Below, piece after piece: positions 1 to 64,000 of a stretch of 64,000 bases of DNA. Positions within the stretch are counted from its first letter, which is position 1, and each line of letters opens with the position of its first letter. Source of the DNA: Bacteroidetes bacterium 2013_40CM_41_45 (GTDB taxonomy: Bacteria > Bacteroidota > Bacteroidia > AKYH767-A > 2013-40CM-41-45); the NCBI GenBank assembly GCA_002215675.1, contig NGFH01000003.1, positions 80,957 to 144,956 of the forward strand, written 5' to 3'. The notes under the pieces are model-generated. The model searched no databases, was not told the origin of the DNA, and was given only the letters and a program-made list of their open reading frames with translations. Both the position numbers and the translations under genes were made by a program.

Positions 1-963
1 TCCCCAAGAAAGATTATTTGATTCACAATTTGTTTTATAGTTTTCTAAATTAGAATAAGAACTCCATAGCTTAAATTGAGAAGCTGTAAGTATGCAATCT
101 ATATCGTTCACATTATGTAAATTACCCCATACATCAATTATATTTTCCACATTATATTCTTTTGCAAATCCATGAATATCAAAAGATACACATTGACCCT
201 TTAAAAATGAACCTCGAATACAAAAAGAATTTGGAATATAATCTAATTCCATTTCACTTGACCATATCTTGGAAAATTCTAATGATATAATTCCCTGCCC
301 ATCAAATATATTTTGAACAATCGGAATATTCCTTTTTTCAACATGGTCTATTTTGTTTTCATCTTCATAAACAAAATCAACATTTCTATTTTTTGTTATT
401 TCATAATCTGGAACTACAACAAATCTAGGTGCTGTAACTTTATGTGTTGCACTGGCATATAAAGCAAAATATGAATTAAACTTATTAATATTTAATTCAA
501 TATCTTTATTTCTTCCATTGTCAAATATGTTTATTAATTTTTTACAAATAGACTCTTCTGCGAAAATAGATGTGTTACGCCTCGCATGTCCAGCCCCCGT
601 AAGTAGACGAATATACTTCTTATTATTTATAAATAATCCTTGTTTAATTATTTGTTTGTAATGTGCCACATTATTAAAATGAATAGATATAATATCAGGA
701 ACAAATAATATATCTTCTAATTCTTTATTTATTTCAAAGATTCTATTTCTATTTATTTTAGAATCTTTTTCTTTTTTTAATGTTCTTTTTTCTTGCAACA
801 ATTCATCAATATGATATTGTGAAAATTCTATATCGTTTATTCTTCGATAAGTTCTCAATAGTTCTGAATCAGCCAGTGAAATAATTTCATTATTTTTCAA
901 CGCTTCTTCATATGAAATTTGTATTGTATAGTTTGAATTTTTCAAACGCTCTGATGTAAATTT
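1..963 (-). CDS. hypothetical protein, partial (N-terminus at 963, C-terminus beyond window start)
   Basis: Manual reverse translation from ATG (complement of 961-963) is open for >320 codons to the window edge (MKFTSERLKNSNYTIQ...). It is not in the ORF track because it has no stop. It fills an otherwise empty 1 kb on the operon strand. Confidence 0.5.
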
Positions 964-998
964 CATGATGGAAAACTGTTGAAGTTTTTTCATTATCT

Positions 999-1187
999 TT
1001 ATTCATCAACTTCTTCGTCAACAAATTTTCTCTTGTCTTTCATTTTATTATAACTCATTTCATTCCAAATCACATTTCCATTTTTATCTTCTTTGTAATT
1101 TAAATTATTCCAATCTTCATAGCCAATTAAATCTTCATCTTCTTCATCAAAATCATCATCTATTTCATCAACATAATATTCATTCAT
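999..1187 (-). CDS. small highly acidic protein (D/E-rich)
   Basis: 62-aa ORF on the operon strand. Sequence is MNEYYVDEIDDDFDEEDEDLIGYEDW... Confidence 0.45.
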   Translation of the reverse strand: MNEYYVDEIDDDFDEEDEDLIGYEDWNNLNYKEDKNGNVIWNEMSYNKMKDKRKFVDEEVDE

Positions 1188-1198
1188 ATTAAAACCTC

Positions 1199-1624
1199 CT
1201 ACCTTGCAAAGTCATAAATAAAGGGACAGTTATCAGATTTTCTTACTCCCCAATTAACAGGAGTAGGAATCCATAAATCATTCAAATTATATTTTAGCAT
1301 CATTTCAATTATTATCTCTCGTTCTCTATCGGTTCTTCTTCCACGTTTAAGTTCTTCCTTGATAACAGCAACCCACCCATTTTTACTACTATCATAATTA
1401 ACAATAACACCAAAATATTTTTTATCTTTTTTATTTATTTTTTTATATAATCGAATTTCTTGTCGTGATTGATTGCCTTCATCATTCAATTTTACAATTA
1501 TCTTTCCGTCTGTATAACAATGTCTTCCTGATTGAATGCCTCCCGTATGAGACATGTGTTTTGCTTTTTTGCCATTTATAAATACATTATTAAAATCATC
1601 AACAATAATCTTTGGTTTTTTCAT
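1199..1624 (-). CDS. hypothetical protein; paralog of 2703..3137, with mini-kinase-like motifs (Gly-rich loop, QEI, DFA)
   Basis: 141-aa ORF that overlaps the next gene by 4 nt. Motifs are HTGGIQSG ... QEIRLY ... CPFIYDFA. Confidence 0.45.
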   Translation of the reverse strand: MKKPKIIVDDFNNVFINGKKAKHMSHTGGIQSGRHCYTDGKIIVKLNDEGNQSRQEIRLYKKINKKDKKYFGVIVNYDSSKNGWVAVIKEELKRGRRTDREREIIIEMMLKYNLNDLWIPTPVNWGVRKSDNCPFIYDFAR

Positions 1625-2097
1625 AATTTATCCATATTGTTTTTTATAATCTTATCAACCATTCCCATTTTTATAATGTGAACAAACAAAGGAACACTTC
1701 CTCTTTTTGCTATATCAATCATATCTTTAGTTCCTTTTGAATTGTTTTGCCAAAAAGCAATTAAAATTGGATTATCAAATCTTGCATAGTCGAACATTTT
1801 CATATTCCTATTTCTTCCGGCAAGAGCATTATAATCTCCAAAAAAATCATTATGCTTTACAAATACGGGAGGTTCAAAATTATGCCAATCAGCTTCAAAT
1901 ATTTTTTTCTTCAACTGGTATTCATCGGCGAACTTATTCCCCAATTTATCTGTTCCATATGCACCACCGTGAATTATTTCAAAATCATTTGGATTGATTT
2001 CTTTTTTATATTGTATCTCTGAAAATATATTCAATACATTTGTTTTGAAAATATGATAATTTTCAAACTCCCTAGAACCAGATATAATAATTCTCAT
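1621..2097 (-). CDS. SLOG/DUF2493-like Rossmann-fold protein (DprA/Smf-related)
   Basis: Motifs IISGSR and IIHGGAYGTDKLGNKFADE, in a 158-aa protein. Confidence 0.45.
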   Translation of the reverse strand: MRIIISGSREFENYHIFKTNVLNIFSEIQYKKEINPNDFEIIHGGAYGTDKLGNKFADEYQLKKKIFEADWHNFEPPVFVKHNDFFGDYNALAGRNRNMKMFDYARFDNPILIAFWQNNSKGTKDMIDIAKRGSVPLFVHIIKMGMVDKIIKNNMDKL

Positions 2098-2100
2098 ATT

Positions 2101-2694
2101 TTAATCCCATAAATCTAAATAATATTCTGAAAATTTTTGTAAACCTTTTTGTAATCTTTTATCAAGTTGTCTATGTTCTTCAATAGTCTTCCAACCATGT
2201 AATTCATCCATTTGTTTACGTGCTTTAAATCCATCAATCATTATGTCTAATTCTTGATTCCATAATTTGATTGCATCTTTTTCAATCTTCTTATCTTCAT
2301 CATTATATGGAGAATTAAGCATATAATCTTTTGGAAAACAAAGTTGTGGAATTCCATGACCTGATTTTTTATATTCCGGTAAAACTTCCAACATAATATT
2401 TGCTAACCAATAATCAATTCCCCATATAACTCTATCATCCCATCCTCTAAAAACTCTCTGCCAAGCAAACTTGACTTCATAATAAGAATCTGATATAATT
2501 CGTGATATAATCAATTGAGGTGCAGAATAGATAACATGATGAGCGCATGGAAAAGGCCACCACCAATCTCTTGTAATTTCATCAAACCAATAATGAACAG
2601 GATGGTCTTTTTTCCATTCTGCTTCCATATCATCAAACATTGTTCCTATAGAATTATAGTTTTTACTTATTTTAGATGTATCAAATTCTTCCAT
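2101..2694 (-). CDS. hypothetical protein (Trp-rich)
   Basis: 197-aa ORF on the operon strand in tight spacing. Confidence 0.5.
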   Translation of the reverse strand: MEEFDTSKISKNYNSIGTMFDDMEAEWKKDHPVHYWFDEITRDWWWPFPCAHHVIYSAPQLIISRIISDSYYEVKFAWQRVFRGWDDRVIWGIDYWLANIMLEVLPEYKKSGHGIPQLCFPKDYMLNSPYNDEDKKIEKDAIKLWNQELDIMIDGFKARKQMDELHGWKTIEEHRQLDKRLQKGLQKFSEYYLDLWD

Positions 2695-2702
2695 TTATTC
2701 TC

Positions 2703-3137
2703 CTAGACACCGTAATCCCAAATTTTTATATTATTGTTTATATCCAAACCAAAATTATCATCATTATAAGCACAATCACATAGAGAATACTTTCTTTCAA
2801 TATTTCTTACTTGTTTATAATCTTTGTGATATAAAACATCTTTTTTACTTATATGTCTTGTAGCAATCATGCGTTGTGAAACCCAATATATTTTTTTATT
2901 ATCTTCTAATATATAACCATAATCCAGAGGTTCAACAAAATATTTTTTTTCTTCATCTTTCATCATATTCCACAATTGTATTTCTTGATAAGATTGACCA
3001 CATTCATCCCAATCCATTTTTATGATAATATCACCATATCTATATAAATCCCTGCTATATCCACAAGCAGGATAAAAACTATTTACCTTATCGTTATTTA
3101 TGTAAATATACGCCCTACTGACTACACGAATTCTCAT
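2703..3137 (-). CDS. hypothetical protein; paralog of 1199..1624 (QEIQLW, NFG...IKIWDYG)
   Basis: 144 aa. Shares ordered motifs with 1199..1624. Confidence 0.45.
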   Translation of the reverse strand: MRIRVVSRAYIYINNDKVNSFYPACGYSRDLYRYGDIIIKMDWDECGQSYQEIQLWNMMKDEEKKYFVEPLDYGYILEDNKKIYWVSQRMIATRHISKKDVLYHKDYKQVRNIERKYSLCDCAYNDDNFGLDINNNIKIWDYGV

Positions 3138-3204
3138 AGATAAATCCTCATATTTTTATTCAAATATTCTACCATAAAACCTTAAAAATGTCAAGGGCTA
3201 CATA

Positions 3205-3233
3205 TTGACAGAATATAGGAAATGTGGTAGAAT
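3205..3233 (+). promoter_or_regulatory. sigma70-type promoter TTGACA-N17-TGgTAGAAT driving the 3369-5631 cassette
   Basis: TTGACA at 3205-3210 and TAGAAT at 3228-3233, with TG at 3225-3226. Confidence 0.5.
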
Positions 3234-3246
3234 AAATTTGTTTAAA

Positions 3247-3276
3247 ATTATAGAGATAGGTTCAATTTGGTTGCAA
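3247..3276 (-). promoter_or_regulatory. candidate leftward promoter (TTGCAA-N18-TATAAT on the minus strand) for the 3137..999 genes
   Basis: Reverse complement of 3247-3252 is TATAAT. TTGCAA sits at 3271-3276. Confidence 0.3.
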
Positions 3277-3368
3277 CTAAATTGTTTCTGATAAATGTCC
3301 CTTTCCATTTCTCTATAATCTTAAACATTATCATATAAATAAAAAAAGGGATTAATGAGAGGAGTGAA

Positions 3369-4298
3369 ATGACAAAAAAATTAACAATAGAATACTGTAA
3401 GAAAAAATCTAAAGAAAAAGAATATATATTGTTAGAAAATATTTATTTGAATGCTCATACGAAAATGAATTTTCAACATGTAAAATGTAAGTATATATTT
3501 TCGATGAAATGGAATAATTTTAATTCTGGAGATAGATGTCCGAATTGTCAACGCAAATCAGTTGGATTTAAAAAAAGATTAAAAATAGAAGATTGTAAAA
3601 AAATAGCTTTCAATAGAGGATTTAAATTATTGAACAATATTTATATCAACAATAAAACAAAAATGGAGTTCGTTCACATTGATTGTGGATTTAAATTTTT
3701 AAAAGGGTGGAGTAATTTTCAATCAGAAAAAGGTTGTCCAAAATGTTCTGGTAAAATTAAATTGAGCATTGAATTTTGTCAAAAAGAATCTTTCAATCGG
3801 GGTTATCAATTGCTTTCTAAAAAATATAAAAATAATAAAACAAAAATGAATTTTAAACATATTGAATGTCAATCTAATTTTTTGATGAATTGGACTAATT
3901 TCTATAATGGTAAAAGAGGTTGTCCAACATGTGATTCCAGTCTCGGAGAGTTAGAGATAAAAAAATATTTAAAAATATGGAAAATAAAAAATTATCATGA
4001 ATATTATGGATTTAAAGAATGTCGAGATAAAAAAGTTTTACCATTTGATTTCTATATAAAAAAATATAACATCTGTATTGAATATCAAGGAAAACAACAT
4101 TTTGAACCTATACAATACACATATTCAATAACTATAGAACAAGCTAAGAAAAATTTAAGAATACAAAAAAATCATGATAAAATAAAAAGAAAATTCTGTA
4201 AGAATAATAATATCATATTGCTTGAAATAAGATATAAAGATTTCAATAATATAGAAAATATTTTATATAATAAAATAGAGGAAATTAAAAATGGATAA
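3369..4298 (+). CDS. Zn-ribbon-repeat (DUF4379-like) protein with C-terminal nuclease-like module; putative homing-type endonuclease
   Basis: Three ~45-aa repeats, each ending in CPxC (CPNCQ, CPKCSG, CPTCDS). The C-terminal block FDFYIKKYNICIEYQGKQHFEP is shared with 22233 and 48931. Confidence 0.6.
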   Translation: MTKKLTIEYCKKKSKEKEYILLENIYLNAHTKMNFQHVKCKYIFSMKWNNFNSGDRCPNCQRKSVGFKKRLKIEDCKKIAFNRGFKLLNNIYINNKTKMEFVHIDCGFKFLKGWSNFQSEKGCPKCSGKIKLSIEFCQKESFNRGYQLLSKKYKNNKTKMNFKHIECQSNFLMNWTNFYNGKRGCPTCDSSLGELEIKKYLKIWKIKNYHEYYGFKECRDKKVLPFDFYIKKYNICIEYQGKQHFEPIQYTYSITIEQAKKNLRIQKNHDKIKRKFCKNNNIILLEIRYKDFNNIENILYNKIEEIKNG

Positions 4299-5631
4299 CA
4301 TCCCCCACATTGTTGTTATAGATAGTCCTACAGGTTCAGGAAAAACATCTTGGGCTATAGATATGATTAGCAAATTACCAGACGATAAAAATGTATTATA
4401 TATAACACCATATATATTAGAAGTAGATAGAATTATAGCTTCTTGTCCAAACAAACATTTAGTACAACCCAAAAAATGGTCTGGTGATGGAAGTAAAATG
4501 AATCATTTGGTTGAATTAGTATCACAAAAAAGAAATATTGTTTCTACTCATGCACTTTTGCAAAACATATCAGACGAACTAATAAATTTATTGCGTAACA
4601 ATGATTATATATTGGTTTTAGATGAAAGTTTTCAAGTAGTACAACAATATGACCTTTTTCCTGAACTAAAGAAGATGTCAAAGGAAGAAAGAGAAAATAT
4701 AACTAAATCAGATGTTCAATGGTTATTCGATGAAAAGTATATAGAAGTTACAGATAACTTTGCAATTAGATGGATAGACCAAAATAAAATGATTGGTAGT
4801 AAATATGATAAATTAAAATCTCTTATTGATAGGGATATGATTTATCTTGTAAATAATTCATTATTTTTATGGACATTTCCCTATGAGGTATTTGGAGAAG
4901 GAATATTCAAACAATGTTACATTATGACTTATTTATTTGAGAGTCAATTCCAACATTACTATTACCAATATTTTAATATCAAATATAAAAAATATCACAT
5001 TGAATCTAAAGCTAATAAATATAAAATGGTTGAAACAATAAATAATCAATATGATATTGATTTCAGAGAAAGAGCTAGTAAACTAATAACAATAATAGAT
5101 AATGACAAAATAAATAGAATAGGTTCTTTTTATCGTGATATTCATGGAAAAGTAAAGACAACTGATTTATCCATGAACTGGTATAAAAACAATGAACATT
5201 TACATAAACAATTAAGTTTAAATGTTTATAATTATTTTAAGAATATATCTAAATCAAAAGCTAATAAAAGATTATGGACTGTATTCAAAGATTTTAAGAA
5301 ATTAATAAAAAATCCTCTTACTACATCTCACGGTTTTTTGGAAATTACAGCTAGAGCTACTAATAATTACAACGATAGAAATGTACTCGCCTATCTTATT
5401 AACAGGTATCCCAATTCTTTTTATATTGCATTCTTTAGTAAAAGAGGAATAATAATAGACAGCGATTTATATGCCCTATCTGATTTGATTCAATGGGTAT
5501 GGAGAAGCGCAATCAGAAACGATAATCCAATTACCCTCTATATTCCTTCTGAGCGAATGAGAAATTTATTCTTGAACTTCCTTCAAAATAAAAAAATAAT
5601 AAATTATGAAGATTTTGATTATGAGGATTAG
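4291..5631 (+). CDS. P-loop NTPase, SF2 helicase-like (motif I SPTGSGKT, motif II VLDESF)
   Basis: 446 aa. Overlaps 3369..4298 by 8 nt. Walker A is DSPTGSGKTS and Walker B is ILVLDESF. Confidence 0.55.
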   Translation: MDNIPHIVVIDSPTGSGKTSWAIDMISKLPDDKNVLYITPYILEVDRIIASCPNKHLVQPKKWSGDGSKMNHLVELVSQKRNIVSTHALLQNISDELINLLRNNDYILVLDESFQVVQQYDLFPELKKMSKEERENITKSDVQWLFDEKYIEVTDNFAIRWIDQNKMIGSKYDKLKSLIDRDMIYLVNNSLFLWTFPYEVFGEGIFKQCYIMTYLFESQFQHYYYQYFNIKYKKYHIESKANKYKMVETINNQYDIDFRERASKLITIIDNDKINRIGSFYRDIHGKVKTTDLSMNWYKNNEHLHKQLSLNVYNYFKNISKSKANKRLWTVFKDFKKLIKNPLTTSHGFLEITARATNNYNDRNVLAYLINRYPNSFYIAFFSKRGIIIDSDLYALSDLIQWVWRSAIRNDNPITLYIPSERMRNLFLNFLQNKKIINYEDFDYED

Positions 5632-5812
5632 GGGATAAATCTATGCCTACACGCATTCGTATATCTTTAGACTTTTATAAACAACGAATTACCCGTGAAT
5701 CTGGTTTTAGCCAGTTTTAAAAAGTGATTTTGGCTAAAATAAAAAAAAAGACATATAGCACATAGTCATAAGTACCCCTTTCCCTTTTAAAAAAGATTTA
5801 TATATGTCTAAA

Positions 5813-5846
5813 ACCAAACCACCCGTAAAAAGGTGGTTTTTTTGTT
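5813..5846 (+). terminator. rho-independent terminator
   Basis: Stem AAACCACC / GGTGGTTT followed by TTTTTTTGTTT. Confidence 0.7.
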
Positions 5847-5859
5847 TAAGCTTATATTG

Positions 5860-5960
5860 ATATTTATTATTATTGTATATAGTTATTACTATTATTTATG
5901 TTGATTATTTTTAATTTTTATTTATTTTTATTATTATTGTATATAATGTTTTGTTGATTA
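5860..5960. repeat. ~100 bp almost pure A/T tract (candidate DNA unwinding element)
   Basis: No C and almost no G across tatattgatatttattattattgtatatagttattactattatttatg... Confidence 0.4.
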
Positions 5961-6540
5961 AATTGTGTGTTTAAAGGTGCTGATGACCGATTTTCAAATA
6001 CCAGTATGCTTAATTATGTAAAATACCCCTATACCTTATGATTATTACATATAATCATAAGCAATAACATACAATGAGCATGACCATATACCAGTATGAT
6101 TTTATAAATATTTGTATGATGATTCTTTGTCTCCCTACTATTGCAAGATTATTATTTTACAAAAAGATATGTACATAACACAATAACAATACATCATCAT
6201 CACATCATAATCAATATAACAATAACATAAATAAATATAATCAATACATCATAATAACAATATGATACCATAGCTCTATCACCTGCTATCATATACCACT
6301 ATGATTCAATAGGATATATAAACAGGTATACAATAACAATATCACACAATAAAATAATAAAAAAATATAACATATATACATCATAATCACATCATGATAT
6401 TATACCTATTCACCTATACATCATGCATTCATTCATCATATAACCATCTAATCATACACGATAGGATACCAGTACATCATACACGCTTCATCATACACTA
6501 GTCATATACCATATGAATATATAAATAATAAATATGTTAA

Positions 6541-6590
6541 ATAAAATAACACTCTCTTATAATCTGAGAGTGTTATTATTGTTATGTTAT
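6541..6590. terminator. bidirectional terminator hairpin (12-bp perfect inverted repeat AATAACACTCTC/GAGAGTGTTATT) flanked by T-rich runs on both strands
   Basis: Seen directly. It lies immediately downstream of the minus-strand gene 6606..7001. Confidence 0.6.
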
Positions 6591-6605
6591 TATATTTATT
6601 TATTC

Positions 6606-7001
6606 TTATTCGTAATCACTAGGATTAAACTTCTCCATACATGCATTGAATCCGTCTGAGTCATTTTCGCTATAACTCCAGTCTGAGATAATATCTTCTG
6701 CATCACCATTGCCTAGAGTGATTAAGATATTATGAAAATGTTTTTCACCATTCTTAATATAAATTCTTGACTCATCCAAATTGAATATAACTTCCATTGT
6801 AGATTTTATATTATTATCTTTTACTGTGTGACTCTCTTCACCGTCATATACCGAGTCAATTGTAAAGCCTGAGGTCACAATATGGTTAAGAAGATTCCCT
6901 ATAACTCTTCGCTCTACTTTGTTTTCTAATTTTAATTCGTGACCATATAACTTCTTCATTTCCTTATCAATATCGAGGGAGGGAGTTTTAAATTTTGTCA
7001 T
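6606..7001 (-). CDS. hypothetical protein
   Basis: 131-aa ORF at the start of the leftward block. Confidence 0.5.
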   Translation of the reverse strand: MTKFKTPSLDIDKEMKKLYGHELKLENKVERRVIGNLLNHIVTSGFTIDSVYDGEESHTVKDNNIKSTMEVIFNLDESRIYIKNGEKHFHNILITLGNGDAEDIISDWSYSENDSDGFNACMEKFNPSDYE

Positions 7002-7033
7002 GTTATATTTTTCCTTTTTTGTTTTGAATATGA

Positions 7034-8206
7034 TTATATCTTTTCAATTTTACCGCGTATTATAACGGTTTGTTTTTTACCATTAAAAGAATCTAATTTC
7101 TTTATTGTGGCAATAATAATATTAACGTTATCGCCTGCCTCAATATCGAATGATTTACTGGCAAAGTAAGTTATGATACTACCATCTGAATCGAATGTAT
7201 ATAAATGAGTTACTCCATTGTAATTATTTTCGATTTGATTATATCGGATGACCTTAGCATTAATATTATTTAATTTTGTGCCTACCTCTCCAAGATGATT
7301 TGATTCAGGTTGATTCTTTATTGTTAATTCTTTTTCCACCATACGATGATACATGGGAATAATTGAAACGATATAGCCTGAGTGCTTCTCACTCATATAA
7401 CCATATTCAATTAATTTCAATAGAGTTATATCGTATTCAGTTATACCGAACATATTATTATTTTTTGCATTAACCATCTTTTCATTTAATTTGTTTTGTA
7501 CATAGGATAAAATCTTTTTTGCCTCTTCAATTTCAAAGTCTGTTAATTTTTCTTTTGGTACAAAGTAACGATTTAATGAATCGTATTTTGTGGGATTATC
7601 TGAATCGCTTTTCTTATAACCTTGCTTGTTTATAGATTGAATCGCATAGGGTAAAAAGGATTCAATCTTCAAAAGAGTTTTACCAGTGTTAAATTTTTCG
7701 CTTGCATTCTCTTCATCTGAATATGATTTGATTAACTCGAATGAACCGCCATAAAATTTAGCTATATCTTCCGCGTTGGGAAGGTTTATATAATTAGCTA
7801 AACAATTACCACCCACTATTTTAACTTCACCTGATTCAGATTGAATCAAGTAGTAAAAATTTCGTGACCTATTTATTTTGCAATGCTCACAAATTAATTC
7901 GCATTCACGATAATTCGTAAAATCAAAAGTGGTATTGTGAGAATGAATCAAATTATCATTGCCCATTCTTTCAAGCTTTGCTAAAAATGTATAGCCTGCT
8001 ATAGTGGGAGATTCACCATATACAGAATAAATATAATCTGTACGATATGAATCCCATGCAGTAAGAGGGTCAATAACTTTTACAGTCTCTTTTGATTCAA
8101 GAGTAAAGCCAAAAGGTATATTCAATTTTTTAGCCTTATTAGTAAAGCGATTCATTTTTGATTCAAAGTCGCTTACGTTCCATGAAGGAATTCTATAGGT
8201 TGTCAT
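7034..8206 (-). CDS. hypothetical protein (390 aa) with Cys/His cluster ICEHCKINRSRNFYY
   Basis: Longest ORF of the leftward block. It is adjacent to the origin-like region. Confidence 0.55.
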   Translation of the reverse strand: MTTYRIPSWNVSDFESKMNRFTNKAKKLNIPFGFTLESKETVKVIDPLTAWDSYRTDYIYSVYGESPTIAGYTFLAKLERMGNDNLIHSHNTTFDFTNYRECELICEHCKINRSRNFYYLIQSESGEVKIVGGNCLANYINLPNAEDIAKFYGGSFELIKSYSDEENASEKFNTGKTLLKIESFLPYAIQSINKQGYKKSDSDNPTKYDSLNRYFVPKEKLTDFEIEEAKKILSYVQNKLNEKMVNAKNNNMFGITEYDITLLKLIEYGYMSEKHSGYIVSIIPMYHRMVEKELTIKNQPESNHLGEVGTKLNNINAKVIRYNQIENNYNGVTHLYTFDSDGSIITYFASKSFDIEAGDNVNIIIATIKKLDSFNGKKQTVIIRGKIEKI

Positions 8207-8220
8207 GTTATTTTACCTTT

Positions 8221-8445
8221 TTATATATTGTATGTTTCAAGATGTTTAACTATTTGTTTTGCCATGCGATAGGCTGAGTCTCCGCTTATACGAGTAAAGT
8301 ATAAAAAAGCGGTTGTTTGCACTAGAATATAAATGGATTTTTCATCACGTGCAAGTCTTACATTTTGCATGATACCATCTATATTAACTTGTTTTGTTTC
8401 AACAAGCTTATTGATAACAACGGTTTTTAATTCAGATTGTTTCAT
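8221..8445 (-). CDS. hypothetical protein
   Basis: 74-aa ORF in a packed operon. Confidence 0.45.
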   Translation of the reverse strand: MKQSELKTVVINKLVETKQVNIDGIMQNVRLARDEKSIYILVQTTAFLYFTRISGDSAYRMAKQIVKHLETYNI

Positions 8446-8627
8446 TATTTAATCTCCAATGATTTTACAATTTGTTTAGCGATATTATATTCAGAATGCA
8501 GATTCAAATTTTCGCGGTGTTGGATATTCTTGACCTCGTAATAAACGTTTACGAGGTTAACCGCTTGTTTACTTTTGTTAAGGTTATTTAAAACTTTTTC
8601 TGTGAGGGTCAATTGTTTTGTGTTCAT
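8445..8627 (-). CDS. hypothetical protein
   Basis: 60-aa ORF with stop/start overlap with its neighbours. Confidence 0.4.
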   Translation of the reverse strand: MNTKQLTLTEKVLNNLNKSKQAVNLVNVYYEVKNIQHRENLNLHSEYNIAKQIVKSLEIK

Positions 8628-8863
8628 TATTTGGATTCCTTTTTGATTGCCTGAGTGATAGTAAAACGGATTAAGAATGGAGCTATAACTTCATCATCAA
8701 GCTTGAATAAAACATAAGCACTGACAAGGGAGCAAGCGGTGTATACATCGAAAGATATGCTCATAACAAAAACCATCTGATAGCACAGATATAAACCCAT
8801 AGCAATAACCAAGAGAGCTATATCTTTCTCATCTTTCTGTAGGGCAGTAAAAAATTTGTTCAT
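8627..8863 (-). CDS. small membrane protein (2 predicted TM helices)
   Basis: Hydrophobic segments LLVIAMGLYLCYQMVFVM and VYTACSLVSAYVLF. Confidence 0.4.
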   Translation of the reverse strand: MNKFFTALQKDEKDIALLVIAMGLYLCYQMVFVMSISFDVYTACSLVSAYVLFKLDDEVIAPFLIRFTITQAIKKESK

Positions 8864-9050
8864 GTATATTCCTTTTGTCGGTTAGGTTAAACTTACTGCG
8901 TAAGTTTAACCGTTTACATGTCAATTGTCAATAGAAAATTTGTTCTAATTTTGCACCAGTTTGATACTGGCTGACGAGCGTTGACCATCTTTAAATAAAA
9001 AATCCGCCTGTGATACAAGCGAATTTTTTTTATTATGATTTAATTTATTT

Positions 9051-9296
9051 TTAGTTGTCTTTAAAAATAATCCCGTCCTCTTTTGCAGATAATAATTTTC
9101 TGTAATCGCCCATATATCTATTATTTATTTCCAACCGATAAGGAAAATTTTTATCGCTCCCGTGTCGATTATCTTTTGTTATGGTTATAGTCTCAAAACT
9201 CCAAATAGTTTGCACACCATTAAAAATAATGTTCTTAATCCATTTTATTTTATTCATTTTAATTTTATCCTTTTTTATTTTTCTGTAAACGTCCAT
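9051..9296 (-). CDS. hypothetical protein
   Basis: 81 aa. Shares the conserved upstream region AAAAGGATAAAATAAAAAAATG with the next three genes. Confidence 0.4.
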   Translation of the reverse strand: MDVYRKIKKDKIKMNKIKWIKNIIFNGVQTIWSFETITITKDNRHGSDKNFPYRLEINNRYMGDYRKLLSAKEDGIIFKDN

Positions 9297-9457
9297 TGAA
9301 AAGATTTTTTGATTAAAATTTGTGCAATCGGATGAAGACTAGAATATTTTTTTAAAACTTTTGCAAGATTAATCAAACCTCCATTCTCACAATGGTTTAT
9401 AACCGCTATTGAATAGCGTACATCCCGACATTGCTTACAATAACAAGTATTATCCAT
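9275..9457 (-). CDS. hypothetical protein (Cys-rich, CYCKQC)
   Basis: 60 aa on the operon strand. Confidence 0.4.
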   Translation of the reverse strand: MDNTCYCKQCRDVRYSIAVINHCENGGLINLAKVLKKYSSLHPIAQILIKKSFQWTFTEK

Positions 9458-9478
9458 TTTTTTTATTATCCTTTTTTG

Positions 9479-9787
9479 TTATATCAATTCGTAAGAGTTG
9501 CCAATAGAGTCAACGTAATAACCACCAAGCAAATTAGATGATTTTTTATAAATAAAGCCAGATGTTTTACCATAGGCGTTATATTTTCTTATAGCATTAT
9601 TAAAATCCGAATAATCCTTTACATCGTTATTGTATTTTTGAATAGGAAAATAAGTATAGTAAAATTTTCCGTATGCATAAGATAGAATTCTTACGTTCCA
9701 CCAACCGCTTAAAGGTTGATTCAAGGATTGTATATCGTCTGAGGATGTATAATTTTTAAATTGGATTGTATCAGTTGAATTATTCAT
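9479..9787 (-). CDS. hypothetical protein
   Basis: 102 aa on the operon strand. Confidence 0.45.
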   Translation of the reverse strand: MNNSTDTIQFKNYTSSDDIQSLNQPLSGWWNVRILSYAYGKFYYTYFPIQKYNNDVKDYSDFNNAIRKYNAYGKTSGFIYKKSSNLLGGYYVDSIGNSYELI

Positions 9788-9805
9788 TTTTTTATTTTAT
9801 CCTTT

Positions 9806-10087
9806 TTACCATTTTATAATTGATTCAAAATTTGAATTTTCACTAGATACCAAAAGATGAAAAATGATTCCTTCATCTGAAGATATACGGTTATATACAG
9901 CCCATTGTATATCTGAGGGCTTTACATTATTCATTAAACCGTGAGAGCGTGGATTGTTACAAATATTTTTCCTTAATTCTTTTGCAACCCTATACAATGA
10001 TTCATCATCTTTTATATAGGTTGACACGAGAGTTATTATATAATGAATTGAATTTTTTAACTTGAGTGATATAAATACGGTTTTCAT
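9806..10087 (-). CDS. hypothetical protein
   Basis: 93 aa on the operon strand. Confidence 0.45.
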   Translation of the reverse strand: MKTVFISLKLKNSIHYIITLVSTYIKDDESLYRVAKELRKNICNNPRSHGLMNNVKPSDIQWAVYNRISSDEGIIFHLLVSSENSNFESIIKW

Positions 10088-10096
10088 TTTTTTATT

Positions 10097-10672
10097 TTAT
10101 CCTTTATTATATAGATTTGTAAAAGGTTGCATAACCGAGTTACTAGAATAATCTTTAACATAATCCTTGCATAATTCCACCCATTCCTGAGGGGCGAAAA
10201 ATGCTCTTTGCGTATAACTAAAATCTTTATTCTGATAATATGCCGCTGTTTGTGCTGGAATCTCTGCGAATAAAACTCGGAATAAATAATCAGGATAATA
10301 TTTTGCTTGTGTTAAAAATGCATTATATTCACCTTGAAAAGTAAAGGGACATCCACAAACTAAATGAGCATAGACATCATGTACCGCTCTGCCTATATTG
10401 TTATCATCATAATTCAAAAATGGATGACCAGTTGACCCGGTGTATATATAGATTTTCTTTTCTGCTATAACACGCTCTCGCATGATTTTAGCGGATTCGT
10501 ATACGTCTGATTCAGTAAAGATAACTTCAAAAGGAATTTGGGCAAATAGATTTTTATTGACCTCAGTTATAACCTTAAAACAATCTGCTAGATAATTAGA
10601 ATTTTCATGAGGCAATTTTCCCTCATGCAAATATTGATAACCGATTAGATTCATAACTTGATTCATTTCCAT
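10097..10672 (-). CDS. hypothetical protein
   Basis: 191 aa on the operon strand. Confidence 0.5.
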   Translation of the reverse strand: MEMNQVMNLIGYQYLHEGKLPHENSNYLADCFKVITEVNKNLFAQIPFEVIFTESDVYESAKIMRERVIAEKKIYIYTGSTGHPFLNYDDNNIGRAVHDVYAHLVCGCPFTFQGEYNAFLTQAKYYPDYLFRVLFAEIPAQTAAYYQNKDFSYTQRAFFAPQEWVELCKDYVKDYSSNSVMQPFTNLYNKG

Positions 10673-10685
10673 TTTAATTCCTTTT

Positions 10686-10898
10686 TTAATGATTCATATA
10701 AGCAGGCTTATTTTCCCCGCTCATAAGTTTGTTAAGGTTGCGGATAACTCCGGGAGACACTTCGCCATGATTAGGTACGCTTAAGGTTGGCTTGCCATTG
10801 CACTTAAAAATACGATGACTCGAACCATTTCCGGGTTGCTCTATGTATCCTTGAGATTCAATCTGTTTTATAAAATCTTTTGTTCTAACCGGCTTCAT
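10686..10898 (-). CDS. hicA: HicA-like mRNA interferase toxin
   Basis: 70 aa. GSSHRIFKCNGKPTLSVPNHGEVSPGVIRNLNKL matches the HicA/YcfA core (GSHH...PHP-type motif). Confidence 0.55.
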   Translation of the reverse strand: MKPVRTKDFIKQIESQGYIEQPGNGSSHRIFKCNGKPTLSVPNHGEVSPGVIRNLNKLMSGENKPAYMNH

Positions 10899-11072
10899 TA
10901 TGTTTTATCCTTATTTGAATATAGATTTTAGATTGTTTCCATTATACCACTTTTAAAATTTTGGCAAGGTTTTTAACCTTAAAAAATCGCCCATAGATTC
11001 TATGCGAATGCGTATAACCATTTCACCTAGTAAAAAAATAGCCTCCCGAACGGGGAGGCTATTTCAAAAAAG

Positions 11073-11276
11073 TTATAAAATCTTTTTTGTTTTTTTATAT
11101 TGTCTTTCATCCACTTCGATTCCATAATGGCCGATTAATGGACTATAACCAGAGCGACAACGAATCCCGGACTCTTTCAATAGTTGCATGGCATAAGATT
11201 TGCTCATACCACCTTCCGATGATTTTAAGCAGTTAATCGTTATCCAATTTTTAACAATAACCTTTTTGTTTTTCAT
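11073..11276 (-). CDS. hypothetical protein
   Basis: 67 aa on the operon strand. Confidence 0.4.
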   Translation of the reverse strand: MKNKKVIVKNWITINCLKSSEGGMSKSYAMQLLKESGIRCRSGYSPLIGHYGIEVDERQYKKTKKIL

Positions 11277-11451
11277 CGGATTATTTTACCGCTTGATAAT
11301 TGTGCAATGCGTTAACGTATGCAATGCGATTCGATTCACTATGATTCTTACGATAGTTTTTTAGAGCATTGACCATTGCAGAATAATAGATTTGTTTTGT
11401 TGACATTTTTACCTTTTTATAAATGGCATGTAACGAACATGCAATCGGGAA

Positions 11452-11643
11452 TCAATCTTCGGTTATTTCATAACTAGATTTGAATTTCTCAGGATGTTTT
11501 GATTCCTTAAACATAAGCCTGAGTCCATCTTGCAAGCAGATTGTTTTTAGTTTTGGATTTGATTCTTTTGCTTGCTTGATTATTGTATCTGTTTTTATAT
11601 CAGTAAAAAACTTTTGCTTACAATCGGGGCAAATTCTTAACAC
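11452..11643 (-). CDS. hypothetical protein with CPDC zinc-finger-like start
   Basis: 63 aa. Preferred over the overlapping plus-strand ORF 11480..11683. Confidence 0.4.
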   Translation of the reverse strand: MLRICPDCKQKFFTDIKTDTIIKQAKESNPKLKTICLQDGLRLMFKESKHPEKFKSSYEITED

Positions 11644-11702
11644 TGGTTTTATACCTCCATTCTTTCTATATAAGTCTTATTAGTGGCAATAAATATTTTT
11701 TA

Positions 11703-11930
11703 TTATTCGTTATCCGCTGGTATCCATTTATTACCATTTTTTACTAACACTTGAAAAGAATGAAAATACCATCCTCGCCCGTTTTTATCACCCGCCCACC
11801 CTCTATTTTTTTCTTCATCCCATTGTGAAACTATAAAAATTTCGCCTGAGTTATCAGAATAATCAGAAGTAAATTTTATTTTACTTCCATTTTTAATTAT
11901 AACCATTTTATTATCTCCAGTTATTGCCAC
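11703..11930 (-). CDS. hypothetical protein
   Basis: 75 aa on the operon strand. Confidence 0.45.
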   Translation of the reverse strand: MAITGDNKMVIIKNGSKIKFTSDYSDNSGEIFIVSQWDEEKNRGWAGDKNGRGWYFHSFQVLVKNGNKWIPADNE

Positions 11931-11989
11931 TGGTAAAACTTATATAATTTTTTATTCATTCATTGTTAGAATAAACAAGCGATAGATTA

Positions 11990-12283
11990 TTATTTGCTTA
12001 AACGTTTTGCCATTGATTCTTTGATTGACTCGTAATTATCCCATGAATTAAACATAGAACATAGAGTCATTGCTTCAGATTCTTCGGGTTTGATTCCGAG
12101 TCTCTCTTCGTTATACCATTTAACCCATTCCTGAGATTGCAATCCGTAAGTAGTGGGGTAGTAACCAGTCTCACCAAATTTAACCACTCCAATTTCCGCA
12201 ACAAATTCACCATCATTATTTTTTGTTTGAGTCGAAATGTTATACATCATACATCTTTCGGGATTCATTTTTAACTTTTCCAT
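11990..12283 (-). CDS. hypothetical protein
   Basis: 97 aa on the operon strand. Confidence 0.45.
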   Translation of the reverse strand: MEKLKMNPERCMMYNISTQTKNNDGEFVAEIGVVKFGETGYYPTTYGLQSQEWVKWYNEERLGIKPEESEAMTLCSMFNSWDNYESIKESMAKRLSK

Positions 12284-12356
12284 TCTGCTTGTTTACTCTG
12301 GCAATGAATAAATAATATATTTTTACCGATTGTTAGAATAGACAAACTATATTTAT

Positions 12357-12728
12357 TTATTCTGCGATTAATTTTTGTAATGCTTTTAAAAATCTTTTAG
12401 ATACTCCGGACTTATTTAATTTCATTTCGCCATGTATCAAGGCTGAATAACCACCAACACTGTTTGAGTCTGTCCCCCATACACTCCCGGCTGAAGTTGT
12501 CGGAAGTTGTCGGATTATGTCAACGTCATATTCTGCTTTGATATAAGCCTCTTTATTGTTTGCCTCAAAAGTTTTTGTTAGAGTGATGATATTTTCGTGA
12601 ATGTTGATTCTCACGTTCGCCATTTTGCAATACATAAAAAAGGCTTTTACATCTACAATTATCATTATAGACTCTCTTTTCTTTTGTCTATTCTGGCAAT
12701 CGGTAAAAATATTATTGTAATCTTGCAA
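12357..12728 (-). CDS. hypothetical protein (first gene of leftward block)
   Basis: 123 aa. Confidence 0.5.
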   Translation of the reverse strand: MQDYNNIFTDCQNRQKKRESIMIIVDVKAFFMYCKMANVRINIHENIITLTKTFEANNKEAYIKAEYDVDIIRQLPTTSAGSVWGTDSNSVGGYSALIHGEMKLNKSGVSKRFLKALQKLIAE

Positions 12729-12783
12729 ATTCGCCCGCCGGGTCTACCGGACAATTCGTAAGATATTGTTATGTATACAGTTA

Positions 12784-12810
12784 TTATACAGATAACAAGC
12801 GAAGAGTCAA
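12784..12810 (-). promoter_or_regulatory. candidate leftward promoter (TTGACT-N15-TATAAT on the minus strand)
   Basis: Reverse complement of 12784-12789 is TATAAT. Reverse complement of 12805-12810 is TTGACT. Confidence 0.4.
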
Positions 12811-12979
12811 GGTCTGAGAGATAGCAATTTTAAAACTATGACTATGCGCTTTTCTCAAAATAAAGGGGTATAGAGCGAAGCAACCTCGATTCCATAGTCT
12901 GATACCTTTTTGATTTTTTAGAGGCATTATGCCACTTGAAAATTGAAGCAGTTTTTTAGTAGGAATCGGAAAATAAATC

Positions 12980-13009
12980 TTGACAAAATAAAAACAACTA
13001 TGATACAAT
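12980..13009 (+). promoter_or_regulatory. rightward promoter TTGACA-N18-TGaTACAAT
   Basis: TTGACA at 12980-12985 and TACAAT at 13004-13009. Confidence 0.5.
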
Positions 13010-13153
13010 TATATTCTTAAAATTTGAAAAATGATAGCTATACGCTTAATTGTATCAAATCGAAATTTTAATTGTGTGATTTTTTTAAATCTTAAAAAAT
13101 GTTTTTGCTATTGACAAATTTTATATTATGTGATGATGAATTTTTAAAATCAC

Positions 13154-13182
13154 TTGACCTCTTAATTGTAATGTGATACAAT
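13154..13182 (+). promoter_or_regulatory. rightward promoter TTGACC-N17-TGaTACAAT
   Basis: TTGACC at 13154-13159 and TACAAT at 13177-13182. A TAATTGTA repeat overlaps it. Confidence 0.5.
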
Positions 13183-13222
13183 TACGTCACGTATAAAAGT
13201 TTTTTACAAGTGAGGTCATACA

Positions 13223-13486
13223 ATGAAATTGAATGGGCGTTTTTATATTGAAGATGAAAAAGACTCTTCAGGTTATTGGAATCTTGTTGACACAATAGAT
13301 GGTACATTAATCGGATTCAAAAAGAAAAGCGACGCAAAAGAATCCTTAACGTTTGCTAGACAATATGTTAAACGTCATGGTGATATTGATTTTTTATCAT
13401 TCCCTTATTCAATAGATACTCCCCTCCATTATGAATCATATAATGGGCGGGAACGAATCCAAATAGAGGACAAAATAAAATCATGA
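13223..13486 (+). CDS. hypothetical protein
   Basis: 87 aa. The RBS is GTGAGG. Confidence 0.5.
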   Translation: MKLNGRFYIEDEKDSSGYWNLVDTIDGTLIGFKKKSDAKESLTFARQYVKRHGDIDFLSFPYSIDTPLHYESYNGRERIQIEDKIKS

Positions 13487-14001
13487 ATGAAACACAAAAT
13501 AAAAATAATCTATTACAACTAAAAATAATTGAAGAGACTCATAGGTGGTATGAAGAGGCTTGCACAATATATAATCTTAATATGAATCTTGTATCTGATT
13601 TGAAAATTGATTTTAATCTAAAAAATTCTACCGCTGGCATTGCATATTCTATCCAAAACAAAATAGAGTATAATTTAATTCTTGCCTCTCAAAATGAAGA
13701 CGCTTTTATTAAGCGAACGATTCCCCATGAGGTCATGCATTTAGTAGCAAATAAAATTTACAAAAGGAATGTCGGCCATAAAAAAGAATGGGCGCAAGTT
13801 ATGACAAGACTCGGGTTAACTCCCTCGCGTTGCCATACTTACGAATTAAAAAATTTAAGCAGAAAATTTTATAAATATAATTGTGGATGTAATGCGCCTC
13901 ATGAGGTTGGAATCAATCTTCACAAAAAAATGCAAGCGGGCGACATGAGAAAATGTTCTATCTGCAAGGAATATCTAAATTTTGATTCTGCTATAGATTA
14001 G
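13483..14001 (+). CDS. SprT-like zinc metalloprotease
   Basis: HEVMH...GHKKEW (HExxH plus a downstream His) and a C-terminal CGC...CSIC zinc ribbon. Confidence 0.65.
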   Translation: MNETQNKNNLLQLKIIEETHRWYEEACTIYNLNMNLVSDLKIDFNLKNSTAGIAYSIQNKIEYNLILASQNEDAFIKRTIPHEVMHLVANKIYKRNVGHKKEWAQVMTRLGLTPSRCHTYELKNLSRKFYKYNCGCNAPHEVGINLHKKMQAGDMRKCSICKEYLNFDSAID

Positions 14002-14042
14002 GAAACTCCCATTAAGGAATAATTGACATAATCCTTGACCCA

Positions 14043-14071
14043 TGATATAATCACTCAAACATAATCCAAAA
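14043..14071 (+). promoter_or_regulatory. sigma70-type promoter TTGACA-N17-TGaTATAAT
   Basis: TTGACA at 14043-14048 and TATAAT at 14066-14071. Confidence 0.6.
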
Positions 14072-14079
14072 AGGAAAAA

Positions 14080-14604
14080 ATGACAAATAAAACCCCACTT
14101 CCCCCAACCCATACAAGTTTTGATTCTGCTTATGTTATCGAATCCTATCCATACGGAAGACTCAGGACTCAAATGAAAGTATGGATAGAAACGAAAAAAA
14201 ATAAAGGTCAACGAGTCGTTTCTTGCACGTTGAATCCAAAAAACGGGCAATGGAATAAACCTCACGCTGGAACATATGATGATATGAAGGTTTTATATAT
14301 TGATAACTCAGATGGTCATATTCACAATGATGGTATTCACGAATATAACGCACTCGAAAAAGCAGAATCATTTTTAAATGAATATGAAGAGGTATTAACA
14401 TTGGCACAACGAGACAAATTAACACGCTGGTATGCCTCAAATATTGTACAAGAGATTAAGGGAATTCGCTTAATGACAGATGGTAGACAAAAATTTTATG
14501 AAGCTTTAATTTTGCAATTGAAAGAATTTAATAGAAGTGATTTAATTGACCCATATATGGAAATTATGGCAAGTGGTAAGGTCACAATTATCAGTCACGA
14601 ATAA
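14080..14604 (+). CDS. hypothetical protein
   Basis: 174 aa, immediately after the promoter. Confidence 0.55.
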   Translation: MTNKTPLPPTHTSFDSAYVIESYPYGRLRTQMKVWIETKKNKGQRVVSCTLNPKNGQWNKPHAGTYDDMKVLYIDNSDGHIHNDGIHEYNALEKAESFLNEYEEVLTLAQRDKLTRWYASNIVQEIKGIRLMTDGRQKFYEALILQLKEFNRSDLIDPYMEIMASGKVTIISHE

Positions 14605-14715
14605 ATGAATAAGGGGGGATTAATAAAAGCCTCTAATTTAATACTATTGGCGGCTTTTATTAATCTGAATATTAAATATTGGCGGTTTATACTGCCCACA
14701 ATTGGAGATAATAAA

Positions 14716-14922
14716 ATGTCTGACCTAAAATTTGTTACAATCCAAACAAAAAATCATGATGATAGAAATGTCACTCTCTCATATGGTGGCAATGGTGCAT
14801 GGAATGAAGTTAAATTACTTGGCGAATTGGCACATGGTACGCAAATTGTGATTAACCAAAAATTAGTGGATGACCTACAAAAAATTGTTGACTTTTATAA
14901 GGAATCAGAAAATGAATTATAA
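14716..14922 (+). CDS. hypothetical protein (start re-set to MSDLKF, RBS TGGAGA)
   Basis: The upstream part of ORF 14605 contains a hairpin and no RBS. Confidence 0.45.
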   Translation: MSDLKFVTIQTKNHDDRNVTLSYGGNGAWNEVKLLGELAHGTQIVINQKLVDDLQKIVDFYKESENEL

Positions 14923-15211
14923 TAATAACAAGTTTGCTTATGTGGTAAATTGGCAGGATGTAAACGGAAAATATTATAGTGATGAAATTGTAAGAATCGG
15001 ATTTTATGAATCAATGGGCGAACGTTCATGGGTGCATGAATGGAATAATATTGAAAATGGATTAGAGTATTTTTTGTATCATCTTCCAAAAATTAACACC
15101 ATAGTTTATAAATTAAGAGAATATTCTCTAGCAGTATTGAGAAGTGATTATATTATAATTCCTGATAGTAAGTTAATTGAAAATGCAATTGAAATTAAAA
15201 AAATACTATAA
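14912..15211 (+). CDS. hypothetical protein (start re-set to MNYNNNKF)
   Basis: RBS AAGGAA lies 7 nt upstream. Confidence 0.45.
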   Translation: MNYNNNKFAYVVNWQDVNGKYYSDEIVRIGFYESMGERSWVHEWNNIENGLEYFLYHLPKINTIVYKLREYSLAVLRSDYIIIPDSKLIENAIEIKKIL

Positions 15212-15249
15212 TAAAATCATCATTTCATTAAGCATTGGAGGCTTATACT

Positions 15250-15663
15250 ATGATAATAGTCAAGGTGGATGGTCAAGCACGTGCAAAACGTTTAAAAAAT
15301 AATGACCCTGTTTTATTTGGCAATAAATGGTATAATACAGAAGGGTTGGCGAAAGATATTAAGGCAGATGAATCCTTTTGTTATAATGGATACTGGTATA
15401 CGGCTGAAAAAATTATGTCATTACAAGATGAATTTATTAATACTAGTATTGAAGTAGAATATATCACATATATTTATCAAGGTAAAGGTAAAGATGAAGG
15501 TGAACAATTATCAATCTATTATGATGGTCGTGGACTTGGTTGGCATTCGTGGCTTTTTGGTAGAGGTGATATAACAGGCGGCATGAATGTCGACGATGTT
15601 AAGAATGAAACAGAAAAGAAACTCGGAATCAAAATAACTAACCTCGAATATTTTCAATATTAA
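15250..15663 (+). CDS. hypothetical protein
   Basis: RBS GGAGG 8 nt upstream of ATG 15250. The track start at 15235 is a TTG. Confidence 0.5.
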   Translation: MIIVKVDGQARAKRLKNNDPVLFGNKWYNTEGLAKDIKADESFCYNGYWYTAEKIMSLQDEFINTSIEVEYITYIYQGKGKDEGEQLSIYYDGRGLGWHSWLFGRGDITGGMNVDDVKNETEKKLGIKITNLEYFQY

Positions 15664-15681
15664 CGAATGGGAGATTATACC

Positions 15682-15906
15682 ATGATAGAATGGACTGAAG
15701 CTTATAATATTCATCGTGCCAAGATAGGCAGTACATTAACTCTTATTTGCGAATGGGAATCTGGCGGTTATAAAGTTATGGCGGCTGGCGGAGTGCGAAT
15801 AAATAAATTGATTAATCTCGTTCCAAATTTGGATGAAGCAAAAAGAAAGACAATAAAACTTGGCAAGAAAACTCTTGAAGAATCATTAAAAATAATTGAC
15901 TCTTAA
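15682..15906 (+). CDS. hypothetical small protein upstream of the Fic-like gene (possible antitoxin partner)
   Basis: RBS GGGAGA precedes it. 75 aa. Confidence 0.45.
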   Translation: MIEWTEAYNIHRAKIGSTLTLICEWESGGYKVMAAGGVRINKLINLVPNLDEAKRKTIKLGKKTLEESLKIIDS

Positions 15907-15924
15907 TCAATGGGAGATTTTAAA

Positions 15925-16347
15925 ATGTCAAAAGTTACAGAATTTTGTATTGCAGAATGCGAACGCCAAAATGATTTAACTACTGAAGCGGTTGCTGGAA
16001 TGGTAGAAGCATGGTATTATGCAATGCCAATGAATGAGAACAATATTAACGAAGTTGTTATTGAAATAATCGCCCATATGATTAAGCCTGAAAATAATGC
16101 GAAGGGTTATAGAAATACACCCGTTATTTTTTCTAATGGCGAGTCTGGATTATCTTATTTAATCATTGGCCGCGCTATGGAAAATCTTATTGATAATATT
16201 CGCTATATGACGCCTCTTAATTTTTATAAAGAATTTGAATTGATACATCCATTTGAGGATGGTAATGGAAGAATCGGAGCAATCCTTTATAATGTATTGA
16301 CTGGTACAATGGGTGACCCTCAGATTCCACCAAATATATTTGATTAA
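15925..16347 (+). CDS. Fic/Doc family protein (HPFxDGNGR motif)
   Basis: HPFEDGNGRIGAILY matches the Fic core HxFx(D/E)GNGRxxR. 141 aa. RBS GGGAGA. Confidence 0.7.
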   Translation: MSKVTEFCIAECERQNDLTTEAVAGMVEAWYYAMPMNENNINEVVIEIIAHMIKPENNAKGYRNTPVIFSNGESGLSYLIIGRAMENLIDNIRYMTPLNFYKEFELIHPFEDGNGRIGAILYNVLTGTMGDPQIPPNIFD

Positions 16348-16366
16348 TCAATGGGCGTTTTGGCTA

Positions 16367-16395
16367 TTGACAAATAAAAGAATTTAGTTTATAAT
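16367..16395 (+). promoter_or_regulatory. sigma70-type promoter TTGACA-N17-TATAAT
   Basis: TTGACA at 16367-16372 and TATAAT at 16390-16395. Confidence 0.55.
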
Positions 16396-16504
16396 TATAT
16401 TACGCTCGAATAAATAAACAATGTCGGATGCTAAAAAGATATGGCTTAAAATTGGATTGTCATAGTCCACCGAAGCGTAAAAAAATTTTTATCATGAGGT
16501 AAAA

Positions 16505-16606
16505 ATGGCAAAATTCAAGAATAAAGAAAAGCAAAAGACAATTCAACGTAAACAGGAACGCAAGCAAAAAGAGATTAAGCTTAATCCTAAAATGCCAAAA
16601 GAATAA
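16505..16606 (+). CDS. small lysine-rich peptide (33 aa, MAKFKNKEKQKTIQRKQERKQKEIKLNPKMPKE)
   Basis: RBS GAGGTAAAA precedes the ATG. Below the ORF-track length cutoff. Confidence 0.3.
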   Translation: MAKFKNKEKQKTIQRKQERKQKEIKLNPKMPKE

Positions 16607-16671
16607 TTATTTTTATTTTATTGAATAAAATTTATATAGGGGTTTGCAATTATTGAAAGTTTATTAAAGCA

Positions 16672-17028
16672 ATGGTCGCTCATACTGATTTGAAAAGGAT
16701 AAACAAAATGATTCAATCAATGCTTTTATCAAATAAAGAATTTAATAGTGATGGTTTTAATCATGGTGATTTTCACAGATTTTTACGTCAATATAAGTCA
16801 GTTGTTGATTCTGAATTGTTGGATACAACTTCAACCGGTGGAGACTGGTCTGGATTTATTCAACAAAAATTAAATGGAACATATTATATTATTACATTTT
16901 TTCAATATCATGCAAATGGTGGCTGGAATGCTCCCCTAGTTTGTGAAACTGGAAGTATTTTAGCAAGTGGAAAAGAAAAATTTACTCGTGAAGATGTATA
17001 CAGTATTTGGAATGAAACGCTAGAATAA
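16672..17028 (+). CDS. hypothetical protein
   Basis: 118 aa. Confidence 0.5.
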   Translation: MVAHTDLKRINKMIQSMLLSNKEFNSDGFNHGDFHRFLRQYKSVVDSELLDTTSTGGDWSGFIQQKLNGTYYIITFFQYHANGGWNAPLVCETGSILASGKEKFTREDVYSIWNETLE

Positions 17029-17081
17029 CATTGTAATTAATGGCGGCTCATGGTATAATAAAATTATGGAGATAAAATAAA

Positions 17082-17240
17082 ATGACAAGAGAAGATGCAT
17101 TGTATAAAGCTCGAAAAATTAAAAATCGTTTTGGTGGTTGGACAATTGACTGGTATTATAAACTATTGACAAAATATAATTTATGGCCTCAAGAAAATAC
17201 CGAAACAATTCGTAAAGAAAACATGTATCATCTTATCTAA
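17082..17240 (+). CDS. small hypothetical protein (52 aa)
   Basis: RBS TGGAGATAAAATAAAATG. Not in the ORF track. Confidence 0.35.
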   Translation: MTREDALYKARKIKNRFGGWTIDWYYKLLTKYNLWPQENTETIRKENMYHLI

Positions 17241-17272
17241 TAAAATGAACCTTTTATAAAGGAATGGTGAAA

Positions 17273-17470
17273 ATGATTACTACTCAAAAAGAAATACGTG
17301 AAAATTTTTGGCAAGAATATCCTGAAGCAGATAGGCGTAAGATTAAGAATTATGCTGGAGATGGTCTTATGTATAAAACTGATACTCGTGTTTTATTTGT
17401 TGACTATGTAGATTATTTACAAAAGTCCGGTGAAATTTCTGAAGCATTGGCGCAACGTGTAACATTATAA
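17273..17470 (+). CDS. hypothetical protein (start MITTQKE)
   Basis: Preceded by TTTTATAAAGGA. Confidence 0.45.
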   Translation: MITTQKEIRENFWQEYPEADRRKIKNYAGDGLMYKTDTRVLFVDYVDYLQKSGEISEALAQRVTL

Positions 17471-17487
17471 AAAGGATAAAAATAATA

Positions 17488-17808
17488 ATGGATAATCTCA
17501 CTCTCGGACAACAAAAAGATTTTAAGAAAAAATTGCGTGATGCATTTAGTGTATTAAGAAAACATGGTTATTTTGCTAGACAAAATTTTTGGTGTTGTCA
17601 ATCGTGTGCTTGTGCTGATATTCCTGAAGAAGCAGAAAACTATGTTTTTTATCATAATCAAGATAATCAAAATATTCCTTCAGGTAAAATTCATCTTGCA
17701 TGGGATGGAGATGGTAATAAAATTACTGCGGCCTTAACATTGGCTGGTCTTGAATGGGAGTGGGATTATAGCAAAGGTCAAAGAATCAAAGCAATATATG
17801 TAAATTAA
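17488..17808 (+). CDS. hypothetical protein (CCQSCAC motif)
   Basis: 106 aa. Confidence 0.5.
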   Translation: MDNLTLGQQKDFKKKLRDAFSVLRKHGYFARQNFWCCQSCACADIPEEAENYVFYHNQDNQNIPSGKIHLAWDGDGNKITAALTLAGLEWEWDYSKGQRIKAIYVN

Positions 17809-17941
17809 TCTACATGCATTATATAGAATCGCTCACAGAATGATTGTGGACGATTTTATATATTAATGGTTGCTCATGTTGGTTTGAAATTATGTGTTGA
17901 AATTTAGTGGTAAATATTGGCGAAATTGCCCATTGTAGGAC

Positions 17942-17970
17942 TTGACTCTTTTGTTATCATGATGTATAAT
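17942..17970 (+). promoter_or_regulatory. sigma70-type promoter TTGACT-N17-TATAAT
   Basis: TTGACT at 17942-17947 and TATAAT at 17965-17970. Confidence 0.55.
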
Positions 17971-17992
17971 TATTATATCAATGGAGATAAAA

Positions 17993-18241
17993 ATGAATTA
18001 CTATTTGTTTGACCGTCTTTCTAATCGTCACAAGTGGCAAATTATAGGCTCATGGAATGATGTTAAATTTTTAGAGCATTTCAAAAATGTTCAATTAAAT
18101 ATATTTGAAAGATGGGAAAAGAAAAATAAATTTCCCGATTATCAATTAGGAATAATTGAATCAGATGAAATAATTAATCATGATAGCACTTTGCCAGTCA
18201 ATTATAATATGACATATGTTTTATTATTCAAAAACAATTGA
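17993..18241 (+). CDS. hypothetical protein
   Basis: RBS TGGAGA. 82 aa. Confidence 0.45.
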   Translation: MNYYLFDRLSNRHKWQIIGSWNDVKFLEHFKNVQLNIFERWEKKNKFPDYQLGIIESDEIINHDSTLPVNYNMTYVLLFKNN

Positions 18242-18404
18242 GGAAAAATAAAATGTGGATAACAAAAGTATTTAAAACAAAAGTGGCAATGGAAAAGTTT
18301 ATTAATAAGAATGCTGGTAAAATTTAGTGGGTTGAAATTTTTATCAATAATGCTTATGGCATTGAATATCGTAAATTAATTCGTGTTTATTAATAAGGAA
18401 AATA

Positions 18405-18989
18405 ATGATTAAAAATTATACGATTATCAATCGCATGGATTCTAATAATTACTTAAATTCAGTATTGATTAAGGAAAAGTTGTCAGATGGTTTTTATGCT
18501 TATTTTGAAATTACTTTGAATACAACTCATGAAGATGGTAAACTCAAAAAGGGTGATGGCTATGGCAAGAATTATTTTTATCAAATAAGACGTTTTGAGA
18601 ATGACCATATTGCAAATTATATCTCTGACCCATTCAAATACATTACAGAACAAATGTTCAAAGATGCGAAAAAAATCTTGAACAAGAATTTTACATTACA
18701 AAAGAAAATTCATAGTGTTGGCGAAAAATTTATTCATTATTATTCTATGTTCAAAATTGTGGAACATAGCCTAAAATCTTATCATGATGATTTTTACTGG
18801 CATGATGTTTTCAATATTGGAATGAAGTTATCCAACAATGAAAAGATTGATTTTATTTGGATTGTTCGTGAACATGGCACAAATATTTGTCAATTGAATG
18901 ACATTGTTTATAATGCCACTATTCAAGCATACCCTAATGCAAAAATATACCATGTTACAGAAAAGACAATTCGCCCATATAAAAAATAA
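18405..18989 (+). CDS. hypothetical protein
   Basis: 194 aa. Confidence 0.55.
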   Translation: MIKNYTIINRMDSNNYLNSVLIKEKLSDGFYAYFEITLNTTHEDGKLKKGDGYGKNYFYQIRRFENDHIANYISDPFKYITEQMFKDAKKILNKNFTLQKKIHSVGEKFIHYYSMFKIVEHSLKSYHDDFYWHDVFNIGMKLSNNEKIDFIWIVREHGTNICQLNDIVYNATIQAYPNAKIYHVTEKTIRPYKK

Positions 18990-18997
18990 ATTTACTA

Positions 18998-19026
18998 TTG
19001 ACTTTTATAAATGGTTATGATATAAT
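18998..19026 (+). promoter_or_regulatory. sigma70-type promoter TTGACT-N17-TGaTATAAT
   Basis: TTGACT at 18998-19003 and TATAAT at 19021-19026. Confidence 0.55.
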
Positions 19027-19050
19027 TGTAATATGAATGGAGATAAAAAT

Positions 19051-19362
19051 ATGTCCGAACATCATGTAGGTCAGATTGCAGAATATGGTACAGAAGAATA
19101 TAATTCTAATAAGTCTGCTTATACCATTTTAGAAAAAGCGACTTATGTAAATCCTCATGGCATTGAACATCCGGCGGTTTTATATCATCGTTCGGCTGGT
19201 TATAAGCCTGCTGGCAGTTGTGCAACATATTGTAAGGAAATTTGGGGTTATAGTATTTTTTGGGAATCAGATGGTACAAATCATGGCCGCTATAGTGGCA
19301 ATGAAAATGATGCCCGTGAATGGTGGAATACTATGAGCAAAAAGAATTTGGAGATTATATAA
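19051..19362 (+). CDS. hypothetical protein
   Basis: RBS TGGAGA. 103 aa. Confidence 0.5.
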   Translation: MSEHHVGQIAEYGTEEYNSNKSAYTILEKATYVNPHGIEHPAVLYHRSAGYKPAGSCATYCKEIWGYSIFWESDGTNHGRYSGNENDAREWWNTMSKKNLEII

Positions 19363-19634
19363 TGAATAAACGAACATTCAATAAAATTCTTAAAGAAGTT
19401 TCAAATAAAAAAACTGGTTTGTTGGATAAAGATAAAATCAAACTATTAGATAATGAGACAAAAACTTCCTTAGTACATTTTATTGTTCGTAATCGTGCCG
19501 CAGTTATTGTAAATTTTATTCCTGAAAATTTTGATACTGCATGGTTACATTCAATGGGATATTTATATACTGGCAGTAATAAGCATTTTGATTTTGTTGG
19601 AACATCTGAAAATATTCAGAAAATTGGAGTATAA
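19362..19634 (+). CDS. hypothetical protein
   Basis: TAATG overlap with the upstream gene. RBS GGAGA. Confidence 0.45.
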   Translation: MNKRTFNKILKEVSNKKTGLLDKDKIKLLDNETKTSLVHFIVRNRAAVIVNFIPENFDTAWLHSMGYLYTGSNKHFDFVGTSENIQKIGV

Positions 19635-19637
19635 TCA

Positions 19638-19865
19638 ATGGCCTCATACAGTGTTTTACTTACAGATGGTTTTCGTGCAAATTGTCAAGGCAAAAAAATT
19701 TCAAACGCCATGAAAACATTGGCAGAAAAACGTCCCGATTTAATTCCTCTCATGATGCCAAGTTTTATAACATATATTAATGGTGTTTCTAGTTATGGTT
19801 TTCGTCAAAATGAGGAAAGTAGAAAAGCAATTAAGATTATTAGAAAACGTGCTGGCATTAATTAA
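19638..19865 (+). CDS. hypothetical protein
   Basis: 75 aa. Confidence 0.45.
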   Translation: MASYSVLLTDGFRANCQGKKISNAMKTLAEKRPDLIPLMMPSFITYINGVSSYGFRQNEESRKAIKIIRKRAGIN

Positions 19866-19896
19866 TAAAATCGGAATTTTATGAATAGGAAAATAA

Positions 19897-20109
19897 ATGA
19901 AAAAACAATATAATTTTATTGTACTTCCGTATTCAGAAAATCTTAATTTTGATTTACAAAACAATCCATTTTCTTCTATTGATGGAACACTCGAATTGGC
20001 TTGGCAATGGGCAAAAAACCTTATAAAATTTAATCCTGTTTGCACAAGAGTTATATTTCAGTCTGTGAATGGTAGAAAAATATATTATTTAGAAAATAAT
20101 GGAGAATAA
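19897..20109 (+). CDS. hypothetical protein
   Basis: 70 aa. Confidence 0.45.
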   Translation: MKKQYNFIVLPYSENLNFDLQNNPFSSIDGTLELAWQWAKNLIKFNPVCTRVIFQSVNGRKIYYLENNGE

Positions 20110-20117
20110 ATAATAAC

Positions 20118-20306
20118 ATGAAAATAAATTCTGCAATTGGAATATATACTTATAAGGCAGACTATACCGAATCCATTAAAGCAATGGTGGCCGATGGTAA
20201 ATTTGCAAACTTTGAAGAAATAGAAGATTATATTCGTGAACGTATAATTAAAGCTGTTTTAAATGATTATGATATTGCTGAAAATATTTTTACAGAAGTC
20301 TCATAA
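20118..20306 (+). CDS. hypothetical protein
   Basis: 62 aa. Confidence 0.4.
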   Translation: MKINSAIGIYTYKADYTESIKAMVADGKFANFEEIEDYIRERIIKAVLNDYDIAENIFTEVS

Positions 20307-20328
20307 CTATAAAATGGAGTATAATAAC

Positions 20329-20640
20329 ATGCGTGACATTAATCAATGGCCTTACAATGGTGAAGATGGCATGAGTGCAAATTTTCGTGCTGGTAATAAT
20401 TTATGGATTGAAACTAATCTTGAATCATATTGGAATCAATTGGAATGTCTACCTCCCATTAGGCAGAATAATACTGTTTTTATGGTTGGAGAATGCTACA
20501 CCCATAGAGAATCAGATGGTGCAAGTTGTTATGCCGCATTTATAGAATATGATGGTAGATATTTTGGTAAAATTAACGCATTGAAAGATTTTGATTATAA
20601 TAAGTATATTCAAGAGATAATCAAACAATTTGATTTATAA
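20329..20640 (+). CDS. hypothetical protein
   Basis: RBS TGGAGT. Start re-set to MRDINQ. Confidence 0.45.
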   Translation: MRDINQWPYNGEDGMSANFRAGNNLWIETNLESYWNQLECLPPIRQNNTVFMVGECYTHRESDGASCYAAFIEYDGRYFGKINALKDFDYNKYIQEIIKQFDL

Positions 20641-20644
20641 AAGC

Positions 20645-20674
20645 TTGACATTTATATTGTGTTGTGATATAATC
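20645..20674 (+). promoter_or_regulatory. sigma70-type promoter TTGACA-N18-TGaTATAAT
   Basis: TTGACA at 20645-20650 and TATAAT at 20669-20674. Confidence 0.55.
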
Positions 20675-20704
20675 ACTATATCAATGGTCACCATAGGAGA
20701 TTAC

Positions 20705-20935
20705 ATGAAAACAATTTTTTTACCTTATTCGGATGTGATTGAAATTCGTCAAGTAAATAGGCATGATGATAGGATTGCTGGAGCAAATGAAATTACTAAG
20801 ATTATTTTTTATTTGTTTGGCATGATAAATATTGAAGAAGTATTTAGACCTATTCTTGCTGAATTGAACATTGATTCCAAAGTATTTTTTGAAGTATTCT
20901 GGAAGCACGTACAAAAAAATTCCATTTATAGTTAA
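20705..20935 (+). CDS. hypothetical protein
   Basis: RBS AGGAGA. Confidence 0.45.
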   Translation: MKTIFLPYSDVIEIRQVNRHDDRIAGANEITKIIFYLFGMINIEEVFRPILAELNIDSKVFFEVFWKHVQKNSIYS

Positions 20936-20986
20936 TTATTGGCCGCATTTCAATAAATAAAATGTCAGTTTCATTAATGGAGTATT

Positions 20987-21253
20987 ATGAAAAGATTTTA
21001 TATAGAATATACTTTAATTGAACCTGTTCACGCAATGAATGGAGTAACTGTTCTATATAACAGAACAAGAAATTATAAAAGGACATTAAAGGCAAAAGAT
21101 TTTTGGAATGCTCTTTTTGTATTTGGAAAACAAGTTGATAAAAAATACATGAATGGCCGATTTACAATAAACAAGGCATGGGAATATCTTGAAGATGGCA
21201 CGTGGAAACAATTTTCAAATGACGAAATATTCTCTGCTCTTGCGCCATTTTGA
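20987..21253 (+). CDS. hypothetical protein
   Basis: 88 aa. Confidence 0.45.
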   Translation: MKRFYIEYTLIEPVHAMNGVTVLYNRTRNYKRTLKAKDFWNALFVFGKQVDKKYMNGRFTINKAWEYLEDGTWKQFSNDEIFSALAPF

Positions 21254-21291
21254 TATTAATAAAACTTGTATTTTATAAAGGATAAAATAAA

Positions 21292-21651
21292 ATGCCATAT
21301 AACATTGGAAAAGACGAATACGAATTCAATATTAAAAAATTAGAAAAACTTCACAGAGATATAGTTATTGCTCGTGATGAATATTCATATGGTAATGAAT
21401 GGAAATTGCTACATAATCTTCAGGGGTTTATTACAAAAGTGGATATTTATGAAAATAAAAATCCCATAGATGTTGATATTTTAAATATTTCAATATCTGC
21501 TTTAAGTGCCAAAATTCAATATGCTATGACACTAGTAGAAAATGCTCAAAATTCTTTGTTGGGATTTTTAACAATTAATGGTCGCAGGAAAAAAGAAATA
21601 ATCTTATTAGAATACAGAACATTTTTATTCAAGCCAGAGACACGCTATTAA
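21292..21651 (+). CDS. hypothetical protein
   Basis: Preceded by TTTTATAAAGGA. Confidence 0.5.
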   Translation: MPYNIGKDEYEFNIKKLEKLHRDIVIARDEYSYGNEWKLLHNLQGFITKVDIYENKNPIDVDILNISISALSAKIQYAMTLVENAQNSLLGFLTINGRRKKEIILLEYRTFLFKPETRY

Positions 21652-21676
21652 TCATTGGGCGAAAAGGATAAATAAA

Positions 21677-21862
21677 ATGGATAATATTGTAAAAATAATT
21701 TATGAAGATAAAACAGTTTATAGTATTGGCGAAAGTTTAAAAATTACTTCAATGGATGGGGGTGTTATAATCTTTGGTGTTTCTCAAAATAGGGGTATTG
21801 TTATAGTTCCTGAAGAATTTGAAAATTTACTAAGCGTTCTACAAGAGATATTAATAAAATAG
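21677..21862 (+). CDS. hypothetical protein
   Basis: 61 aa. Confidence 0.4.
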   Translation: MDNIVKIIYEDKTVYSIGESLKITSMDGGVIIFGVSQNRGIVIVPEEFENLLSVLQEILIK

Positions 21863-21883
21863 CCATTTCATAGGAGTCTAAAA

Positions 21884-22222
21884 TTGATTAAAAATATTCA
21901 TATAAATTTTTATATTGTAAAAGGTAAAGCACAAGAAATTATTTCCTGTGCTGAAGATAGCGAACAAAATAAAATTTTAGAATTGGCCGAATCGAATATT
22001 GCCAGTCTCATTATTCCTACATTGAAAATTGAAAAGAAGGCCGTATACTTTGTAATCTTTGAAGGTGATTATGTCGAATCTGGTCGCTTGAAGAATCAAA
22101 CAGAATGCAAGTGTGTTAAGACAGATTATACTCCTGCTACCTTTCGTAAGGCTCATAGAGACATGATTAAGGCTGATGCTAAAGCAATGAACAAAATAGA
22201 TTTAGAAAAAAACTATTCTTAA
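21884..22222 (+). CDS. hypothetical protein (TTG start)
   Basis: RBS TAGGAG 7 nt upstream. Confidence 0.4.
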   Translation: MIKNIHINFYIVKGKAQEIISCAEDSEQNKILELAESNIASLIIPTLKIEKKAVYFVIFEGDYVESGRLKNQTECKCVKTDYTPATFRKAHRDMIKADAKAMNKIDLEKNYS

Positions 22223-22232
22223 GGGAGAATTA

Positions 22233-23207
22233 ATGGGAAATATTATTGATTTGACAGGGCATAAATATGGAAGATTAACCGTTCTAGAATTAGATTATGT
22301 AAATAAAAAAGGAAAAACGTATTGGAGTTGTCTTTGCGAATGTGGAAATCATATTACTATTCAGTCAGGAAATTTGAGAAATGGAAATACTAAGTCTTGT
22401 GGTTGTTATAATAAAGAAAAAGTAAGTGAAAGAAGTAGAATAGATTTAACTGGAAAAATTTTCGGAAGATTAAAAGTTTTAAAAATAGAACATTTAAACA
22501 AAGAACTATATTGGTTGTGTGAATGTTTAAATGATGGAAATTTATTAATTGTTAGGGCGTCTCAATTAAAAAATGGTAAAACTAAATCCTGTGGATGTTT
22601 TCAAAAGGAAATAGTTAGCAAGAGAAGTTTTATAAATTTGATAGATAAAAAATTTGGATTTTTAACCATCATAGAACTTGCTTATATGGATAAAAATAGG
22701 GGAGCATTTTGGAAATGCCAATGTTCAAGAGATGGTAATTATATTATCACGAGTTCCAGTAGTTTAAAATCGGGAAATACGAAATCATGTGGATGTTTAT
22801 CGGAAAGTTGGATTGCTTCTGAACTTAAAAAATATTTCAAGAAAAAATATGGAGCAGAAATAGAATATAAGATTTTCAAAAATATAAAGACAAACAAATT
22901 TTTACCTTTTGATATATTTTTACCGAAAGAAAATATTTATATTGAAATTCATGGACAACATCATTACAAAATTCATCGTTGGCATTATCTACAAGCTAAA
23001 AAAAATAATACATCCGTTAATCAAGAATTTTATTATCAAAAAATTAAAGATTATATGAAAAAAATGTTTGCAAAAATAAATGGGATTTACATTGAGATTG
23101 ATTTAAGAAAAATTATTGTTCCCGAAGATGCAATTATGCAAATAAATAAAATTATTAAAAATAAAATCAAAACTAGAATATTTCACCTATTGACTTTTTG
23201 GGTGTAA
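22233..23207 (+). CDS. repeat-containing putative endonuclease (GRLTVL-type repeats plus Cys clusters, same C-terminal nuclease-like module as 3369 and 48931)
   Basis: Repeats HKYGRLTVLELDY, GKIFGRLKVLKIEH and KKFGFLTIIELAY. CxCxxG clusters. C-terminus is FLPFDIFLPKENIYIEIHGQHHYK. Confidence 0.55.
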   Translation: MGNIIDLTGHKYGRLTVLELDYVNKKGKTYWSCLCECGNHITIQSGNLRNGNTKSCGCYNKEKVSERSRIDLTGKIFGRLKVLKIEHLNKELYWLCECLNDGNLLIVRASQLKNGKTKSCGCFQKEIVSKRSFINLIDKKFGFLTIIELAYMDKNRGAFWKCQCSRDGNYIITSSSSLKSGNTKSCGCLSESWIASELKKYFKKKYGAEIEYKIFKNIKTNKFLPFDIFLPKENIYIEIHGQHHYKIHRWHYLQAKKNNTSVNQEFYYQKIKDYMKKMFAKINGIYIEIDLRKIIVPEDAIMQINKIIKNKIKTRIFHLLTFWV

Positions 23208-23219
23208 TTTGGTATAATT
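23190..23219 (+). promoter_or_regulatory. sigma70-type promoter TTGACT-N18-TATAAT (inside the 3' end of the previous gene)
   Basis: TTGACT at 23190-23195 and TATAAT at 23214-23219. Confidence 0.45.
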
Positions 23220-23254
23220 AATAAAAACAGTGATTTTATAAAGAGGAGTTTATA

Positions 23255-23455
23255 ATGGGCAGTAGATTTGGTATGTATTTTGCAAGCGTTTTTGAACAAT
23301 CAGAAACCGAAGAAAATTTTATTCAAATTATAAAAAACAATGGTTCATTATATATGTATTCAGATGAACAATTGAAAGACGTTTGGGAAGCATTATGTGT
23401 TCTTAATCGTAGTATAATTAATAAAATAATTCGAGAGGTTAAAGATGTCAAATAA
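23255..23455 (+). CDS. hypothetical protein
   Basis: Preceded by TTTTATAAAGAGGA. Confidence 0.45.
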   Translation: MGSRFGMYFASVFEQSETEENFIQIIKNNGSLYMYSDEQLKDVWEALCVLNRSIINKIIREVKDVK

Positions 23456-23696
23456 ACCTCGTATTATTACAAAATGTGTTGCTGGTACTTATGAAGCACC
23501 TAATGAAAAAATAATTGAATTTGATGGTGGATTAATTTCTTTTCGTAAGATGGAAAATGGTTGTATATCTGTAGATTTATACAGGTTTGATAATAACGTT
23601 AAGGTAGATGTAAGTTATGAAAATGGTTTATTTGAACATCACACTGGTGTTTATGGAAGTGTTACAACTAATCCATTGAAAAAATATAAAATTTAA
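23445..23696 (+). CDS. hypothetical protein
   Basis: 83 aa. Confidence 0.45.
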   Translation: MSNKPRIITKCVAGTYEAPNEKIIEFDGGLISFRKMENGCISVDLYRFDNNVKVDVSYENGLFEHHTGVYGSVTTNPLKKYKI

Positions 23697-23789
23697 CAAC
23701 CGGGTGAAACCAGTCTTAGGAGTGTTGCGGTTAGGGACTGGCAGACAATTTGATTGGGTTTAGGATTGTCAATTAATGAGAGAAAAATT

Positions 23790-23945
23790 ATGAAAAAGAA
23801 AAATGGACTAATACATAAATATAAATCATCTAATATTTGGGATATAACTTCTAAGTGTGGTATTCCTGCATGGAAAAATGGAAATAGATATTGGAAAAAT
23901 ACAACCTGTAAGGAATGTTTAAAATATAAAAAATTAGGAAAATAA
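23790..23945 (+). CDS. small Zn-ribbon protein (CG...CKEC)
   Basis: RBS GAGAGAAAA. Start re-set to MKKKNGL. Confidence 0.4.
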   Translation: MKKKNGLIHKYKSSNIWDITSKCGIPAWKNGNRYWKNTTCKECLKYKKLGK

Positions 23946-23947
23946 AT

Positions 23948-24631
23948 ATGATAAAAATTTATCGTGTGGGTGGTGCAGTAAGAGATTCTATTATGGGACT
24001 AAAATCAAAGGATATTGATTATTCTGTTGAAGCAGAATCTTTTGATGCTATGCGTGATTATATTGTTAGTATTGGCGGTCAGATATTTCTTGAAACTCCA
24101 AATTTTCTAACAATTCGTGCAAGAGTTGGTAGAGAATCGGCAGATTATGTTCTTGCACGTAAGGATAATGATTATAGTGATGGGCGCAGACCTGATTCCG
24201 TTGAACCCGGTACTCTCTATGATGACCTTGCAAGGCGTGATTTCACAATGAATGCTATCGCCATTGATTCTCAAGGATATTATATTGACCCTTTTTATGG
24301 AATCATAGATATAGGACAAAGGATTATCCGCTGTGTTGGAAAAGCAGAAGACCGTATTTCAGAAGATTGGCTTAGATTGCTTCGTGCCGCTAGATTTTCA
24401 ATCACCAAAGATATGAAAATTGATTCAACCATTACAAAATTTTTTGATGATAACTATGCAACTTCTCATCTAGCAAAATCTGTTTCTGAAGAAAGAATTC
24501 GTGAAGAAACTAGTAAAATGTTTCAAGCAGATACAAGAGTCTCAATTAAATTTTTTGGTCAATATCCTAAAATGTCATATGCTTGTTTTGGCGGTGGCAT
24601 TTGGTTAAAGCCAACAACTGAAGAGAGATAA
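23948..24631 (+). CDS. tRNA nucleotidyltransferase (CCA-adding enzyme / poly(A) polymerase head-domain family)
   Basis: GGAVRD...DIDY and RRDFTMNA motifs, typical of the class II CCA-adding head domain. Confidence 0.75.
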   Translation: MIKIYRVGGAVRDSIMGLKSKDIDYSVEAESFDAMRDYIVSIGGQIFLETPNFLTIRARVGRESADYVLARKDNDYSDGRRPDSVEPGTLYDDLARRDFTMNAIAIDSQGYYIDPFYGIIDIGQRIIRCVGKAEDRISEDWLRLLRAARFSITKDMKIDSTITKFFDDNYATSHLAKSVSEERIREETSKMFQADTRVSIKFFGQYPKMSYACFGGGIWLKPTTEER

Positions 24632-24662
24632 ATATGATTAATTATTTTACAACCACAAATAT

Positions 24663-24690
24663 TTGACTATCTCTTGAATCATATTATAAT
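24663..24690 (+). promoter_or_regulatory. sigma70-type promoter TTGACT-N16-TATAAT
   Basis: TTGACT at 24663-24668 and TATAAT at 24685-24690. Confidence 0.45.
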
Positions 24691-24696
24691 AAGGGT

Positions 24697-24906
24697 TTGA
24701 CATCAGAAAAAGCCAAAGAAATTATTCAATCAATGGCAGACCCTTATAGCGCAGGAAGCAAATTGAGATGTGAAGCAATGGGCTTGAATGGAAATTGGAT
24801 TGTTAGTACGTCTGCAAAACGCAAAGATGATATTGAATATGTTGTTCTTGCAATCCAATATAATTTAAATATAGAATTAGAAAATAATAAAGGAAAAATG
24901 AAATGA
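24697..24906 (+). CDS. hypothetical protein (TTG start)
   Basis: RBS AAGGG. Confidence 0.4.
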   Translation: MTSEKAKEIIQSMADPYSAGSKLRCEAMGLNGNWIVSTSAKRKDDIEYVVLAIQYNLNIELENNKGKMK

Positions 24907-25037
24907 AACTTTGGCAGGAAATAAAGAATATGTTGGAACAGTTTGTTATTCGTCTTGCGTTTTTAATTTTATGGTCTAGTTTTTTAATTGTTTTATTTTA
25001 TATTTTTCTCTTTTTATATATGTATTGGAGATAAAAA

Positions 25038-25181
25038 ATGATAACTATTATATTAATTATTGGCGGATTTTTAATTTTATGCTTGTTGATTCATTCTTGG
25101 TCTAAGATGCCAATAGAGAATGATACATTGGCTGATGATGATTTAAATAGTAGAAATAAAATTCATAATGGAGAATGGTAA
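25038..25181 (+). CDS. small single-TM membrane peptide (47 aa)
   Basis: Manual translation gives MITIILIIGGFLILCLLIHSW... A second hydrophobic small ORF sits at about 24903-25034. Confidence 0.3.
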   Translation: MITIILIIGGFLILCLLIHSWSKMPIENDTLADDDLNSRNKIHNGEW

Positions 25182-25185
25182 AACT

Positions 25186-25494
25186 ATGCAATTATCAAAT
25201 GATATTATAAAAAAAATACAAAATAACATATGGAAAACTGATTCTATTGATTATTGGGTTGGCAATATGAATGCTATTGATAATTTGGAAACCAATATTA
25301 TTGAACAATCAACCGGAAAGAATCATAAAATCAATTCAGAAACAATTCAAAAGGGTTATGATATTATCGCAATTCAAGCCACAAATGTTCCTGATTTTAT
25401 TTTACAACTTTTAGAGACAGAACAATTTGATGAAGAACAATTGGTTGATGCTATTATTCAAGTTGGCTTATTTGGAGAATTGAAATATCAATAA
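25186..25494 (+). CDS. hypothetical protein
   Basis: RBS GGAGAA. Confidence 0.45.
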   Translation: MQLSNDIIKKIQNNIWKTDSIDYWVGNMNAIDNLETNIIEQSTGKNHKINSETIQKGYDIIAIQATNVPDFILQLLETEQFDEEQLVDAIIQVGLFGELKYQ

Positions 25495-25498
25495 ATAA

Positions 25499-25527
25499 AA
25501 TGCCTCTTTTATCAAGAGGCTTTTTAG
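25499..25527 (+). terminator. rho-independent terminator (GCCTCTT...AAGAGGC + TTTTT)
   Basis: Seen directly. Confidence 0.65.
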
Positions 25528-25540
25528 TTTAAATTGGGGC

Positions 25541-25568
25541 TTGACAGGAATGTAATTTGTGGTATAAT
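25541..25568 (+). promoter_or_regulatory. sigma70-type promoter TTGACA-N16-TGgTATAAT
   Basis: TTGACA at 25541-25546 and TATAAT at 25563-25568. Confidence 0.6.
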
Positions 25569-25576
25569 CATCTTAT

Positions 25577-25783
25577 ATGAAAAAACAATTCTATCTATAT
25601 AATGACTTTACGGCGATGGAAACATATTGGTATTGTTTTCATGTAATAAAAAATAATTTTCATAAATTTATTGATTGGGAATGGGATTACTATTCTGGTC
25701 TATATGAAAATAGCGAACCTCACGGAATTTCCAATTTCTTTTGGGTGAAAGCAATGAATAATTTTAAAAAGGAAAATAAATGA
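25577..25783 (+). CDS. hypothetical protein
   Basis: 68 aa. Confidence 0.45.
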   Translation: MKKQFYLYNDFTAMETYWYCFHVIKNNFHKFIDWEWDYYSGLYENSEPHGISNFFWVKAMNNFKKENK

Positions 25784-26100
25784 AAATAAAAGAATTATTA
25801 AAACTCAAAAAATTTCAAGATAATGAAAATTTTTTAATAAGTCTTTGGTATGATTTAAGATATGGCATAAATATAGATAGCCAAAAATATCATAATATCG
25901 AAAATTTCTATAAAAAAGTAAATAATTCTAAAATTAATGTTCACGATTTAAAAAATAGAATATCTAGCAGATTGATTCAATGTGATTGGTTTATTGAAGA
26001 CATGATTAAAAATAATGAAAACGTAGAACAAGAATTGAATAAAAAATTAAAATATATTTATCTTTTAGAATTAATTAATAATGGAGAATTGAATGGCTAA
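25780..26100 (+). CDS. hypothetical protein
   Basis: 106 aa with 4-nt overlap. Confidence 0.45.
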   Translation: MKIKELLKLKKFQDNENFLISLWYDLRYGINIDSQKYHNIENFYKKVNNSKINVHDLKNRISSRLIQCDWFIEDMIKNNENVEQELNKKLKYIYLLELINNGELNG

Positions 26101-26866
26101 AATAAAATTTGATGGTGATGAAAAACCAATTAAGATATTGCCAGCGATTAAGGGTAATCATAGCAAATATCCTATCACCCTATTTTTAGGTGAACAAACA
26201 TGGGAAACTCATCGTGGAAAACGAATTGTATATGGTGGTAAACCTATTCAATATTATTCAGCCATTTCACGCCCTCGCAAGTATAAAAAATTTGAAGAAT
26301 ATAATGATAAAGAATGGCTATCACTTGGAGCATTAGAAACCGATGAACGTCCAGTATTGCAAATGGTTCATTCTAATTGGGCGGCAGATGGATTTAGAAT
26401 GCATATTTTGAAAAAAGAAAAAGAATGCAAATGTGAATATTGCAAAAATCGTGATGATGGTATTGGTTTGATGTCACCAGATTATACAAGCATTATTCCT
26501 ATTAAAAAAGACGGTGATATTGTTGTAAAAATTTCTAAAAAATCATTAGAATCAATATTAAATAGTATTCTTGCTTTTATTGGAAAAGAATATGGTACTT
26601 TGATATTTGAAATTTCTCCAGATGGATTTTCTTATGAAATAAATAATGATGATTTAGGTCGTTCTTATGGAACTGTTAGTTTAGATGATGATGAAAAATA
26701 TTCATCCACTGGTTCAATTAGAATGGGATTGAATAAATATTTTGTGTGGGATGCAATTAGTGGTATGGATGATATTGTTACGATGACATTTCAAAATCCT
26801 GTTACTCCAATGACTATTGAGTCAAAAACTCATAAAGCAATTCTTATGCCAATGTATATAGGATAA
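26093..26866 (+). CDS. hypothetical protein (257 aa)
   Basis: Long ORF. Confidence 0.55.
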   Translation: MAKIKFDGDEKPIKILPAIKGNHSKYPITLFLGEQTWETHRGKRIVYGGKPIQYYSAISRPRKYKKFEEYNDKEWLSLGALETDERPVLQMVHSNWAADGFRMHILKKEKECKCEYCKNRDDGIGLMSPDYTSIIPIKKDGDIVVKISKKSLESILNSILAFIGKEYGTLIFEISPDGFSYEINNDDLGRSYGTVSLDDDEKYSSTGSIRMGLNKYFVWDAISGMDDIVTMTFQNPVTPMTIESKTHKAILMPMYIG

Positions 26867-26870
26867 AAAT

Positions 26871-27209
26871 ATGATAAAGAAAATAAAATTATCATTTAAA
26901 CGTCATCCAAAAGAAACAGGATTAAGAGGAATTGGTCGCCCTTATTCTATTGTTGATATTAAAATCAATAAAAAAATTTGTGGTCATATTTTTCCTCCAA
27001 CATGGCAAGATGAAAATCATGTTTGGAAAATTATGATTTCTGTTATTAAAAATGATATTATGGAAGATGGAAATAAAAATTGTTCATGGAAATGGTTCAC
27101 CTTATCTTTTAGAGGCAATGATGAAAATGAATGTCGTGAACATATAAAACAAGAAATTCAAAAAATAGAAAGTAAATATAATATATATTATATAGAAGAA
27201 GAGGAATAA
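26871..27209 (+). CDS. hypothetical protein
   Basis: 112 aa. Confidence 0.5.
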   Translation: MIKKIKLSFKRHPKETGLRGIGRPYSIVDIKINKKICGHIFPPTWQDENHVWKIMISVIKNDIMEDGNKNCSWKWFTLSFRGNDENECREHIKQEIQKIESKYNIYYIEEEE

Positions 27210-27437
27210 ATGAAAATAAATTTTAAATATGTTGTTGAAAAATTTATGTTATATTTATTGATGGTGGTTGGAAGTTCATTAGAAATGTTCTTAATTAATT
27301 ATTTCTTTTTAACAAGACCAGAATATCCTTTGTTTTTTAGTTTATGTTTAGGGGTATTAAATTCAACCTTAATAAGTGCAATATCCCTTCCGGGAATAAG
27401 TCAAATGATTGATTCAATGAATAAATTTAAAAAATAA
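27210..27437 (+). CDS. small membrane protein
   Basis: Hydrophobic, 75 aa. Confidence 0.4.
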   Translation: MKINFKYVVEKFMLYLLMVVGSSLEMFLINYFFLTRPEYPLFFSLCLGVLNSTLISAISLPGISQMIDSMNKFKK

Positions 27438-27475
27438 AAATTAATAAAATTGTTGTTTTATGAATGGAGTTATTC

Positions 27476-27688
27476 ATGTGTAAGCATAGAAATATATCAA
27501 TAACAGAATTCGGGACAGCGTGGACAAATCATGCTTTACAAAATGGTACATGGTCGCATGTTAGTGATATTGGAGCATATATAGGTCAAATTGATATTCA
27601 TTGTTATGATTGTGGTATTGAAAAAACATATTATTATAAAAATCGTCCGAAATGGTTGATTAAATTATTAGAAGAAATGAACACTTGA
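27476..27688 (+). CDS. hypothetical protein
   Basis: RBS TGGAGT. Confidence 0.4.
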   Translation: MCKHRNISITEFGTAWTNHALQNGTWSHVSDIGAYIGQIDIHCYDCGIEKTYYYKNRPKWLIKLLEEMNT

Positions 27689-27713
27689 CAAATAGAATAA
27701 AATTTGTTATAAT
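27685..27713 (+). promoter_or_regulatory. sigma70-type promoter TTGACA-N17-TGtTATAAT
   Basis: TTGACA at 27685-27690 and TATAAT at 27708-27713. Confidence 0.55.
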
Positions 27714-27931
27714 ATAAATATTCAGGAGAAAAATATGGTTCTTTCTACAATATAAAAAAGAAAGGGATTATCCTTCAAAACCTTTTGAGGTCAAACAATT
27801 TTTTGATTTTGAAAAAATGAAAGAATATTCTGCTAATCAAGCTCATCTTTATAAAAATTCAAAAGACCCTTATTATTCAGAATATATTTCCACTTATTGT
27901 AAATCTGAAATTTAAAAATAGGAGAAAAAAA

Positions 27932-28135
27932 ATGAAAATTCAAATTGTAAATTCTACTAATACAAATTATATTGAAATTGGAACTACAGATGGATATTAT
28001 GCAAAACCCGTTCCTCGTGTTGGAGAAAGAATAAATTTAGGTTATCTTCCTGTGCCACAAGTGGATTCTGTTGTATATGATTATGAAAATAAAATTGTTT
28101 ATGTTCATATTGATTCCCCATTTTTAAAAGAATAA
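27932..28135 (+). CDS. hypothetical protein
   Basis: RBS AGGAGA. Confidence 0.45.
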   Translation: MKIQIVNSTNTNYIEIGTTDGYYAKPVPRVGERINLGYLPVPQVDSVVYDYENKIVYVHIDSPFLKE

Positions 28136-28139
28136 TAAA

Positions 28140-28355
28140 ATGACTGAAGAAAACCCACAACCACAAATTATTAATAAAATTAACGTTTCATTATGGAAAC
28201 CTTTATGGATTGCTGGATATATGTTTACGGTATCTTATCTTCCCATTGACCCATCATTTCACATCCTTGTTTGGTGGAAACAAATAGTTTATATTTTTAT
28301 AGAAATTATTTTATGGCCCGCGATTCTTGGTGGGCATTTGTCTGGAAAATGGTAA
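28140..28355 (+). CDS. small membrane protein
   Basis: 71 aa with 2 TM helices. Confidence 0.4.
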   Translation: MTEENPQPQIINKINVSLWKPLWIAGYMFTVSYLPIDPSFHILVWWKQIVYIFIEIILWPAILGGHLSGKW

Positions 28356-28396
28356 TTGATAATGGATAATAAAATGAAACATAGAAGGAATATTTT

Positions 28397-28654
28397 ATGA
28401 ATAAAAATTGGTCTAAAAAAATTCCACAAGAAATAGGATTATATTTTTTCATTGGCGACCCATTTGTTTTTCATGAACATATTGAACGTGGAGATATATT
28501 AGAAAGTAATTTATATGTTTGTCGTGTTCGTAAAACCTCAAATGGTTTTTCATATATTTTCGATGGTAATTTTGGAGAAAATAAAATTGGGTTATGGAAA
28601 AAAATTGATTTAGAAAGCTTTGATATTCCTGATGGTGTAAATTGGAGAATTTAA
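28397..28654 (+). CDS. hypothetical protein
   Basis: 85 aa. Confidence 0.45.
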   Translation: MNKNWSKKIPQEIGLYFFIGDPFVFHEHIERGDILESNLYVCRVRKTSNGFSYIFDGNFGENKIGLWKKIDLESFDIPDGVNWRI

Positions 28655-28878
28655 TGGATAAAACATATCGAATTGAATTTTCAACTAGGCAATTAATTGG
28701 CATTACATTATATGAATTGATTTGTCAAGGTTGGATGCCAGATAAAGATTATATTGTTTCAAAAGGAAATATGTTGCTCGGTGCTTATCCTGAAGTCGTT
28801 TCTGTAGTTGAACATCTATTCGGAGATATGCCAAAGCCTATTGGTCAATATATGAAATATTATGAAGAGGCTTATTAA
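28654..28878 (+). CDS. hypothetical protein
   Basis: TAATG overlap. RBS TGGAGA. Confidence 0.45.
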   Translation: MDKTYRIEFSTRQLIGITLYELICQGWMPDKDYIVSKGNMLLGAYPEVVSVVEHLFGDMPKPIGQYMKYYEEAY

Positions 28879-28904
28879 TAAAATACTTCTTTTATAGAGG
28901 TTTT

Positions 28905-29168
28905 ATGTTTGAAAAAAGTGAATTTAAACTTGGAGAATATAGATATTATGTTGATTGCAGAATTGGTTGTTGTGCTATAATTGATACAAAATTACCAATG
29001 ACCCAAAATGGAAGACTATTTCCAGAAAATAAAAATGTTGTAAAATATTGGGAAGGTTTATGGGATGATAATAAAGAAATATGGTATCTTCCTGTTTCGA
29101 TTGAAAATGAAGCTATGGAATTATGTAAAAAAATGAACACAGAATTCAAAAAAACAGGAGAACAATAA
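28905..29168 (+). CDS. hypothetical protein
   Basis: 87 aa. Confidence 0.45.
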   Translation: MFEKSEFKLGEYRYYVDCRIGCCAIIDTKLPMTQNGRLFPENKNVVKYWEGLWDDNKEIWYLPVSIENEAMELCKKMNTEFKKTGEQ

Positions 29169-29431
29169 TGTTTGATGACAATGATGAATTTGAAGATGGA
29201 TATTTCGATGACGATAATGAAAACGATTTAGAAGGTTATGAAATTGAAGGTGATGATTTGGTAGATTATGAATTAATGGATGATAAAATCTCTTTAGAAA
29301 CTGAAGAAATTGAAGAAGATGATGAATTATTTTCTATTCCCTGCTCAGTATGTGGTGAAATAATTGATATGCGAGAAGCTAAATATGTAGATGGTGAAGC
29401 ACAACATATGAATGGATGCAACAATGGATAA
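29168..29431 (+). CDS. highly acidic small protein with C-terminal CxxC...C motif (DNA-mimic candidate)
   Basis: MFDDNDEFEDGYFDDDNENDLEGYEIEGDDLVDYELMDD... Confidence 0.45.
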   Translation: MFDDNDEFEDGYFDDDNENDLEGYEIEGDDLVDYELMDDKISLETEEIEEDDELFSIPCSVCGEIIDMREAKYVDGEAQHMNGCNNG

Positions 29432-29666
29432 AATTTATATTGCTGTTTTTGCTGGAAAATATTTGGAACGTTATAATAAAATTTCTAATATTGGACTACA
29501 ATCTTATATTAGAATTCAACCTGAAATTGAAAAAAGTATTGCTATTGAAGATATTGATGAGGTTTTGAATTTATTAGTTGATGCCGGATTTATTGAACAA
29601 GTTGATGCATTAGGGGATGGAATGGCAACCTATAAAAGATTTATTCCAAAACAAAGACATCATTAA
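29424..29666 (+). CDS. hypothetical protein
   Basis: Overlapping start. Confidence 0.4.
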   Translation: MDKIYIAVFAGKYLERYNKISNIGLQSYIRIQPEIEKSIAIEDIDEVLNLLVDAGFIEQVDALGDGMATYKRFIPKQRHH

Positions 29667-29671
29667 AACCT

Positions 29672-29700
29672 TGACATTTTTAGGATAATGTGGTATGCTA
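29672..29700 (+). promoter_or_regulatory. sigma70-type promoter TTGACA-N17-TGgTATGCT
   Basis: TTGACA at 29672-29677 and an extended -10. Confidence 0.5.
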
Positions 29701-29761
29701 CAATTCTCTGGCAGAAATGTCAGAGATTATACCGTTAAAATGGGTGGAGAAAGGCAGTTTT

Positions 29762-30319
29762 ATGTCACCAGATGGTGTTACTCATGTAAAAATATGGAAA
29801 ACATTTTTTCCTCTCACATTGATTGTAGCTCTAGGCATAGGATTGCTTTGGAGTTGGTATATAGCAATGTTCGTTATAATAGGATGGGGATTTCATGGAT
29901 TTGGAATAGACCCGGATTTAGACCTGAGTGGTTTTAATAGGTCTGAGGCTTTATGGAGTAAATTAATTATAACTATTCCATTGATAGGTTGGTCAACATT
30001 TTATGCAAGAATATTTCAAAAATGGGGAGGACATCGAAGCATATGGACTCATGGTTTTATTATTTCTACTTTTATAAGATTAATGTTTTTTGGACTTCCT
30101 TTTTTATGGTGGTTTCGTCAACATTGGATTGATGATTTAACTAGAGAATTTTTTGGTATGTACATAGGAATGTCCATATCAGATAATTTACATATAATTG
30201 CAGATATGATTACTGGTGAAATGAATTTTTTTAGTAGAATTGGTGGAAAAAATATTTTTTTGAAAAGAATAATGAAGATTTGGTTCGATTACCCTCCAAC
30301 AAAAAAGAATGATTATTAA
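29762..30319 (+). CDS. integral membrane protein (multiple TM helices)
   Basis: Start re-set downstream of the promoter, with RBS GGAGAAAGG. Confidence 0.5.
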   Translation: MSPDGVTHVKIWKTFFPLTLIVALGIGLLWSWYIAMFVIIGWGFHGFGIDPDLDLSGFNRSEALWSKLIITIPLIGWSTFYARIFQKWGGHRSIWTHGFIISTFIRLMFFGLPFLWWFRQHWIDDLTREFFGMYIGMSISDNLHIIADMITGEMNFFSRIGGKNIFLKRIMKIWFDYPPTKKNDY

Positions 30320-30345
30320 AAATAAATTTATAAGGATAATAAATA

Positions 30346-31236
30346 ATGAATCAAAATTTTGGAAACAATAAACAAAACATGTCCGTAAGTGAAAAAATTG
30401 AACAAGATAAAGTTATAAAAAAAATAAAAGATGATAAGGGTTTGATTGGTGATTTTAAACGTTTTCCTTTATTATATCTTTCTTTAGGTGTAGCTGGAAT
30501 TTTAACATTTTTTGATGCTGTATGGATTGCATGGACAGCAACAGCACCAGTATCAAACACAATTGTAAGGCTTTTATTGGTTTCAGGATTAGGAAGTTTG
30601 ATTGGCACAGGATTTGTTTCGTTTGGGGAATTCGCTACAGCAAATTGGGAGCGCAAATTTTTTCACAGAGAAAAAGATAATAAAACTCAATATTTTGTTT
30701 CAATTTCAATGTTAGTTCTTAGTGGAATTTTTTCTGCTGTAACAGCCTATGCTTCAACAAATATTTTGGCAGTTATTTTTGGTGTTTTCTCAGAACATTT
30801 ACAAATTCCTGATTGGGCGCAAAATTGGCTTATTGGATATGTGCCTCTCGCAATTTTTGCGAATGTAATTTCAACTTTTGTTTATAGAAATAAAAGTAGA
30901 AGTTCTGAAATTAGAAGACAATTAAGCATGATAGAAATGGAAAAAACAGCCGATGCCGATGAAAGAATTTTAAAAGCTGAAATGAATGCAAGAGCTAGCA
31001 TAGCAGAACATCAAGCATTAGCATTTGAACAAGAAATGGAAGAAAGAGCTAAACATATTGGTAGAACTATGGGTGTTCATAGAGCAAAAGAAGCATCTAA
31101 AGGATTTGACTTTCCTCAACAAAATGAATCTTCTGAGCAAGAAAAAGTTTATCCAATAAATACAGAAGATTCTAAATTAAAATTAAACGAAATAAAAGAG
31201 GATTCAAAAAGAAGTCCAAATTTTCCGAACAGCTAA
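30346..31236 (+). CDS. membrane protein with C-terminal coiled-coil/charged region
   Basis: 296 aa. Confidence 0.55.
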   Translation: MNQNFGNNKQNMSVSEKIEQDKVIKKIKDDKGLIGDFKRFPLLYLSLGVAGILTFFDAVWIAWTATAPVSNTIVRLLLVSGLGSLIGTGFVSFGEFATANWERKFFHREKDNKTQYFVSISMLVLSGIFSAVTAYASTNILAVIFGVFSEHLQIPDWAQNWLIGYVPLAIFANVISTFVYRNKSRSSEIRRQLSMIEMEKTADADERILKAEMNARASIAEHQALAFEQEMEERAKHIGRTMGVHRAKEASKGFDFPQQNESSEQEKVYPINTEDSKLKLNEIKEDSKRSPNFPNS

Positions 31237-31268
31237 CACAAAAAGATATAACGTTTGACAATGAAAAT

Positions 31269-31523
31269 GTGTTAGCGTTATTTATGGACGCTTTCAAAGA
31301 AAAACATTTAATTCCTGAAAAATCTAATTTTATAGAAATAAAATCAACAAAAAAGAAAATTGGTGATAGATTAGAATGGCGAAAAAACAAAAAAGGTGAT
31401 TTAATAGGAGTTTGTTGGAGAAAAAGAAATTCAGAAAGAAAGGCTACTAGATACGTTGGAAAAAGAAAATCCCCAATTGATTTTCAACGTTTTCAAAAGG
31501 TGTATAATGAAAAAAATAGATGA
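31269..31523 (+). CDS. basic hypothetical protein
   Basis: 84 aa. Confidence 0.4.
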   Translation: MLALFMDAFKEKHLIPEKSNFIEIKSTKKKIGDRLEWRKNKKGDLIGVCWRKRNSERKATRYVGKRKSPIDFQRFQKVYNEKNR

Positions 31524-31788
31524 AGATAATATCGAATTGGAGGTTGAAGTGCCAGAAACAGACCAGATGTTATTTACGGCACTATTTTCTCCTGCCGAAG
31601 AACTGTTGGCAAGAGGGAGAATGAAAATAGTAACCATTGGCGATAATATTGTTGGAATGGTTATTCTTAATGCCAAATATGATGAATCTGTTGGCTTTGT
31701 TGACCTTCTAAACAAAGATAAAAAAACTGTTGGCAATGAGTTGGTAGAAAAAAATCAAATAAATGCCAATGAAAGAAGTCAAATATGA
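31507..31788 (+). CDS. hypothetical protein (coding sequence carries TTGGCAAT-type motifs)
   Basis: Start re-set to MKKIDED. Confidence 0.4.
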   Translation: MKKIDEDNIELEVEVPETDQMLFTALFSPAEELLARGRMKIVTIGDNIVGMVILNAKYDESVGFVDLLNKDKKTVGNELVEKNQINANERSQI

Positions 31789-32144
31789 TGAATAAAAAAG
31801 TTATTTTATGTTTATTTTTAGTGTTGGCAATAGTGTTGGCATGTCAAGTACCAGATATTAGCCTAAATAATACTGCCAATGGTCAAAACAATGGTCAAAA
31901 TATTGCCAAAACAACCCCTGAAATCATTGGCAACCCATTTAATCTAAGTGTTGGCAATGCCACAGTCCGGGCTTTTCCCGTTGGCCTAAATATAAGAGAT
32001 GATGCTAGTGCCAATGCTACAGTGTTGGCAACTGCACCAGATAATTCAACCGTAAAAATTACTGGAATTTTAGCCAATGGTTGGGTTTCTCTTTGTTGGC
32101 AAAAAATTTGCGGATTTGCCAATGCTAGGTATCTTAGCCAATAG
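31785..32144 (+). CDS. predicted lipoprotein (signal peptide with lipobox LACQ)
   Basis: MMNKKVILCLFLVLAIVLACQ. The gene is saturated with TTGGCAAT/ATTGCCAA motifs. Confidence 0.5.
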   Translation: MMNKKVILCLFLVLAIVLACQVPDISLNNTANGQNNGQNIAKTTPEIIGNPFNLSVGNATVRAFPVGLNIRDDASANATVLATAPDNSTVKITGILANGWVSLCWQKICGFANARYLSQ

Positions 32145-32151
32145 ATTGAAA

Positions 32152-32190
32152 AAGAGATAACTAAAGCCAATAGTTATCTCTTTTTATTTT
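32152..32190 (+). terminator. rho-independent terminator (AGAGATAACT...AGTTATCTCT + T-run)
   Basis: Seen directly. Confidence 0.65.
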
Positions 32191-32194
32191 AACC

Positions 32195-32223
32195 TTGACA
32201 TTTAGGTTTTAATGTGGTAATAT
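32195..32223 (+). promoter_or_regulatory. sigma70-type promoter TTGACA-N17-TGgTAATAT
   Basis: TTGACA at 32195-32200 and TAATAT at 32218-32223. Confidence 0.55.
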
Positions 32224-32253
32224 TGTTGAAAATTTGAAAAGAGGTAATTGTCA

Positions 32254-32664
32254 ATGACCAATATTTCCACCATAAGAAGTTTAAAATCACAATCAAAAAA
32301 TTGTTATTATTGTGGATATTATATTGTATTCAAAGAAGATTTGACCGTTGACCATAAACTTCCTATTTCTAAAGGTGGAAAAACAAATAGAAAAAATTTA
32401 GTAGTTTGCTGTAAAGGCTGTAATGAAGAAAAAGGTTCAATGACAGAAATTGAATTCTTCAATTATATGAAATATAAAGAAAATTTAAAATATAAATATG
32501 ATTACGATGAATTGACAAATCAAATGCTAAAAATTAAAGATATTTTTAAAATTATTGGACGCGGTTCATTCAAATTGATTGACAGTGAATCTGGAATTCA
32601 TCTTCATAGAAAAATTAGAGCGATAAAGATTGTGAGAAAATTTTATGCACTTCAAATGTATTAA
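32254..32664 (+). CDS. HNH endonuclease
   Basis: CYYCGYYIVFKEDLTVDHKLPISKGGKTNRKNLVVCCKGCNEEK carries the HNH core (DH...N...C..CN.K). Confidence 0.65.
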   Translation: MTNISTIRSLKSQSKNCYYCGYYIVFKEDLTVDHKLPISKGGKTNRKNLVVCCKGCNEEKGSMTEIEFFNYMKYKENLKYKYDYDELTNQMLKIKDIFKIIGRGSFKLIDSESGIHLHRKIRAIKIVRKFYALQMY

Positions 32665-32807
32665 TAATTCAGAACGTGAAGATATATTAACCTTGAATAA
32701 AATATATTTAGGATATTTTGATGACCAAAATATTGATTCAATTTATATTGATGAATGTGATAATGGTATTCGTGGATACTTTAGTTTAAATAGATTTGAG
32801 GTGATTG

Positions 32808-33254
32808 ATGAAGAATAAAATACTTGTTTTATCAAGAAAAGTTGCTGAAGGTTATGATTGGTATGGTAGAGATATTGCAATCATATCTGTAACAGACCCA
32901 AATCAACCATCGGCTAAATTAAATTATTTTGAGGATAAGATTCTAAGACTTCAATTTCATGATGTAGACAAAGATATGAAAATGTGGACTCCAAATGGAA
33001 CTGTACGCATATTTACAATAAATGATAGTCAAGTAAAAGATATTGTTCAATTTGTTGATAAATATTTTTATAATGTTGATGAATTTGTTATTCACTGTGA
33101 AGCTGGAATATCGAGGAGTGCAGGAATAGCCGCCGCCATTGCAAAATATATTTATCTTGATGATACAGAATATTTCAAGAAGTATATTCCAAATAGAACT
33201 GTTCACCGTTTAGTATTGAATGAATTTTATAAGCTAAAAGAAACGATAATTTAG
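32808..33254 (+). CDS. Cys-based phosphatase of the PTP/DSP superfamily (CX5R P-loop)
   Basis: HCEAGISRSAGIAAAIAKY. Confidence 0.65.
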   Translation: MKNKILVLSRKVAEGYDWYGRDIAIISVTDPNQPSAKLNYFEDKILRLQFHDVDKDMKMWTPNGTVRIFTINDSQVKDIVQFVDKYFYNVDEFVIHCEAGISRSAGIAAAIAKYIYLDDTEYFKKYIPNRTVHRLVLNEFYKLKETII

Positions 33255-33264
33255 GAGAATGAAA

Positions 33265-34356
33265 ATGACCGATAGGCCAATGGCAACACTTAGAACTGTA
33301 AATAATAAATATCCTATTCCTGAAAAGGATAGGATTGAATTGATTCAGGTAGATGGATGGCAAGTAATTTCAAAAAAGGATGAATTTGAAATTGGTGATA
33401 TGTGCATATATGCTGAACCAGATTCTATTTTTCCTGAAATACCAGATTTTGAATTTCTTCGTCCTAAAAAATTTCGTATTAAAACTATGAAGATGGCTGG
33501 AGTTATTAGTCAAGGCATTGTTTTTCCATTATCAATTCTCCCCCTCCGCAACAAGAAATATGTTCTTGGCGAAGATGTTACGGAATTGATTGGTATCACA
33601 AAATATAAAAGTGAACCAGATAATTCAATTCCACAACCAACATGGATGAAAAATCCAATTGTTAAAAAACTTTTGAGATATAAAATTTTTAGAACAATTC
33701 TTTTGCCAAATAAAGAATATAAAGGATTTCCAAAATTCATTTCTAAAACAGATGAAGAAAATGTTCAAAATTTACCATATTTATTTTCTGAAGAATTTAA
33801 AAACGTTCCATTTGCTGTTCGTGAAAAAATAGAAGGTCAATCAGGAACGTGGTTTCTTCAAAGAAAAAAGAATTGGTTTGGAAAAGAAATTTTTGAATTT
33901 GGAGTTTGTTCAAGAAATATTCGTAAATTCAAAAAAGATAATTCATCATTTTGGAAAGTTGCCATAAAATATAATATTGAAAATATTCTAAAAGAATTAA
34001 TTGGTGATAAAAATGAATGGATTGCCATTCAGGGTGAATGTGTTGGCCCCGGCATTCAAGGCAATATCTATAAATTAAATGATGTTGATGTTTATATGTT
34101 TAATTATATAGAACCAAAAGGAAAAATGGATGATAAAATAGCTGAAGTTGTTATGAATTCATATAGCATTAGATGGTGTCCTTTAATTGATAATGAATAT
34201 TATCTTCCATCAACAGCAAATGATGTTCTTGAATATTCAAATGGTACATCGCTTTTATATAATACTGACCGTGAAGGATTGGTATTTCGCAATTACGAAA
34301 AAAATATTAGCTTCAAAGCACGTTCACCTAAATATTTATTAAAATCTGATACATAG
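33265..34356 (+). CDS. ATP-dependent RNA-ligase-like nucleotidyltransferase
   Basis: KIEGQSG (motif I-like K-x-E/D-G), EGLVFRN (motif IV-like) and FKARSPKYLLK (motif V-like). Confidence 0.5.
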   Translation: MTDRPMATLRTVNNKYPIPEKDRIELIQVDGWQVISKKDEFEIGDMCIYAEPDSIFPEIPDFEFLRPKKFRIKTMKMAGVISQGIVFPLSILPLRNKKYVLGEDVTELIGITKYKSEPDNSIPQPTWMKNPIVKKLLRYKIFRTILLPNKEYKGFPKFISKTDEENVQNLPYLFSEEFKNVPFAVREKIEGQSGTWFLQRKKNWFGKEIFEFGVCSRNIRKFKKDNSSFWKVAIKYNIENILKELIGDKNEWIAIQGECVGPGIQGNIYKLNDVDVYMFNYIEPKGKMDDKIAEVVMNSYSIRWCPLIDNEYYLPSTANDVLEYSNGTSLLYNTDREGLVFRNYEKNISFKARSPKYLLKSDT

Positions 34357-34365
34357 GATAAAAAA

Positions 34366-34713
34366 ATGGAAACTTTTATAATTGATAGAAATACTTGGTT
34401 ACGAGGACAATTCAATAGCATGTTGTTTCGTGCTAAAGATGGGAAAATGTGTTGTCTTGGGCAAATTGGATTACAATGTGGCTTAAATGAAAAAGATATG
34501 TCTAATAAAATAAGTCCTACTAATGCAATAGAACATTTAATAGAATTTCATAATGTCAATCCATTTTTTATATCATTGATGAATAAAAATTATTTTCTTA
34601 GCATGAAAGCAATGGGAATAAATGATAATATATATACCAATGATAAATATAAAGAAATACAATTAAAATCATTATTTGCAAAATATGATGTTGAATTAAA
34701 ATTTATAAATTAA
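34366..34713 (+). CDS. hypothetical protein
   Basis: 115 aa. Confidence 0.45.
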   Translation: METFIIDRNTWLRGQFNSMLFRAKDGKMCCLGQIGLQCGLNEKDMSNKISPTNAIEHLIEFHNVNPFFISLMNKNYFLSMKAMGINDNIYTNDKYKEIQLKSLFAKYDVELKFIN

Positions 34714-34729
34714 AAAGGAAAAATAAAAA

Positions 34730-35173
34730 ATGAATAAGAAAAATAATACAAATTTTGTACAAGTTGAAGGAAATGTAAATAAGGCAATTCAAGGAAATAT
34801 TACGACTACAACTACTTGGCCTCCTGTTACTGGTCAAGTTTGGCCTATGGATATTTCAGGAATTAGTAATCAACCAGAAGTTGCAGACCAAATTAAACAA
34901 GTTATTATAAATGATAGGACTGTAATTATCAACTGGAAAGATGGAACAAAAAGTCGTTCTACCTGTGATGTTGAAGATATTTTTAATCCAGAATTAGGAT
35001 TTGCAATTGCTGTAATTAAAAAATTAATTGGTAAAAAACGTTATACTGGTTTTGTTGAAAAAGCTTTGCGCCAACAAAAAAATCGTATTAGAAAAATTGG
35101 TCGTTCTGCATTAAAATCGCTTGCTAATGATACATCAGAAGAATTTAATATAACAATATCCCTTCTTCCATAG
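34730..35173 (+). CDS. hypothetical protein
   Basis: 147 aa. Confidence 0.5.
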   Translation: MNKKNNTNFVQVEGNVNKAIQGNITTTTTWPPVTGQVWPMDISGISNQPEVADQIKQVIINDRTVIINWKDGTKSRSTCDVEDIFNPELGFAIAVIKKLIGKKRYTGFVEKALRQQKNRIRKIGRSALKSLANDTSEEFNITISLLP

Positions 35174-35191
35174 CAACTATCAGGAAAATAA

Positions 35192-35668
35192 ATGACAATC
35201 ATTCATAAATCAGGAAATATTTTAGATGCAACAGAAAACATAATTATTCACCAAGTAAATTGTGAAGGTGTAATGGGTGCGGGTTTAGCAAAACAATTAA
35301 GAAATAAATGGCCTATAATATATACAGAATATAAAAAATTATGTGATGAAAATCGTATAAAATTTATGTTGCTCGGAAAAGTTCAATATATTAAAGTTGA
35401 TGAAAAAAAATATGTTGCAAATATGTTTTCACAATTAGGAATTGGAACTGACAAAATTCAAACAATTTATTCTGATATGAAAAAAGGTCTTAAACGTATT
35501 GAACAAGGAGCAAGATTTGATGGTCTTTCAATAGCTCTCCCTTTTCAACTAGGATGTAATCGTGCTGGTGGAGATTGGGATGGCGTAGTATATCCAATGA
35601 TTCAAGAAATTTTTAATATATCAGATGTGGATGTTGCAATTTATACATATGAATCAGAGGTCAAATGA
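35192..35668 (+). CDS. macro domain protein (ADP-ribose binding/processing)
   Basis: IIHQVNCEGVMGAGLAKQL matches the macro-domain N-terminal motif (V/I-N-x-x-N...GGG(V/L)xxA). Confidence 0.65.
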   Translation: MTIIHKSGNILDATENIIIHQVNCEGVMGAGLAKQLRNKWPIIYTEYKKLCDENRIKFMLLGKVQYIKVDEKKYVANMFSQLGIGTDKIQTIYSDMKKGLKRIEQGARFDGLSIALPFQLGCNRAGGDWDGVVYPMIQEIFNISDVDVAIYTYESEVK

Positions 35669-35928
35669 CAATTGCTATAACAAATAAACAACATACATAT
35701 ATAAAAATAGTTCAATTTATGCAAGCAGACTCTAACAAAGAAATGTATAATAAATTAAATCTATTAATTGATATAATAAAAGTAGACGCAGATTTATCTC
35801 CATCGTCTGCCAGCCTTGATGTTTTTGGATTTAATTTATTTATATTCTCTTATGAACAATATATTAAATTGTGTGAGGAATTGGATAATGACCCAAGATA
35901 TTATTCAAAAAGTCACATTAGAAATTGA
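35665..35928 (+). CDS. hypothetical protein
   Basis: 87 aa. Confidence 0.4.
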   Translation: MTIAITNKQHTYIKIVQFMQADSNKEMYNKLNLLIDIIKVDADLSPSSASLDVFGFNLFIFSYEQYIKLCEELDNDPRYYSKSHIRN

Positions 35929-36085
35929 AAATCTGAAATCTAAAAATAAAAAATATTGGTATGATTTCAATGTAAATAAACAAGATTCTAAAAAATTAAA
36001 AGAATATTTTGAAAACATTGGATATAAAGTTGAATTGAAAGAATGTCGGGCTTGTAAATTATTTGATATTATTATTGAATTTTAG
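35888..36085 (+). CDS. hypothetical protein
   Basis: RBS GAGGAA. Start re-set to MTQDII. Confidence 0.35.
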   Translation: MTQDIIQKVTLEIENLKSKNKKYWYDFNVNKQDSKKLKEYFENIGYKVELKECRACKLFDIIIEF

Positions 36086-36093
36086 GAGTAATT

Positions 36094-36618
36094 ATGTATG
36101 TCGTACTCGACCTAGAAACAGGTTCTTTAAATCCAAATACCGGAGCAATTTGTTCAATAGCTTGTCTTGCTCTTGATGAAGATTTGAATGAAACTCATCG
36201 TTATTACACACTGGTGAATGAACCCGGCAAACTCGTAGAAGATGCCGCTCTTGCTATAAATAAATTGACAAGAGAAGAAATTTCAAAAGGAAAACCTATT
36301 GAAAAAGTATTATCTGACTTGAAAATAATTATGAGAAATAGAATACCGATTGCTCACAATGGAAGGTTTGATTTTGGATTTCTTGCCGCAAGAGGATTTG
36401 AATTTGATGTTGCAATTGATACTTTAATGATTGCTAAAAAACTTTTTCCAAAACAAAAAAATAATTTAACAGAACTTTGCCAAAGATTAAATATACAAGT
36501 TGAAAATACTCATAACTCATTAGGTGACTGTTTATTAACTGCTGAAGCACTTAGAAAAATGTCAAAGACTCAATGGCTGAACGCATTAGAACCTAGACCG
36601 ATAGGAAAGAAAATATAA
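36094..36618 (+). CDS. DEDD-family (DnaQ-like) 3'-5' exonuclease
   Basis: LDLETGS (Exo I), AHNGRFDFGFL (Exo II) and HNSLGDCLLTAEA (Exo III, H-x4-D). Confidence 0.65.
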   Translation: MYVVLDLETGSLNPNTGAICSIACLALDEDLNETHRYYTLVNEPGKLVEDAALAINKLTREEISKGKPIEKVLSDLKIIMRNRIPIAHNGRFDFGFLAARGFEFDVAIDTLMIAKKLFPKQKNNLTELCQRLNIQVENTHNSLGDCLLTAEALRKMSKTQWLNALEPRPIGKKI

Positions 36619-37928
36619 TGGATTATCTTTTTCTGACTGGAATATTTGCCGCAATAGCAACATTATGGAATCAAATAAAAAATATATTAATTCAATTAAG
36701 AAGTATTTTTATTGTAACTATGCTTATACAATATGATGGTGCAAAAAGTGTTGGTTTATATCTTTCTGAAAATGCAAAAATGTATGGTTTAGGTTTAAAA
36801 CAATATACAACGCATAGTTTTATAATAAAATCAGTTGGAGAATTTAGAACAATACCATTTGAACTTGTTGGAAAAAATGGAACTATTTTTATTCTTGATA
36901 AAAAACCGTTGTTTGTTACTCGTGGCACAGACAACCAGCAGGGTACTGATAAATCCGATACTGTTACTCAAGATTTAATATCATTAAAAATATCTTTTAT
37001 TCGTGGACATTTTAATGCTGATGAAATTATGAAAAAATCAGCAGAATTTATGGATAAAAAAAATAGAAGTAATGGAAATAATAACAGAAGATTTGTCAGA
37101 AGAGTTTTTGGAATTAGTCAAAAACGTGCAATGATGTCAAAAGATTCTAATTCTGGTGAATCTCCTGCAATTGCGTCAAGTAAAGGTTGGGATATTTCTG
37201 CAACATATGGAACTCGTATAATAGGATATAATTTTGAAGATATTGGTTCTGTGATGCCTTATTTTGGAATCAAAGATATGTTTCTTTCTGATGATGCAGA
37301 AAATGCTATTCAAGAAATTAGACATTGGTTTAATAGTAAACAATGGTATAAAGAACATGGTATTTCTTGGAAACGTGGATGGTTATTGCATGGTCAACCC
37401 GGAAATGGAAAAACAGTATTGGGAAGAGTTTTATCTGACGAATTAAATATGCCAATATTTTCATATGACCTTTCAAGTTTGAGTAATGATGAAATGGAAT
37501 CTGGTTGGAGAGATATGATGTCTCATACACCATGCATTGCTATCATAGAAGATATTGATTCGGTATTTGATAAAAGGAAAAATTTAACTGGTGATTTAAC
37601 TTTTGATTGTTTGCTTAATTGTATTGATGGAGTTGAACGTAGTGATGGAGTTTTTCTAATTATTACAACAAATTATTTGGAAAAAATTGATTCTGCATTA
37701 GCTCAAATTGATAATGGAAAAGCTACTCGTCCATCAAGAATAGATAGAGTTATAGAAATGACAAATCCAGATAAGAATGGGTTATATAAAATTGCAAATA
37801 GAATTTTAAAAGAATATCCTGATATGATTAATAATGTTGTTATAGATGGATATAATGATACTGGCGCACAATTTCAAGAACGATGTGTAAAATTTGCATT
37901 AGATAGATTTTGGAAGGAAAAACAATAA
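36618..37928 (+). CDS. membrane-anchored AAA+ ATPase (Bcs1-like architecture)
   Basis: N-terminal TM MDYLFLTGIFAAIATLW. Walker A HGQPGNGKT and Walker B IAIIEDID. Confidence 0.7.
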   Translation: MDYLFLTGIFAAIATLWNQIKNILIQLRSIFIVTMLIQYDGAKSVGLYLSENAKMYGLGLKQYTTHSFIIKSVGEFRTIPFELVGKNGTIFILDKKPLFVTRGTDNQQGTDKSDTVTQDLISLKISFIRGHFNADEIMKKSAEFMDKKNRSNGNNNRRFVRRVFGISQKRAMMSKDSNSGESPAIASSKGWDISATYGTRIIGYNFEDIGSVMPYFGIKDMFLSDDAENAIQEIRHWFNSKQWYKEHGISWKRGWLLHGQPGNGKTVLGRVLSDELNMPIFSYDLSSLSNDEMESGWRDMMSHTPCIAIIEDIDSVFDKRKNLTGDLTFDCLLNCIDGVERSDGVFLIITTNYLEKIDSALAQIDNGKATRPSRIDRVIEMTNPDKNGLYKIANRILKEYPDMINNVVIDGYNDTGAQFQERCVKFALDRFWKEKQ

Positions 37929-38452
37929 TGAATTGGGAAGAAACATCAAAACTAAGAAGTGATGCTGGACTTTATTCGGAAAATATTGATAAAGATAAAT
38001 TATTGGTTCTTATAAAAAATGCTTGTAATAAAAATGATAATGATGAAGAATTAAAGGATTTAATTCATCATTGGACATCTGACCATTATATGTGGTTTAA
38101 GACAGATAAATATGTTTATGAAATTTTCGGAAAAATTGGTAGAGATATAAGCCTTGAATTAAGTGAAAGCGGTAGTCAAAGTTGGTGGACTTGGTTCACA
38201 GAATGCATGGAAAAAATAACAAAAGAATTAAATTCTGATATTTTGAAAGAAAAATCAGAAGAAAAATTAAAATCAATAACAAGAGATTATGCCTTTATTA
38301 TTGAAGGTTGGTTGGGGAATTCTTGGAATGTTTCTTTGGAAAACATGAAACCTACCGAAGAAAAAAATATTCAATTTATTCAAAGTCAACTTGTATTTAT
38401 TCTTAGACATTTGAATTCAGTAAATCAAGATTATCCATATGATTATGATTAA
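37928..38452 (+). CDS. hypothetical protein
   Basis: TAATG overlap. Confidence 0.45.
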   Translation: MNWEETSKLRSDAGLYSENIDKDKLLVLIKNACNKNDNDEELKDLIHHWTSDHYMWFKTDKYVYEIFGKIGRDISLELSESGSQSWWTWFTECMEKITKELNSDILKEKSEEKLKSITRDYAFIIEGWLGNSWNVSLENMKPTEEKNIQFIQSQLVFILRHLNSVNQDYPYDYD

Positions 38453-38481
38453 TAAAATTTTAGAAAGATTGGAATTAAAAA

Positions 38482-38766
38482 ATGAATAAAAAATTACAAG
38501 AAAAAATTATAGAAAATTATGAATTTGCATTCAATAATTTTAATTTTTATAAAGTAAAAATTGCAATGAATGCTTTAGATTGGCATTGGTCAACTGGCAA
38601 AGCCCCAACAATTAATGAAATGGAAGAGAATGTATATAGATTATTTCTACATGCTTTAAATGGAAATTCCGGGTATTGTTCTTCCGGGGGTTTTGTTGTA
38701 GAAATTGAAGATGAACAAGTTTCAATTTATTTCAATATTGAAGAATCAATAAGTGTAGATAGTTAA
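38482..38766 (+). CDS. hypothetical protein
   Basis: 94 aa. Confidence 0.45.
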   Translation: MNKKLQEKIIENYEFAFNNFNFYKVKIAMNALDWHWSTGKAPTINEMEENVYRLFLHALNGNSGYCSSGGFVVEIEDEQVSIYFNIEESISVDS

Positions 38767-38795
38767 TAAAATGACAATTTTATAAAGGAATATAA

Positions 38796-39092
38796 ATGGA
38801 AAAATTTCCAAGATATGAGATAGTAAAAATTGTGATGCTGGAAAGAAGGGGAGAACAATATTTTAATTCGTGGAAAAATAAAGAGGACTTTGGCAGTTTA
38901 TGGATTAGTGGAAGTGGTCTATATGAATTGATGGAAAATTGTAAAACTGATAGAGAAGCAGAAATTTTATTACACTATATTTTTTCTTTATCTGATAGTA
39001 AAGATGAACATGCTCATCAAACTTTAAATAACTTGTTGCTTATGCATTATCATTTACAAAACAATGAAGATTTAGGATATAAAATAACATAA
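38796..39092 (+). CDS. hypothetical protein
   Basis: Preceded by TTTTATAAAGGA. Confidence 0.45.
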   Translation: MEKFPRYEIVKIVMLERRGEQYFNSWKNKEDFGSLWISGSGLYELMENCKTDREAEILLHYIFSLSDSKDEHAHQTLNNLLLMHYHLQNNEDLGYKIT

Positions 39093-39104
39093 AGGAAAAG
39101 AATA

Positions 39105-39530
39105 ATGGATATTGAATACATAATCAAAGAACCATGTCCAGAATGTAGGGGCGAATTAAAATATTGGAATTCCAACTCTAATTATAGAGTTTTTTCTGGA
39201 ATACAATGTACAAATTGTAATTATGCAACTAATAAAATTTCTATAAAAATTGAAGAAAAATATTCTAAAAAGAAACCTGTTAAAAATAAATCATCTAAAA
39301 AAATTGAAAAGGATGTTGTTATTCAATTGGTTGAATTGAGAATGTTTTTATCTGGCTATTTTATGGGTTTTATTCGAGATAAAAATTTTGATGACTTATC
39401 ATTTGAATCAAAATACTTAAAGTTTTTAAATAAATTACCAAAAAAATTAATATACACAGAAAAAGAACTTGGTGATTTTGTTAAAAAACTAGATAAAATT
39501 TTATCAAGTGAAAAATATTTTATAAAATGA
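39105..39530 (+). CDS. Zn-ribbon protein (CPEC...CTNC)
   Basis: 141 aa. Confidence 0.45.
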   Translation: MDIEYIIKEPCPECRGELKYWNSNSNYRVFSGIQCTNCNYATNKISIKIEEKYSKKKPVKNKSSKKIEKDVVIQLVELRMFLSGYFMGFIRDKNFDDLSFESKYLKFLNKLPKKLIYTEKELGDFVKKLDKILSSEKYFIK

Positions 39531-39910
39531 CAAATAAAAAATTTCCTCAAAATTTTGTAGGTATGCCCGCCGCTATTATGTTAGAAGAATTCGGTTCACA
39601 AGTTTGGAGTGCGTTTGGTACACCCCCATATTTAACCGGGTCGAGTCTTTATACTAAAAAATGGAGAGATGTTGATGTGCGCCTCATATTATCAGACGAA
39701 GAATATGAACAATGGGGATTTGGTAATCCAATTCAATGTCATCAGAATGGTAAATGGGTTTCTTTATGTTTGGCATTTTCTGCATTAGGAAAACAAATAA
39801 CATCATTGCCCATTGATTTTCAGATTCAACAAAGAAGTAAAGCTAATAGAGATTTTAAAAATGCTAGATTTTCATTAGGAAATATTGATTTGAGGATAAT
39901 AAAAAAATGA
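39527..39910 (+). CDS. minimal nucleotidyltransferase (MNT, Pol-beta superfamily; GS-x10-DVDV)
   Basis: GSSLYTKKWRDVDVRLI. 127 aa. Confidence 0.5.
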   Translation: MTNKKFPQNFVGMPAAIMLEEFGSQVWSAFGTPPYLTGSSLYTKKWRDVDVRLILSDEEYEQWGFGNPIQCHQNGKWVSLCLAFSALGKQITSLPIDFQIQQRSKANRDFKNARFSLGNIDLRIIKK

Positions 39911-40296
39911 AAAATAAAAAAATTGACCCAAAATATATTGGTGTTCCAAATATTCAATTTTCTTTAATTTCTAAAAATGATGATAGAGAAAAAGAGTTTT
40001 CCAAACAAAGAATAGAGCGTGGCTTTGATAGTAGTGAAATATGGAGTCTGAGAGATACAATTGCAAATTTTATTATTCCCCGATTGTCTTTTTATATTGA
40101 AAACATAGAAAGACTTGGTTCATCTCATGGAAATGCAAGCAATAAAGAAGAAGTGATAGCCTTGAAAAAAATTCTTAGAATGTTTGAATTAACCGCTAGA
40201 AATAATGGTTCTTTTATTCTAACCAAAGATGAAGAAAAAGAATTTGAAGAAGGAATTCTTTTGTTTCCTGAATGGTATTTATCAATGTGGACATAG
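39907..40296 (+). CDS. candidate HEPN-domain protein (Rx4H motif ERLGSSH); partner of the MNT
   Basis: 4-nt overlap with the MNT gene. The motif is weak. Confidence 0.3.
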   Translation: MKNKKIDPKYIGVPNIQFSLISKNDDREKEFSKQRIERGFDSSEIWSLRDTIANFIIPRLSFYIENIERLGSSHGNASNKEEVIALKKILRMFELTARNNGSFILTKDEEKEFEEGILLFPEWYLSMWT

Positions 40297-40317
40297 TTTT
40301 ATAAAAGGAAAATATAA

Positions 40318-41070
40318 ATGCTAATTAAAGATGATGTTTTACATATTTTAAAAAATTCAATAGTTGATGAAGTTGAAAATATTTTATATCTCCCCAAAAT
40401 TCAATTAGATAGAAAACTCTATGTAGATGTAAATAAAGTTCTTGAATCTATTGGTGGGGCATGGAATAAAAAAATAAAAGGCCATGTTTTTGATAGTAAT
40501 CCATCGGATATATTGGATGAAATAATTAATACGGGAAATTGGACTGATAAGAAAAAAGAATATCAATTTTTCAGAACACCAAAACATATTGTAAAACAAA
40601 TGATTAAACTTTCTAATATTAATAAAACTGATGTTTTATTAGAACCATCTGCTGGTGATGGTGCAATTTTAGAAGAATTTCCAAAAGAAAATTCTTATTG
40701 GGCTTTTGAGTTGATGCCAGAAAATTGTGAAATTTTAAAATCAAAAGGATTTGTTGTTCATGGAAATGATTTTATTGAAGCAGAAGAATTAAATGCAAAA
40801 AGTTTTGATAAAATTATTATGAATCCTCCTTTTACCAGACAACAAGATGTTCAACATATTTTTCATGCTTGGAAATATTATTTAAAAACTGGTGGTCGTT
40901 TAGTTTCGATTGTTTCTGAATCTCCATTTTTTAGAGAAAATAAACTAAGTCAAGAATTTAGAAAATGGCTTGATGATAACAATTCTAAGGTAATTGATTT
41001 AAATCCCGGAGATTTTAAAGAATCTGGAACAATGGTTAAAACAAGAATTATTATTGTGGATAAATTATAA
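40318..41070 (+). CDS. N6-adenine DNA methyltransferase
   Basis: SAM motif LEPSAGDGA and catalytic NPPF. Preceded by TTTTATAAAAGGA. Confidence 0.75.
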   Translation: MLIKDDVLHILKNSIVDEVENILYLPKIQLDRKLYVDVNKVLESIGGAWNKKIKGHVFDSNPSDILDEIINTGNWTDKKKEYQFFRTPKHIVKQMIKLSNINKTDVLLEPSAGDGAILEEFPKENSYWAFELMPENCEILKSKGFVVHGNDFIEAEELNAKSFDKIIMNPPFTRQQDVQHIFHAWKYYLKTGGRLVSIVSESPFFRENKLSQEFRKWLDDNNSKVIDLNPGDFKESGTMVKTRIIIVDKL

Positions 41071-41071
41071 T

Positions 41072-41248
41072 ATGTTAATTATAACAGTTTTATTTATTTT
41101 ATTTTGGGGTTTATTTGGAATAGGAGTTGGTTGGGCTTTATGGGAGAATTTCAAAAGAGATACAGCCATATTTGCCGGTATTTTGATGTGGCCTTTTTAT
41201 TTAGCATACTATTTGATGAAGCATTTATTTTATGGGAAACATTATTAA
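41072..41248 (+). CDS. small membrane protein
   Basis: Hydrophobic, 58 aa. Confidence 0.35.
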   Translation: MLIITVLFILFWGLFGIGVGWALWENFKRDTAIFAGILMWPFYLAYYLMKHLFYGKHY

Positions 41249-41249
41249 T

Positions 41250-41549
41250 ATGAAACTTGAAATCCCACAAGATACAATTGTAATTCGTAAAATCAATTTA
41301 CGTGATAAAACAAAGGGTCAATGGCATATATTTACAAAATCAAATAGTAATGGATTTACTGAAAAAAATGTTCCAGATTATCCGAATTGGTGGAATTCCA
41401 AGAGTCATCATACTTTATGCGGAAAATATTTTGATGACCGTAAATCAGAATATGGATTTTTATTTGATTATAGTATTGAATTTGCTACTGTTACAGAAAT
41501 TAAGAAAATTTGTCCCTCTTGCTGGCCTTATCAAAAGACCCAAAAATAA
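41250..41549 (+). CDS. hypothetical protein (CPSC motif)
   Basis: 99 aa. Confidence 0.4.
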   Translation: MKLEIPQDTIVIRKINLRDKTKGQWHIFTKSNSNGFTEKNVPDYPNWWNSKSHHTLCGKYFDDRKSEYGFLFDYSIEFATVTEIKKICPSCWPYQKTQK

Positions 41550-41563
41550 GTATAAAATAACCC

Positions 41564-41592
41564 TTGACAAAATGCTCCTCTTATGATAAAAT
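41564..41592 (+). promoter_or_regulatory. sigma70-type promoter TTGACA-N17-TGaTAAAAT
   Basis: TTGACA at 41564-41569 and TAAAAT at 41587-41592. Confidence 0.5.
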
Positions 41593-41659
41593 ACCTATTA
41601 AATAAGGTATTCATAAAAGGAGTGTTTTATTTACTCCACCATATAAAAAGGAGAAAATT

Positions 41660-42697
41660 ATGCCCGCTAATATAATGGATAATGATAAGGTTGTTCTTTC
41701 AGGTGATGAACCAGCTTGGCATGGATTGGGTGAATATTTTGAAATTCCAATTTCTGCCGAAAAGGCTCATGATGAAATGGGTGGAAGTTTTACTCTCTAT
41801 CAAAAGCCAGTTGGTGTACAATTTGATGATGGAGAATTTATTGAAGTTCCAAAGTCATTTGCAATTGTGCGTGGTGAAACAAATAAGGATAACCGTAAGT
41901 TGGTTTTTGGATATACAACTGACCATTATACAGTCATTCAACCAATTGATATTATAAAAAAGTTTGATGAACGTGTTGGGGTTTCAATTTCAAGTTTAGG
42001 TTTTATTCAAGATGGTCGTAAAATGTTTTTGTCTTGGAAACTTCCTTCTTTTGAAGTTGTAAAGGGTGATGAAATAAAATTGTACGGTTGTTTGTTAGTT
42101 GGATATGATAAGATATTTTCAAGTCGTATCAATATTGGAACAATTCGTATTGTCTGTGAAAATACTTTTATGGCTAATATGAATGAAGCTGAACAAGAAA
42201 ATAAAAGTAATCGTGGTCGTGGAACAATCTATTCCGGCAAGCATTCTAATTCAAAATTACTTTTTGAATTGGGAGAATGGATGAATCATATTCAAGGAAA
42301 TGCTGAAAAAGAACAAGCTTTACTACAATCATTTTTTAAGAATTTGGTCAATAAACCAATTAAACATGAAAAGCAAGCGCAAGATTTAATTTATACTGCA
42401 TGGCCTGACCCTGCTCCATTTAATCCAGATTCAATTCCTTTGGCTTTACATGATAAGGAACAAGGTAAAATTGATTTAAAGGCCGCAAGAGTTGAAAAAA
42501 TTCGTAATGGTGTATATGATTTATACACTGGTAGCGAAGGAATTGCTATTGATGAAAATTATTATGGACTCTTCAATGCTTGCACACAATATTTCAACCA
42601 TAAAATGATTTCAAAAAAGGATGATGCATTTTCAATTTCATGGGGTGGTCGTTCGGCTGAAATGAATATGTTTGCTGAAGTATTAAAGAATAATTAA
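41660..42697 (+). CDS. hypothetical protein (345 aa)
   Basis: Strong RBS AAAAGGAGAAAA. Long ORF. Confidence 0.6.
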   Translation: MPANIMDNDKVVLSGDEPAWHGLGEYFEIPISAEKAHDEMGGSFTLYQKPVGVQFDDGEFIEVPKSFAIVRGETNKDNRKLVFGYTTDHYTVIQPIDIIKKFDERVGVSISSLGFIQDGRKMFLSWKLPSFEVVKGDEIKLYGCLLVGYDKIFSSRINIGTIRIVCENTFMANMNEAEQENKSNRGRGTIYSGKHSNSKLLFELGEWMNHIQGNAEKEQALLQSFFKNLVNKPIKHEKQAQDLIYTAWPDPAPFNPDSIPLALHDKEQGKIDLKAARVEKIRNGVYDLYTGSEGIAIDENYYGLFNACTQYFNHKMISKKDDAFSISWGGRSAEMNMFAEVLKNN

Positions 42698-42699
42698 TT

Positions 42700-42738
42700 A
42701 TAGATTTAGAGCCTGTTGAGACATACAGGCTCTAAATT
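42700..42738 (+). terminator. terminator-like hairpin (TTTAGAGCCTG...CAGGCTCTAAA)
   Basis: 11-bp perfect stem immediately before the next promoter. Confidence 0.5.
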
Positions 42739-42743
42739 GCCTC

Positions 42744-42772
42744 TTGACAAAATAATCATAATCTGCTATAAT
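42744..42772 (+). promoter_or_regulatory. sigma70-type promoter TTGACA-N17-TGcTATAAT
   Basis: TTGACA at 42744-42749 and TATAAT at 42767-42772. Confidence 0.6.
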
Positions 42773-42803
42773 GTATATATCAATCTAAGAAAGGATGATA
42801 AAC

Positions 42804-43643
42804 ATGTTTCCAGAATATCAAGAATTTTTTAATTCAAAATCAGATAAAAGTATTCACACTCTACGCTCATATCATCAAAACATTGATTCTTTTATTAGTG
42901 CTTTGAAAATTAAGAAAGTAAAAGATTTGGAAAAAGTATCTGCTGGTACATTGCGTACTTATCGTGATTCTTTGAAAATTTCAAATGCTTCAAAAAATAC
43001 TTGGACTCGTGTTTTATCATCTTTCTTTAGTTTTATGAATGAACAAGAATATATTGATTTCAATGTTTTTGATAAGGTAAAATATCTTTCTCTTACTGAA
43101 AAAGAAAAAACAATCAATATGCCAACACAAGATGAAATTAAAATGATTATTGAATCTTGTGAAAACAAAACTACAAAATTGATGTTGAATATTATGTCAC
43201 GTATTGCTTTACGTCGTGATGAATTATCAAAAATCCAAATTAAAGATATTGACGCTGATGGTCGTATTATTATTCATGGAAAAGGAAGCAAAATTAGAAT
43301 GGTGAAACTTCCTTTGGATATTTTTGAAACAATTAAGGCTCATATTAAAAATAAACGTGTAAAGTCAGAATATCTATTTAGCTATGATGGTCATAAAATT
43401 ACGGGCGATGCAATTTATATCCGTATTAATGGATTTATTGAAACCTTGAATATTTCTGATGAACGTAAAAAGGCAATTGCACATCCTCATGCTCTACGTC
43501 ATCGTGCATTGACCACCACTTACAACGTAACTAAAGACCCATATGCTGTAAAGAATTTGGCTGGTCATTCCAATTTAGCTATTGGCGAAAGATATATTCA
43601 TGCTGAATCAAATATTTATGATGATGTTACGGAGAATTTGTAG
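42804..43643 (+). CDS. tyrosine site-specific recombinase (integrase/XerC-D family)
   Basis: Box motifs ALRRDEL (Arg I), HALRHRALT (H-x-x-R) and LAGHSNLAIGERYIH (catalytic Tyr). Confidence 0.75.
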   Translation: MFPEYQEFFNSKSDKSIHTLRSYHQNIDSFISALKIKKVKDLEKVSAGTLRTYRDSLKISNASKNTWTRVLSSFFSFMNEQEYIDFNVFDKVKYLSLTEKEKTINMPTQDEIKMIIESCENKTTKLMLNIMSRIALRRDELSKIQIKDIDADGRIIIHGKGSKIRMVKLPLDIFETIKAHIKNKRVKSEYLFSYDGHKITGDAIYIRINGFIETLNISDERKKAIAHPHALRHRALTTTYNVTKDPYAVKNLAGHSNLAIGERYIHAESNIYDDVTENL

Positions 43644-43649
43644 AAACAA

Positions 43650-43964
43650 ATGAAATATAATATTGAAATAAATCACTATACAGTAGCTTTTACTTTGATA
43701 ACAATTTATGATTTTGTTTCTACATATTTATTTGTTCATTATCATACCAGTGTTGAATCAAATCTTCTCGTTAATGCTTTTGGTTGGATACCAGCAATTA
43801 CAATAAAAGTAATTTTAAGTATTGTTGTTTTGGCTTTATTGTCCAATAATAAAATAATGAGATATGAAAAATTAGGTTTTGTATATGGCTTAGGATTTTT
43901 AATTGTCTTTTTTAATTCAGTTCCAGCCATGCAAGCAATAAAAATTATTCTTGGTTATGGATAA
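43650..43964 (+). CDS. membrane protein
   Basis: 104 aa with 3 TM helices. Confidence 0.45.
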   Translation: MKYNIEINHYTVAFTLITIYDFVSTYLFVHYHTSVESNLLVNAFGWIPAITIKVILSIVVLALLSNNKIMRYEKLGFVYGLGFLIVFFNSVPAMQAIKIILGYG

Positions 43965-43991
43965 AATAGTAATTTTATAAAGAGGAACAAA

Positions 43992-44228
43992 ATGGATATA
44001 AATATTTATTCTTGGCATCCAGAACCAACAAATATATTAACTAAAAATGGTTATATAAAAATAGATAATTCTTCAGTAGGTTGTATCTTTGTGTCGCCTT
44101 TTGAAAATAAAAATCTTCAAATACTCATTGAAGATTTGACAGAAATTGGATTATATGTTATGATATTTCCTGAATATAAAAAAACAAATACTATTCATGT
44201 TGATACAAGAATGTTTAAACAGAGATAA
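43992..44228 (+). CDS. hypothetical protein
   Basis: Preceded by TTTTATAAAGAGGA. Confidence 0.45.
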   Translation: MDINIYSWHPEPTNILTKNGYIKIDNSSVGCIFVSPFENKNLQILIEDLTEIGLYVMIFPEYKKTNTIHVDTRMFKQR

Positions 44229-44253
44229 AAATTATAAACAAGAGGAGTCTAAA

Positions 44254-44553
44254 ATGGGACGAAAAGCAGGAAGTAAAAATAAGGTCAAAGAACCAATTTC
44301 TGTTGAAAAATCTTATGAAGAACTTACTGAAAAAAAGACAAAAGAAAAAGAAGTTTACACTTTCAAGTTAGATATTCCAAAGGTAAGAAATATCTCTGCT
44401 CTATCTGGTTACATTGAAAACTTCAATGGAAAAACCTATTCTAGTGCTATGCAAAATGCTTTTGATTGGGCAAAGCAATATGATATTACATTGATTAATT
44501 ATTTTGAACAAGAATATCCCGGTGGTTCTATTCTTGTAGGATATGAAAGATAA
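44254..44553 (+). CDS. hypothetical protein
   Basis: RBS AGAGGAG. Confidence 0.45.
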   Translation: MGRKAGSKNKVKEPISVEKSYEELTEKKTKEKEVYTFKLDIPKVRNISALSGYIENFNGKTYSSAMQNAFDWAKQYDITLINYFEQEYPGGSILVGYER

Positions 44554-44564
44554 AAGAGGAAAAA

Positions 44565-44879
44565 TTGAAAGACCCAAAAGAAAATAAAATCGAAATTGAT
44601 ATAAATTGTTATTGTGGATGTGGAGTATTGGAAATCGGACAATGGATTGATGAAGATGGTGATTTTGGGGATGTGACAATTTCACATAAAACTCGTTCTT
44701 GGGAAGCATATTCTTGGAGTCCATTAAATATTATTAAAAGACGTTTCAATATGATTTGGAATATTTTAATTGGAAAAGAATATTATTTTTATGAAGTTTT
44801 AATTCAAAACAAATCAGAACTTAGAAAATTAAAAGAATTTGTAAATAGTCTTCATGAAGATAAACTACCATATGATTAG
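44565..44879 (+). CDS. hypothetical protein
   Basis: 104 aa. Confidence 0.45.
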   Translation: MKDPKENKIEIDINCYCGCGVLEIGQWIDEDGDFGDVTISHKTRSWEAYSWSPLNIIKRRFNMIWNILIGKEYYFYEVLIQNKSELRKLKEFVNSLHEDKLPYD

Positions 44880-44886
44880 GTGAAAA

Positions 44887-45327
44887 ATGAATGAAAAAGA
44901 ATTACTTGAACAAGCTTGGTCAATTGCAGAACAATGTCACAATGGACAGCTATATGGAACTGAACCATATTTGTATCATATTCAGAGGGTTTATAATCGT
45001 GTTGATAAATTGAAGTGGTCTATGTTTGGAGACAGAATTGTTTCTGTGTTGCATGACGTTGTTGAGGATTCAAATTATTCATTCAAAGAAATTGAAAGAA
45101 TATTTGGAAATCAAATTTATGTTGCTGTTTTTGCAATCACGAGAAGCCCTGAATTAGAAACCTATGAAGAATATATTTATAGAGTTTCAAGAAATATGAT
45201 TGCAAGAAATGTAAAGGCTTGTGATTTATTGGATAACTTATCTAATTGTTATCGTCAACCTAATCAATATGGTCATTTAATAAATAGATATGAAAATGCA
45301 TTGATTGAATTAGCATCAGGAGGTTGA
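44887..45327 (+). CDS. small alarmone hydrolase (RelA/SpoT-type HD domain (p)ppGpp hydrolase)
   Basis: AEQCHNGQLYGTEPYLYHIQRV and VLHDVVEDS match the SpoT hydrolase signature (H...H...HDVVED). Confidence 0.7.
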   Translation: MNEKELLEQAWSIAEQCHNGQLYGTEPYLYHIQRVYNRVDKLKWSMFGDRIVSVLHDVVEDSNYSFKEIERIFGNQIYVAVFAITRSPELETYEEYIYRVSRNMIARNVKACDLLDNLSNCYRQPNQYGHLINRYENALIELASGG

Positions 45328-45328
45328 T

Positions 45329-45505
45329 ATGATACCAGTTGGTCATATATCAACATTACAGTTGATGGAAAATGATTGGATGATATATCAATATTTCTTG
45401 AAAAATAAAAAGAAAATTCGTATTGTAGGATTTGGAAGAAATAAAAAAGAAGCACTTGATGATTTCAATTATGAATTACAATTAGAAAAGGAAAATATAA
45501 CATGA
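45329..45505 (+). CDS. small hypothetical protein (58 aa)
   Basis: Strong RBS GGAGGTTGAT. The stop overlaps the next ATG. Not in the ORF track. Confidence 0.4.
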   Translation: MIPVGHISTLQLMENDWMIYQYFLKNKKKIRIVGFGRNKKEALDDFNYELQLEKENIT

Positions 45506-45708
45506 CAAAAATGACTAAGAAAGAATTTCTAAAATTTTTTGAAATTGATATTCCAGTTATTGAAGGCAATCCAAATGAACATACTCATGCAACCAGAAAG
45601 AATCATGTTCATAAAATTGGAAAAAGTCCTCGTCCTCGTTTTCCAAAATTGATTGCTCATCCACAACCAAAAGTTCTTGGAAAAAATATTAATAAATCAA
45701 TTGAATAA
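45502..45708 (+). CDS. hypothetical protein
   Basis: 68 aa. Confidence 0.45.
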   Translation: MTKMTKKEFLKFFEIDIPVIEGNPNEHTHATRKNHVHKIGKSPRPRFPKLIAHPQPKVLGKNINKSIE

Positions 45709-45711
45709 AAT

Positions 45712-45906
45712 ATGATTTTAGCTAAATGTATGGGATGTGGAAATATTCATCAATATTATAGATTTTCATGTAAACAAATGAAGTTAATGCAAGCACCCAT
45801 GTATGTTTTATGGTGTGAAAATTGTGGAACACGAATGCATGAACCATTTCAAACAGGATTAATAGAAAGTATTAAAATTTGGTTTAAAAATTTAAGGATA
45901 ATATGA
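45712..45906 (+). CDS. Cys-rich small protein (CMGCGN...CENCGT)
   Basis: 64 aa. Confidence 0.4.
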   Translation: MILAKCMGCGNIHQYYRFSCKQMKLMQAPMYVLWCENCGTRMHEPFQTGLIESIKIWFKNLRII

Positions 45907-46181
45907 AAAGTTATTTTCAAGAAATTATTGATGGTGAAATAGTTTGGCAAGAGGAATATAAAGGATATACTTTATATGTTATAAAAACAGATAGTTATGA
46001 TTATGTTTCTAGCTATTATACAGAAATTTATGGTGGTGGTTGGGGAAAAAATCAGGATGGTATTAAAAGCATTGAAAAGGCAAAAAGGATATGTTTTAAT
46101 ATGGCTGATTGGGATATTAAATTTCAATACAAATTAAAATTTGCTCGTGCGGCACATGATGCAATTATGGATGTCGAATAA
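45903..46181 (+). CDS. hypothetical protein
   Basis: 92 aa. Confidence 0.45.
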   Translation: MKSYFQEIIDGEIVWQEEYKGYTLYVIKTDSYDYVSSYYTEIYGGGWGKNQDGIKSIEKAKRICFNMADWDIKFQYKLKFARAAHDAIMDVE

Positions 46182-46182
46182 T

Positions 46183-46455
46183 ATGGGAAAAAGAATTTTT
46201 GATTTTAGTTTCAATGTATATGGTAAAATTGAAGTAGATGATGATGTAATTAATGTTGTAGATGATGCATGGCGTAAAGAATTATATGACCTAGAAACTC
46301 CAGAAGAAATAATTGAAATGATTGCACGTTGTATGTTACAAGGCGCGGATTTATCAAGTCTTGATGGATGGGCTAATCAACCAGATAAAAACGCAAGAAT
46401 TATTGATAAAAATTGGGAGTTGGATGAGATTAATGAATTAAATCCAGAAGATTAA
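46183..46455 (+). CDS. hypothetical protein
   Basis: Start re-set to MGKRIF. Confidence 0.4.
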   Translation: MGKRIFDFSFNVYGKIEVDDDVINVVDDAWRKELYDLETPEEIIEMIARCMLQGADLSSLDGWANQPDKNARIIDKNWELDEINELNPED

Positions 46456-46487
46456 TAAAATAAAAGAAAAATTTGAAAGGAATAAAT

Positions 46488-46658
46488 ATGAATCACTTGG
46501 ATATTTTTGGAATTTTTATAGCTGGTATTGGTTTTGGAATTGGAGTTTTTAATATAATTAATTCCTATATTTTAAATATAAAAAAGAATTTTTTACATGA
46601 ATTTTCATTGATTATTGTATGTGGTTTTGTTTTTGCTGTTGTTTTTATGTCAAATTAA
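46488..46658 (+). CDS. small membrane protein
   Basis: RBS AAAGGAA. Confidence 0.35.
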   Translation: MNHLDIFGIFIAGIGFGIGVFNIINSYILNIKKNFLHEFSLIIVCGFVFAVVFMSN

Positions 46659-46867
46659 TAAAACAATAGTTTTATAAAGGAAAAAAATATGGCAACAACT
46701 TTTGATAATAAAAATACAGAATCCCTAATATTAATGCTACAATATCTTGTTGAACTTTTGGATAATCAATTGCATGGCGGTAGTTTTAATATGGAAGAAA
46801 AAGAAGTTAAAATTTTAAGAAACAAAGTAATTGCAAGCATAGAAAATTTACAAGAATAATAACAAAA

Positions 46868-46895
46868 ACCGTCAAAATTTACCCCTTGACGGTTT
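46868..46895 (+). terminator. terminator hairpin (ACCGTCAA...TTGACGGT + T-rich tail) whose 3' arm is the -35 of the next promoter
   Basis: Seen directly. Confidence 0.45.
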
Positions 46896-46914
46896 ATTAT
46901 TTTAATGGTATAAT
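46886..46914 (+). promoter_or_regulatory. sigma70-type promoter TTGACG-N17-TGgTATAAT
   Basis: TTGACG at 46886-46891 and TATAAT at 46909-46914. Confidence 0.55.
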
Positions 46915-46935
46915 CAATGAAAATAAGGAGAGAAT

Positions 46936-48030
46936 ATGGAACTAGAATTACTTGCTTTTATCAAACATAATCCTGATTGGAAAACAATTCTTCAGGAAAA
47001 ACCATATGGAATAACTATCAAAGAAAAAAATGGTTATATTCTCTTTATGTACAGTCAAATTGAAAGTGATTTCAAATTATCTTTAGTACGTGAATGTCGT
47101 GGTTTGATTTTACGTGAAAAAGATTTAAAACCTGTTTGTATGGCTTTCAAAAAATTCGGAAATTATGGTGAAAGTTATGTTCCCGATATTGACTGGTCAA
47201 ATGTTAAAGTACAAGAAAAAGCTGACGGTTCGATAATTAAATTGTGGTTTGATAATAATGAATGGCATGTTTCTACAAATGGAACAATTGATGCATCTGA
47301 TGCTTCACTATCAGAAAATTCAATGTTAATAGATGGATGTATTTATAAAAATTATTCTGAATTATTTCATAGTGTTTTTCCACAAAATTTATATTATGAT
47401 GTTTTGAATATTGATTTATGCTATATCTTTGAATTAGTTTCAAATTTTAATAGAGTTGTGATTCCTTATAATGAAACAGCATTGTACCATATTGGCACTA
47501 GAAATATGAAAACCCTAGAAGAATTAGACATTGACATTGGAATTAAAAAACCAAAATTATATAATTTAACTTCATTAGAAGAAATTTTAGAAATAGTAAA
47601 AAAATTACCATTCAATGATGAAGGATATGTTATTTTAGACAAATTTTGGAATAGATTAAAAATAAAATCATTAGCATATATTTCTGCTCATCATTTAAAA
47701 AATAATGGTGTTGTTACAAAGAATCGTGTTCTTGATATGATTAGAACCGGCGAACAATCTGAGTTTCTTAATTATTATCCAGAATATCAAGAAATTTTTA
47801 ATGAAGTCCAAAATAAAATTAATAAACTTTTGGTATCCATTGAACATGATTATATTCTTTTCAAAAACAGAAAATTTGAAGATAGAAAAGAAATGGCATT
47901 ATGGGTAAATCAAACTGTTTGTCCGTCTGCTATATATAGTTTATATGATAAAAAAGTATCAGATGTAAATAGTTTTGTTTTCGGATTAACTAATGAGCGT
48001 TTATTGAAAATGATTGGAGAAAAAGAATGA
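46936..48030 (+). CDS. ATP-dependent RNA ligase, T4 Rnl1-like
   Basis: Motif I VQEKADGS (K at ~aa 95), motif IV DEGYVILDK, motif V RLKIKSLAY. 364 aa. Confidence 0.65.
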   Translation: MELELLAFIKHNPDWKTILQEKPYGITIKEKNGYILFMYSQIESDFKLSLVRECRGLILREKDLKPVCMAFKKFGNYGESYVPDIDWSNVKVQEKADGSIIKLWFDNNEWHVSTNGTIDASDASLSENSMLIDGCIYKNYSELFHSVFPQNLYYDVLNIDLCYIFELVSNFNRVVIPYNETALYHIGTRNMKTLEELDIDIGIKKPKLYNLTSLEEILEIVKKLPFNDEGYVILDKFWNRLKIKSLAYISAHHLKNNGVVTKNRVLDMIRTGEQSEFLNYYPEYQEIFNEVQNKINKLLVSIEHDYILFKNRKFEDRKEMALWVNQTVCPSAIYSLYDKKVSDVNSFVFGLTNERLLKMIGEKE

Positions 48031-48941
48031 CTGAACTAAGATTTCTTGTTGGAATTCCTGCAAGTGGAAAATCTACTTTTGCAAAAGAGATTTTAAAAGA
48101 TAATAATTATGTTCTTGTTTCATCGGATTCATATCGTGAAAAAATTTATGGTTCGGAAGAAATTCAAGGAAATAAAAATGAACTTTTTGAAATTATCAAT
48201 AAAGATATTATTCAATATCTTATGGATGGTAAATCTGTAATTTTTGATGCGACAAATATAGATTTAAAAAAGAGAATGGAATTAATAAAAAAAATAAATT
48301 CAAAAGTTTCAGATATTTATATAACAGCACAAGTTGTTGCAACCCAATATAAAATCTGCTTGGAAAACAACAGGAAACGGACACGTTTCGTCCCCGAATT
48401 CGTTATTAAGCGCATGTATGAAAATTTTACTTTTCCTCAAAATTTTGAAGGTATTCACAATGTCTTTATTCGGTATGATTATGATAAATATGATTATCGT
48501 CAAGAATGGCTTGAAGAACTAATGGATGATTTCAACCAAGATAATCCCCATCATAGTTCTACGCTTGGTCAGCACACACTTAAGGTTTTTGAAAATATTT
48601 TGACTGTTGCTCCCGATAATCATAGATTGCAATTGGCCGCTAAATTTCACGATATAGGAAAATTATATACAAAGACTTATAAAGATTCAAAAGGAAATCA
48701 GAAAGATTTTGCCAGTTATTATAATCATGAGCAAGTTTCGACATATGAATCTATGTTTTATCTTAAAGAAAAAAATATTCAAAATTTTGATATGTTCTAT
48801 ATTCTTGGATTGATTCAATTTCATATGAGGTTATATGGAATCAATTCTGATAAAAGCAGAGATAAACTTATAAATCTCATTGGTAGACAAATGTATGAAG
48901 ATTTAATTTTATTAAATGATGCAGATAAAAATGGAAAATAA
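48027..48941 (+). CDS. P-loop polynucleotide kinase fused to HD-domain phosphohydrolase (RNA end-healing enzyme)
   Basis: Walker A GIPASGKST. HD motifs HHSSTLGQH...KFHDIGK. 4-nt overlap with the ligase gene. Confidence 0.65.
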   Translation: MTELRFLVGIPASGKSTFAKEILKDNNYVLVSSDSYREKIYGSEEIQGNKNELFEIINKDIIQYLMDGKSVIFDATNIDLKKRMELIKKINSKVSDIYITAQVVATQYKICLENNRKRTRFVPEFVIKRMYENFTFPQNFEGIHNVFIRYDYDKYDYRQEWLEELMDDFNQDNPHHSSTLGQHTLKVFENILTVAPDNHRLQLAAKFHDIGKLYTKTYKDSKGNQKDFASYYNHEQVSTYESMFYLKEKNIQNFDMFYILGLIQFHMRLYGINSDKSRDKLINLIGRQMYEDLILLNDADKNGK

Positions 48942-50061
48942 TATAGAAAAAATAATAAAATTTTTAAATATAAAAAATTATATTTTCATTGATAATTACC
49001 ATAAAAATAATCAAATAAGAGTTATTATCCAAGACAAACTTGGCTATAAATATGATGTTCAATTTGGAAATTTAAGTGTTCAAAAGCCAAAAATTGTCCA
49101 TAAATTCAATCCCTTTAGTTTAGAAAATATAGGAATATGGATAAAGATAAATAAAAAGAATTTTTTATTATTGAAAAATAATATTTATCTAAATGCCAAT
49201 GAAAAGTTAAGATTTAAATGTTTGGATAATAAATGTAAAGAAATTTTTTTCGCAAGTTGGCATTCAATTTTTAGTGGTAGAGGATGCACATTTTGTTCTG
49301 GTTTTGAAGTTGGCAGACATAATAATTTAGAATATTTATTTCCTGAAATTGCAAAAGAATGGGATAAATCAAATTTTATAAAAGCATTTGAAATTACCTG
49401 TGGTTCAACAGAAAATATTTTATGGAAATGTAAAAAATGTGGTTATAAGTGGAATGCTTCTCCGAATCAAAGAACTTATTATAAAACGGGTTGTCCTTCT
49501 TGTTCTGGATTAATTGTTTCGGATAGTAATAGATTGTCTATTTTATTTCCAGAAATATCAAAGGAATGGCATCCAATAAAAAATGGGAATTTGACTCCAA
49601 ATGATATTAGTTATGGAAGCAATAAGAAATTTTGGTGGCTATGCCCAAAAGGACATGAATATTATTCTGCTGTTAATAATAGAATAAATGGAAGGAATTG
49701 TAAAAAATGCAAAATTAAAAAAGGTGAAAAAGAAATTATTAAAATTCTTGATATTTATAATGTAAAATATAAATTTCAATGTAATGATTTTAAAGATTGC
49801 AGAGACAAAATTGTTTTATATTTTGATTTTTATTTACCTGACTATAATATTTGTATTGAATATCAGGGAATTCAACATTATGAACCAATTGATTTTGCTG
49901 GTCGCGGTAAGAAATGGGCAAAAGAAGAATTTAAGAAAAATAAAAGAAGAGATAAAATCAAGATAAAATATTGTCAGAAAAATAATATTAAATTGATTAT
50001 TATACCTTATTGGAATTTTGATGAAATTGAAAATATTTTAAAAAGGAATTTGAAAATATGA
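48931..50061 (+). CDS. Zn-ribbon-repeat (DUF4379-like) protein with C-terminal nuclease-like module
   Basis: Repeats LFPEIAKEW...CPSCSG and LFPEISKEWHP...W.CPKGHEY. C-terminus is FDFYLPDYNICIEYQGIQHYEP. The start is uncertain (48916 or 48931). Confidence 0.6.
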   Translation: MENNIEKIIKFLNIKNYIFIDNYHKNNQIRVIIQDKLGYKYDVQFGNLSVQKPKIVHKFNPFSLENIGIWIKINKKNFLLLKNNIYLNANEKLRFKCLDNKCKEIFFASWHSIFSGRGCTFCSGFEVGRHNNLEYLFPEIAKEWDKSNFIKAFEITCGSTENILWKCKKCGYKWNASPNQRTYYKTGCPSCSGLIVSDSNRLSILFPEISKEWHPIKNGNLTPNDISYGSNKKFWWLCPKGHEYYSAVNNRINGRNCKKCKIKKGEKEIIKILDIYNVKYKFQCNDFKDCRDKIVLYFDFYLPDYNICIEYQGIQHYEPIDFAGRGKKWAKEEFKKNKRRDKIKIKYCQKNNIKLIIIPYWNFDEIENILKRNLKI

Positions 50062-50222
50062 ATGTTTATCATGTCAAAATAAATATAATCATATTAATAA
50101 TGTGTACAATTCTAGTCTTTTTTGTTGACAATCTATATCATAAACATTATTTAGATTGTGCATATAACTTAATGGGTGTTTTGGGATTACTTATAATGTA
50201 TAATCTAACAAAAGGAAAATAA

Positions 50223-50447
50223 ATGGAGGTAGCAATGAATAGAGAAACTGTTAAATTTCACTTGGAAAATATTAGAAATAATAAAAGTAAAGATGGTCAC
50301 ATTCAAGATTTAAAATTAGAGATTAGTTCATTGCGAATTATGGCCTTTAAATATAAAGGAAGTGGTTTGGCTAAGGTTGCAGAAAAAAGAGCAAACGATA
50401 TTGAAAAGGAATTAACATTAGCTATTTTGGACGCAAAAAGAAAATGA
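50223..50447 (+). CDS. hypothetical protein
   Basis: RBS AAAGGAAAA. Confidence 0.45.
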   Translation: MEVAMNRETVKFHLENIRNNKSKDGHIQDLKLEISSLRIMAFKYKGSGLAKVAEKRANDIEKELTLAILDAKRK

Positions 50448-50965
50448 ATTATAATCCAAAAAATCAAGGTGGTCTTGATAGTTTATGTTCAGTATATAGT
50501 ATTATCAATGCTTATGGAATAACGATGAATGCCACCGATAATGAACAACAAAAATTATTTAATGATATTATTGCATATCTTTCTAAAAAAAGAATTTTGA
50601 AAGACGTAATTATTGGTGGTGTTTATCATAAGCATATGGTAATGATGTTGGAAGATGTTGTTGGAGATAGAATACCAGTAAAAAATCTAATATGGAAAAG
50701 TTTTCCAACACCAACAAAAAGAATTTTCTGGAATTCAATTGTAGAACATTTATCAAATGAAAATAATGCTGTAATTTTAAGTATGGGTGGTAGGCGTGAC
50801 CATCTATCATCAGCATATCAAGCAACAGATAAATCAATAAAATTATTGGATTCTAATGGAATGAAATCAATTAGATATAAAGATTCAACTACTGATACAA
50901 GTGTTCACACAATAAAAAAATTCATGCTTTATCCAAGTCAATGTTGGTTTTTATCTAAGGAATAA
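50444..50965 (+). CDS. hypothetical protein with candidate Cys...His peptidase-like arrangement (DSLCSVYS ... GGVYHKH)
   Basis: 173 aa. The functional call is speculative. Confidence 0.4.
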   Translation: MNYNPKNQGGLDSLCSVYSIINAYGITMNATDNEQQKLFNDIIAYLSKKRILKDVIIGGVYHKHMVMMLEDVVGDRIPVKNLIWKSFPTPTKRIFWNSIVEHLSNENNAVILSMGGRRDHLSSAYQATDKSIKLLDSNGMKSIRYKDSTTDTSVHTIKKFMLYPSQCWFLSKE

Positions 50966-50966
50966 A

Positions 50967-51857
50967 ATGAAAAATTTAAAAATAATTTTTGAAACTAAAG
51001 CAGGTTCACATCTTTATGGAACAAACACTATATCTAGCGATATGGATTATCGTGGTGTTGGCGTTGTTCCAATTAAAGATATGCTTGACCCCTTCCAAGA
51101 ATTCAATCAATTTGAAGATAATGAATCTGATGATAGAATTATTTATGGATTGAAAAAATTTATGAAATTGGCAAGCGATATGAACCCCAATGTTTGTGAA
51201 TTGTTATATGCAAACGAAAATTCTATTATTAAATTAACAAAACAAGGTAAAATTCTTTTAGATAATAGAAACTTATTTCTATCACAACTTGCACGAAAAA
51301 CATTTTTTGGATATGCAGTTGCACAATTGAAAAGAATTGAATTACATAAGAATTATCTTTTAAATCCTCCAAAAAATAAACCTAATCGTGAAGATTATGG
51401 TTTGCCAGCTATGCCAAATTTTGGATTGGAAAAAATTGTCAACATGATTCATTCTCCACAAGAAACTATTGCACCTGAATGGCGTGAATATGCATTAAAA
51501 GAAAAATCATATCGTGATGCTTCAGACAATTATCAAAAATATGAACAGTGGAAAAATAATAGAAATCCAAAACGTGCATTACTAGAAGAAAAATGGGGGT
51601 ATGATTTAAAGCATTCTAATCATTTATATAGACTTTTGACTGAAGGAAGAGAATTATTAGAAACAGGAAATATTGTATTTCCTTTAAGAAATGTTGATAA
51701 ATTAAAATTTATTTTAAATGGTGGTATGACTTACAATGATTTGATGGAAGAAGTAAATGAATTAAATAAACTTTTTGAAAATTGTAAATCTAATTTACCA
51801 AATAAACCAAATATCAATAAATTAAAAGAATTATATTATAAAATTCTAGGAATATAA
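50967..51857 (+). CDS. predicted nucleotidyltransferase (Pol-beta superfamily, GS-x10-DMD)
   Basis: AGSHLYGTNTISSDMDYRGVGV. 296 aa. Confidence 0.55.
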   Translation: MKNLKIIFETKAGSHLYGTNTISSDMDYRGVGVVPIKDMLDPFQEFNQFEDNESDDRIIYGLKKFMKLASDMNPNVCELLYANENSIIKLTKQGKILLDNRNLFLSQLARKTFFGYAVAQLKRIELHKNYLLNPPKNKPNREDYGLPAMPNFGLEKIVNMIHSPQETIAPEWREYALKEKSYRDASDNYQKYEQWKNNRNPKRALLEEKWGYDLKHSNHLYRLLTEGRELLETGNIVFPLRNVDKLKFILNGGMTYNDLMEEVNELNKLFENCKSNLPNKPNINKLKELYYKILGI

Positions 51858-51858
51858 A

Positions 51859-52098
51859 ATGGAAAGAGAAAAAACAAAATTTGTTATACAGGTTAATGGT
51901 TATGGCACATTTGAATTTATTGGCAATCTTGAACAAGCAAAATCTTTGCGTGAAAATAAAGCAAGATGGGAAAAGGCAGTTGCTCATTTGTGGGATGCTC
52001 TTCAAGAATGCCAAAAATGTAATCACTTAAACTGGTGGCAATCATCAAAATGTGATTTTTGTGATGCAGAAATGGGCGACCCAATTTTAATTTGGTAA
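51859..52098 (+). CDS. hypothetical protein (C-terminal CxxC...CxxC)
   Basis: 79 aa. Confidence 0.45.
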   Translation: MEREKTKFVIQVNGYGTFEFIGNLEQAKSLRENKARWEKAVAHLWDALQECQKCNHLNWWQSSKCDFCDAEMGDPILIW

Positions 52099-52131
52099 TT
52101 CATAAAACATAATTTTATTTAGGAATATAAA

Positions 52132-52602
52132 ATGGAAAAATCTACAAAAACTATTGATGTTTATAAAACAAAAACCGTGAAAAAGAAAACGGGAGAAAAA
52201 CAAGTTGAAATTTTTACAGCCAGAGATGGTCGTGAATTTACAACAGAATCAGGTTGTCTAAAACATGAAACAGAATTAAATAGAATTGATAAATTTAATT
52301 CTATTAAAAAGATACAGGACGGTAGCACTTATAGATTTCCTGAAACATGGTATTTTATATCAGATGAAGAAGAACTTGAAATGATTAAAAATATGGTTGG
52401 TTTTTATGATAATTATAATTATGTTCATATTAATGATGAAGATAAAAATAAAGATAGTGATATATTAAAAATTGGTGATTGGATTGGTTCATATAATTTT
52501 GATGGTGGAGATTATAGAGGAGATGTATATATTTATACTTTAGAATATCTTTCAAAAAAATTTATGAAAATATTAAAAGAAGCAAAATTGATGAAAGTAT
52601 AA
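52132..52602 (+). CDS. hypothetical protein
   Basis: 156 aa. Confidence 0.5.
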   Translation: MEKSTKTIDVYKTKTVKKKTGEKQVEIFTARDGREFTTESGCLKHETELNRIDKFNSIKKIQDGSTYRFPETWYFISDEEELEMIKNMVGFYDNYNYVHINDEDKNKDSDILKIGDWIGSYNFDGGDYRGDVYIYTLEYLSKKFMKILKEAKLMKV

Positions 52603-52623
52603 TTTTATCAACTAGGAGAAAAA

Positions 52624-52830
52624 ATGAAGGAAATATTTATAATAGATAGTTCAAATAATACTGAAGTTGTTGGTATCAATGTCAATGATATTAAAGAAGT
52701 TTCATTAATGATTGATATGTTTATTGGTCATGGTTTTGAATATAATAATTTATCTTATGAATATAGCCATACTATTATGAAAAATTATGGTTGTGATATT
52801 TATGTTACAAAAAAAAGAAAAAGAGAATAG
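52624..52830 (+). CDS. hypothetical protein
   Basis: RBS AGGAGAAAAA. Confidence 0.45.
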   Translation: MKEIFIIDSSNNTEVVGINVNDIKEVSLMIDMFIGHGFEYNNLSYEYSHTIMKNYGCDIYVTKKRKRE

Positions 52831-52831
52831 A

Positions 52832-53311
52832 ATGAATTTAGAATTACGAATGTATTTTTTCGTCCCTTACAATATTTCAGAAATTCAAAAAGGAATACAG
52901 GCTGGTCATGCGGCTTTAGAATATGCTTATAAATATGGTCAAACAGAATTATATCAGGATTTCATTAAAAATCATAAAACTTTTATTATCTTGAATGGTG
53001 GAACAACAAGAGATATAATTAATGATGAAGATGATGGTGGAACACTTCAATCCATTCAAAGATTGCTTGGCATCAATAAAATTGAACATTCATCTTTTAA
53101 AGAACCTGATTTAAATTATGCTACTACAGCACTTTGTTTTATCGCAGATGAAAGAGTTTTTAATAAAGAAAAATATCCTGATTGGATTCCCGGAGAAAAA
53201 TGGATTAATATAGATATGCATATTTGGAATTATGATGAATGGATTAATTTTATTGGTGGAGAAAAAAATCTTTTTCTTAGAGAATTGTTGAAAGATAAAA
53301 GGTTGGCCTAA
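52832..53311 (+). CDS. Pth2-like peptidyl-tRNA hydrolase candidate
   Basis: QKGIQAGHAALEYAY resembles the Pth2 signature (K-G-K-I-A-A-Q-C-x-H-A). Confidence 0.35.
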   Translation: MNLELRMYFFVPYNISEIQKGIQAGHAALEYAYKYGQTELYQDFIKNHKTFIILNGGTTRDIINDEDDGGTLQSIQRLLGINKIEHSSFKEPDLNYATTALCFIADERVFNKEKYPDWIPGEKWINIDMHIWNYDEWINFIGGEKNLFLRELLKDKRLA

Positions 53312-53604
53312 TGAAAATATTTGATGGATTATTTTTAACAAATATGATTGGTTTTCAAGGTGAAAATATTTTTGAAATAAAAACAAAAGATAAACATTAT
53401 CTTATTGTTTATACAAATAATTGGGACAAACTTATAAAAGATGGTCATATTGAATTCGATGATTATCCCACATCTTTACTTGGTTTTCCGGTAAATACTT
53501 TCCAATTATACACTGGAATTCCAGTTATTGAAAATGATGAATTGTTATTGGAAATATTAAAAGAAATATTCCCAATTAAACCAGTGGAATTCAGATATGC
53601 TTAG
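53311..53604 (+). CDS. hypothetical protein
   Basis: 97 aa. Confidence 0.45.
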   Translation: MKIFDGLFLTNMIGFQGENIFEIKTKDKHYLIVYTNNWDKLIKDGHIEFDDYPTSLLGFPVNTFQLYTGIPVIENDELLLEILKEIFPIKPVEFRYA

Positions 53605-53839
53605 AATAAAAATTGAATTAATTCCTTTTGGTATTTTGCCTGTAAAAAATAGTTGGAATGCTGAAATATGGAATGATGCAACAGGTGATAGGTCTATTGG
53701 AAATTATCAATTTAAAATATTTAGAAAAAATTCAAATTCAACCATTTGGAAAGGCGGAGAAATAAAGAATTTTCAAAGACTCCGATGGAATGTCTGGTAT
53801 TTATTATATCTCTGTTTAAAAAATGTTTACGATGATTAG
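53597..53839 (+). CDS. hypothetical protein
   Basis: 80 aa. Confidence 0.4.
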   Translation: MLRIKIELIPFGILPVKNSWNAEIWNDATGDRSIGNYQFKIFRKNSNSTIWKGGEIKNFQRLRWNVWYLLYLCLKNVYDD

Positions 53840-53850
53840 GAGTAATTTAA

Positions 53851-54087
53851 ATGAAAATTAAATTCAATATAGAATGTGAAATGGAAACAAGATGGATTCC
53901 ATATTTTTTAGCAATGCTTGCTCATATGGAATTTTTAGGAAAAATTGGTTCAAGTAAACTTGTTACATTATATTCAGATGGTGATGGTGATTTTAGACCA
54001 TCATTTATTTGGGATACTAATTTGCCAGAACCAACTCTCAATTACGAAGTTGATGAACATGGTAATACAATTTTTGATGCAGGTTAA
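53851..54087 (+). CDS. hypothetical protein
   Basis: RBS AGGAG. Confidence 0.45.
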   Translation: MKIKFNIECEMETRWIPYFLAMLAHMEFLGKIGSSKLVTLYSDGDGDFRPSFIWDTNLPEPTLNYEVDEHGNTIFDAG

Positions 54088-54106
54088 AAATTTATAAAGG
54101 ATAATC

Positions 54107-54511
54107 ATGTGGCAAATAAAACAAAAAATATTTGAAAAAGGTCGTGGCGATTGTGTTAAATGTTGTATCTGTTCTTTATTTGAACTAGATTATGATATTG
54201 TTCCAAATTTTATAGAAGAAGAAAATAATGATTGGTTATTGGGATTATATAAATTTCTCGAACCTTATAACCTAGAACCAATTTATATAAAATATCCACA
54301 TCCTCTTTATCAAGGAATTGATTATATTGCAACAGGTAAAAGTCCTCGTTCTAATAATAATTATAAAACAAATCATGCAGTTATTTATCATGCAAGAAAT
54401 ATGATTTTTGACCCACATCCTGATAATTTAGGAATTGGAATTTTTGAAAATATTATATTGTTTCATCCAATTTCATTAAATAAATCTTTGAGGAATATAA
54501 ATGAAAAATAA
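54107..54511 (+). CDS. hypothetical protein (Cys...His arrangement)
   Basis: 134 aa. Preceded by TTTATAAAGGA. Confidence 0.45.
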   Translation: MWQIKQKIFEKGRGDCVKCCICSLFELDYDIVPNFIEEENNDWLLGLYKFLEPYNLEPIYIKYPHPLYQGIDYIATGKSPRSNNNYKTNHAVIYHARNMIFDPHPDNLGIGIFENIILFHPISLNKSLRNINEK

Positions 54512-54812
54512 AAAGAAAGAAATATATTTAATAGTAATATTATCACCATTTGGACTTAGACAGGTCACATTTAAATTGGTGGATGAAAAGCCAGAACCAT
54601 TTCATTATACAAAAGGAGAGGGCAGTTGTATGATTTTTAAATTAGTTGATGGAGATTTTTCAACAAATTTTAATAAAGCCATCGAAAATGGAACAATTAT
54701 GAATGAGTTTGGTAATTTTTCAATTGATACCGATTTGTCAAATATTCCTGAAAAGAAAAAGAAATTTGATAAAGAAGTTGAAAAAATGAAAAAAGAAAAT
54801 AAATGGAGTTAA
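54501..54812 (+). CDS. hypothetical protein
   Basis: 103 aa. Confidence 0.45.
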   Translation: MKNKKKEIYLIVILSPFGLRQVTFKLVDEKPEPFHYTKGEGSCMIFKLVDGDFSTNFNKAIENGTIMNEFGNFSIDTDLSNIPEKKKKFDKEVEKMKKENKWS

Positions 54813-54814
54813 TA

Positions 54815-55009
54815 ATGCAAATATCATTAAGAAATTTATATTTTATTATCAAAGAACAATATATTCATGATGGATTAACGGGATTTCCAGATATGGCATT
54901 TACATCCATAACCGAAGCGATGAGAGCATGTCCTAGAGATTGTAAAGTTATGAATTATGAACAAATTTTATTAGAAATATCTCGAAATATAAAGGAAATT
55001 GAAAAATGA
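54815..55009 (+). CDS. hypothetical protein
   Basis: RBS TGGAGT. Confidence 0.4.
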   Translation: MQISLRNLYFIIKEQYIHDGLTGFPDMAFTSITEAMRACPRDCKVMNYEQILLEISRNIKEIEK

Positions 55010-55230
55010 ATAAATATTTTAATAGAATTAAATGTTTAACTTTTCACAGAAAGTATCATCTTAGTAGTTTTCCAATGGAGTTCTCTCTTTTACAAGAAAA
55101 AGATTGTTTAAAATGTGGCTTACATTGGGATGACCAAATGGGAAAATTGACCTATTATGAAACAGATGACTATGATGGTATTCCTGTTCAGTATTCAATA
55201 ATATTGAAACAAATTAGAGGAAAAATATAA
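55006..55230 (+). CDS. hypothetical protein
   Basis: 74 aa. Confidence 0.4.
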   Translation: MNKYFNRIKCLTFHRKYHLSSFPMEFSLLQEKDCLKCGLHWDDQMGKLTYYETDDYDGIPVQYSIILKQIRGKI

Positions 55231-55410
55231 ATGAATAAAATAGAAGAAGAATTTTTATCAAGCTTGAAAGCATTATGTGTTAGATATAATGTTGAAGTTA
55301 AGTATATTGATTATGATAAAGTTTATTATTTTCATGGAATTAATCTTCAAGATTCAGAAGATGATTTCTTTGTGAGTATAGATGATATTATAGAATTTAT
55401 GGATAAATAA
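55231..55410 (+). CDS. small acidic hypothetical protein (59 aa)
   Basis: Manual translation gives MNKIEEEFLSSLKAL... Fills a gap in the ORF track. Confidence 0.35.
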   Translation: MNKIEEEFLSSLKALCVRYNVEVKYIDYDKVYYFHGINLQDSEDDFFVSIDDIIEFMDK

Positions 55411-55415
55411 ACCAT

Positions 55416-55658
55416 ATGAAACAAAAAAAAACTTGTAAACATAATGGCAAAATATTAATTACAAAATATTTTAAAACATCAACTCAAATTTCCATTGAAA
55501 ATAATGAACACGAAGAATTTTATGATGAAGATTATCATGAAGGAAAATATTATAAGGTTGAAGGATATTGTTGTCAATGTAAAAAAAATTGGTCTGCAAA
55601 AAGTATTTCAAAACTTCCAAAATTTTTTGAAAATAGATTGGAAGAATCATCTTACTAG
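55416..55658 (+). CDS. hypothetical protein (CKHNG...CCQCKK)
   Basis: 80 aa. Confidence 0.4.
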   Translation: MKQKKTCKHNGKILITKYFKTSTQISIENNEHEEFYDEDYHEGKYYKVEGYCCQCKKNWSAKSISKLPKFFENRLEESSY

Positions 55659-55669
55659 AGGTTTATAAT

Positions 55670-56119
55670 ATGGACATTGGAAGTGGTAAAGGATTTCCAG
55701 CATCAAATTTATCTAATTTTTCACCACACCCTTTTGAAATTGATGGTGTTATGTGTAATAGCATGGAGGGATTTCTTCAATCTTTAAAATTTAAAGATGT
55801 TGCCATGCAAGAATATGTTTGCACATTAGTTGGATTAAAGGCAAAATTTAAAGGCAAAGATAAAAAATGGTGGAAGACTCAAACTCTCTGGTGGAGAGGT
55901 GTTGAAATTGATAGGCATTCAAATGAATATCAATTACTTTTAGATAGAGCATATAATGAATTGTCCAAAAATGAATCTTTCAAAAGAGCATTGTTGGCAA
56001 CAGGAAATTCATCTTTGAAACATTCCATTGGAAAAAATGATGCTCATAAAACCATTTTGACTGTGAATGAATTTTGCGGTAGATTATTAAAAATCAGAGA
56101 AGGATTGAAAAATGAATGA
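55670..56119 (+). CDS. NADAR (YbiA/DUF1768) domain protein
   Basis: SNFSPHPFEIDGVMCNSMEGFLQSLKF matches the NADAR core (SNF...PF..DG......E..fQ..KF). Confidence 0.65.
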   Translation: MDIGSGKGFPASNLSNFSPHPFEIDGVMCNSMEGFLQSLKFKDVAMQEYVCTLVGLKAKFKGKDKKWWKTQTLWWRGVEIDRHSNEYQLLLDRAYNELSKNESFKRALLATGNSSLKHSIGKNDAHKTILTVNEFCGRLLKIREGLKNE

Positions 56120-56477
56120 AAATATAGTTAAAATTTTTTGTGATTTATCGGATTATAAACTTCCAAGAAATGAAAAAAATCTTGATAAGATTAATTTTGA
56201 ACTTAAAATTGGACAAAAAATTTATTGGTATTATAAAGAAGATTTAGAATTTTTTGAAAATGAAGGTGAAGATATAAAAGAAAATCTTGATTATATTTTT
56301 AGTGGAATAATTATTCCTATTCCCGGAACGGATAGTAATGCAGAACTTTATATCGAAAACTGTATTTTAGTTATTACCGATTATCCTACAGAAAAACAAT
56401 CTCCAGAGATTGATTGGGTATCATTAAACAGATTATTGGACAACGATAGTTTGATTGAAGTATTTACTAATGAATAA
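56112..56477 (+). CDS. hypothetical protein
   Basis: 121 aa. Confidence 0.45.
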   Translation: MNENIVKIFCDLSDYKLPRNEKNLDKINFELKIGQKIYWYYKEDLEFFENEGEDIKENLDYIFSGIIIPIPGTDSNAELYIENCILVITDYPTEKQSPEIDWVSLNRLLDNDSLIEVFTNE

Positions 56478-56649
56478 AAGGATGCTTTTATGAATAAATA
56501 TAAAAATTTTATAAAAACAATGCCTAATAATACTAAATTATTAGATGTTGTAAAATATTTAGATGAAGTTGGATTGAAAGGATGGATTCTTTCTGTTGTT
56601 ATAGTTGGTGATACTGAATCTATTTATTTTTTTCATAGAAAGATTGAAA

Positions 56650-56946
56650 ATGAATAAATATAAATGTTCTTGTGGTTGTATTTGGTATGCTAATGAATTC
56701 AATTCGGAATGTGAAGATAGTACAGATGATTATACAGGTGCAAGAAATCATATTGTAAAAAAAACTAAAGCTTTGTTCTCAGAAGATTATATAATATTTT
56801 GGGAATCTAATTTAGAAAATGCAAATCGTTATTCTATGTCAAATATGCCAAAAGAAATTTTAAAAATATTAAATAAAAATATAGAAGACCATAACATTAT
56901 TAAAAACATTATGAAAGATTGTTATCACAAAGGAATTGGTGTATGA
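56650..56946 (+). CDS. hypothetical protein (CSCGC)
   Basis: Start re-set to MNKYKC. Confidence 0.4.
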   Translation: MNKYKCSCGCIWYANEFNSECEDSTDDYTGARNHIVKKTKALFSEDYIIFWESNLENANRYSMSNMPKEILKILNKNIEDHNIIKNIMKDCYHKGIGV

Positions 56947-57281
56947 ATAATAATTATTGTCCAATGCATGAAGGTAAAATAGTTCTTCTAAAACTTATGC
57001 CAGAATATTCTTCAAGCGGTATTTGGTGTGAATGTGGCCTTAGTTTCGGAAATCCTGAAATATTAGATTTATCAAAAGGATTGATTGATTTAGTTGAGGG
57101 CTGGAATTTAATGTGGGAAATGGCGCAAGATGATAAAAATTTAAATAAAGAATATTTTGAAAGAATATTTGTTGATATGGGCAATGAACTTTGTTCACAA
57201 GTTAGTAAAATTATTCCATGTTATTTTGACTCAAATATTATAAATGAAAAATGGTTTTGGGATGAAAAAAATGAATATTAA
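56943..57281 (+). CDS. hypothetical protein
   Basis: RBS AAGGAA. ATGA overlap. Confidence 0.45.
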   Translation: MNNNYCPMHEGKIVLLKLMPEYSSSGIWCECGLSFGNPEILDLSKGLIDLVEGWNLMWEMAQDDKNLNKEYFERIFVDMGNELCSQVSKIIPCYFDSNIINEKWFWDEKNEY

Positions 57282-57861
57282 TCAACAAAAAGAAATCACT
57301 AATGAAGTAATGGAACAAATATTTCCAATAGATTTATATAGTATTGTTGCTGGTGGCGCACCTAGAGACTGGTATTTCCATCGTGAAGCTTCAGATATTG
57401 ATATATTTCTTCATCGTCCAGATTTACAAACATCTTGGAGTTTCGTTGAAACATTTAAATCTATTGGATTATCAGTATCACAACTTGGAAGCAATTTAAC
57501 AAATCATCCAATATATGCTAAAAATATGTTGATTGATAAAGTGTTTGAATGTGAATATAAAAAATTAAAATTTCAATTTATTAATATGAAAGAAAAAACA
57601 TTCACATCGGTTGTTCCACAATTTCCATTAACTATTTGTAAAGCTTGGTATAAAAATGGAGAAATAAATACTTATCCTGATTTTGATGCCACCGTAAAAA
57701 ATAATGTCATAGTAAAAGTAAATGATTTATATGCAGATGGAGATAAGTATATAGAAAAAATAAGAAATAAATTTCCTTATTTTCAATATTTTGATAGTTA
57801 TGAATCTTATGGAAAATATGCTTTGAATCATATTGATTATCATAATAATATACCATTTTAA
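57271..57861 (+). CDS. nucleotidyltransferase with CCA-adding/poly(A)-polymerase-type head motif (GGAPRD...DIDIF)
   Basis: IVAGGAPRDWYFHREASDIDIFL. Confidence 0.45.
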   Translation: MNINQQKEITNEVMEQIFPIDLYSIVAGGAPRDWYFHREASDIDIFLHRPDLQTSWSFVETFKSIGLSVSQLGSNLTNHPIYAKNMLIDKVFECEYKKLKFQFINMKEKTFTSVVPQFPLTICKAWYKNGEINTYPDFDATVKNNVIVKVNDLYADGDKYIEKIRNKFPYFQYFDSYESYGKYALNHIDYHNNIPF

Positions 57862-57872
57862 AGGAAATAGAT

Positions 57873-58214
57873 ATGGCTATTTATGTAAAAAATGAAAAGA
57901 AAGATGGAGACAAATCTTTTCCGGGTAGAATGGTATATATCGGAAGACCATCAATACTTGGAAATCCATATTCTCATTTGTCAAATACTTTGGCTGAATT
58001 CAAGGTAAAAAATAGAAAAGAAGCCATTGACAAATATAAGGAAATGTTTTATAATAGGATATTGTACGATGTTGAATTTAGAACGGCAATTGATTCTATT
58101 GTAAAAGATGCTTTTATTGGTCATAATATTTATTTGTTCTGCTGGTGTAAACCATTTGCTTGTCATGGTGATATTATAAAAGAATATATTGAAAGTAAAT
58201 TGAGGAATAAATGA
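57873..58214 (+). CDS. hypothetical protein (GNPY motif, DUF4326-like)
   Basis: 113 aa. Confidence 0.4.
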   Translation: MAIYVKNEKKDGDKSFPGRMVYIGRPSILGNPYSHLSNTLAEFKVKNRKEAIDKYKEMFYNRILYDVEFRTAIDSIVKDAFIGHNIYLFCWCKPFACHGDIIKEYIESKLRNK

Positions 58215-58783
58215 CCATATTTTTTACGGCTGATACACATTTTGGACATAAGAATATCATAAAACTTTGTAATCGTCCATTCAATGATGTTGACGAGATG
58301 AATAGAGAAATGATTTCAAGATGGAATTCCAAAGTTACAAAAAATGATATTATCTATCATTTGGGAGATTTTTCTTTTGGTGGATGGAATTTTGCATCAT
58401 CTATATTTCAACAGCTTCATGGCTCAACTATGGTATTGCAAGGTAATCATGATGATTGGTATAGAAATGCTACCAATATCAATGTTCACACAATACCAAA
58501 TTTGAGTGAAATCAACATTCCTGAATTAAAAATTGATGGTCATGAACAAAAAATAATTTTATGTCATTATCCAATGCGTTCATGGAATAAATCTTTTCAT
58601 GGTTCATGGCATTTATTTGGTCATGTTCATGGAACTTTAGAACCATATGGACTTTCATTTGATTGTGGTGTAGATACCAATAATTTTTATCCTTATTCTT
58701 TGAATGATGTAAAAGATAAAATGATTATTTTACAATCTGAGATAGATAACAATAAAAAGGATTATCATGTGCCTATTGTGTAA
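58211..58783 (+). CDS. calcineurin-like metallophosphoesterase
   Basis: Motifs DTHFGH, GDFSF and GNHD. Confidence 0.7.
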   Translation: MTIFFTADTHFGHKNIIKLCNRPFNDVDEMNREMISRWNSKVTKNDIIYHLGDFSFGGWNFASSIFQQLHGSTMVLQGNHDDWYRNATNINVHTIPNLSEINIPELKIDGHEQKIILCHYPMRSWNKSFHGSWHLFGHVHGTLEPYGLSFDCGVDTNNFYPYSLNDVKDKMIILQSEIDNNKKDYHVPIV

Positions 58784-59177
58784 CACCGATGAACCAACCA
58801 GATATTTTGATTTATATATAGTTGGAAGTGAAGGTCTAAATGTTTGCCATGATTGTGAAATGAAAATTGTTGAATTTTGCAGAGATTTGAAAAGTGAAAA
58901 TTCTTCTAAATTATTGAAGAAGGCAAAAAATGATAAATATTGGAAAGAAATTGGGTGGAAAAAATTTGGAATTGATTTGGATTGGAATGATTTAATTGGT
59001 GAACGAATTTTGGTACAAATGAGTCCATATGCCACCGAAGCATTGGATAGAATTGTTGAAAGAGTTCATCTTGATTTTGTATATTTTAAATATGATAATA
59101 ACGGTTATGCAAAATTATCATTGAAACTTATACGAATTCATCGAAGTGATAAATTTTTTTATGGATATAATTGGTAA
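58767..59177 (+). CDS. hypothetical protein (CLLC...CHDC)
   Basis: 136 aa. Confidence 0.45.
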   Translation: MCLLCNTDEPTRYFDLYIVGSEGLNVCHDCEMKIVEFCRDLKSENSSKLLKKAKNDKYWKEIGWKKFGIDLDWNDLIGERILVQMSPYATEALDRIVERVHLDFVYFKYDNNGYAKLSLKLIRIHRSDKFFYGYNW

Positions 59178-59194
59178 TAAATGGAGAATAAAAA

Positions 59195-59428
59195 TTGAAA
59201 ATAGTTGAAAAAGAAAATATAGAAATAGAAAAGTTGATTGCTATTCAATGCGATAAATGTAAGGTTAGATATAATGATGTAATGGAAACTCAAGAATTTT
59301 TATTTATAAATTTTGTTGGTGGGTATAATTCTATTTTTGGAGATGGAGATAAAATTGAAGGTGATATTTGTCAACATTGTTTCAAAGAAGTTCTAGGAGA
59401 ATATCTTACAGTAACTTCAGATGATTGA
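59195..59428 (+). CDS. hypothetical protein (TTG start, CDKC...CQHC)
   Basis: RBS GGAGA. Confidence 0.4.
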   Translation: MKIVEKENIEIEKLIAIQCDKCKVRYNDVMETQEFLFINFVGGYNSIFGDGDKIEGDICQHCFKEVLGEYLTVTSDD

Positions 59429-59472
59429 AATCATAAATAAAAAAATTGTTTTATTAATAGGAGAAAAAACAT

Positions 59473-59670
59473 ATGATTATAAATATTCCAGAAAAAATAG
59501 AGTATGATATTAACAATAGAGAAGCATATCTTCAATGGAAATCTGATTGCTGGAGAAATGTGGCAATTTCCCTAAAAGAATCTATTGAAAATAAAAATTC
59601 AGATAGTATTCAGAACTCTCTTGATATGTTTGAAACTGTAAAAACTATGTTTCCTTATGTTGAAATTTAG
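59473..59670 (+). CDS. hypothetical protein
   Basis: RBS AGGAGAAAAA. Confidence 0.45.
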   Translation: MIINIPEKIEYDINNREAYLQWKSDCWRNVAISLKESIENKNSDSIQNSLDMFETVKTMFPYVEI

Positions 59671-59689
59671 TTTATAAAATGGAGGTTTC

Positions 59690-59893
59690 ATGAATGACTT
59701 GCAAATTGCCTTAACTCATTATAATAAGAAACATGAAAAAGAATTTGAAGATTATGGAAATTGCCATATTGAAATATATGAGAATTGTTCTATGATTAGA
59801 CATGAATATATATATTTAGATAAGATTTTTAGAAAAGAATTTTCAATGATTAATGGTGTCAATGGACTATTAAATTATTTATTAAACAATTAA
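59690..59893 (+). CDS. hypothetical protein
   Basis: RBS GGAGG. Confidence 0.45.
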   Translation: MNDLQIALTHYNKKHEKEFEDYGNCHIEIYENCSMIRHEYIYLDKIFRKEFSMINGVNGLLNYLLNN

Positions 59894-59906
59894 TAAAGGA
59901 AAACAT

Positions 59907-60131
59907 ATGACAACTAAAAGACGTTTTTTCTATCATTATAATAAGCCATATTCACAAAAAATGGGTGAGACTTATTGGAGTGTTCATTTTAAAGATGTTT
60001 GTTATTTTGTCAAGGGAATTGATTGTCGTGTTCCAACACAAAGCAAAAATCAAAAAATACAACCTCGTGCTATTATGATTGGGTTTGCCAATAAGGTTGA
60101 ACTTCAAAATAATATAGCAATTATTAGTTGA
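59907..60131 (+). CDS. hypothetical protein
   Basis: 74 aa. Confidence 0.45.
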   Translation: MTTKRRFFYHYNKPYSQKMGETYWSVHFKDVCYFVKGIDCRVPTQSKNQKIQPRAIMIGFANKVELQNNIAIIS

Positions 60132-60137
60132 AAAACC

Positions 60138-60166
60138 TTGACAAAATTGAAAAAGTGTGGTAATAT
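60138..60166 (+). promoter_or_regulatory. sigma70-type promoter TTGACA-N17-TGgTAATAT for the tRNA cluster
   Basis: TTGACA at 60138-60143 and TAATAT at 60161-60166. Confidence 0.55.
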
Positions 60167-60424
60167 TATTTATATATTGGTTGTGAAATTGGCACAATAA
60201 ATTCGTGGGTGTATGGTCTACGATAATTGAATGTTGACTACATTCTCTGAAAAGGTTGTCATCCAGTCAACAAATTTGTTTTCGTTGGATGGTGCAGAAA
60301 TGCAGTTATCGCACAACATGACAAATAGGAAAAGGTTAGCCAATATATAATAAATTATCGTCTTACATATTATTTATTTCTCAATAATGAAATCAATAAC
60401 ACAAGCCGATAATTTATATAAAAT

Positions 60425-60506
60425 GAGAATATGATGGAATGCAGACATGCCAACCTTAGAAGTTGGTGCTAGAAATAGCATACTGGTTCAAATCCAGTTA
60501 TTCTCA
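60425..60506 (+). tRNA. tRNA-Leu(TAG), type II
   Basis: Hand fold gives acceptor GAGAATA/TATTCTC, anticodon stem CCAAC/GTTGG with loop CTTAGAA, a long variable arm, and T-arm ACTGG-TTCAAAT-CCAGT. Confidence 0.7.
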
Positions 60507-60510
60507 CTAT

Positions 60511-60585
60511 GCTGATATGAAGGGAATTGGCATACCTATTTCGCTTAAAACGAAATGTTTACAGGTTCGACTCCTGTTATCAGCA
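60511..60585 (+). tRNA. tRNA with anticodon TAA (reads UUA; Leu by anticodon) but short variable loop (type I-like)
   Basis: Acceptor GCTGATA/TATCAGC. Anticodon stem TTTCG/CGAAA with loop CTTAAAA. T-arm ACAGG-TTCGACT-CCTGT. 75 nt. Confidence 0.5.
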
Positions 60586-60599
60586 CAAACAATCACTAT

Positions 60600-60685
60600 G
60601 TTCATGTGGCTGGAATTTGGTAGACGCGGCAGTTTCAAAAACTGTTATCTGAAAAGATGTGTGAGTTCGATTCTCTCCATGAACA
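60600..60685 (+). tRNA. tRNA-Leu(CAA), type II
   Basis: Acceptor GTTCATG/CATGAAC. Anticodon loop TTCAAAA. Variable arm ATCT-GAAA-AGAT. 86 nt. Confidence 0.6.
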
Positions 60686-60689
60686 CTAT

Positions 60690-60761
60690 GTCCCATTATT
60701 TCAATGGATAGAATAAAACGCTACGAACGTTTTGGTGCGAGTTCGACTCTTGCATGGGACT
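60690..60761 (+). tRNA. tRNA-Arg(ACG)
   Basis: Acceptor GTCCCAT/ATGGGAC. Anticodon stem AAACG/CGTTT with loop CTACGAA. T-arm GCGAG-TTCGACT-CTTGC. Confidence 0.65.
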
Positions 60762-60787
60762 CAAAAATTAAATGAAAAGGATGTTTT

Positions 60788-61102
60788 ATGAATAAATTTT
60801 GGTGTATATTTAGAATATTTTTTAAGAATACACTAGGAGAACTTTATGCTATTATGATAGGTGTGCCATTAGTTATAATAGTTTTTTTATTGATTTCTCA
60901 TTGGATAAGTAATTATGGAATTTATATAAAATCTTTTCTTTATAATATTCTTTATCAAATTTGTTTATTTTTATATTTATATAAAGATTTTATTATTTAT
61001 TTTCTATTTTCAATTTTCAATTTATTTTATATTTATGGATTTTATTCTGCATTGAAATATCAATGGAATAAAGCCAAAAAAGAATACAGTGGTATATTAT
61101 GA
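60788..61102 (+). CDS. small membrane protein
   Basis: 104 aa, hydrophobic. Lies between tRNA groups. Confidence 0.4.
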   Translation: MNKFWCIFRIFFKNTLGELYAIMIGVPLVIIVFLLISHWISNYGIYIKSFLYNILYQICLFLYLYKDFIIYFLFSIFNLFYIYGFYSALKYQWNKAKKEYSGIL

Positions 61103-61455
61103 GATTTCAAATTGCACAAAAAGGTGAAAAAAGAGATGTGGAAGGATTTCTTTGGCTTCCAAGAGGCTTTGATGGCAATGAAATAAGATGGTTAGAACAT
61201 GCTAAATGGAGAGAATATTATGATGGTATTAATTGGATATTTTACTATTGGAATGATTAAACGCAGTTAATAAAGGAAATATTTTATTAATAAAAAAATA
61301 GAGTTGGGCATATTCGTATGGATTGTAGTAAGTTTATTGTATTTTATAATTCTAGGATTTACTTTACGTCATATAATGTTACTATCATTTGGCTTTATTT
61401 ATGGGATTTTAAAAATAATTTCATCAATTGATGAAACGTGAATTTTATCAATAAT

Positions 61456-61536
61456 GAGTTTGTAGCCTATTGGGATGGCATCTGCCTCTTAAGCAGACAG
61501 AGTAATCTAGAACAGGTTCGATTCCTGTCAGACTCA
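61456..61536 (+). tRNA. atypical tRNA, anticodon CTT (Lys by anticodon) with 3-bp D-stem and 14-nt variable region
   Basis: Acceptor GAGTTTG/CAGACTC (one G-U pair). Anticodon stem TCTGC/GCAGA with loop CTCTTAA. T-arm ACAGG-TTCGATT-CCTGT. Confidence 0.45.
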
Positions 61537-61549
61537 CAGAAATAAAAAT

Positions 61550-61635
61550 GGAAGAATGCATTCATGGGAATAACTAGTCTTGAAAACTAGGCTACCGAGT
61601 AGCCCTCGATAACGGTTCGATTCCGTATCCTTCCT
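61550..61635 (+). tRNA. tRNA-Ser(TGA), type II (boundaries approximate)
   Basis: Anticodon stem CTAGT/ACTAG with loop CTTGAAA. Variable arm GCTAC-CGA-GTAGC. T-loop TTCGATT. Confidence 0.5.
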
Positions 61636-61672
61636 CTAGTAAGAAAAATTCATTTTCAAAAGGATATTAAAA

Positions 61673-61804
61673 ATGTCGCCAAAGAATGAAGTTACTAAAA
61701 AATATTTGATTACAAGAGATGAAGAAGTTTTCACTGATTGGCTTTTCAAAAGTCAGGTGAGCGATTATATTCGCAGAGGATATATCGTTGAAGAAATAAA
61801 GTAA
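61673..61804 (+). CDS. small hypothetical protein (43 aa) between tRNAs
   Basis: Manual translation gives MSPKNEVTKKYLITRDEEVF... Confidence 0.3.
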   Translation: MSPKNEVTKKYLITRDEEVFTDWLFKSQVSDYIRRGYIVEEIK

Positions 61805-61810
61805 TGAATT

Positions 61811-61900
61811 GGAATCATGACAGAGTAGCAATGTGTATGTTTGCTAAACATAAGCCACCAGTAACATGATGCGTAGGTGCAAATCCTACTGATTCCGCCA
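61811..61900 (+). tRNA. tRNA-Ser(GCT), type II, with encoded 3' CCA
   Basis: Acceptor GGAATCA/TGATTCC. Anticodon stem TATGT/ACATA with loop TTGCTAA. T-arm GTAGG-TGCAAAT-CCTAC. CCA at 61898-61900. Confidence 0.55.
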
Positions 61901-61903
61901 AAT

Positions 61904-61974
61904 GACACCTATTCCTACCGGGTGGGGAATTGTCTGCAAAACAATTAATAGAGATTCGACTTCTCTAGGTGTCT
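61904..61974 (+). tRNA. tRNA-Cys(GCA)
   Basis: Acceptor GACACCT/AGGTGTC. Anticodon stem ATTGT/ACAAT with loop CTGCAAA. T-arm AGAGA-TTCGACT-TCTCT. Confidence 0.65.
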
Positions 61975-62005
61975 CTTTCAGCATTTGTTGAAACAGGAGC
62001 AAATA

Positions 62006-62143
62006 ATGAAAATTGAAAAAGCAAACAAAAGAGATAAAAAACGCTTCAAAAAGAAGAATGGAATGATTGTTGGAAATAAAAGTATTTTTATAATACAAGA
62101 AATACAAATAAAGAAATCGAATAAATTAAAGAAAAATAAATAA
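62006..62143 (+). CDS. small basic peptide (45 aa) between tRNAs
   Basis: RBS CAGGAG. Sequence is MKIEKANKRDKKRFKKKNGM... Confidence 0.3.
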   Translation: MKIEKANKRDKKRFKKKNGMIVGNKSIFIIQEIQIKKSNKLKKNK

Positions 62144-62147
62144 TTAT

Positions 62148-62220
62148 GTGTTTGTAGTGTAGTTAGTCTGCACGTTTGCCTGAAGAGCAGAAAGTGCTAG
62201 TGCAATTCTAGCCGGACACA
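62148..62220 (+). tRNA. tRNA-Phe(GAA)
   Basis: Acceptor GTGTTTG/CGGACAC (two G-U pairs). D-stem GTGT/GCAC. Anticodon loop CTGAAGA. T-arm GCTAG-TGCAATT-CTAGC. Confidence 0.6.
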
Positions 62221-62224
62221 CTAT

Positions 62225-62301
62225 CCTCCAATATACCCTCGTTCTTATAAAGCGCAGAAAGGTTAATTGGTGACATGATGGTTCGAGTCCATCTTGGAGG
62301 A
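62225..62301 (+). ncRNA. tRNA-like element: perfect 7-bp acceptor stem and canonical T-arm, but no anticodon arm found by hand
   Basis: CCTCCAA...GATGG-TTCGAGT-CCATC-TTGGAGG-A. No 5-bp/7-nt-loop pairing fits in the intervening 45 nt. Confidence 0.35.
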
Positions 62302-62305
62302 CTCT

Positions 62306-62378
62306 ATTCCTATAACTCAATAGTAGAGTGTCCGTTTTACATGCGGAATGTTGGGGGTGCAAGTCCCTCTAGGAATAC
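62306..62378 (+). tRNA. tRNA-Val(TAC)
   Basis: Acceptor ATTCCTA/TAGGAAT. D-stem ACTC/GAGT. Anticodon stem TCCGT/GCGGA with loop TTTACAT. T-arm GGGGG-TGCAAGT-CCCTC. Confidence 0.65.
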
Positions 62379-62399
62379 TAAAATTTAAGGAGAATAAAA

Positions 62400-62648
62400 A
62401 TGAATGAAAATGATATAGAACACATTATTAATCAAATGAAATATATTCCTATTAGAAATTTTTATCATGCAGATAGATATGATACAGATAATGAATATGT
62501 TATTCATCTTTGGACTGAAATAGGTCAAAAAAATTTTGACATTAGAATTAAAAAAGAAAAAATTAAATGTCCATATTGTGACGATTTTTATTATGAGGGT
62601 GGTTGGGCAAATCATTTATTAATGAAACATCATCAACATGCTGGATAA
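62400..62648 (+). CDS. hypothetical protein (CPYC ... HLLMKHHQH zinc-finger-like)
   Basis: RBS AAGGAGAA. Confidence 0.5.
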   Translation: MNENDIEHIINQMKYIPIRNFYHADRYDTDNEYVIHLWTEIGQKNFDIRIKKEKIKCPYCDDFYYEGGWANHLLMKHHQHAG

Positions 62649-62656
62649 ATTATAAA

Positions 62657-62911
62657 ATGAGACAAGTTAAACTTTTATATTTCAAATCATATGGTAAATA
62701 TTATTCTGAAGGTTCGTATGCTACTCAAAAAGAATATGATTTTGATGTTTATACCGAAGTAGAAAATATGTTTTTAATTGGTAGTTATCCGGGACTATAT
62801 AACACTGGAAAACCTCATGAATTTGATTGTGTTATTTTCCCTGAAAATGGTGTTCCCGGAATTCTTTATGCAAAAGAAATACAAAATTTATTTAAGATGA
62901 TTAATGGCTAA
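62657..62911 (+). CDS. hypothetical protein
   Basis: Start re-set to MRQVKL. Confidence 0.45.
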   Translation: MRQVKLLYFKSYGKYYSEGSYATQKEYDFDVYTEVENMFLIGSYPGLYNTGKPHEFDCVIFPENGVPGILYAKEIQNLFKMING

Positions 62912-63149
62912 ATTTGATTTAAGACCGATAATGGAATTTCAAGTAAAAGTTGTTTTGACCGAAGAAGAAGCTAGGGCGTTGCAATATATTTGTAAATATG
63001 GTGCAGATACTTTAATCAAAGGCTTGGATACTGTCATGACCACAAAAGAAATTAGCAAGGGAATCAGAAGTCTTGTTCGTGATACACAAGATTCTATAAA
63101 TAAACAAATTAGTAAAATTGATGAAGCTAGAAAAGTAGTTGAAGAATAA
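62904..63149 (+). CDS. hypothetical protein
   Basis: 81 aa. Confidence 0.45.
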   Translation: MAKFDLRPIMEFQVKVVLTEEEARALQYICKYGADTLIKGLDTVMTTKEISKGIRSLVRDTQDSINKQISKIDEARKVVEE

Positions 63150-63152
63150 TTG

Positions 63153-63446
63153 ATGAAATTTATGTTTTATGGAAATAATATAATTATGTTCAAACAAAAA
63201 TGTCCAATATGTGATTCAAAATTAGAATATGATATTGATAATTTAGATTTTTATCTAATGGAAGAGCATTATAATTGCCCCAATAAAGATTATTCTTATT
63301 CATATGAATATGGAATGACAAACATAACAATAGGAAATAAAGAATTTAATTATACTTATTTGGATAGCAATGTAAAAAAAGCTTTAATTTTAAAAGAAAT
63401 CAAATTAGAGACTGAAAGATTGAAGTCCTTGACAAGATTAGAATAA
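63153..63446 (+). CDS. hypothetical protein (CPICD...CPNKD)
   Basis: 97 aa. Confidence 0.4.
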   Translation: MKFMFYGNNIIMFKQKCPICDSKLEYDIDNLDFYLMEEHYNCPNKDYSYSYEYGMTNITIGNKEFNYTYLDSNVKKALILKEIKLETERLKSLTRLE

Positions 63447-63483
63447 TATGGTATAATTATATTAAATTAGAAAGGAATTATTT

Positions 63484-63708
63484 ATGAAATCATATCATAT
63501 TGTTTTATTGTCTGCTTTGGCAACTTTGTGTGCTTTATTTTCTTTTGTTAATTCTGTTCGAGATATGGAAATTGATAATAATGCTTTCATTCTCGAAACA
63601 AATAACTATGACTTAATTATTGCTCATAATGATAATCATGTTGAATTTAATTTGAATTATTTTTATGGTAATAAAGCATATCAAATAGAAAAAATTTTTA
63701 TTTTTTAG
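63484..63708 (+). CDS. secreted/membrane small protein (N-terminal signal-like helix)
   Basis: RBS AGGAA. 74 aa. Confidence 0.45.
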   Translation: MKSYHIVLLSALATLCALFSFVNSVRDMEIDNNAFILETNNYDLIIAHNDNHVEFNLNYFYGNKAYQIEKIFIF

Positions 63709-63819
63709 TTATTTATTGACTGTTTTTGGTGCATAGTCAAATTTATATCGTAATGATATAAGGGACGCTTGGCGACCTACATAGAAAAGCATAGTAACCA
63801 TATTTATTAAAAATTAAAT

Positions 63820-63891
63820 GCTGTTTTGGTCTATTGGCTAAGACAATTCTTTCTCAAAGAATTATGATGGGTTCGATTCCCATAAACAGCA
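63820..63891 (+). tRNA. tRNA-Glu(CTC)
   Basis: Acceptor GCTGTTT/AAACAGC. D-stem GTCT/AGAC. Anticodon stem ATTCT/AGAAT with loop TTCTCAA. T-arm ATGGG-TTCGATT-CCCAT. Confidence 0.6.
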
Positions 63892-64000
63892 CAAATATAA
63901 AAGACACGCACAGTAATCAAACCCAATTCAACCGTTAATTGAAAAATAAGTGTCTTGAAAAATAATTTATATATGTACAGATAGACTCTCACAGCAAATA

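Follow-up and report, generated by a model that had tools for sequence, protein, structure and literature searches.

Fic enzymes are nearly always restrained by an inhibitory glutamate that pairs with the second arginine of their active-site signature, R(2). The locus analysed here raises the question of what a Fic protein can do once it has become very short, and whether it then works with a partner gene or alone. It lies in a 64,000-nt stretch of DNA, called the window throughout, and the preliminary description had read it as a Doc-sized Fic toxin, made early in infection and accompanied by two small upstream partner genes.

The source of the window is a large uncultured phage. The window sequence recurs on contigs of up to 147.7 kb, has a G+C content of 26-32% and encodes two RNA ligases, an AAA ATPase and homing endonucleases together with an 11-tRNA cluster, tRNAs being the only elements that Rfam finds in it. 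A megablast of the 14-18 kb region against the GenBank phages gave no match, and the window has no close cultured relative.

Gene layout and promoters of the locus

All three ORFs that had been claimed, those beginning at 15250 and 15682 and the Fic ORF that follows, were found in place (Table 1). The first two, p137 and p74, are small ORFs that precede the Fic gene in the same orientation, and the three ORFs are separated by 18-nt gaps. The Fic protein is as small as had been described, although the ORF call gives it 140 residues rather than 141. An in-frame alternative ATG at 15910 falls within the ribosome-binding site (RBS), and the homologues start at the position of 15925. Using codon-usage log-odds trained on the long ORFs of the window and scored in all six frames, we obtained 0.50, 0.44 and 0.56 bits per codon for p137, p74 and the Fic ORF in the annotated frame, and negative scores in all five other frames for each of the three. 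As coding-type codon usage is confined to the annotated frame, all three are probably real genes.

The Fic gene closes a predicted six-gene transcription unit, since two sigma-70-type promoters flank it and no terminator-like site was found from the first of them to 16347, nor between the two. Counting all promoters within one mismatch of the consensus gives 18 for the window, of which 15 lie on the + strand; the expected total is 2.7 +/- 1.8. These promoter-dense surroundings fit early expression and agree with the earlier placement of the gene in an early region. Being the last gene of a unit with a consensus host-type promoter, it is probably made early in infection, a timing read from the promoter consensus.

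Table 1. Features of the Fic locus, with positions counted from the first letter of the window
Feature	Position	Strand	Remarks
Sigma-70-type promoter TTGACA-17-TATAAT, extended TG	14023..14051	+	12/12 hexamer matches; predicted start of the Fic unit
p137 (137-aa ORF)	15250..15663	+	pI 5.1; GGAGG 8 nt before ATG; neighbour of the Fic gene
p74 (74-aa ORF)	15682..15906	+	pI 9.2; GGGAGA 7 nt before ATG; immediately upstream of the Fic gene
Mini-Fic gene	15925..16347	+	140 aa plus stop; RBS GGGAGA at 15912-15917, 7 nt before ATG
N-terminal helix and Gln15	aa 3-14 and Gln15, 15931..15969	+	homologue of class II alpha-inh; E11-C-x-R-Q15 replaces S-x-x-x-E-G
Arg63 and beta-hairpin flap, RNTPVIFSNGESG	aa 63-75, 16111..16149	+	predicted target dock; R63 100%, V67 88% conserved
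Fic active-site loop, HPFEDGNGRIGA	aa 108-119, 16246..16281	+	nine-residue core intact; R(2) replaced by Ala119
C-terminal tail, GTMGDPQIPPNIFD	aa 127-140, 16303..16344	+	stops where canonical alpha6 begins; 14 aa after alpha5
Next sigma-70-type promoter TTGACA-17-TATAAT	16367..16395	+	12/12 hexamer matches; starts the following transcription unit

The 140-residue protein has a Fic fold

The Fic core motif HPFEDGNGR, which had been described as intact, is confirmed at aa 108-116, within the stretch HPFEDGNGRIGAILY (aa 108-122, nt 16246-16290). The full signature HxFx(D/E)GNGRxxR is incomplete in this protein, its second Arg being Ala119. A Fic HMM search, proposed in the preliminary description as a check, matched the Pfam family Fic (PF02661) with 30.8 bits against a cut-off of 24 (E 5.3e-7), the single-sequence match covering only positions 43-92 of the 93 in the profile. 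A Pfam match to Tad8 was discarded as noise (E 0.073, 13 bits against a cut-off of 27). Searching 5.8 billion proteins, we found 30 homologues of 116-213 aa, all of which carry PF02661. The alignment of the window protein with these first-round homologues (A1) served as a family profile, which matched FICD with an E value of 1.4e-12 over profile positions 18-132.

The AlphaFold2 (AF2) model built on A1 has a pLDDT of 96.7 and a pTM of 0.91. It contains six helices (aa 3-14, 20-33, 43-53, 78-90, 97-107 and 114-126) followed by an ordered tail (127-140), and shows an all-alpha Fic fold with the Fic motif loop sitting between two helices. Compared with the PDB by Foldseek, the model returned only Fic domains (FICD, CdFic, C. 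elegans FIC-1, SoFic, NmFic and IbpA-Fic2) with a probability of 1.0 and a TM (query) of 0.56-0.73. Every PDB match was larger than the window protein, and the nearest entries in a viral structure library were likewise ordinary, larger Fic proteins. The best structural and profile matches are class II Fic AMP-transferases of the same fold, namely FICD/HYPE, Shewanella SoFic and Clostridioides CdFic.

In Fic enzymes, the flap serves to dock the target (PMC3667792). The flap of the window protein forms a hairpin at about residues 68-74, with beta bridges at residues 68 and 74 in the AF2 model; its lead-in G-Y-R63 is conserved, and the flap stretch aligns to 'RFRTTQVLVG' of FICD. In summary, the window protein truly has the Fic fold and retains its catalytic His, Asp, Asn and Arg, and the evidence goes far beyond a chance resemblance. 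The Fic-family label is correct, and public sources already tag the relatives of this protein as Fic.

Both residues of the autoinhibitory pair are replaced

About 90% of canonical Fic members fall into three inhibition classes (PMC3667792). The inhibitory Glu out-competes the gamma-phosphate of ATP for R(2) and hydrogen-bonds the ribose 3'-OH. When ATP binds in the competent mode, its gamma-phosphate is held in place by R(2), and the nucleotide base pocket is made up of alpha4, alpha6 and the flap (PMC3667792, PMC8401265). At the position of the class II motif in the inhibitory helix (alpha-inh), the window protein reads E-C-E-R-Q-N, with Gln where the inhibitory Glu sits.

A sister group of short Fic proteins from a viral scan (153-180 aa, alignment A2; e.g. 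L047, L052 and L070) is homologous to the window protein and its relatives, hereafter mini-Fic, from end to end; its members are similar in size and also located on viral contigs. They start with '...EFLKESNAIEGV...', the canonical motif of class II inhibition (ESNAIEG), keep GRxGR and with it R(2), and end in a short helix 'EQxEYYKWF' that aligns to 'RSDYYHVL' of FICD, the start of alpha6. Aligning A1 with A2 by hhalign gave a probability of 99.86 and an E value of 3e-31 over 145 columns, end to end, and paired E11 with the Ser, Q15 with the inhibitory Glu and N16 with the Gly of the motif. A different assignment, suggested by local HMM alignments, would make the N-terminal helix of mini-Fic the counterpart of the helix that follows alpha-inh in FICD. 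This was rejected, as the sister group shows it to be the alpha-inh homologue and FICD has an extra helix in between. At the C-terminus, 'IPPNIFD' of the window protein aligns to 'YPPITIR' of FICD (within 'GYPPITIR'), after which FICD and the sister group go on with '..(D/E)YY..'; alpha6 and alpha7 are missing from the window protein.

We then compared the two positions of the inhibitory pair in 228 short Fics. Gln at the inhibitory position occurs with a residue other than Arg at R(2) in 194 of 195 cases, and Glu occurs with Arg in 27 of 27. P0009, the one sequence that departs from this, looks chimeric, combining a mini-Fic N-terminal part with a sister-type C-terminal part. The covariation runs along the divide between two clades, so that one evolutionary event may account for it instead of repeated co-selection.

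These alignments show that mini-Fic is derived from the class II Fic proteins, whose inhibitory helix lies at the N-terminus, and that both residues of the autoinhibitory salt bridge are replaced, the Glu by Gln15 and R(2) by Ala119. Gln15 would, by homology, be placed at the active site. Having ESNAIEG, GRxGR and alpha6, the sister group is predicted to be autoinhibited, and the mini-Fic family is predicted not to be. Class II enzymes and mini-Fic have in common the N-terminal inhibitory-helix homologue, a flap with a G-x-(F/Y)-R lead-in and the HPFxDGNGR loop. They differ in length (235-460 aa versus about 140 aa) and in the substitutions of Gln for the inhibitory Glu and Ala for R(2); mini-Fic is moreover without one helix between alpha-inh and the core, without alpha6 and alpha7, and without accessory domains (TPR, wHTH).

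Mini-Fic proteins form a large family of almost entirely viral and metagenomic origin

When 1.84 billion cluster representatives were searched with a profile, 432 proteins reached E <= 1e-30 and 1,707 reached E <= 1e-10; we take the family to comprise at least 432 clusters (50% identity). The best 150 family matches are nearly all 140-165 aa long and align end to end, and the distance from the catalytic His to the C-terminus has a median of 37 aa across the family. Conservation was scored in 176 family sequences. R63, H108, G113, N114, G115 and R116 are 100% conserved, followed by Q15, P109 and G118 (99%), D112 (98%), F104 and N123 (96%), P132 (95%), E11 and N58 (94%) and P136 (91%). Position 119, that of R(2), holds Ala in 44%, Lys in 28% and Ser in 15%, with Arg in 1 of the 176. 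Invariant residues in the active site and the flap argue for selection on catalysis.

Seven of eight metagenomic contexts are phage-like, showing arrays of small same-strand genes and occasional phage markers (ERF recombinase, 5'-3' exonuclease, T4 endonuclease V-type Pyr_excise, peptide deformylase and a CCA-adding-type enzyme). The remaining one is a cellular locus from a CPR bacterium, the one clear cellular member. IMG/VR contigs of 35-150 kb carry a further set of about 28 full-length members. The family is almost entirely metagenomic or viral in origin. No member was found in 50,697 GenBank phage records by tblastn of the window protein and two divergent members, which returned only motif-level matches to ordinary Fic proteins, or nothing. 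In species-representative cellular genomes searched with the generic HPFxDGNGR pattern, the matches listed were motif-level or partial, which is suggestive, but only suggestive, of mini-Fic being rare in cellular genomes. Ten longer family members carry no domain besides Fic. One giant viral protein joins pentapeptide repeats to a C-terminal mini-Fic, a functional hint that is suggestive at most.

We found no description of the family in the literature on phage Fic proteins, anti-defence and polyvalent proteins, and its features taken together (size, Gln, no R(2), no alpha6 or alpha7, viral or metagenomic origin) are not described in the literature searched. The nearest reported anomaly is the 'GNTR' group of clade F3 (Khater and Mohanty 2015), in which the last Arg is lost and the inhibitory helix is said to be modified (PMC4454073). 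That group differs in the motif itself, its second Gly being replaced by Thr, whereas GNGR is intact in mini-Fic. The present analysis defines a large natural family, almost all viral or metagenomic, in which both residues of the inhibitory pair are replaced and the fold is reduced to about 140 residues. Such a family amounts to a natural experiment on how donor choice and reversibility depend on the inhibitory Glu, R(2) and alpha6.

A predicted stand-alone transferase acting on the host

Our preferred reading, which we hold with moderate confidence, is that the gene encodes a stand-alone, constitutively active Fic transferase, expressed from an early sigma-70-type unit and modifying a host protein. 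A segment of that protein would dock on the flap, and His108 would deprotonate a Ser, Thr or Tyr hydroxyl of the docked target. The hydroxyl would then attack the diphosphate of a nucleotide-type donor held in the Gly-rich anion nest, leaving a phosphoryl-linked group attached and the target inactivated. Invariant in the family are Asn114, Arg116, His108 and the metal-binding Asp112, as well as the anion nest and the flap. The transferase would be one-way and constitutively active, with no antitoxin needed, and its modification would serve host takeover or counter-defence. AMP from ATP is our default guess for the donor. As R(2), which the competent ATP mode requires, and alpha6, which forms part of the base pocket, are both absent, AMP transfer may be weak or give way to another reaction. 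A role in host takeover and AMPylation as the chemistry are both plausible. If active, mini-Fic proteins would be the smallest self-sufficient Fic transferases known and would represent a widespread, unstudied covalent modification of host proteins by phages, with a role comparable to that of the T4 ADP-ribosyltransferases.

Donor choice and counter-defence as alternatives

The same protein could have kept Fic chemistry while switching the donor or the transferred group, using a diphosphate-only donor (CDP- or UDP-linked) or an inverted donor as in AnkX and Doc. AnkX is likewise not known to carry R(2), a point given no weight here. We rate such non-AMP chemistry as unlikely but worth serious consideration, because three ATP-specific elements are missing at once, namely the inhibitory Glu, the R(2) that anchors the gamma-phosphate, and alpha6. 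The residues that handle the alpha-/beta-diphosphate and the target, by comparison, are all invariant. According to reviews, transfer of UMP, phosphocholine or phosphate instead of AMP goes along with minor alterations of the Fic motif (PMC4177925, PMC4454073). However, the GNGR nest of mini-Fic is canonical, unlike GNKR of Doc, and the roughly 28% of members with Lys at R(2) could still bind the gamma-phosphate. Mini-Fic also has no CMP-domain-like addition. With human FICD R374H, a change at R(2), AMPylated BiP still builds up and it is the reverse reaction that seems to be lost, resulting in deregulated net AMPylation (PMC12409994); AMP transfer is therefore still feasible without R(2). R374H is a disease mutation in a full-length enzyme and not a natural family.

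That the clade as a whole changed its chemistry, through a non-ATP donor or a new way of binding the donor, and makes an unseen host modification in early infection seems to us rather doubtful. Being without the gamma-phosphate anchor, the inhibitory Glu and the alpha6 pocket, but with Gln15, the diphosphate nest and the flap, it may use another donor. If its chemistry did change, the clade would be a new class of viral host-takeover enzyme.

A counter-defence or regulatory protein would block or reverse a host Fic defence (SoFic, PDC-S04), act as a deAMPylase or bind without catalysis. The best PADLOC match of the window protein is SoFic (E 2.7e-9), which makes it a small homologue of a host defence protein, and BepC provides a precedent for a Fic domain acting by binding alone (PMC8401265). 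Yet deAMPylation in FICD is tied to the inhibitory Glu and R(2), both gone here, and a pure binder would hardly be expected to keep His, Asp, Asn and Arg unchanged in hundreds of clusters. No defence-related neighbour is conserved at the 28 loci described below, and we consider a role of this kind improbable.

The upstream genes and the toxin-antitoxin model

The stand-alone transferase favoured above contrasts with the model of the preliminary description, a class I-type Fic toxin-antitoxin module with p74 and/or p137 as antitoxin. The layout is in favour of that model: p74 and p137 are small, same-strand and closely spaced, share a common type of RBS, and recall FicT/FicA and VbhT/VbhA, in which a small same-strand gene precedes the Fic enzyme. 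The common RBS spacing, which had been taken as a sign of partnership, turned out to be that of an ordinary Shine-Dalgarno sequence. FicA is a three-helix protein carrying the motif (S/T)xxxE(G/N), whose Glu binds R(2) (PMC8401265). This inhibitory motif is absent from p74, p137 and the window Fic protein, and the last of these also is without R(2), the residue targeted by class I antitoxins (PMC8401265). Since it has an inhibitory-helix homologue of its own, the window protein is class II-derived.

Among 5.8 billion proteins, p137 and p74 each match only themselves, and neither has a match in Pfam, PHROGs, NCBIfam, PADLOC or the PDB. An AF2 model of p74 from single-sequence input had a pLDDT of 53.5, too low to be informative. 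As a FicA/Phd-type antitoxin, p74 failed all tests applied (motif, homologues, family and PDB matches). Antitoxins evolve quickly, so the want of homologues is not absolute proof.

We next compared gene neighbourhoods across the family. With the window and eight further independent homologue contexts (9 loci) and all ORFs compared with each other, only the Fic genes were common and no other ORF recurred beside them. The set was extended to 28 independent loci, including IMG/VR viral contigs, with 1,129 neighbouring ORFs within 2.5 kb. No gene family adjoins the mini-Fic gene in this set, and neither p137 nor p74 has a counterpart beside the mini-Fic gene at any of these loci. The sole recurrent neighbour is a SprT-like protein encoded 1-2.7 kb upstream at 3 of the 28 loci. 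A partnership of p137 and p74 with the Fic gene is not supported by these comparisons, and a toxin-antitoxin module here would be very surprising. The exact 10-mer AATGGGAGAT occurs at only two places, ahead of p74 and ahead of the Fic gene; this peculiarity of the two junctions does not speak for partnership.

Comparison with Doc

The description of the protein as Doc-sized is borne out by length (140 aa versus 126 aa), but not as a likeness to Doc. Doc of phage P1, the toxin of Phd-Doc, is likewise small, phage-borne and built of six helices, and belongs to the Fido superfamily. Its signature is HxFx(D/N)(A/G)NKR, in which the Lys forces inverted ATP binding and makes Doc a kinase (PMC4177925). 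The first helices and the beta-hairpin are missing from Doc and are contributed by Phd (PMC2686095). GNKR, the missing flap and first helices, completion and inhibition by Phd and kinase activity thus distinguish Doc, and none of these applies to the window protein. That it is a Doc-type kinase phosphorylating EF-Tu, as its size and phage origin might suggest, is scarcely credible, given Gly115 at the Lys position (invariant in 176 sequences), the presence of the flap and first helices, and the absence of any Doc chain from the PDB sequence matches at E <= 10, the profile matches at E <= 0.01 and the top 50 Foldseek matches. Unlike Doc, the window protein is small because it is truncated at its C-terminus.

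Neighbours and fusion partners of the mini-Fic domain

Among the 28 independent loci compared, the sole neighbour recurring beside mini-Fic genes encodes a SprT-like protein with a zinc-metalloprotease domain (Pfam PF10263); three of the loci have it, at a distance of 1-2.7 kb on the upstream side. The recurrence may be due solely to kinship of the phages concerned. At another homologue locus, L014, a gene of CCA-adding/poly(A)-polymerase type (455 aa, HD domain) shares its final 4 nt with the mini-Fic gene, and this overlap suggests that the two are translationally coupled.

The mini-Fic domain also occurs within much larger proteins. A 1,717-aa protein (L035) carries it at residues 433-590, and a giant protein of viral origin, at least 1,480 aa long (L020), has it at the C-terminus (1323-1469), with pentapeptide repeats at about residues 324-407. 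Since gyrase is bound by pentapeptide-repeat proteins such as Qnr, and GyrB is AMPylated by FicT toxins, the combination of domains in the giant protein may offer a hint to the mini-Fic target.

Unusual family members

The 152-aa P0009, from a JGI metagenome, resembles the mini-Fics in its N-terminal part, where Gln occupies the inhibitory position, and has a C-terminal part (GRTGR and '...EYYKWFKH') typical of the sister group of short viral class II Fics. It alone among 228 sequences combines this Gln with Arg at R(2), the second motif arginine, and it appears to be a natural chimera of the two types. Another family member, of 192 aa, has Asp at R(2), an N-terminal extension and an insertion. 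Its gene is flanked by a Na/H exchanger gene and IMPDH in a Candidatus Spechtbacterales MAG (L011), a clearly cellular CPR-bacterium context and the sole non-viral one among those seen.

Junctions, promoters and layout of the window

The sequence TAA-nnn-AATGGGAGATT is common to the junctions 5' of p74, the small ORF preceding the mini-Fic gene, and 5' of the mini-Fic gene itself; the exact 10-mer AATGGGAGATT occurs at these two sites only in the 64 kb. After the mini-Fic stop codon comes a degenerate copy, TAATCAATGGGCGTTTT, with no ORF behind it. The repeated junction sequence could be a relic of cassette-like insertion of genes. Further on, a 275-nt stretch downstream of the promoter at 16367 gave no match in an Rfam search, and its single ORF would encode a very basic 33-aa peptide (MAKFKNKEKQK...).

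With at most one mismatch to TTGACA-17-TATAAT, 18 promoters were counted in the window versus 2.7 +/- 1.8 expected, 15 of them on the + strand. This excess and its strand bias fit a very long early region that would be transcribed by the host sigma-70 polymerase. At about 12-13 kb the sign of the GC skew changes and the genes turn from mostly - to uniformly + orientation; this boundary could be origin-like, or a region of divergent promoters. The window also holds two HNH or homing-endonuclease-type genes and two RNA ligase genes. The ligase genes lie in the region that also contains 11 clustered tRNA genes, a shared location that hints at counter-defence via tRNA repair.

Coordinates of features at the window and at other mini-Fic loci
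Feature	Sequence	Position	Strand	Details
SprT-like gene	window	13483-14001	+	1 of 3 loci
SprT-like gene	L016	2971-3525		1 of 3 loci
SprT-like gene	L021	1260-1793		1 of 3 loci
Polymerase-type and mini-Fic genes	L014	3637-5423
Giant protein	L020 (IMGVR_UViG_3300032360_001291)	20-4462
192-aa member	L011	5001-5579
p74 junction	window	15660-15681
Mini-Fic junction	window	15903-15924
Degenerate copy	window	16345-16360
275-nt stretch	window	16396-16671
33-aa ORF	window	16505-16606
Near-consensus promoters (examples)	window	14023, 16367, 20645, 27685, 42744, 58027, 63429
Skew and orientation boundary	window	about 12000-14000
HNH or homing-endonuclease-type genes	window	3369-4298 and 22233-23207		PHROG 559 and 374
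RNA ligase genes	window	33259-34356 and 46936-48030		one with PHA02142 OB and RNA_ligase domains, the other T4 Rnl1-type
tRNA cluster	window	60425-63892		Leu x3, Arg, Lys, Ser x2, Cys, Phe, Val, Glu; ARAGORN 11/11, Rfam confirms 9/11

Follow-up and report, generated by a model that had tools for sequence, protein, structure and literature searches.

A minimal cysteine phosphatase recurrently paired with Rnl5-type RNA ligases in phages may be an RNA-repair helper

Which enzymes prepare RNA ends for the ligases that phages carry? Kinase-metallophosphoesterase and kinase-HD proteins are the standard healing partners of phage ATP-dependent RNA ligases, and the HAD, calcineurin-like and HD phosphatases listed in a review of RNA repair in jumbo phages include no enzyme of the PTP/DSP fold (PMC7824862). 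The locus described here, part of a 64,000-nucleotide stretch of DNA that was analysed as a whole (the window), raises a more specific question: what does a small cysteine phosphatase of the DSP fold, hereafter DSP, do 10 nt upstream of an Rnl5-type RNA ligase? We find that the pairing of DSP with Rnl5 recurs in several divergent phage lineages and in both gene orders. Because it recurs in several unrelated phages, DSP may be an undescribed RNA-repair helper. The ligase type is already known, and the partnership with DSP may be the undescribed part; the searched literature yielded neither a characterisation of the DSP family nor a DSP or PTP linked to phage RNA ligases.

Table 1. Features of the promoter-to-ligase region, of the genes that follow it and of the second ligase system in the window.
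Feature	Positions	Strand	Evidence and remarks
Intrinsic terminator	32151..32190	+	13-bp stem, 7-nt loop, T-run; dG -13.8 (RNAfold-based scan)
Sigma-70-type promoter, extended -10	32195..32223	+	TTGACA-17-TGgTAATAT
Free-standing HNH endonuclease, 136 aa	32254..32664	+	Pfam HNH_5 5.3e-12, HNH 4.7e-11
57-codon ORF	32645..32818	+	Overlaps HNH end by 20 nt and DSP start by 11 nt
Minimal DSP-fold cysteine phosphatase, 148 aa	32808..33254	+	DSPc, PHROG 5614, AlphaFold, Foldseek
DSP P-loop, H96-C97-E-A-G-I-S-R103-S104 (HCEAGISRS)	33093-33119		
Rnl5-family RNA ligase (predicted)	33265..34356	+	PF21189 2.5e-26, PF09414 1.1e-12, NgrRnl 5.9e-39
Ligase N-terminal OB domain	~33280-33531		
Ligase NTase domain	~33808-34317		
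Ligase Lys nucleophile K188 (KIEG, motif I)	33826-33828		
Ligase motif III, E258	34036-34038		
Ligase motif IV, E337	34273-34275		
Ligase motif V, K351	34315-34317		
Two ORFs, function unknown, 115 aa and 147 aa	34366..35173	+	Gaps 9 and 16 nt; same unit as ligase
DarG-like macro domain protein, 158 aa	35192..35668	+	Ligase's transcription unit; NCBIfam DarG 7.2e-22, PHROG 335 1.2e-35, PDB 5m3i 1.8e-13
DEDDh (RNase T/DnaQ-like) 3'-5' exonuclease, 174 aa	36094..36618	+	Ligase's transcription unit; Pfam RNase_T on identical gene
Rnl1-like ligase	46936-48030	+	PF09511 3.2e-13
Kinase(AAA_33)-HD end-healing gene	48027-48941	+	AAA_33 1.9e-18, HD 1.1e-4; overlaps Rnl1-like gene

The promoter at the head of the locus belongs to a family with the pattern TTGACW-N14-TGNTANNNT, which occurs 15 times in the window where chance would give 0.2, in agreement with the promoter proposed in a preliminary description of this DNA. 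Genes called independently on a different contig of this phage have the start codons given in that description. Its count of three genes has to be corrected to four ORFs from promoter through ligase (HNH, 57-codon ORF, DSP and ligase), the 57-codon ORF being called independently on another contig as well, and its single promoter-terminator unit did not hold up. In an RNAfold-based scan, a single strong plus-strand intrinsic terminator was found between 27 and 46 kb; it precedes the promoter, lies 7 nt past the stop codon of an SH3-like gene and closes the preceding transcription unit. On the 3' side of the ligase the same scan found no terminator; 9 nt separate the ligase stop codon from the next ORF, and some 20 genes in the same direction follow in close succession. 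The unit probably spans ~9 kb and would end at about 41.2-41.5 kb, because the next plus-strand copy of this promoter family is at 41564. Searches of Pfam, NCBIfam and PHROG gave no family match for the 115-aa and 147-aa ORFs; with tblastn, the C-terminal portion of the 147-aa product is matched near Rnl5 in 5 of 80 Rnl5 loci. The DEDDh exonuclease matches PolC-type and epsilon exonucleases in the PDB (1.7e-12). At the DNA level, a search for related phages gave short matches to the macro domain gene only, and no close relative was found.

The ligase gene had been recognised by its motifs KIEG, EGLVFR and FKAR, and its prediction as an ATP-dependent RNA ligase is supported by profile searches, including the RNA_ligase profile PF09414, and by the full-length match to NgrRnl (PDB 5COT), in which the alignment spans both domains. 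Read from 33259, the ORF matches PF21189 over residues 8-91 and PF09414 over residues 184-353, and thus has the Rnl5 layout of an OB domain followed by an NTase domain, with no appended C-terminal module, as in NgrRnl and DraRnl (DR_B0094). PHROG 968 (E 7.7e-62) and TIGR02306 (RNA_lig_DRB0094; E 1e-35) also match, but the score of 123.2 bits misses the TIGR02306 equivalog cut-off of 151.15; what places the protein in the Rnl5 family, as a divergent member, is its similarity to NgrRnl and to the Pfam profiles. It retains motifs I, III, IV and V and most residues that contact ATP and metal: K188 (KIEG), E258 (QGE), E337 (REGLVF) and K351 (FKA) correspond to NgrRnl K170, E227, E312 and K326, and equivalents of R4, D53, K121, T145, R190 and F248 are likewise kept (residue roles in PMC7261155). 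In contrast, motif I reads KIEG instead of KLDG, NgrRnl D172 being replaced by Glu, and R149 is Asn. Identity to deposited phage homologues is at most 35%, and 321 GenBank phage records already carry the Rnl5 family annotation. The family has been reported from bacterial viruses, and the physiological role of its members has been called uncharted (PMC5397189). Rnl5 enzymes are reported to use Mn2+ and ATP to seal 3'-OH/5'-PO4 nicks with RNA on the 3'-OH side, through a Lys-AMP (PMC4408790, PMC5397189). By homology, the ligase described here would first react with ATP, with the help of its N-terminal OB domain, to give a Lys188-AMP intermediate. It would then seal 3'-OH/5'-PO4 nicks whose 3'-OH strand is RNA, be it in duplex RNA or in RNA:DNA.

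The gene before it was described earlier as a CX5R phosphatase with the loop HCEAGISRS, and sequence and structure comparisons bear this out. A search with the Pfam profile DSPc (PF00782) gives a match at 1.8e-5, but its 25.0 bits lie below the gathering score of 33.5 and the P-loop region is all that aligns; the match to PHROG 5614 (3e-18) carries the annotation of unknown function. The AlphaFold model is confident (pLDDT 95.5, pTM 0.90) and has the alpha/beta fold of the DSP type, with the P-loop between a central strand (92-97) and a helix (102-116). Foldseek matches it to DUSP10, DUSP8, DUSP16 and DUSP5 in the PDB with probability 1.0 and a TM score of ~0.6; across PDB and BFVD the matches indicate a generic DSP fold, with jumbo-phage "putative DSP" proteins among them and no hint of a substrate. 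PDB sequence searches, with the single sequence and with a profile, returned a match to the DUSP P-loop only, and no solved structure of the DSP family was found there. The loop conforms to the HCX5R(S/T) signature of the PTP/DSP superfamily, and C97, G100, S102, S104 and D52 do not vary among 38 aligned homologues, of which at least 90% keep R103. D52 lies in the motif ILRLQFHDxD, just past strand 45-49, where the alignment and the model together would place the general acid of this fold, and is our candidate for that Asp; P128-N129 is likewise invariant. DSP is predicted to be an active enzyme.

With 5,523 representatives at 50% identity (E<=1e-10), DSP belongs, as judged by sequence, to a separate, large and uncharacterised family whose members almost always stand alone. 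Among the best 150 representatives, almost all are standalone, a few are tandem duplications and one (P0151) is fused to NUDIX. The best matches in structure and P-loop are MAP-kinase phosphatases and atypical DUSPs such as DUSP10, DUSP8 and DUSP16, which share the loop HCxAGxSRS; however, identity to them is ~18%, the TM score is ~0.6, the DSPc score is sub-gathering, and in DSP a beta-hairpin is inserted after the Asp loop, ahead of the helix preceding the P-loop strand. In some members of the family a CxxCxGxG...CxxC insert occupies this position. The median pI of the family is 5.8, mildly acidic, which is weak evidence against RNA binding. Source annotations read "predicted protein tyrosine phosphatase".

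How firmly is DSP tied to Rnl5? We collected 121 dereplicated phage or metagenome loci of DSP, 88 of them with at least 6 kb of flank, and 10 of these 88 have an Rnl5-type ligase within 8 kb, across gaps of 0, 0, 68, 390, 391, 1072, 1728, 4730, 6380 and 7155 nt. Five of the ten gaps are no longer than 400 nt, as against 5% under a uniform 8-kb spread (binomial P ~6e-5); the uniform spread is the null here, and the background control family, the window's methyltransferase, yielded no relatives. Rnl5 precedes DSP in L004, L009, L248, L268, L282 and L062, and DSP precedes Rnl5 in the window, in L013/14/19 and in L296. In a neighbour-joining tree, from which L109 (an empty sequence) is to be disregarded, the Rnl5-linked phosphatases are scattered across the family. 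A pair of AAA_33 kinase and metallophosphoesterase lies beside Rnl5-DSP in two lineages (L004 and L062), and Rnl5-DSP is near a kinase-HD gene in L276 and L109. Other RNA enzymes also adjoin DSP: some loci have a Pnk kinase beside it, RlaP abuts it in L078, DSP sits between RlaP and a CCA-adding/HD enzyme in L285, and in the cultured jumbo phage Phosso a homologue is found among aaRS, tRNA, peptidyl-tRNA hydrolase and RNA ligase genes. Seen from the ligase, DSP occurs in 4 of 80 Rnl5 neighbourhoods, similar to the recognised partner RlaP (3 of 80). The association is nonetheless that of a minority: some searched RNA-repair marker is near DSP in 16 of 88 loci and none of them in the other 82%, and in ~89% of loci no Rnl5 gene is found within 8 kb of DSP. 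A Pfam census of 65 dereplicated viral loci shows very heterogeneous immediate neighbours with no dominant partner, and among 80 bacterial loci the neighbourhood is not conserved and RNA-repair genes are absent, save one Rnl1 at 2.6 kb.

As described previously, a second, separate ligase system is present in the window, an Rnl1-like ligase with a kinase-HD gene, and the Rnl5-type ligase would be the nick-sealing counterpart of this Rnl1 and Pnk-HD pair, 13 kb downstream. The view that the phosphatase-ligase pair is distinct from the Rnl1/kinase-HD pair is only partly right: elsewhere, such a kinase-HD gene is the usual neighbour of Rnl5 (10 of 80 loci). The parallel drawn with the two ligases of T4 is valid as an analogy, since T4, too, has a nick-sealing ligase besides Rnl1: in both, an Rnl1-like ligase comes with a kinase-phosphoesterase healer (Pnkp in T4) and a separate nick sealer. 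However, the nick sealer here is Rnl5 and not Rnl2, the healer is kinase-HD and not kinase-HAD, and the cysteine phosphatase paired here with the second ligase is absent in T4. Healers like Pnkp (kinase, calcineurin-like phosphoesterase and ligase) or HD-Pnk are carried by L004, L062, L276 and L109, whereas DSP is not homologous to HAD, calcineurin-like or HD phosphatases. In D. radiodurans, Rnl5 is co-transcribed with a DEDDh-like exonuclease (rnl-DR_B0095 operon) and neighbours a LigB-PARG-Pnk operon, so that genes for a ligase, an ADP-ribose glycohydrolase and a kinase are grouped near it (PMC5397189). Our unit similarly joins Rnl5, a macro domain and a DEDDh exonuclease, but gene order and exact families differ, and no DSP is reported at the D. 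radiodurans locus (PMC5397189).

Does the HNH gene belong to this module? The nuclease itself was correctly identified: it carries the HNH motif with flanking CxxC pairs of beta-beta-alpha-Me endonucleases (CxxC...DH...N...CxxC-N, here CYYC...DH...N...CCKGCN), with Pfam HNH at residues 17-62 and further matches to PHROG HNH families. Its inclusion as a component of the unit, by contrast, is not supported by the comparison of loci, since HNH genes occur within 8 kb in 8 of 80 DSP loci and 2 of 80 Rnl5 loci and so are not conserved beside either. That HNH makes breaks which the phosphatase and the ligase then heal and seal would fit the shared promoter, the co-transcription, the overlapping or abutting ORFs and the HNH domains fused to some Rnl2-family ligases (PMC7824862), but we consider such a cut-heal-seal system extremely improbable: HNH is missing from every other DSP-Rnl5 pair examined, it makes up 2 of 124 immediate (+/-1) neighbours of DSP, and phage HNH genes are common, free-standing and mobile. 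The gene probably encodes a selfish nuclease of the homing type that stands outside the conserved module. The 57-codon ORF has no Pfam, NCBIfam or PHROG match and no tblastn match in related loci, and both genes would be co-transcribed passengers outside the module. GC content is 24-33% throughout the region, a profile that is uninformative on HNH as a foreign insert.

What, then, might DSP act on? Our best explanation, which we offer tentatively and as a whole, with somewhat less than even confidence, is that DSP is a phosphomonoesterase for RNA termini and partner of the Rnl5 nick sealer, in a block that opens an operon of ~9 kb, which is host-type, looks early and is rich in nucleic-acid repair and counter-defence genes, in a large uncultured phage of AT-rich DNA. 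The earlier suggestion that phosphatase and ligase work together gains indirect support from their recurrent close adjacency in both orders, while the coupling itself, like the substrate, is something we infer. DSP would strip a 3'- or 2'-terminal phosphate by way of a Cys97-phosphate intermediate, D52 serving as general acid, and would supply the 3'-OH that Rnl5 needs; RlaP and CCA-adding enzymes, its neighbours in other phages, likewise need a 3'-OH. PTP chemistry hydrolyses monoesters or anhydrides, not 2',3'-cyclic phosphates, and we know of no characterised PTP-fold RNA 3'-phosphatase. Several points speak against an RNA-end role. Kinase-HD proteins, or metallophosphoesterases as in L004 and L062, could already heal 3' ends, and therefore leave no obvious gap for DSP; the large majority of DSP loci lack a nearby Rnl5, and the bacterial members lack an RNA-repair neighbourhood. 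The lone NUDIX fusion equally suggests nucleotide or ADP-ribose substrates, and the nearest structures are protein phosphatases (MKPs).

The last of these points leads to a reading that we regard as unlikely, in which DSP removes phosphate from Tyr, Ser or Thr in proteins of the host or the phage, for instance to counter host signalling or defence that relies on kinases, and stands beside the ligase merely since both belong to the early accessory genes. MAP-kinase phosphatases and other DUSPs are its top matches in sequence and structure, the P-loop HCxAGxSRS is of the MKP type, most family members lie away from RNA-repair genes, and the source annotations point the same way; yet the DUSP matches are at fold level (TM ~0.6, 18% identity, the P-loop alone aligning by sequence), no kinase target is known, and the repeated abutting of Rnl5 in both orders and the adjacency to RlaP and CCA-adding enzymes would be left unexplained. 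Tight adjacency to Rnl5 is equally unaccounted for if DSP acts on a small nucleotide or sugar that carries a phosphate (for instance ADP-ribose phosphates, NADP-like 2'-phosphates or a phosphorylated signalling nucleotide) and forms a counter-defence set with the downstream DarG-like macro domain. For this we see a decidedly slimmer chance. It draws on the NUDIX fusion of P0151, on a DUF4326 protein immediately beside DSP in one locus, on the macro domain gene in the DSP operon here and in L285, and on the proposal that rhodanese-phosphatase-superfamily domains process ribose-linked phosphates of ADP-ribose derivatives (PMC9503650), but the fusion is a single one among the best 150 representatives and a macro domain lies within 8 kb in only 4 of 80 DSP loci.

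RNA 5'-phosphatases of the Cys-phosphatase fold do exist, namely BVP, PIR1 and Mce1, and DSP had been likened to BVP. BVP, PIR1/DUSP11 and the metazoan capping-enzyme triphosphatase share with DSP the superfamily fold and the CX5R nucleophile loop, but the P-loop of that group is HCTHGxNRT, and to our knowledge the group has no general-acid Asp. The MKP-like loop HCEAGISRS of DSP, its invariant candidate Asp and its best structural matches, the MKPs, all argue against the analogy, and no BVP/PIR1/Mce1-type enzyme is among the best 50 Foldseek PDB matches. A tri- or diphosphatase converting 5'-ppp to 5'-p for the ligase would suit the 5'-PO4 requirement of Rnl5 (PMC4408790), but the other recurrent neighbours of DSP, RlaP and the CCA-adding enzyme, act on 3' ends, and we judge this role very unlikely.

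In conclusion, the recurrent partnership with Rnl5 makes an RNA-terminal role for DSP worth considering, and it is conceivable, if on balance doubtful, that its family holds the first PTP-superfamily enzyme dedicated to removing a 3'- or 2'-phosphate from RNA 3' termini. Should the link between DSP and the ligase fail, what remains would be an ordinary accessory operon of a phage, with a ligase of known type. If the family does hold such an enzyme, DSP would represent a new class of RNA end healing that serves phage Rnl5, RlaP and CCA-adding enzymes, and it might be directed against hosts that defend themselves by blocking RNA 3' ends with phosphate or pyrophosphate. The substrate of DSP would then show which lesions Rnl5 ligases repair in vivo. 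A conserved phosphatase partner would be a concrete biochemical handle on the role of Rnl5, because the end chemistry that it removes would define the lesions that the ligase meets.

An intact Rnl5-family RNA ligase (nick-sealing, as NgrRnl and DraRnl) and an intact-looking CX5R cysteine phosphatase of DUSP-like fold (DSP) are encoded in one predicted transcription unit, and this pairing is recurrent. The window has a GC content of 24-37% and is phage sequence; none of 50,697 deposited phage genomes is a close relative, and metagenome contigs as long as 147,693 bp carry the same phage. Four forward-strand ORFs follow one another with overlaps or tiny gaps: an HNH endonuclease, a 57-codon ORF, the phosphatase and the ligase. 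On a second contig of the same phage, an independent gene caller finds the identical four genes with identical start codons. Because these calls agree, the three genes of the preliminary description and their motifs are real; its count of three, however, had overlooked the 57-codon ORF, which was called independently too.

The promoter proposed to drive these genes is credible. For the pattern TTGACW-N14-TGNTANNNT, near-consensus sigma-70 with an extended -10 element, chance alone would give 0.2 matches; the window has 15, all but one of them (14) on the forward strand, and this promoter family is predicted to partition the region into host-RNA-polymerase-type units. The idea of a terminated three-gene unit, in contrast, has to be given up. 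From 27 to 46 kb the forward strand has a single strong intrinsic terminator; it is located upstream of this promoter, 7 nt past the stop codon of the preceding gene, and a forward-strand scan found no terminator-like element 3' of the ligase. The next ORF begins 9 nt past the ligase stop codon, and co-directional, tightly packed genes run on to about 41.1 kb, with the next promoter of the family at 41564. The unit starting at 32195 is therefore most likely about 9 kb long.

Features of the window around the phosphatase and ligase genes
Feature	Position	Strand	Detail
Intrinsic terminator	32151-32190	+	13-bp hairpin and T-run, dG -13.8
Promoter	32195-32223	+	TTGACA, 17 nt, TGgTAATAT
Sites of the promoter family (examples)	3205, 14023, 20645, 29671, 32195, 41564, 42744, 44136, 60138, 63429		
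HNH endonuclease	32254-32664	+	
57-codon ORF	32645-32818	+	
CX5R phosphatase	32808-33254	+	
Ligase	33265-34356	+	
Unknown ORF, ligase's predicted unit	34366-34713	+	
Unknown ORF, ligase's predicted unit	34730-35173	+	147 aa
DarG-like macro domain, ligase's unit	35192-35668	+	NCBIfam DarG 7.2e-22, PDB 5m3i 1.8e-13
DEDDh exonuclease, ligase's unit	36094-36618	+	RNase T / DnaQ-like
AAA ATPase and methyltransferase, ligase's unit			
DUF932 protein	41660-42697	+	
Tyrosine recombinase	42795-43643	+	phage integrase family, 2.3e-21
RNA-repair/translation genes	23948-24631, 46936-51857, 60425-63892		CCA-adding/poly(A)-polymerase-head NTase, Rnl1-like ligase, kinase-HD, DUF4379 treble-clef protein, RlaP NTase, 11 tRNA genes

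Some neighbours deserve mention. The macro gene is three genes past the ligase, and a macro gene also lies near the phosphatase in L285 (L numbers denote fetched viral or metagenome loci); the window gene's product could be a counter-defence of anti-DarT type that reverses DNA or RNA ADP-ribosylation, or it could handle ADP-ribose phosphates arising in RNA repair. The 147-aa ORF has no Pfam or PHROG match, but tblastn places matches to its C-terminal part (residues about 55-130) near the ligase in five of the 80 viral Rnl5 loci (L088, L091, L102, L139, L145), directly adjoining it in L091 and L139. RNA-repair and translation genes are abundant in the window, and the recombinase and DUF932 genes appear to come from a phage of about 148 kb.

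In the ligase a PHA02142-type OB domain (PF21189, 2.5e-26) precedes an RNA_ligase NTase domain; the latter is matched by PF09414 (1.1e-12), the profile proposed as a check on this gene. The protein also matches PHROG 968 (7.7e-62) and, at 1e-35, TIGR02306, the DRB0094 family, although its 123 bits do not reach that model's equivalog cut-off of 151. With the sequence of the crystallised Naegleria gruberi RNA ligase (NgrRnl) it aligns across both domains (5.9e-39). Set against the residue roles described for NgrRnl (Unciuleac et al., PMC7261155), it keeps the OB-domain residues matching R4, D53 and K121, as well as those matching T145, K170, R190, E227, F248, E312 and K326; the nucleophile K170 corresponds to K188 in KIEG. 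Substitutions occur at D172 (Glu) and R149 (Asn), the latter position being variable across six phage homologues (Arg in three, Asn in three). To judge from these alignments, it is a divergent yet complete Rnl5-family member, and by homology it should seal 3'-OH/5'-PO4 nicks with RNA as the 3'-OH strand, given the nick-sealing specificity of Rnl5 (PMC4408790, PMC5397189). Bacterial viruses were already known to encode this family (PMC5397189); it is present in 321 GenBank phage records, mostly annotated 'RNA ligase', with at most 35% identity to the window ligase, which is itself an already known type of enzyme.

The phosphatase is less easily placed. The Pfam DSPc profile, likewise proposed as a check, aligns only around the P-loop, and the score of 25.0 bits falls short of the 33.5-bit threshold. 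PHROG 5614, in which the protein falls (3e-18), has no assigned function, and in JGI annotation the wider family appears as 'predicted protein tyrosine phosphatase'. Searching 1.84 billion representative proteins with a profile gives 5,523 members at E<=1e-10, almost all of them standalone and 135-175 residues long; the family carries the motifs ILRLQFHDxD, HCEAGISRSAG and PN. In a 38-member alignment S27, L46, F50, D52, C97, E98, G100, S102, S104, P128 and N129 are invariant and R103 nearly so. AlphaFold predicts the structure with very high confidence (pLDDT 95.5, pTM 0.90), and the enzyme looks catalytically competent, with a substrate that is not legible from homology. Among rare architectures in the family are tandem duplications of the DSP domain (proteins P0121, P0232, P0237). 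A zinc-ribbon-like, DnaJ-type-zinc-finger-like insert (CxxCxGxG...CxxC) is present in P0010, P0012, P0016, P0019 and P0035 (columns about 100-135 of A1, the alignment of homologues); it separates the conserved Asp loop from the helix preceding the P-loop, a position taken by a beta-hairpin in the window protein.

How often do the two genes meet? We took 80 viral and 80 metagenome loci holding a family member, with 8-kb flanks; dereplication left 121 loci, 88 with a flank of at least 6 kb. An Rnl5-type ligase lies within 8 kb of the phosphatase in 10 of these 88, at gaps of 0, 0, 68, 390, 391, 1072, 1728, 4730, 6380 and 7155 nt. By this internal, distance-based test, five of the ten gaps are 400 nt or less, against 5% expected if uniform over 8 kb (binomial probability about 6e-5); with the L004-like loci pooled as one lineage and the window added, four of nine are (about 6e-4). 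The ligase precedes the phosphatase in L004, L009, L248, L268, L282 and L062 and follows it in the window, L013/14/19 and L296. The paired ligases have the OB plus NTase architecture, and the linked phosphatases, just 31-45% identical to the window protein, are scattered over the neighbour-joining family tree. The phosphatases of L005 and L009 are at least 80% identical, with Rnl5 directly upstream in L009 and a different, 132-aa ORF in L005, a difference suggesting that the ligase beside the phosphatase was gained or lost recently. Conversely, within 8 kb of Rnl5 in the 80 closest viral Rnl5 loci, kinase-HD occurs in 10 (often immediately downstream), Rnl1 in 6, this phosphatase in 4, RlaP in 3 and the CCA-adding enzyme in 2; with 4 loci against 3, the phosphatase is about as frequent there as RlaP, a family named for its RNA-ligase association.

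Other contexts point to RNA repair too. An AAA_33 kinase and metallophosphoesterase pair stands beside the Rnl5-DSP pair in L004 and L062; in L276 a distance of 1.7 kb separates the phosphatase from an RNA_ligase-domain gene, with kinase-HD coming after that gene; and RlaP abuts the phosphatase in L078. In L285 (= L022), phage RNA-repair genes form a compact island at 4460-14157, with RlaP, an ORF of 75 aa, the phosphatase and a CCA-adding enzyme with HD domain in that order, and a macro domain and a DUF2828/DUF7788 vWA (Ro/TROVE-like) gene farther along. Cultured Sinorhizobium phage Phosso (469 kb) has a homologue at 31% identity among aminoacyl-tRNA synthetase, tRNA, peptidyl-tRNA hydrolase, metallophosphatase and RNA ligase genes, the ligase not being Rnl5. 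Much as in L285, the order in L013/14/19 is phosphatase, 72-aa ORF, Rnl5, then DUF2828/vWA. The suggestion of a healing and sealing pathway thus gains from a pairing that recurs in both orders, but about 89% of family loci have no nearby Rnl5 and 82% none of the RNA-repair markers searched for. Direct neighbours in 65 dereplicated viral loci are very heterogeneous, and 80 bacterial loci share no conserved RNA-repair context. The phosphatase family is, moreover, mildly acidic.

What might the phosphatase act on? Since Rnl5, RlaP and the CCA-adding enzyme, which recur next to it, all work on the 3'-OH ends of RNA, we tentatively propose an RNA-terminal phosphomonoesterase, a possible though not yet probable role, which would remove a terminal RNA phosphate and leave the 3'-OH that Rnl5 needs. 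PTP-type enzymes hydrolyse monoesters and cannot open 2',3'-cyclic phosphates, and therefore the phosphatase would work after, or together with, an HD or calcineurin-like phosphoesterase and a 5' kinase, functions that the kinase-HD gene (48027-48941) may supply in this phage.

A protein phosphatase would agree with the closest solved structures, the MAP-kinase phosphatases DUSP10, DUSP8 and DUSP16 (TM about 0.6, 18% identity), and seems to us unlikely; no solved structure aligns in sequence beyond the P-loop, and the best viral matches of the model come from phiKZ-like and other jumbo phages, in proteins annotated 'putative DSP'. Action on a small molecule or ADP-ribose phosphate, distinctly unlikely in our judgement, would accord with the one DSP-NUDIX fusion in the family (P0151), which fits a nucleotide or an ADP-ribose substrate too. 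The BVP-like RNA 5'-phosphatase originally envisaged is very improbable, as known Cys-phosphatase RNA 5'-phosphatases are missing from the top structure matches. Hardly credible is a three-part system of HNH, phosphatase and ligase: HNH is missing from all other DSP-Rnl5 pairs examined, and the HNH gene, once grouped with the other two, is most simply a free-standing selfish endonuclease.

T4 combines Rnl1 plus Pnkp with the nick-sealing Rnl2, and the window's two-ligase layout, first described as mirroring it, resembles it as an analogy and no more, with Rnl5 as its nick sealer and kinase-HD for healing. The exonuclease and macro genes of the unit echo the DraRnl neighbourhood of D. radiodurans, where a DEDDh-like exonuclease gene (DR_B0095) shares a transcript with that of Rnl5 and a ligase-PARG-kinase operon is nearby (PMC5397189). 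Among the partners of ATP-dependent ligases, a survey of RNA repair in jumbo phages names HAD, calcineurin-like and HD phosphatases and does not include a Cys-phosphatase (PMC7824862). Members of the rhodanese-phosphatase superfamily are, however, reportedly predicted to act on RNA termini, according to a 2023 abstract in NAR Genomics and Bioinformatics. Provisionally, a Cys-phosphatase as possible ligase partner would be a new variation on the RNA-repair theme, one that deserves a simple biochemical test.

Follow-up and report, generated by a model that had tools for sequence, protein, structure and literature searches.

The 64,000-nucleotide stretch of DNA analyzed here (the window) comes from a phage and carries a stand-alone macrodomain gene whose product is probably an orphan antitoxin, namely a one-domain ADP-ribosylglycohydrolase, akin to the N-terminal half of DarG2, that would counter DarT2. 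This assignment draws on sequence, on a structural model and on analogy with characterized relatives, from which ADP-ribose binding, thymidine-DNA substrate specificity and a counter-defence role are predicted. A preliminary description of this DNA had proposed a phage-encoded, compact, DarG-like macrodomain that processes ADP-ribose and is accompanied by a NADAR gene; fold and family placement support that proposal, and the activity is expected from them. The gene and the element immediately upstream of it are as follows.

35192..35668, + strand: stand-alone macrodomain gene, 158 aa, ATG start; ALC1/TARG1-like class (DarG/SCO6735-type), putative AdfM-type anti-DarT2 ADP-ribosylglycohydrolase
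35182..35185, + strand: AGGA Shine-Dalgarno-like element, 6 nt 5' of the ATG, read from the sequence

The open reading frame at 35192..35668 is clearly a real gene. An identical copy of its product is called on nine metagenome contigs (JGI, NCBI and ENA), and the protein has 9,239 relatives at E<=1e-3 and 2,600 at E<=1e-10, counted as 50%-identity clusters, with the nearest real relative ~50% identical. Two entries that appeared to be relatives at 82-100% identity (P0002 and P0003) were rejected because they are this gene itself, mis-called or frameshifted, rather than independent homologues. The macro-domain N-terminal motif that had been read in this compact protein is present, as the exact string IIHQVNCEGVMGAGLAKQL occurs in the 158-aa product of the plus-strand frame. 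A scan of the 31-40 kb interval for sigma-70 promoters returned 72 sites against 60.7 +/- 8.3 in shuffled sequence and thus found no enrichment, and no plus-strand terminators were found in a scan of the same interval, which is compatible with co-transcription and otherwise uninformative.

By sequence and by its modelled fold, the 158-aa protein is a macrodomain closest to DarG, SCO6735/BT1257 and TARG1. The AlphaFold2 model (pLDDT 92.4, pTM 0.88) has the macro fold on which the reading in the preliminary description depended, with alpha/beta/alpha layers around a central mixed beta-sheet. The best Foldseek matches to the PDB were DarG (Mtb and Taq), BT1257, SCO6735 and TARG1, with E values of 1e-10 to 1e-12 and TM scores of 0.74-0.87 (0.78-0.87 for DarG, BT1257 and SCO6735), and members of the ALC1/TARG1-like class occupied ranks 1-6 and 9. 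The search gave 182 matches at E<=1e-3, and the best 50 of these 182 all contain a macrodomain with the exception of one designed serine hydrolase. Structure matches to phage macro proteins in BFVD also confirm the macro fold. Sequence comparison by phmmer to the PDB recovered much the same proteins, with matches to 5m3i (Mtb DarG, 1.8e-13), 2fg1 (BT1257, 2e-10), 5e3b (SCO6735, 2.3e-9) and 5m31 (Taq DarG, 8.6e-8).

Family models place the protein in the same way. It matches phrog_335 at 1.2e-35, and this is also the best match of the two AdfM proteins T4 Tk.4 and PhiKZ gp104; Bacillus/Geobacillus phage homologues fall in phrog_335 as well. The NCBIfam model antitoxin_DarG is matched at 7e-22 over positions 3-150 of 338, which is the macro half only (78 bits against a cut-off of 250), and the PADLOC DarG model at 6e-24 over positions 2-146 of 329. 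In bits against the PADLOC model, the protein (83) falls between T4 Tk.4 (36) and PhiKZ gp104 (133), all three covering positions 2-146 of 329 only. The Pfam macro model PF01661, by which the preliminary description had proposed to check the domain, did give a match over profile positions 2-112 of 118, but at 15.2 bits (E=0.021) it lies below the gathering score of 22; the macro assignment holds instead by fold and by the PHROG, NCBIfam and PADLOC models. Most homologues have a precomputed PF01661 match, and we attribute the sub-threshold score to divergence of the subclass and not to absence of the fold. The alternative that the protein is not a macrodomain, suggested by the PF01661 score, was rejected on the fold and specific-model evidence.

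The residues of the active site were located by aligning the protein with its relatives and with characterized macrodomains, and lie at the following positions.

35258..35260, + strand: Asn23 codon, equivalent to DarG N22, PhiKZ AdfM N23 and SCO6735 N27; invariant in 262/262 aligned relatives
35267..35284, + strand: loop 1, G26-V-M-G-A-G31, Gly-rich and conserved across macrodomains (column analyses and alignment)
35432..35434, + strand: Gln81 codon, at the catalytic Lys position of DarG (K80) and TARG1 (K84) and equivalent to the essential Gln85 of SCO6735 (HMMER alignments to 5m3i, 5m31, 5e3b and 2fg1)
35552..35572, + strand: loop 2 (diphosphate-binding), G121-C-N-R-A-G-G127, with atypical N123-R124; the family consensus is G-C-G-L-A-G-G

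The elements that bind ADP-ribose in macrodomains are kept, namely Asn23, loop 1 and loop 2 with its atypical N123-R124, and ADP-ribose binding itself is predicted on this basis. Mutation of the conserved Asn impairs DarG, SCO6735 and PhiKZ AdfM (PMC9411070, PMC13309987). Loop 1 is part of a string, GVMGAGLAK, common to PhiKZ AdfM and the 158-aa protein; Ala30 within this loop sits where DarG and SCO6735 (K34) have Lys, and the conserved Lys34 comes after it. The catalytic Lys of the DarG/TARG1 type is absent, and its position is occupied by a Gln of the SCO6735 type, held by an Asn and followed by x-Gly: Q81-L-G83 and N23 align with Q85-H-G87 and N27 of SCO6735. T4 Tk.4 also aligns with a Gln at position 81, and the 262 relatives have Gln in 205 cases, Glu in 55 and Lys in none, with Glu in 53 of the 120 nearest. 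In SCO6735, Gln85 is essential and is positioned by N27, and the Q85E mutant is inactive (PMC9411070). The presence of Glu81 in many close relatives, though Q85E inactivates SCO6735, suggests that the chemistry or the substrate of this clade may differ from that of SCO6735. With this protein, the Gln-type, lysine-independent branch of DarG-like macrodomains, whose mechanism is still unsettled, gains a divergent sequence.

Loop 2 departs from the family consensus at two adjacent positions. Position 123 is Gly in 233/262 relatives and position 124 is Leu in 227/262; N123 aligns with G128 of SCO6735, where a G128E substitution reduces activity (PMC9411070), and the confidence of the model is lowest in this loop, with pLDDT falling to 78 for residues 121-130. 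These observations would fit a protein that, via its private N123-R124, has become a catalytically weakened or inactive ADP-ribose binder (a "reader" or sponge) or the product of a decaying gene. We regard this as highly unlikely, as the reading frame is uninterrupted and has the same sequence on several independent contigs, the other signature residues are all kept, and Asn and Arg, unlike Glu, are not charge-repulsive to the diphosphate. Loop 2 also varies in validated AdfMs, being GCANGG in PhiKZ, with Ala at this position, and the different loop GAGIGKG in T4 Tk.4, and N, D, A, S or C at position 123 and R at position 124 recur in ~10% of relatives. Given this variation, N123/R124 was rejected as proof of inactivation.

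The DNA-contact lysines of SCO6735, K34 and K89, correspond to Ala30 and Gly85 in the 158-aa protein. A K89 mutant of SCO6735 lost its DNA activity and was improved on protein substrates, and the relatives TARG1 and SCO6735 also hydrolyse protein-linked mono-ADP-ribose (PMC9411070). Loss of both lysines could shift preference here too, in which case the protein would be a mono-ADP-ribosyl hydrolase that cleaves off the ADP-ribose attached to phage or host proteins through Glu/Asp (or other) linkages, acting against a host ART toxin or balancing a phage Alt/Mod-type transferase. We consider this reading unlikely. In PhiKZ AdfM the K34 position is likewise Ala, and that enzyme is nonetheless active on DNA (PMC13309987); the validated phage members of phrog_335 act against a DNA-modifying toxin; and no ADP-ribosyltransferase domain was detected in the 64-kb window. 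Together with N123/R124, the A30/G85 pair forms a set of natural variants that would be informative mutants.

Comparison with characterized systems points to a new and fairly divergent addition to a family already described, and its activity would be that of its relatives. DarG (DarG2; 5M3I, 5M31, 5M3E, 7OMU) is the best match among solved structures by both sequence and fold and shares the N-terminal VNC-x-GVMG-x-G-x-A. The 158-aa protein differs from it in having no C-terminal DarT-binding domain (the DarG models match over the first ~150 of 329-338 positions), in having no adjacent DarT, and in the replacement of Lys80 by Gln81. For these three reasons we class the protein as an orphan relative of the DarG enzymatic domain and not as a DarG antitoxin; with no domain for binding DarT, its action would be purely enzymatic. 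A toxin partner is missing at all the loci that were covered: no darT gene adjoins the macrodomain gene, is found among the window ORFs, or lies next to the relatives at five loci examined.

SCO6735 and BT1257 (5E3B, 2FG1) share with the protein the catalytic "ANM-x-x-Q-x-G" segment, in which Gln substitutes for Lys, the His-x-x-Asn motif near the N-terminus and the "GC-x-x-AGG-x-W" loop 2, with TM scores of 0.82-0.87. Identity to this subclass is 25-27%; loop 1 is the DarG-like GVMGAG and not GGWGKG, the two DNA-contact lysines are replaced as described above, and the "mobile loop" is ~3 residues shorter than that of SCO6735 and ~3 longer than that of DarG. SCO6735 is cellular and DNA-damage-regulated, whereas the 158-aa protein is from a phage. 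On DNA, SCO6735 hydrolyses thymidine-linked ADP-ribose with high activity, and it serves as an orphan antidote to DarT (PMC9411070). Human TARG1/OARD1 (4J5Q/R/S) belongs to the same ALC1-like macro class (TM 0.74-0.83), but identity is ~20% and the Lys84/Asp125 dyad is absent here, with Gln81 in place of the Lys and a different loop 2.

A parallel in other phages is AdfM. T4 Tk.4 and PhiKZ gp104 are likewise phage-encoded stand-alone macrodomains of ~155-162 aa that fall in phrog_335 and match the macro half of DarG. In addition to the conserved Asn, the 158-aa protein shares the GVMGAGLAK loop with PhiKZ gp104 and Gln at the catalytic position with T4 Tk.4. The proteins differ in overall sequence, with identity of 24-27% (pairwise BLASTP: 27%, E 3e-9 to PhiKZ gp104; 26%, E 3e-5 to T4 Tk.4); PhiKZ gp104 retains a DarG-type Lys78 where Gln81 is found here, and loop 2 reads GCNRAGG in place of the PhiKZ and T4 sequences given above. 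Also in contrast to PhiKZ, there is no sign here of a phage nucleus or PicA-dependent import. As a possible precedent, ICP1 AdfB was set aside: the paper credits its effect to direct interaction with DarT, and the passages covered do not describe a macrodomain enzyme (PMC11481870).

On the anti-DarT2 reading, a host DarT2-type toxin would ADP-ribosylate thymidines in single-stranded phage DNA and so block replication. The phage macrodomain would bind the ADP-ribose in the cleft between its GVMGAG and GCNRAGG loops, with Asn23 and Gln81 positioning the distal ribose for water-mediated, lysine-independent chemistry as proposed for SCO6735. Hydrolysis of the base-ribose bond would then release ADP-ribose and restore the DNA. 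DarG, TARG1 and SCO6735 all reverse thymidine ADP-ribosylation by DarT (PMC9411070, PMC5179494), PhiKZ AdfM (gp104) erases the marks of DarT2 in vitro and shields its phage (PMC13309987), and a T4 tk.4 knockout is sensitive to DarTG2 (bioRxiv 10.1101/2025.11.20.689424). Three functions had been suggested for the gene in the preliminary description, and only the anti-DarT option finds evidence, in the DarG, SCO6735 and TARG1 relatives and in the shared PHROG of Tk.4 and gp104, from which such a role may be inferred. Several observations weigh against it: validated AdfMs have no more than the low identity noted above, a tightly packed RNA ligase/DUSP-like block would also fit an RNA-related role, PF01661 scores below threshold, A30/G85 replace K34/K89, N123 stands at the G128 position, and Glu81 is frequent among relatives.

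The gene sits in a phage, as is evident from the gp30.3 gene, the array of tRNA genes and the many genes with PHROG matches in the 64-kb window. The neighbours of the macrodomain gene encode a DUSP-like phosphatase, an RNA ligase, four ORFs without a Pfam or PHROG match, a DEDDh exonuclease and an AAA ATPase. They include a co-directional block with gaps of <=18 nt that runs from the DUSP-like phosphatase (32805) through the RNA ligase with its PHA02142 OB domain (33259) and onward into the DEDDh exonuclease. Domain searches of the window ORFs bear out the earlier observation that RNA-repair genes are present, as a Rnl1-type ligase, a Pnkp-like kinase+HD protein, RlaP, a PolyA_pol-head protein and 11 tRNA genes are found elsewhere in the window.

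This setting brings up two readings in which the substrate is RNA-related. The first is that of a nucleic-acid repair accessory, which would clear 5'/3'-phosphate-linked ADP-ribose caps from RNA or DNA ends, or would dephosphorylate ADP-ribose-1''-phosphate in the manner of Poa1p during phage tRNA/RNA repair. Macrodomains of the TARG1 class can free the ends of nucleic acids from phosphate-linked ADP-ribose, and both the co-directional block and the wider set of repair genes are consistent with such a role. Yeast Poa1p (6LFQ-6LFU) has the macro fold and is a good structural match (E 1e-10, TM ~0.76), and it shares the N-terminal motif; this likeness accounts for the "phosphatase" and "Appr-1-p processing" labels that relatives bear in PHROG and GenBank. 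The sequence match to Poa1p is weak and partial, however (phmmer 7.7e-5 over residues 3-64), and those to DarG and SCO6735 are far stronger. We consider a repair accessory unlikely. The ~150 window ORFs of at least 55 aa yielded no 2H phosphoesterase, ART or DarT, and no Tpt1/KptA (PTS_2-RNA), the enzyme from which Appr-1''-p and ADP-ribose caps arise. These 64 kb belong to a genome of at least 148 kb, so the absence of Tpt1/KptA holds for the window and is not proven for the genome. Healing and sealing of the T4 Pnkp/Rnl type is not known to generate a 2'-phosphate, and the validated phage members of phrog_335 oppose DarT2 and do not act in tRNA splicing.

The linkage to RNA ligase is also not conserved. 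Relatives' loci were examined in three phages (Geobacillus E3, PBS1 and SPbetaL8) and two bacterial genomes (a Niallia prophage and Brevibacillus), and the RNA-ligase neighbourhood was absent from all five. The homologue in the Niallia prophage (50% identical) instead follows a Y-family polymerase and YolD, genes of DNA-lesion tolerance, and lies near an anti-Pycsar gene. A "toxin-antitoxin-like protein" beside the Geobacillus E3 homologue was considered as a possible DarT and rejected, as it is an ORF6N-domain protein. In a megablast search of window positions 30-42 kb against 50,697 phage records there was no match, and thus no close sequenced relative in that collection.

The second RNA-related reading makes the macrodomain the de-ADP-ribosylating step of an RNA-repair module, co-transcribed with the upstream DUSP-like phosphatase and OB-fold RNA ligase. 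The macrodomain would take ADP-ribose off RNA, at ends or bases that an ADP-ribosyltransferase of the host aimed at RNA had modified, after which the ligase would reseal the RNA; the lost DNA-contact lysines, the private N123-R124 and the Gln/Glu active site would then reflect a different substrate. We hold this to be decidedly unlikely.

A YAcAr/SLOG match is also present in the phage window. Along with other nucleotide-related phage genes, and with the general capacity of macrodomains to bind ADP-ribose derivatives, it could be taken in favour of an anti-Thoeris enzyme or sponge that destroys ADP-ribose-derived immune signals (gcADPR, His-ADPR). This is extremely unlikely: no characterized relative in the sources covered breaks down or sequesters the signals of Thoeris, the nearest relatives act as glycohydrolases on nucleic acids or proteins, and a literature search, not aimed at Thoeris by name, found no link between phage macrodomains and Thoeris. 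Of the functions suggested earlier, then, the Appr-1''-p phosphatase keeps a structural match to Poa1p but loses ground with Tpt1/KptA missing from the window and the RNA-ligase linkage missing at the five loci, and anti-Thoeris activity is tied to this macrodomain class by no match or literature found. Taken together, the failure to find Tpt1/KptA, 2H phosphoesterase or ADP-ribosyltransferase in the window and the unconserved RNA-ligase linkage leave the Appr-1''-p and Thoeris readings with little support.

The AdfM-type reading gains a companion in a second predicted eraser, located ~20 kb downstream and not adjacent.

55670..56119, + strand: T4 gp30.3/AdfN-type NADAR gene, predicted eraser of DarT1 guanine-linked ADP-ribose

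The NADAR gene reported at 55670 in the preliminary description is real. Its product matches PF08010 (Phage_30_3) at 9.2e-53 (178 bits against a cut-off of 36) over profile positions 1-138 of 138, while the match to NADAR is weak; it also matches phrog_652, and by tblastn its identity to gp30.3 of T4-like phages is 65-67% across 99% of the query. T4 gp30.3/AdfN counters DarTG1 only, and a truncated RB69 allele is inactive (PMC11825919). In the protein encoded here the Phage_30_3 domain is full-length and above threshold and the C-terminus is intact, and AdfN activity is predicted from these features. With a full-length AdfN homologue in the same window, the phage appears to carry both erasers, as T4 does, and we infer that the two genes are parts of one anti-DarT equipment. 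The NADAR protein would be specific for DarT1 guanine marks, and the phage would be covered, like T4, against both DarTG types.

Taken alone, the macrodomain gene comes as no surprise in a family as large as phrog_335 (thousands of clusters), whose phage function was established in 2025-2026. If our assignment is correct, an uncultivated AT-rich phage has both known classes of DNA ADP-ribose eraser, AdfM for thymidine and AdfN for guanine. The "double eraser" arrangement of T4 would then extend to a phage without a nucleotide match among the deposited phage genomes searched, which would suggest that DNA ADP-ribosylation of the DarTG type is a widespread selective pressure. TTTW is a motif of DarT2 enzymes and occurs ~82 times per kb here. 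TNTC, also a DarT2 motif (PMC13309987), occurs ~42 times per kb, and with a GC content of 28% the genome abounds in T-rich motifs of the kind reported for DarT2 enzymes.

The preliminary description had placed a macrodomain ORF in the window; its position and motif were confirmed exactly, and the gene and its flanking features are:

35192..35668, forward strand: macrodomain gene, ATG start, 158 aa, containing IIHQVNCEGVMGAGLAKQL
6 nt before the macrodomain-gene start, forward strand: AGGA element, read in the sequence
32805..34356, forward strand: DUSP-like phosphatase and second RNA ligase (PHA02142 OB-fold domain), in the same packed block
34366..35173 and 35665..36085, forward strand: four small ORFs (115, 147, 87 and ~65-89 aa) flanking the macrodomain gene

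Nine metagenome contigs (JGI, NCBI and ENA), up to 147.7 kb long, carry a predicted protein identical to this one amid the same neighboring genes, so the gene is real and belongs to an uncultivated phage. The window has a GC content of 28.3%, and a megablast search with the 12 kb around the gene returned no nucleotide match among 50,697 phage records. The gene belongs to a compact co-directional block in which ORFs overlap or stand at most 18 nt apart, in the order DUSP-like phosphatase, RNA ligase, two unknown ORFs, macrodomain gene, two small unknown ORFs, DEDDh exonuclease and AAA ATPase. The four small ORFs matched neither Pfam nor PHROG, and the one of 87 aa may be translationally coupled to the macrodomain gene, whose stop codon it overlaps by 4 nt (ATGA). 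The DUSP-like phosphatase at 32805 (weak DSPc, Tc-R-P and Rit1-DUSP matches) lies 4 nt upstream of the ligase, and an HNH endonuclease is found just upstream, at 32248.

The Pfam PF01661 search proposed to confirm the macrodomain did return a match, but a sub-threshold one (15.2 bits, gathering score 22). The protein matched phrog_335 (1.2e-35), NCBIfam antitoxin_DarG (7e-22) and PADLOC DarG (6e-24), profiles that are more specific than PF01661 and decisive for the macrodomain call. Among solved macrodomain structures, a PDB sequence search returned the Mtb DarG macrodomain (5m3i, 1.8e-13), BT1257 (2e-10), SCO6735 (2.3e-9) and Taq DarG (8.6e-8), with weaker matches to Poa1p and TARG1. An alignment of 80 sequences (A1) yielded an AlphaFold2 model with a pLDDT of 92.4 and a pTM of 0.88. 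Foldseek matched this model in the PDB to DarG, BT1257, SCO6735 and TARG1 (E 1e-10 to 1e-12, TM 0.74-0.87), with Poa1p and alphavirus macrodomains ranking next, and in a viral structure library to many phage macro proteins, among them a tk.4 protein. The possibility that structure prediction would show no macro fold thus falls away, and the protein is almost certainly a macrodomain of the DarG/SCO6735/TARG1 class (ALC1/TARG1-like).

DarG, TARG1 and SCO6735 all reverse DarT-catalyzed thymidine ADP-ribosylation of ssDNA (PMC9411070, PMC5179494), which the SCO6735 study regards as a unifying function of the class (PMC9411070). Judged by the antitoxin_DarG and PADLOC DarG profiles, the window protein lacks the C-terminal DarT-binding domain of DarG and is not a DarG; no DarT gene was found beside it or anywhere in the 64-kb window. 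Its relatives are likewise orphans in Geobacillus E3, PBS1, SPbetaL8 and an SPbeta-like prophage of Niallia circulans, as is a copy on a Brevibacillus chromosome. A "toxin-antitoxin-like" neighbor of the Geobacillus E3 homologue was considered as a DarT and rejected, being an ORF6N protein. The Niallia homologue (50% identical) directly follows a Y-family polymerase (IMS) and YolD, and its locus links such macrodomains to DNA-lesion tolerance and anti-defense islands; a Schlafen/AlbA_2 gene adjoins the homologue, and an anti-Pycsar Apyc1 gene is close by (L008 and L009, 4279..6462). The Brevibacillus homologue adjoins a MutS-domain gene. Since TARG1 and SCO6735 are dual-substrate enzymes, removal of mono-ADP-ribose from proteins is a possible alternative activity, though no ART was found in the window.

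Stand-alone phage macrodomains are known anti-DarTG2 factors: PhiKZ gp104 and T4 Tk.4 are both named AdfM (PMC13309987; bioRxiv 10.1101/2025.11.20.689424). PhiKZ gp104 strips DarT2 marks in vitro and is required on DarTG2 hosts (PMC13309987), and knockout of tk.4 renders T4 DarTG2-sensitive (bioRxiv 10.1101/2025.11.20.689424). The best match of both is phrog_335, which is also that of the window protein and of its relatives from Bacillus/Geobacillus phages; by BLASTP the window protein is 27% identical to gp104 (E 3e-9) and 26% to Tk.4 (E 3e-5). On the PADLOC DarG model, all three align with the macro half alone, and the window protein (83 bits) falls between Tk.4 (36) and gp104 (133). ICP1 AdfB, by comparison, is reported to neutralize DarT by direct interaction and, in the part of that report drawn on here, is not described as a macrodomain enzyme (PMC11481870).

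Active-site columns (numbered from Met1) were counted across the 262 nearest relatives, with the nearest 120 as a narrower set. Asn23, invariant in every relative examined, corresponds to DarG N22, SCO6735 N27 and PhiKZ AdfM N23, where mutation impairs activity (PMC9411070, PMC13309987). The catalytic lysine of DarG (K80) and TARG1 (K84) is absent; that column holds Gln81 followed by x-Gly, as in SCO6735 (Q85-H-G87) and BT1257. Gln85 is indispensable in SCO6735, whose proposed mechanism is water-mediated and lysine-independent (PMC9411070). Tk.4 carries Gln as well ("NLYTQF" to "NMFSQL" in the window protein) whereas gp104 carries Lys, so both active-site types occur among validated phage enzymes. 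Position 81 is Q in 205 and E in 55 of the 262 relatives, and never K. Glu reaches 53/120 in the nearest set, and its carriers form a large subclade (P0007, P0050-P0120) of the closest relatives. As SCO6735 Q85E is inactive (PMC9411070) yet Glu-81 is common, the SCO6735 model does not fully explain the chemistry of the clade; from these alignments, the Glu-81 branch may use a different chemistry or substrate.

Loop 1 is DarG-like (GVMGAG), and the string GVMGAGLAK is common to PhiKZ AdfM; Ala30 stands where DarG and SCO6735 have Lys, with a conserved Lys34 after it. Loop 2 reads G-C-N123-R124-A-G-G, while relatives mostly have G at 123 (233/262) and L at 124 (227/262). N123 aligns with SCO6735 G128, where G128E is impaired (PMC9411070), and N123/R124 could mark an inactive ADP-ribose "reader". 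We consider this possible but unlikely and rejected these residues as a sign of inactivation: the loop also varies in validated AdfMs (PhiKZ GCANGG, with Ala there; T4 Tk.4 GAGIGKG), PBS1 has GCGRGGG, and N/D/A/S/C at 123 and R at 124 turn up in ~10% of relatives.

A second candidate eraser is encoded in the window:

55670..56119, forward strand: full-length T4 gp30.3 homologue (PF08010, 9e-53, whole profile)

The NADAR gene reported at 55670 is thus a full-length homologue, sharing 65-67% identity with gp30.3 of T4-like enterobacterial phages across 99% of its length. This identity is strikingly high given that window positions 30000-42000, around the macrodomain gene, had no nucleotide match in any of the deposited phages. 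T4 gp30.3 is AdfN, a NADAR enzyme that clears DarT1 guanine marks and is inactive on DarT2 marks (PMC11825919). Like T4, the window thus combines AdfN with an AdfM-type macrodomain, in support of the suggestion that this phage has the means to erase ADP-ribosyl marks. The original interpretation is partly borne out: of the three functions first offered for the macrodomain, anti-DarT activity is best supported, Appr-1''-p phosphatase activity is weakly supported and anti-Thoeris activity has no support. Anti-DarT2-type removal of thymidine-linked ADP-ribose is the most likely role of this putative AdfM-type protein, with moderate confidence: an orphan Gln-type DarG-like macrodomain would enzymatically strip the modification from phage ssDNA, with the AdfN NADAR working alongside.

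A role in RNA repair, by end de-ADP-ribosylation or as an Appr-1''-p phosphatase, was kept under consideration given the Poa1p fold match, the phosphatase and OB-domain ligase in the macrodomain block and these features:

46936..51857, forward strand: RNA-repair block (Rnl1-type ligase, kinase-HD, DUF4379, RlaP)
60425..63892, forward strand: array of 11 tRNA genes (Leu x3, Arg, Lys, Ser x2, Cys, Phe, Val, Glu)
23948..24631: PolyA_pol-head (CCA-adding-like) gene

However, a search of the window ORFs for Tpt1/KptA and 2H phosphoesterase found neither, the ligase neighborhood was not seen at the Geobacillus E3, PBS1, SPbetaL8, Niallia prophage or Brevibacillus loci, and the protein's sequence kinship is with DarG and SCO6735. 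Within the RNA-repair block, the Rnl1-type ligase at 46936 is followed at 48027 by a fusion of an AAA_33 kinase and an HD phosphohydrolase (Pnkp-like, except that HD replaces the usual phosphatase), at 48916 by a treble-clef zinc-finger protein (DUF4379) and at 50967 by the RlaP nucleotidyltransferase.

Other features of the window are:

42795..43643, forward strand: tyrosine recombinase/integrase (Phage_integrase and SAM-like N-terminal domain)
15910..16347, forward strand: 145-aa ORF with canonical Fic motif HPFEDGNGR and a Pfam Fic match
13483..14001, forward strand: 172-aa ORF with HEVMH
57873..58214, forward strand: DUF4326 protein, 2 kb downstream of the NADAR gene

The 172-aa ORF is probably the source of the SprT-like match from the batch scan, which also gave the Fic match and one ORF each for YAcAr (SLOG family), HicA toxin, DUF6891 and DEAD helicase. 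Near the integrase lie a DUF932 protein at 41660 and an N6-type methyltransferase at 40318; the surroundings otherwise look like those of a large phage with many genes for tRNA and RNA repair.
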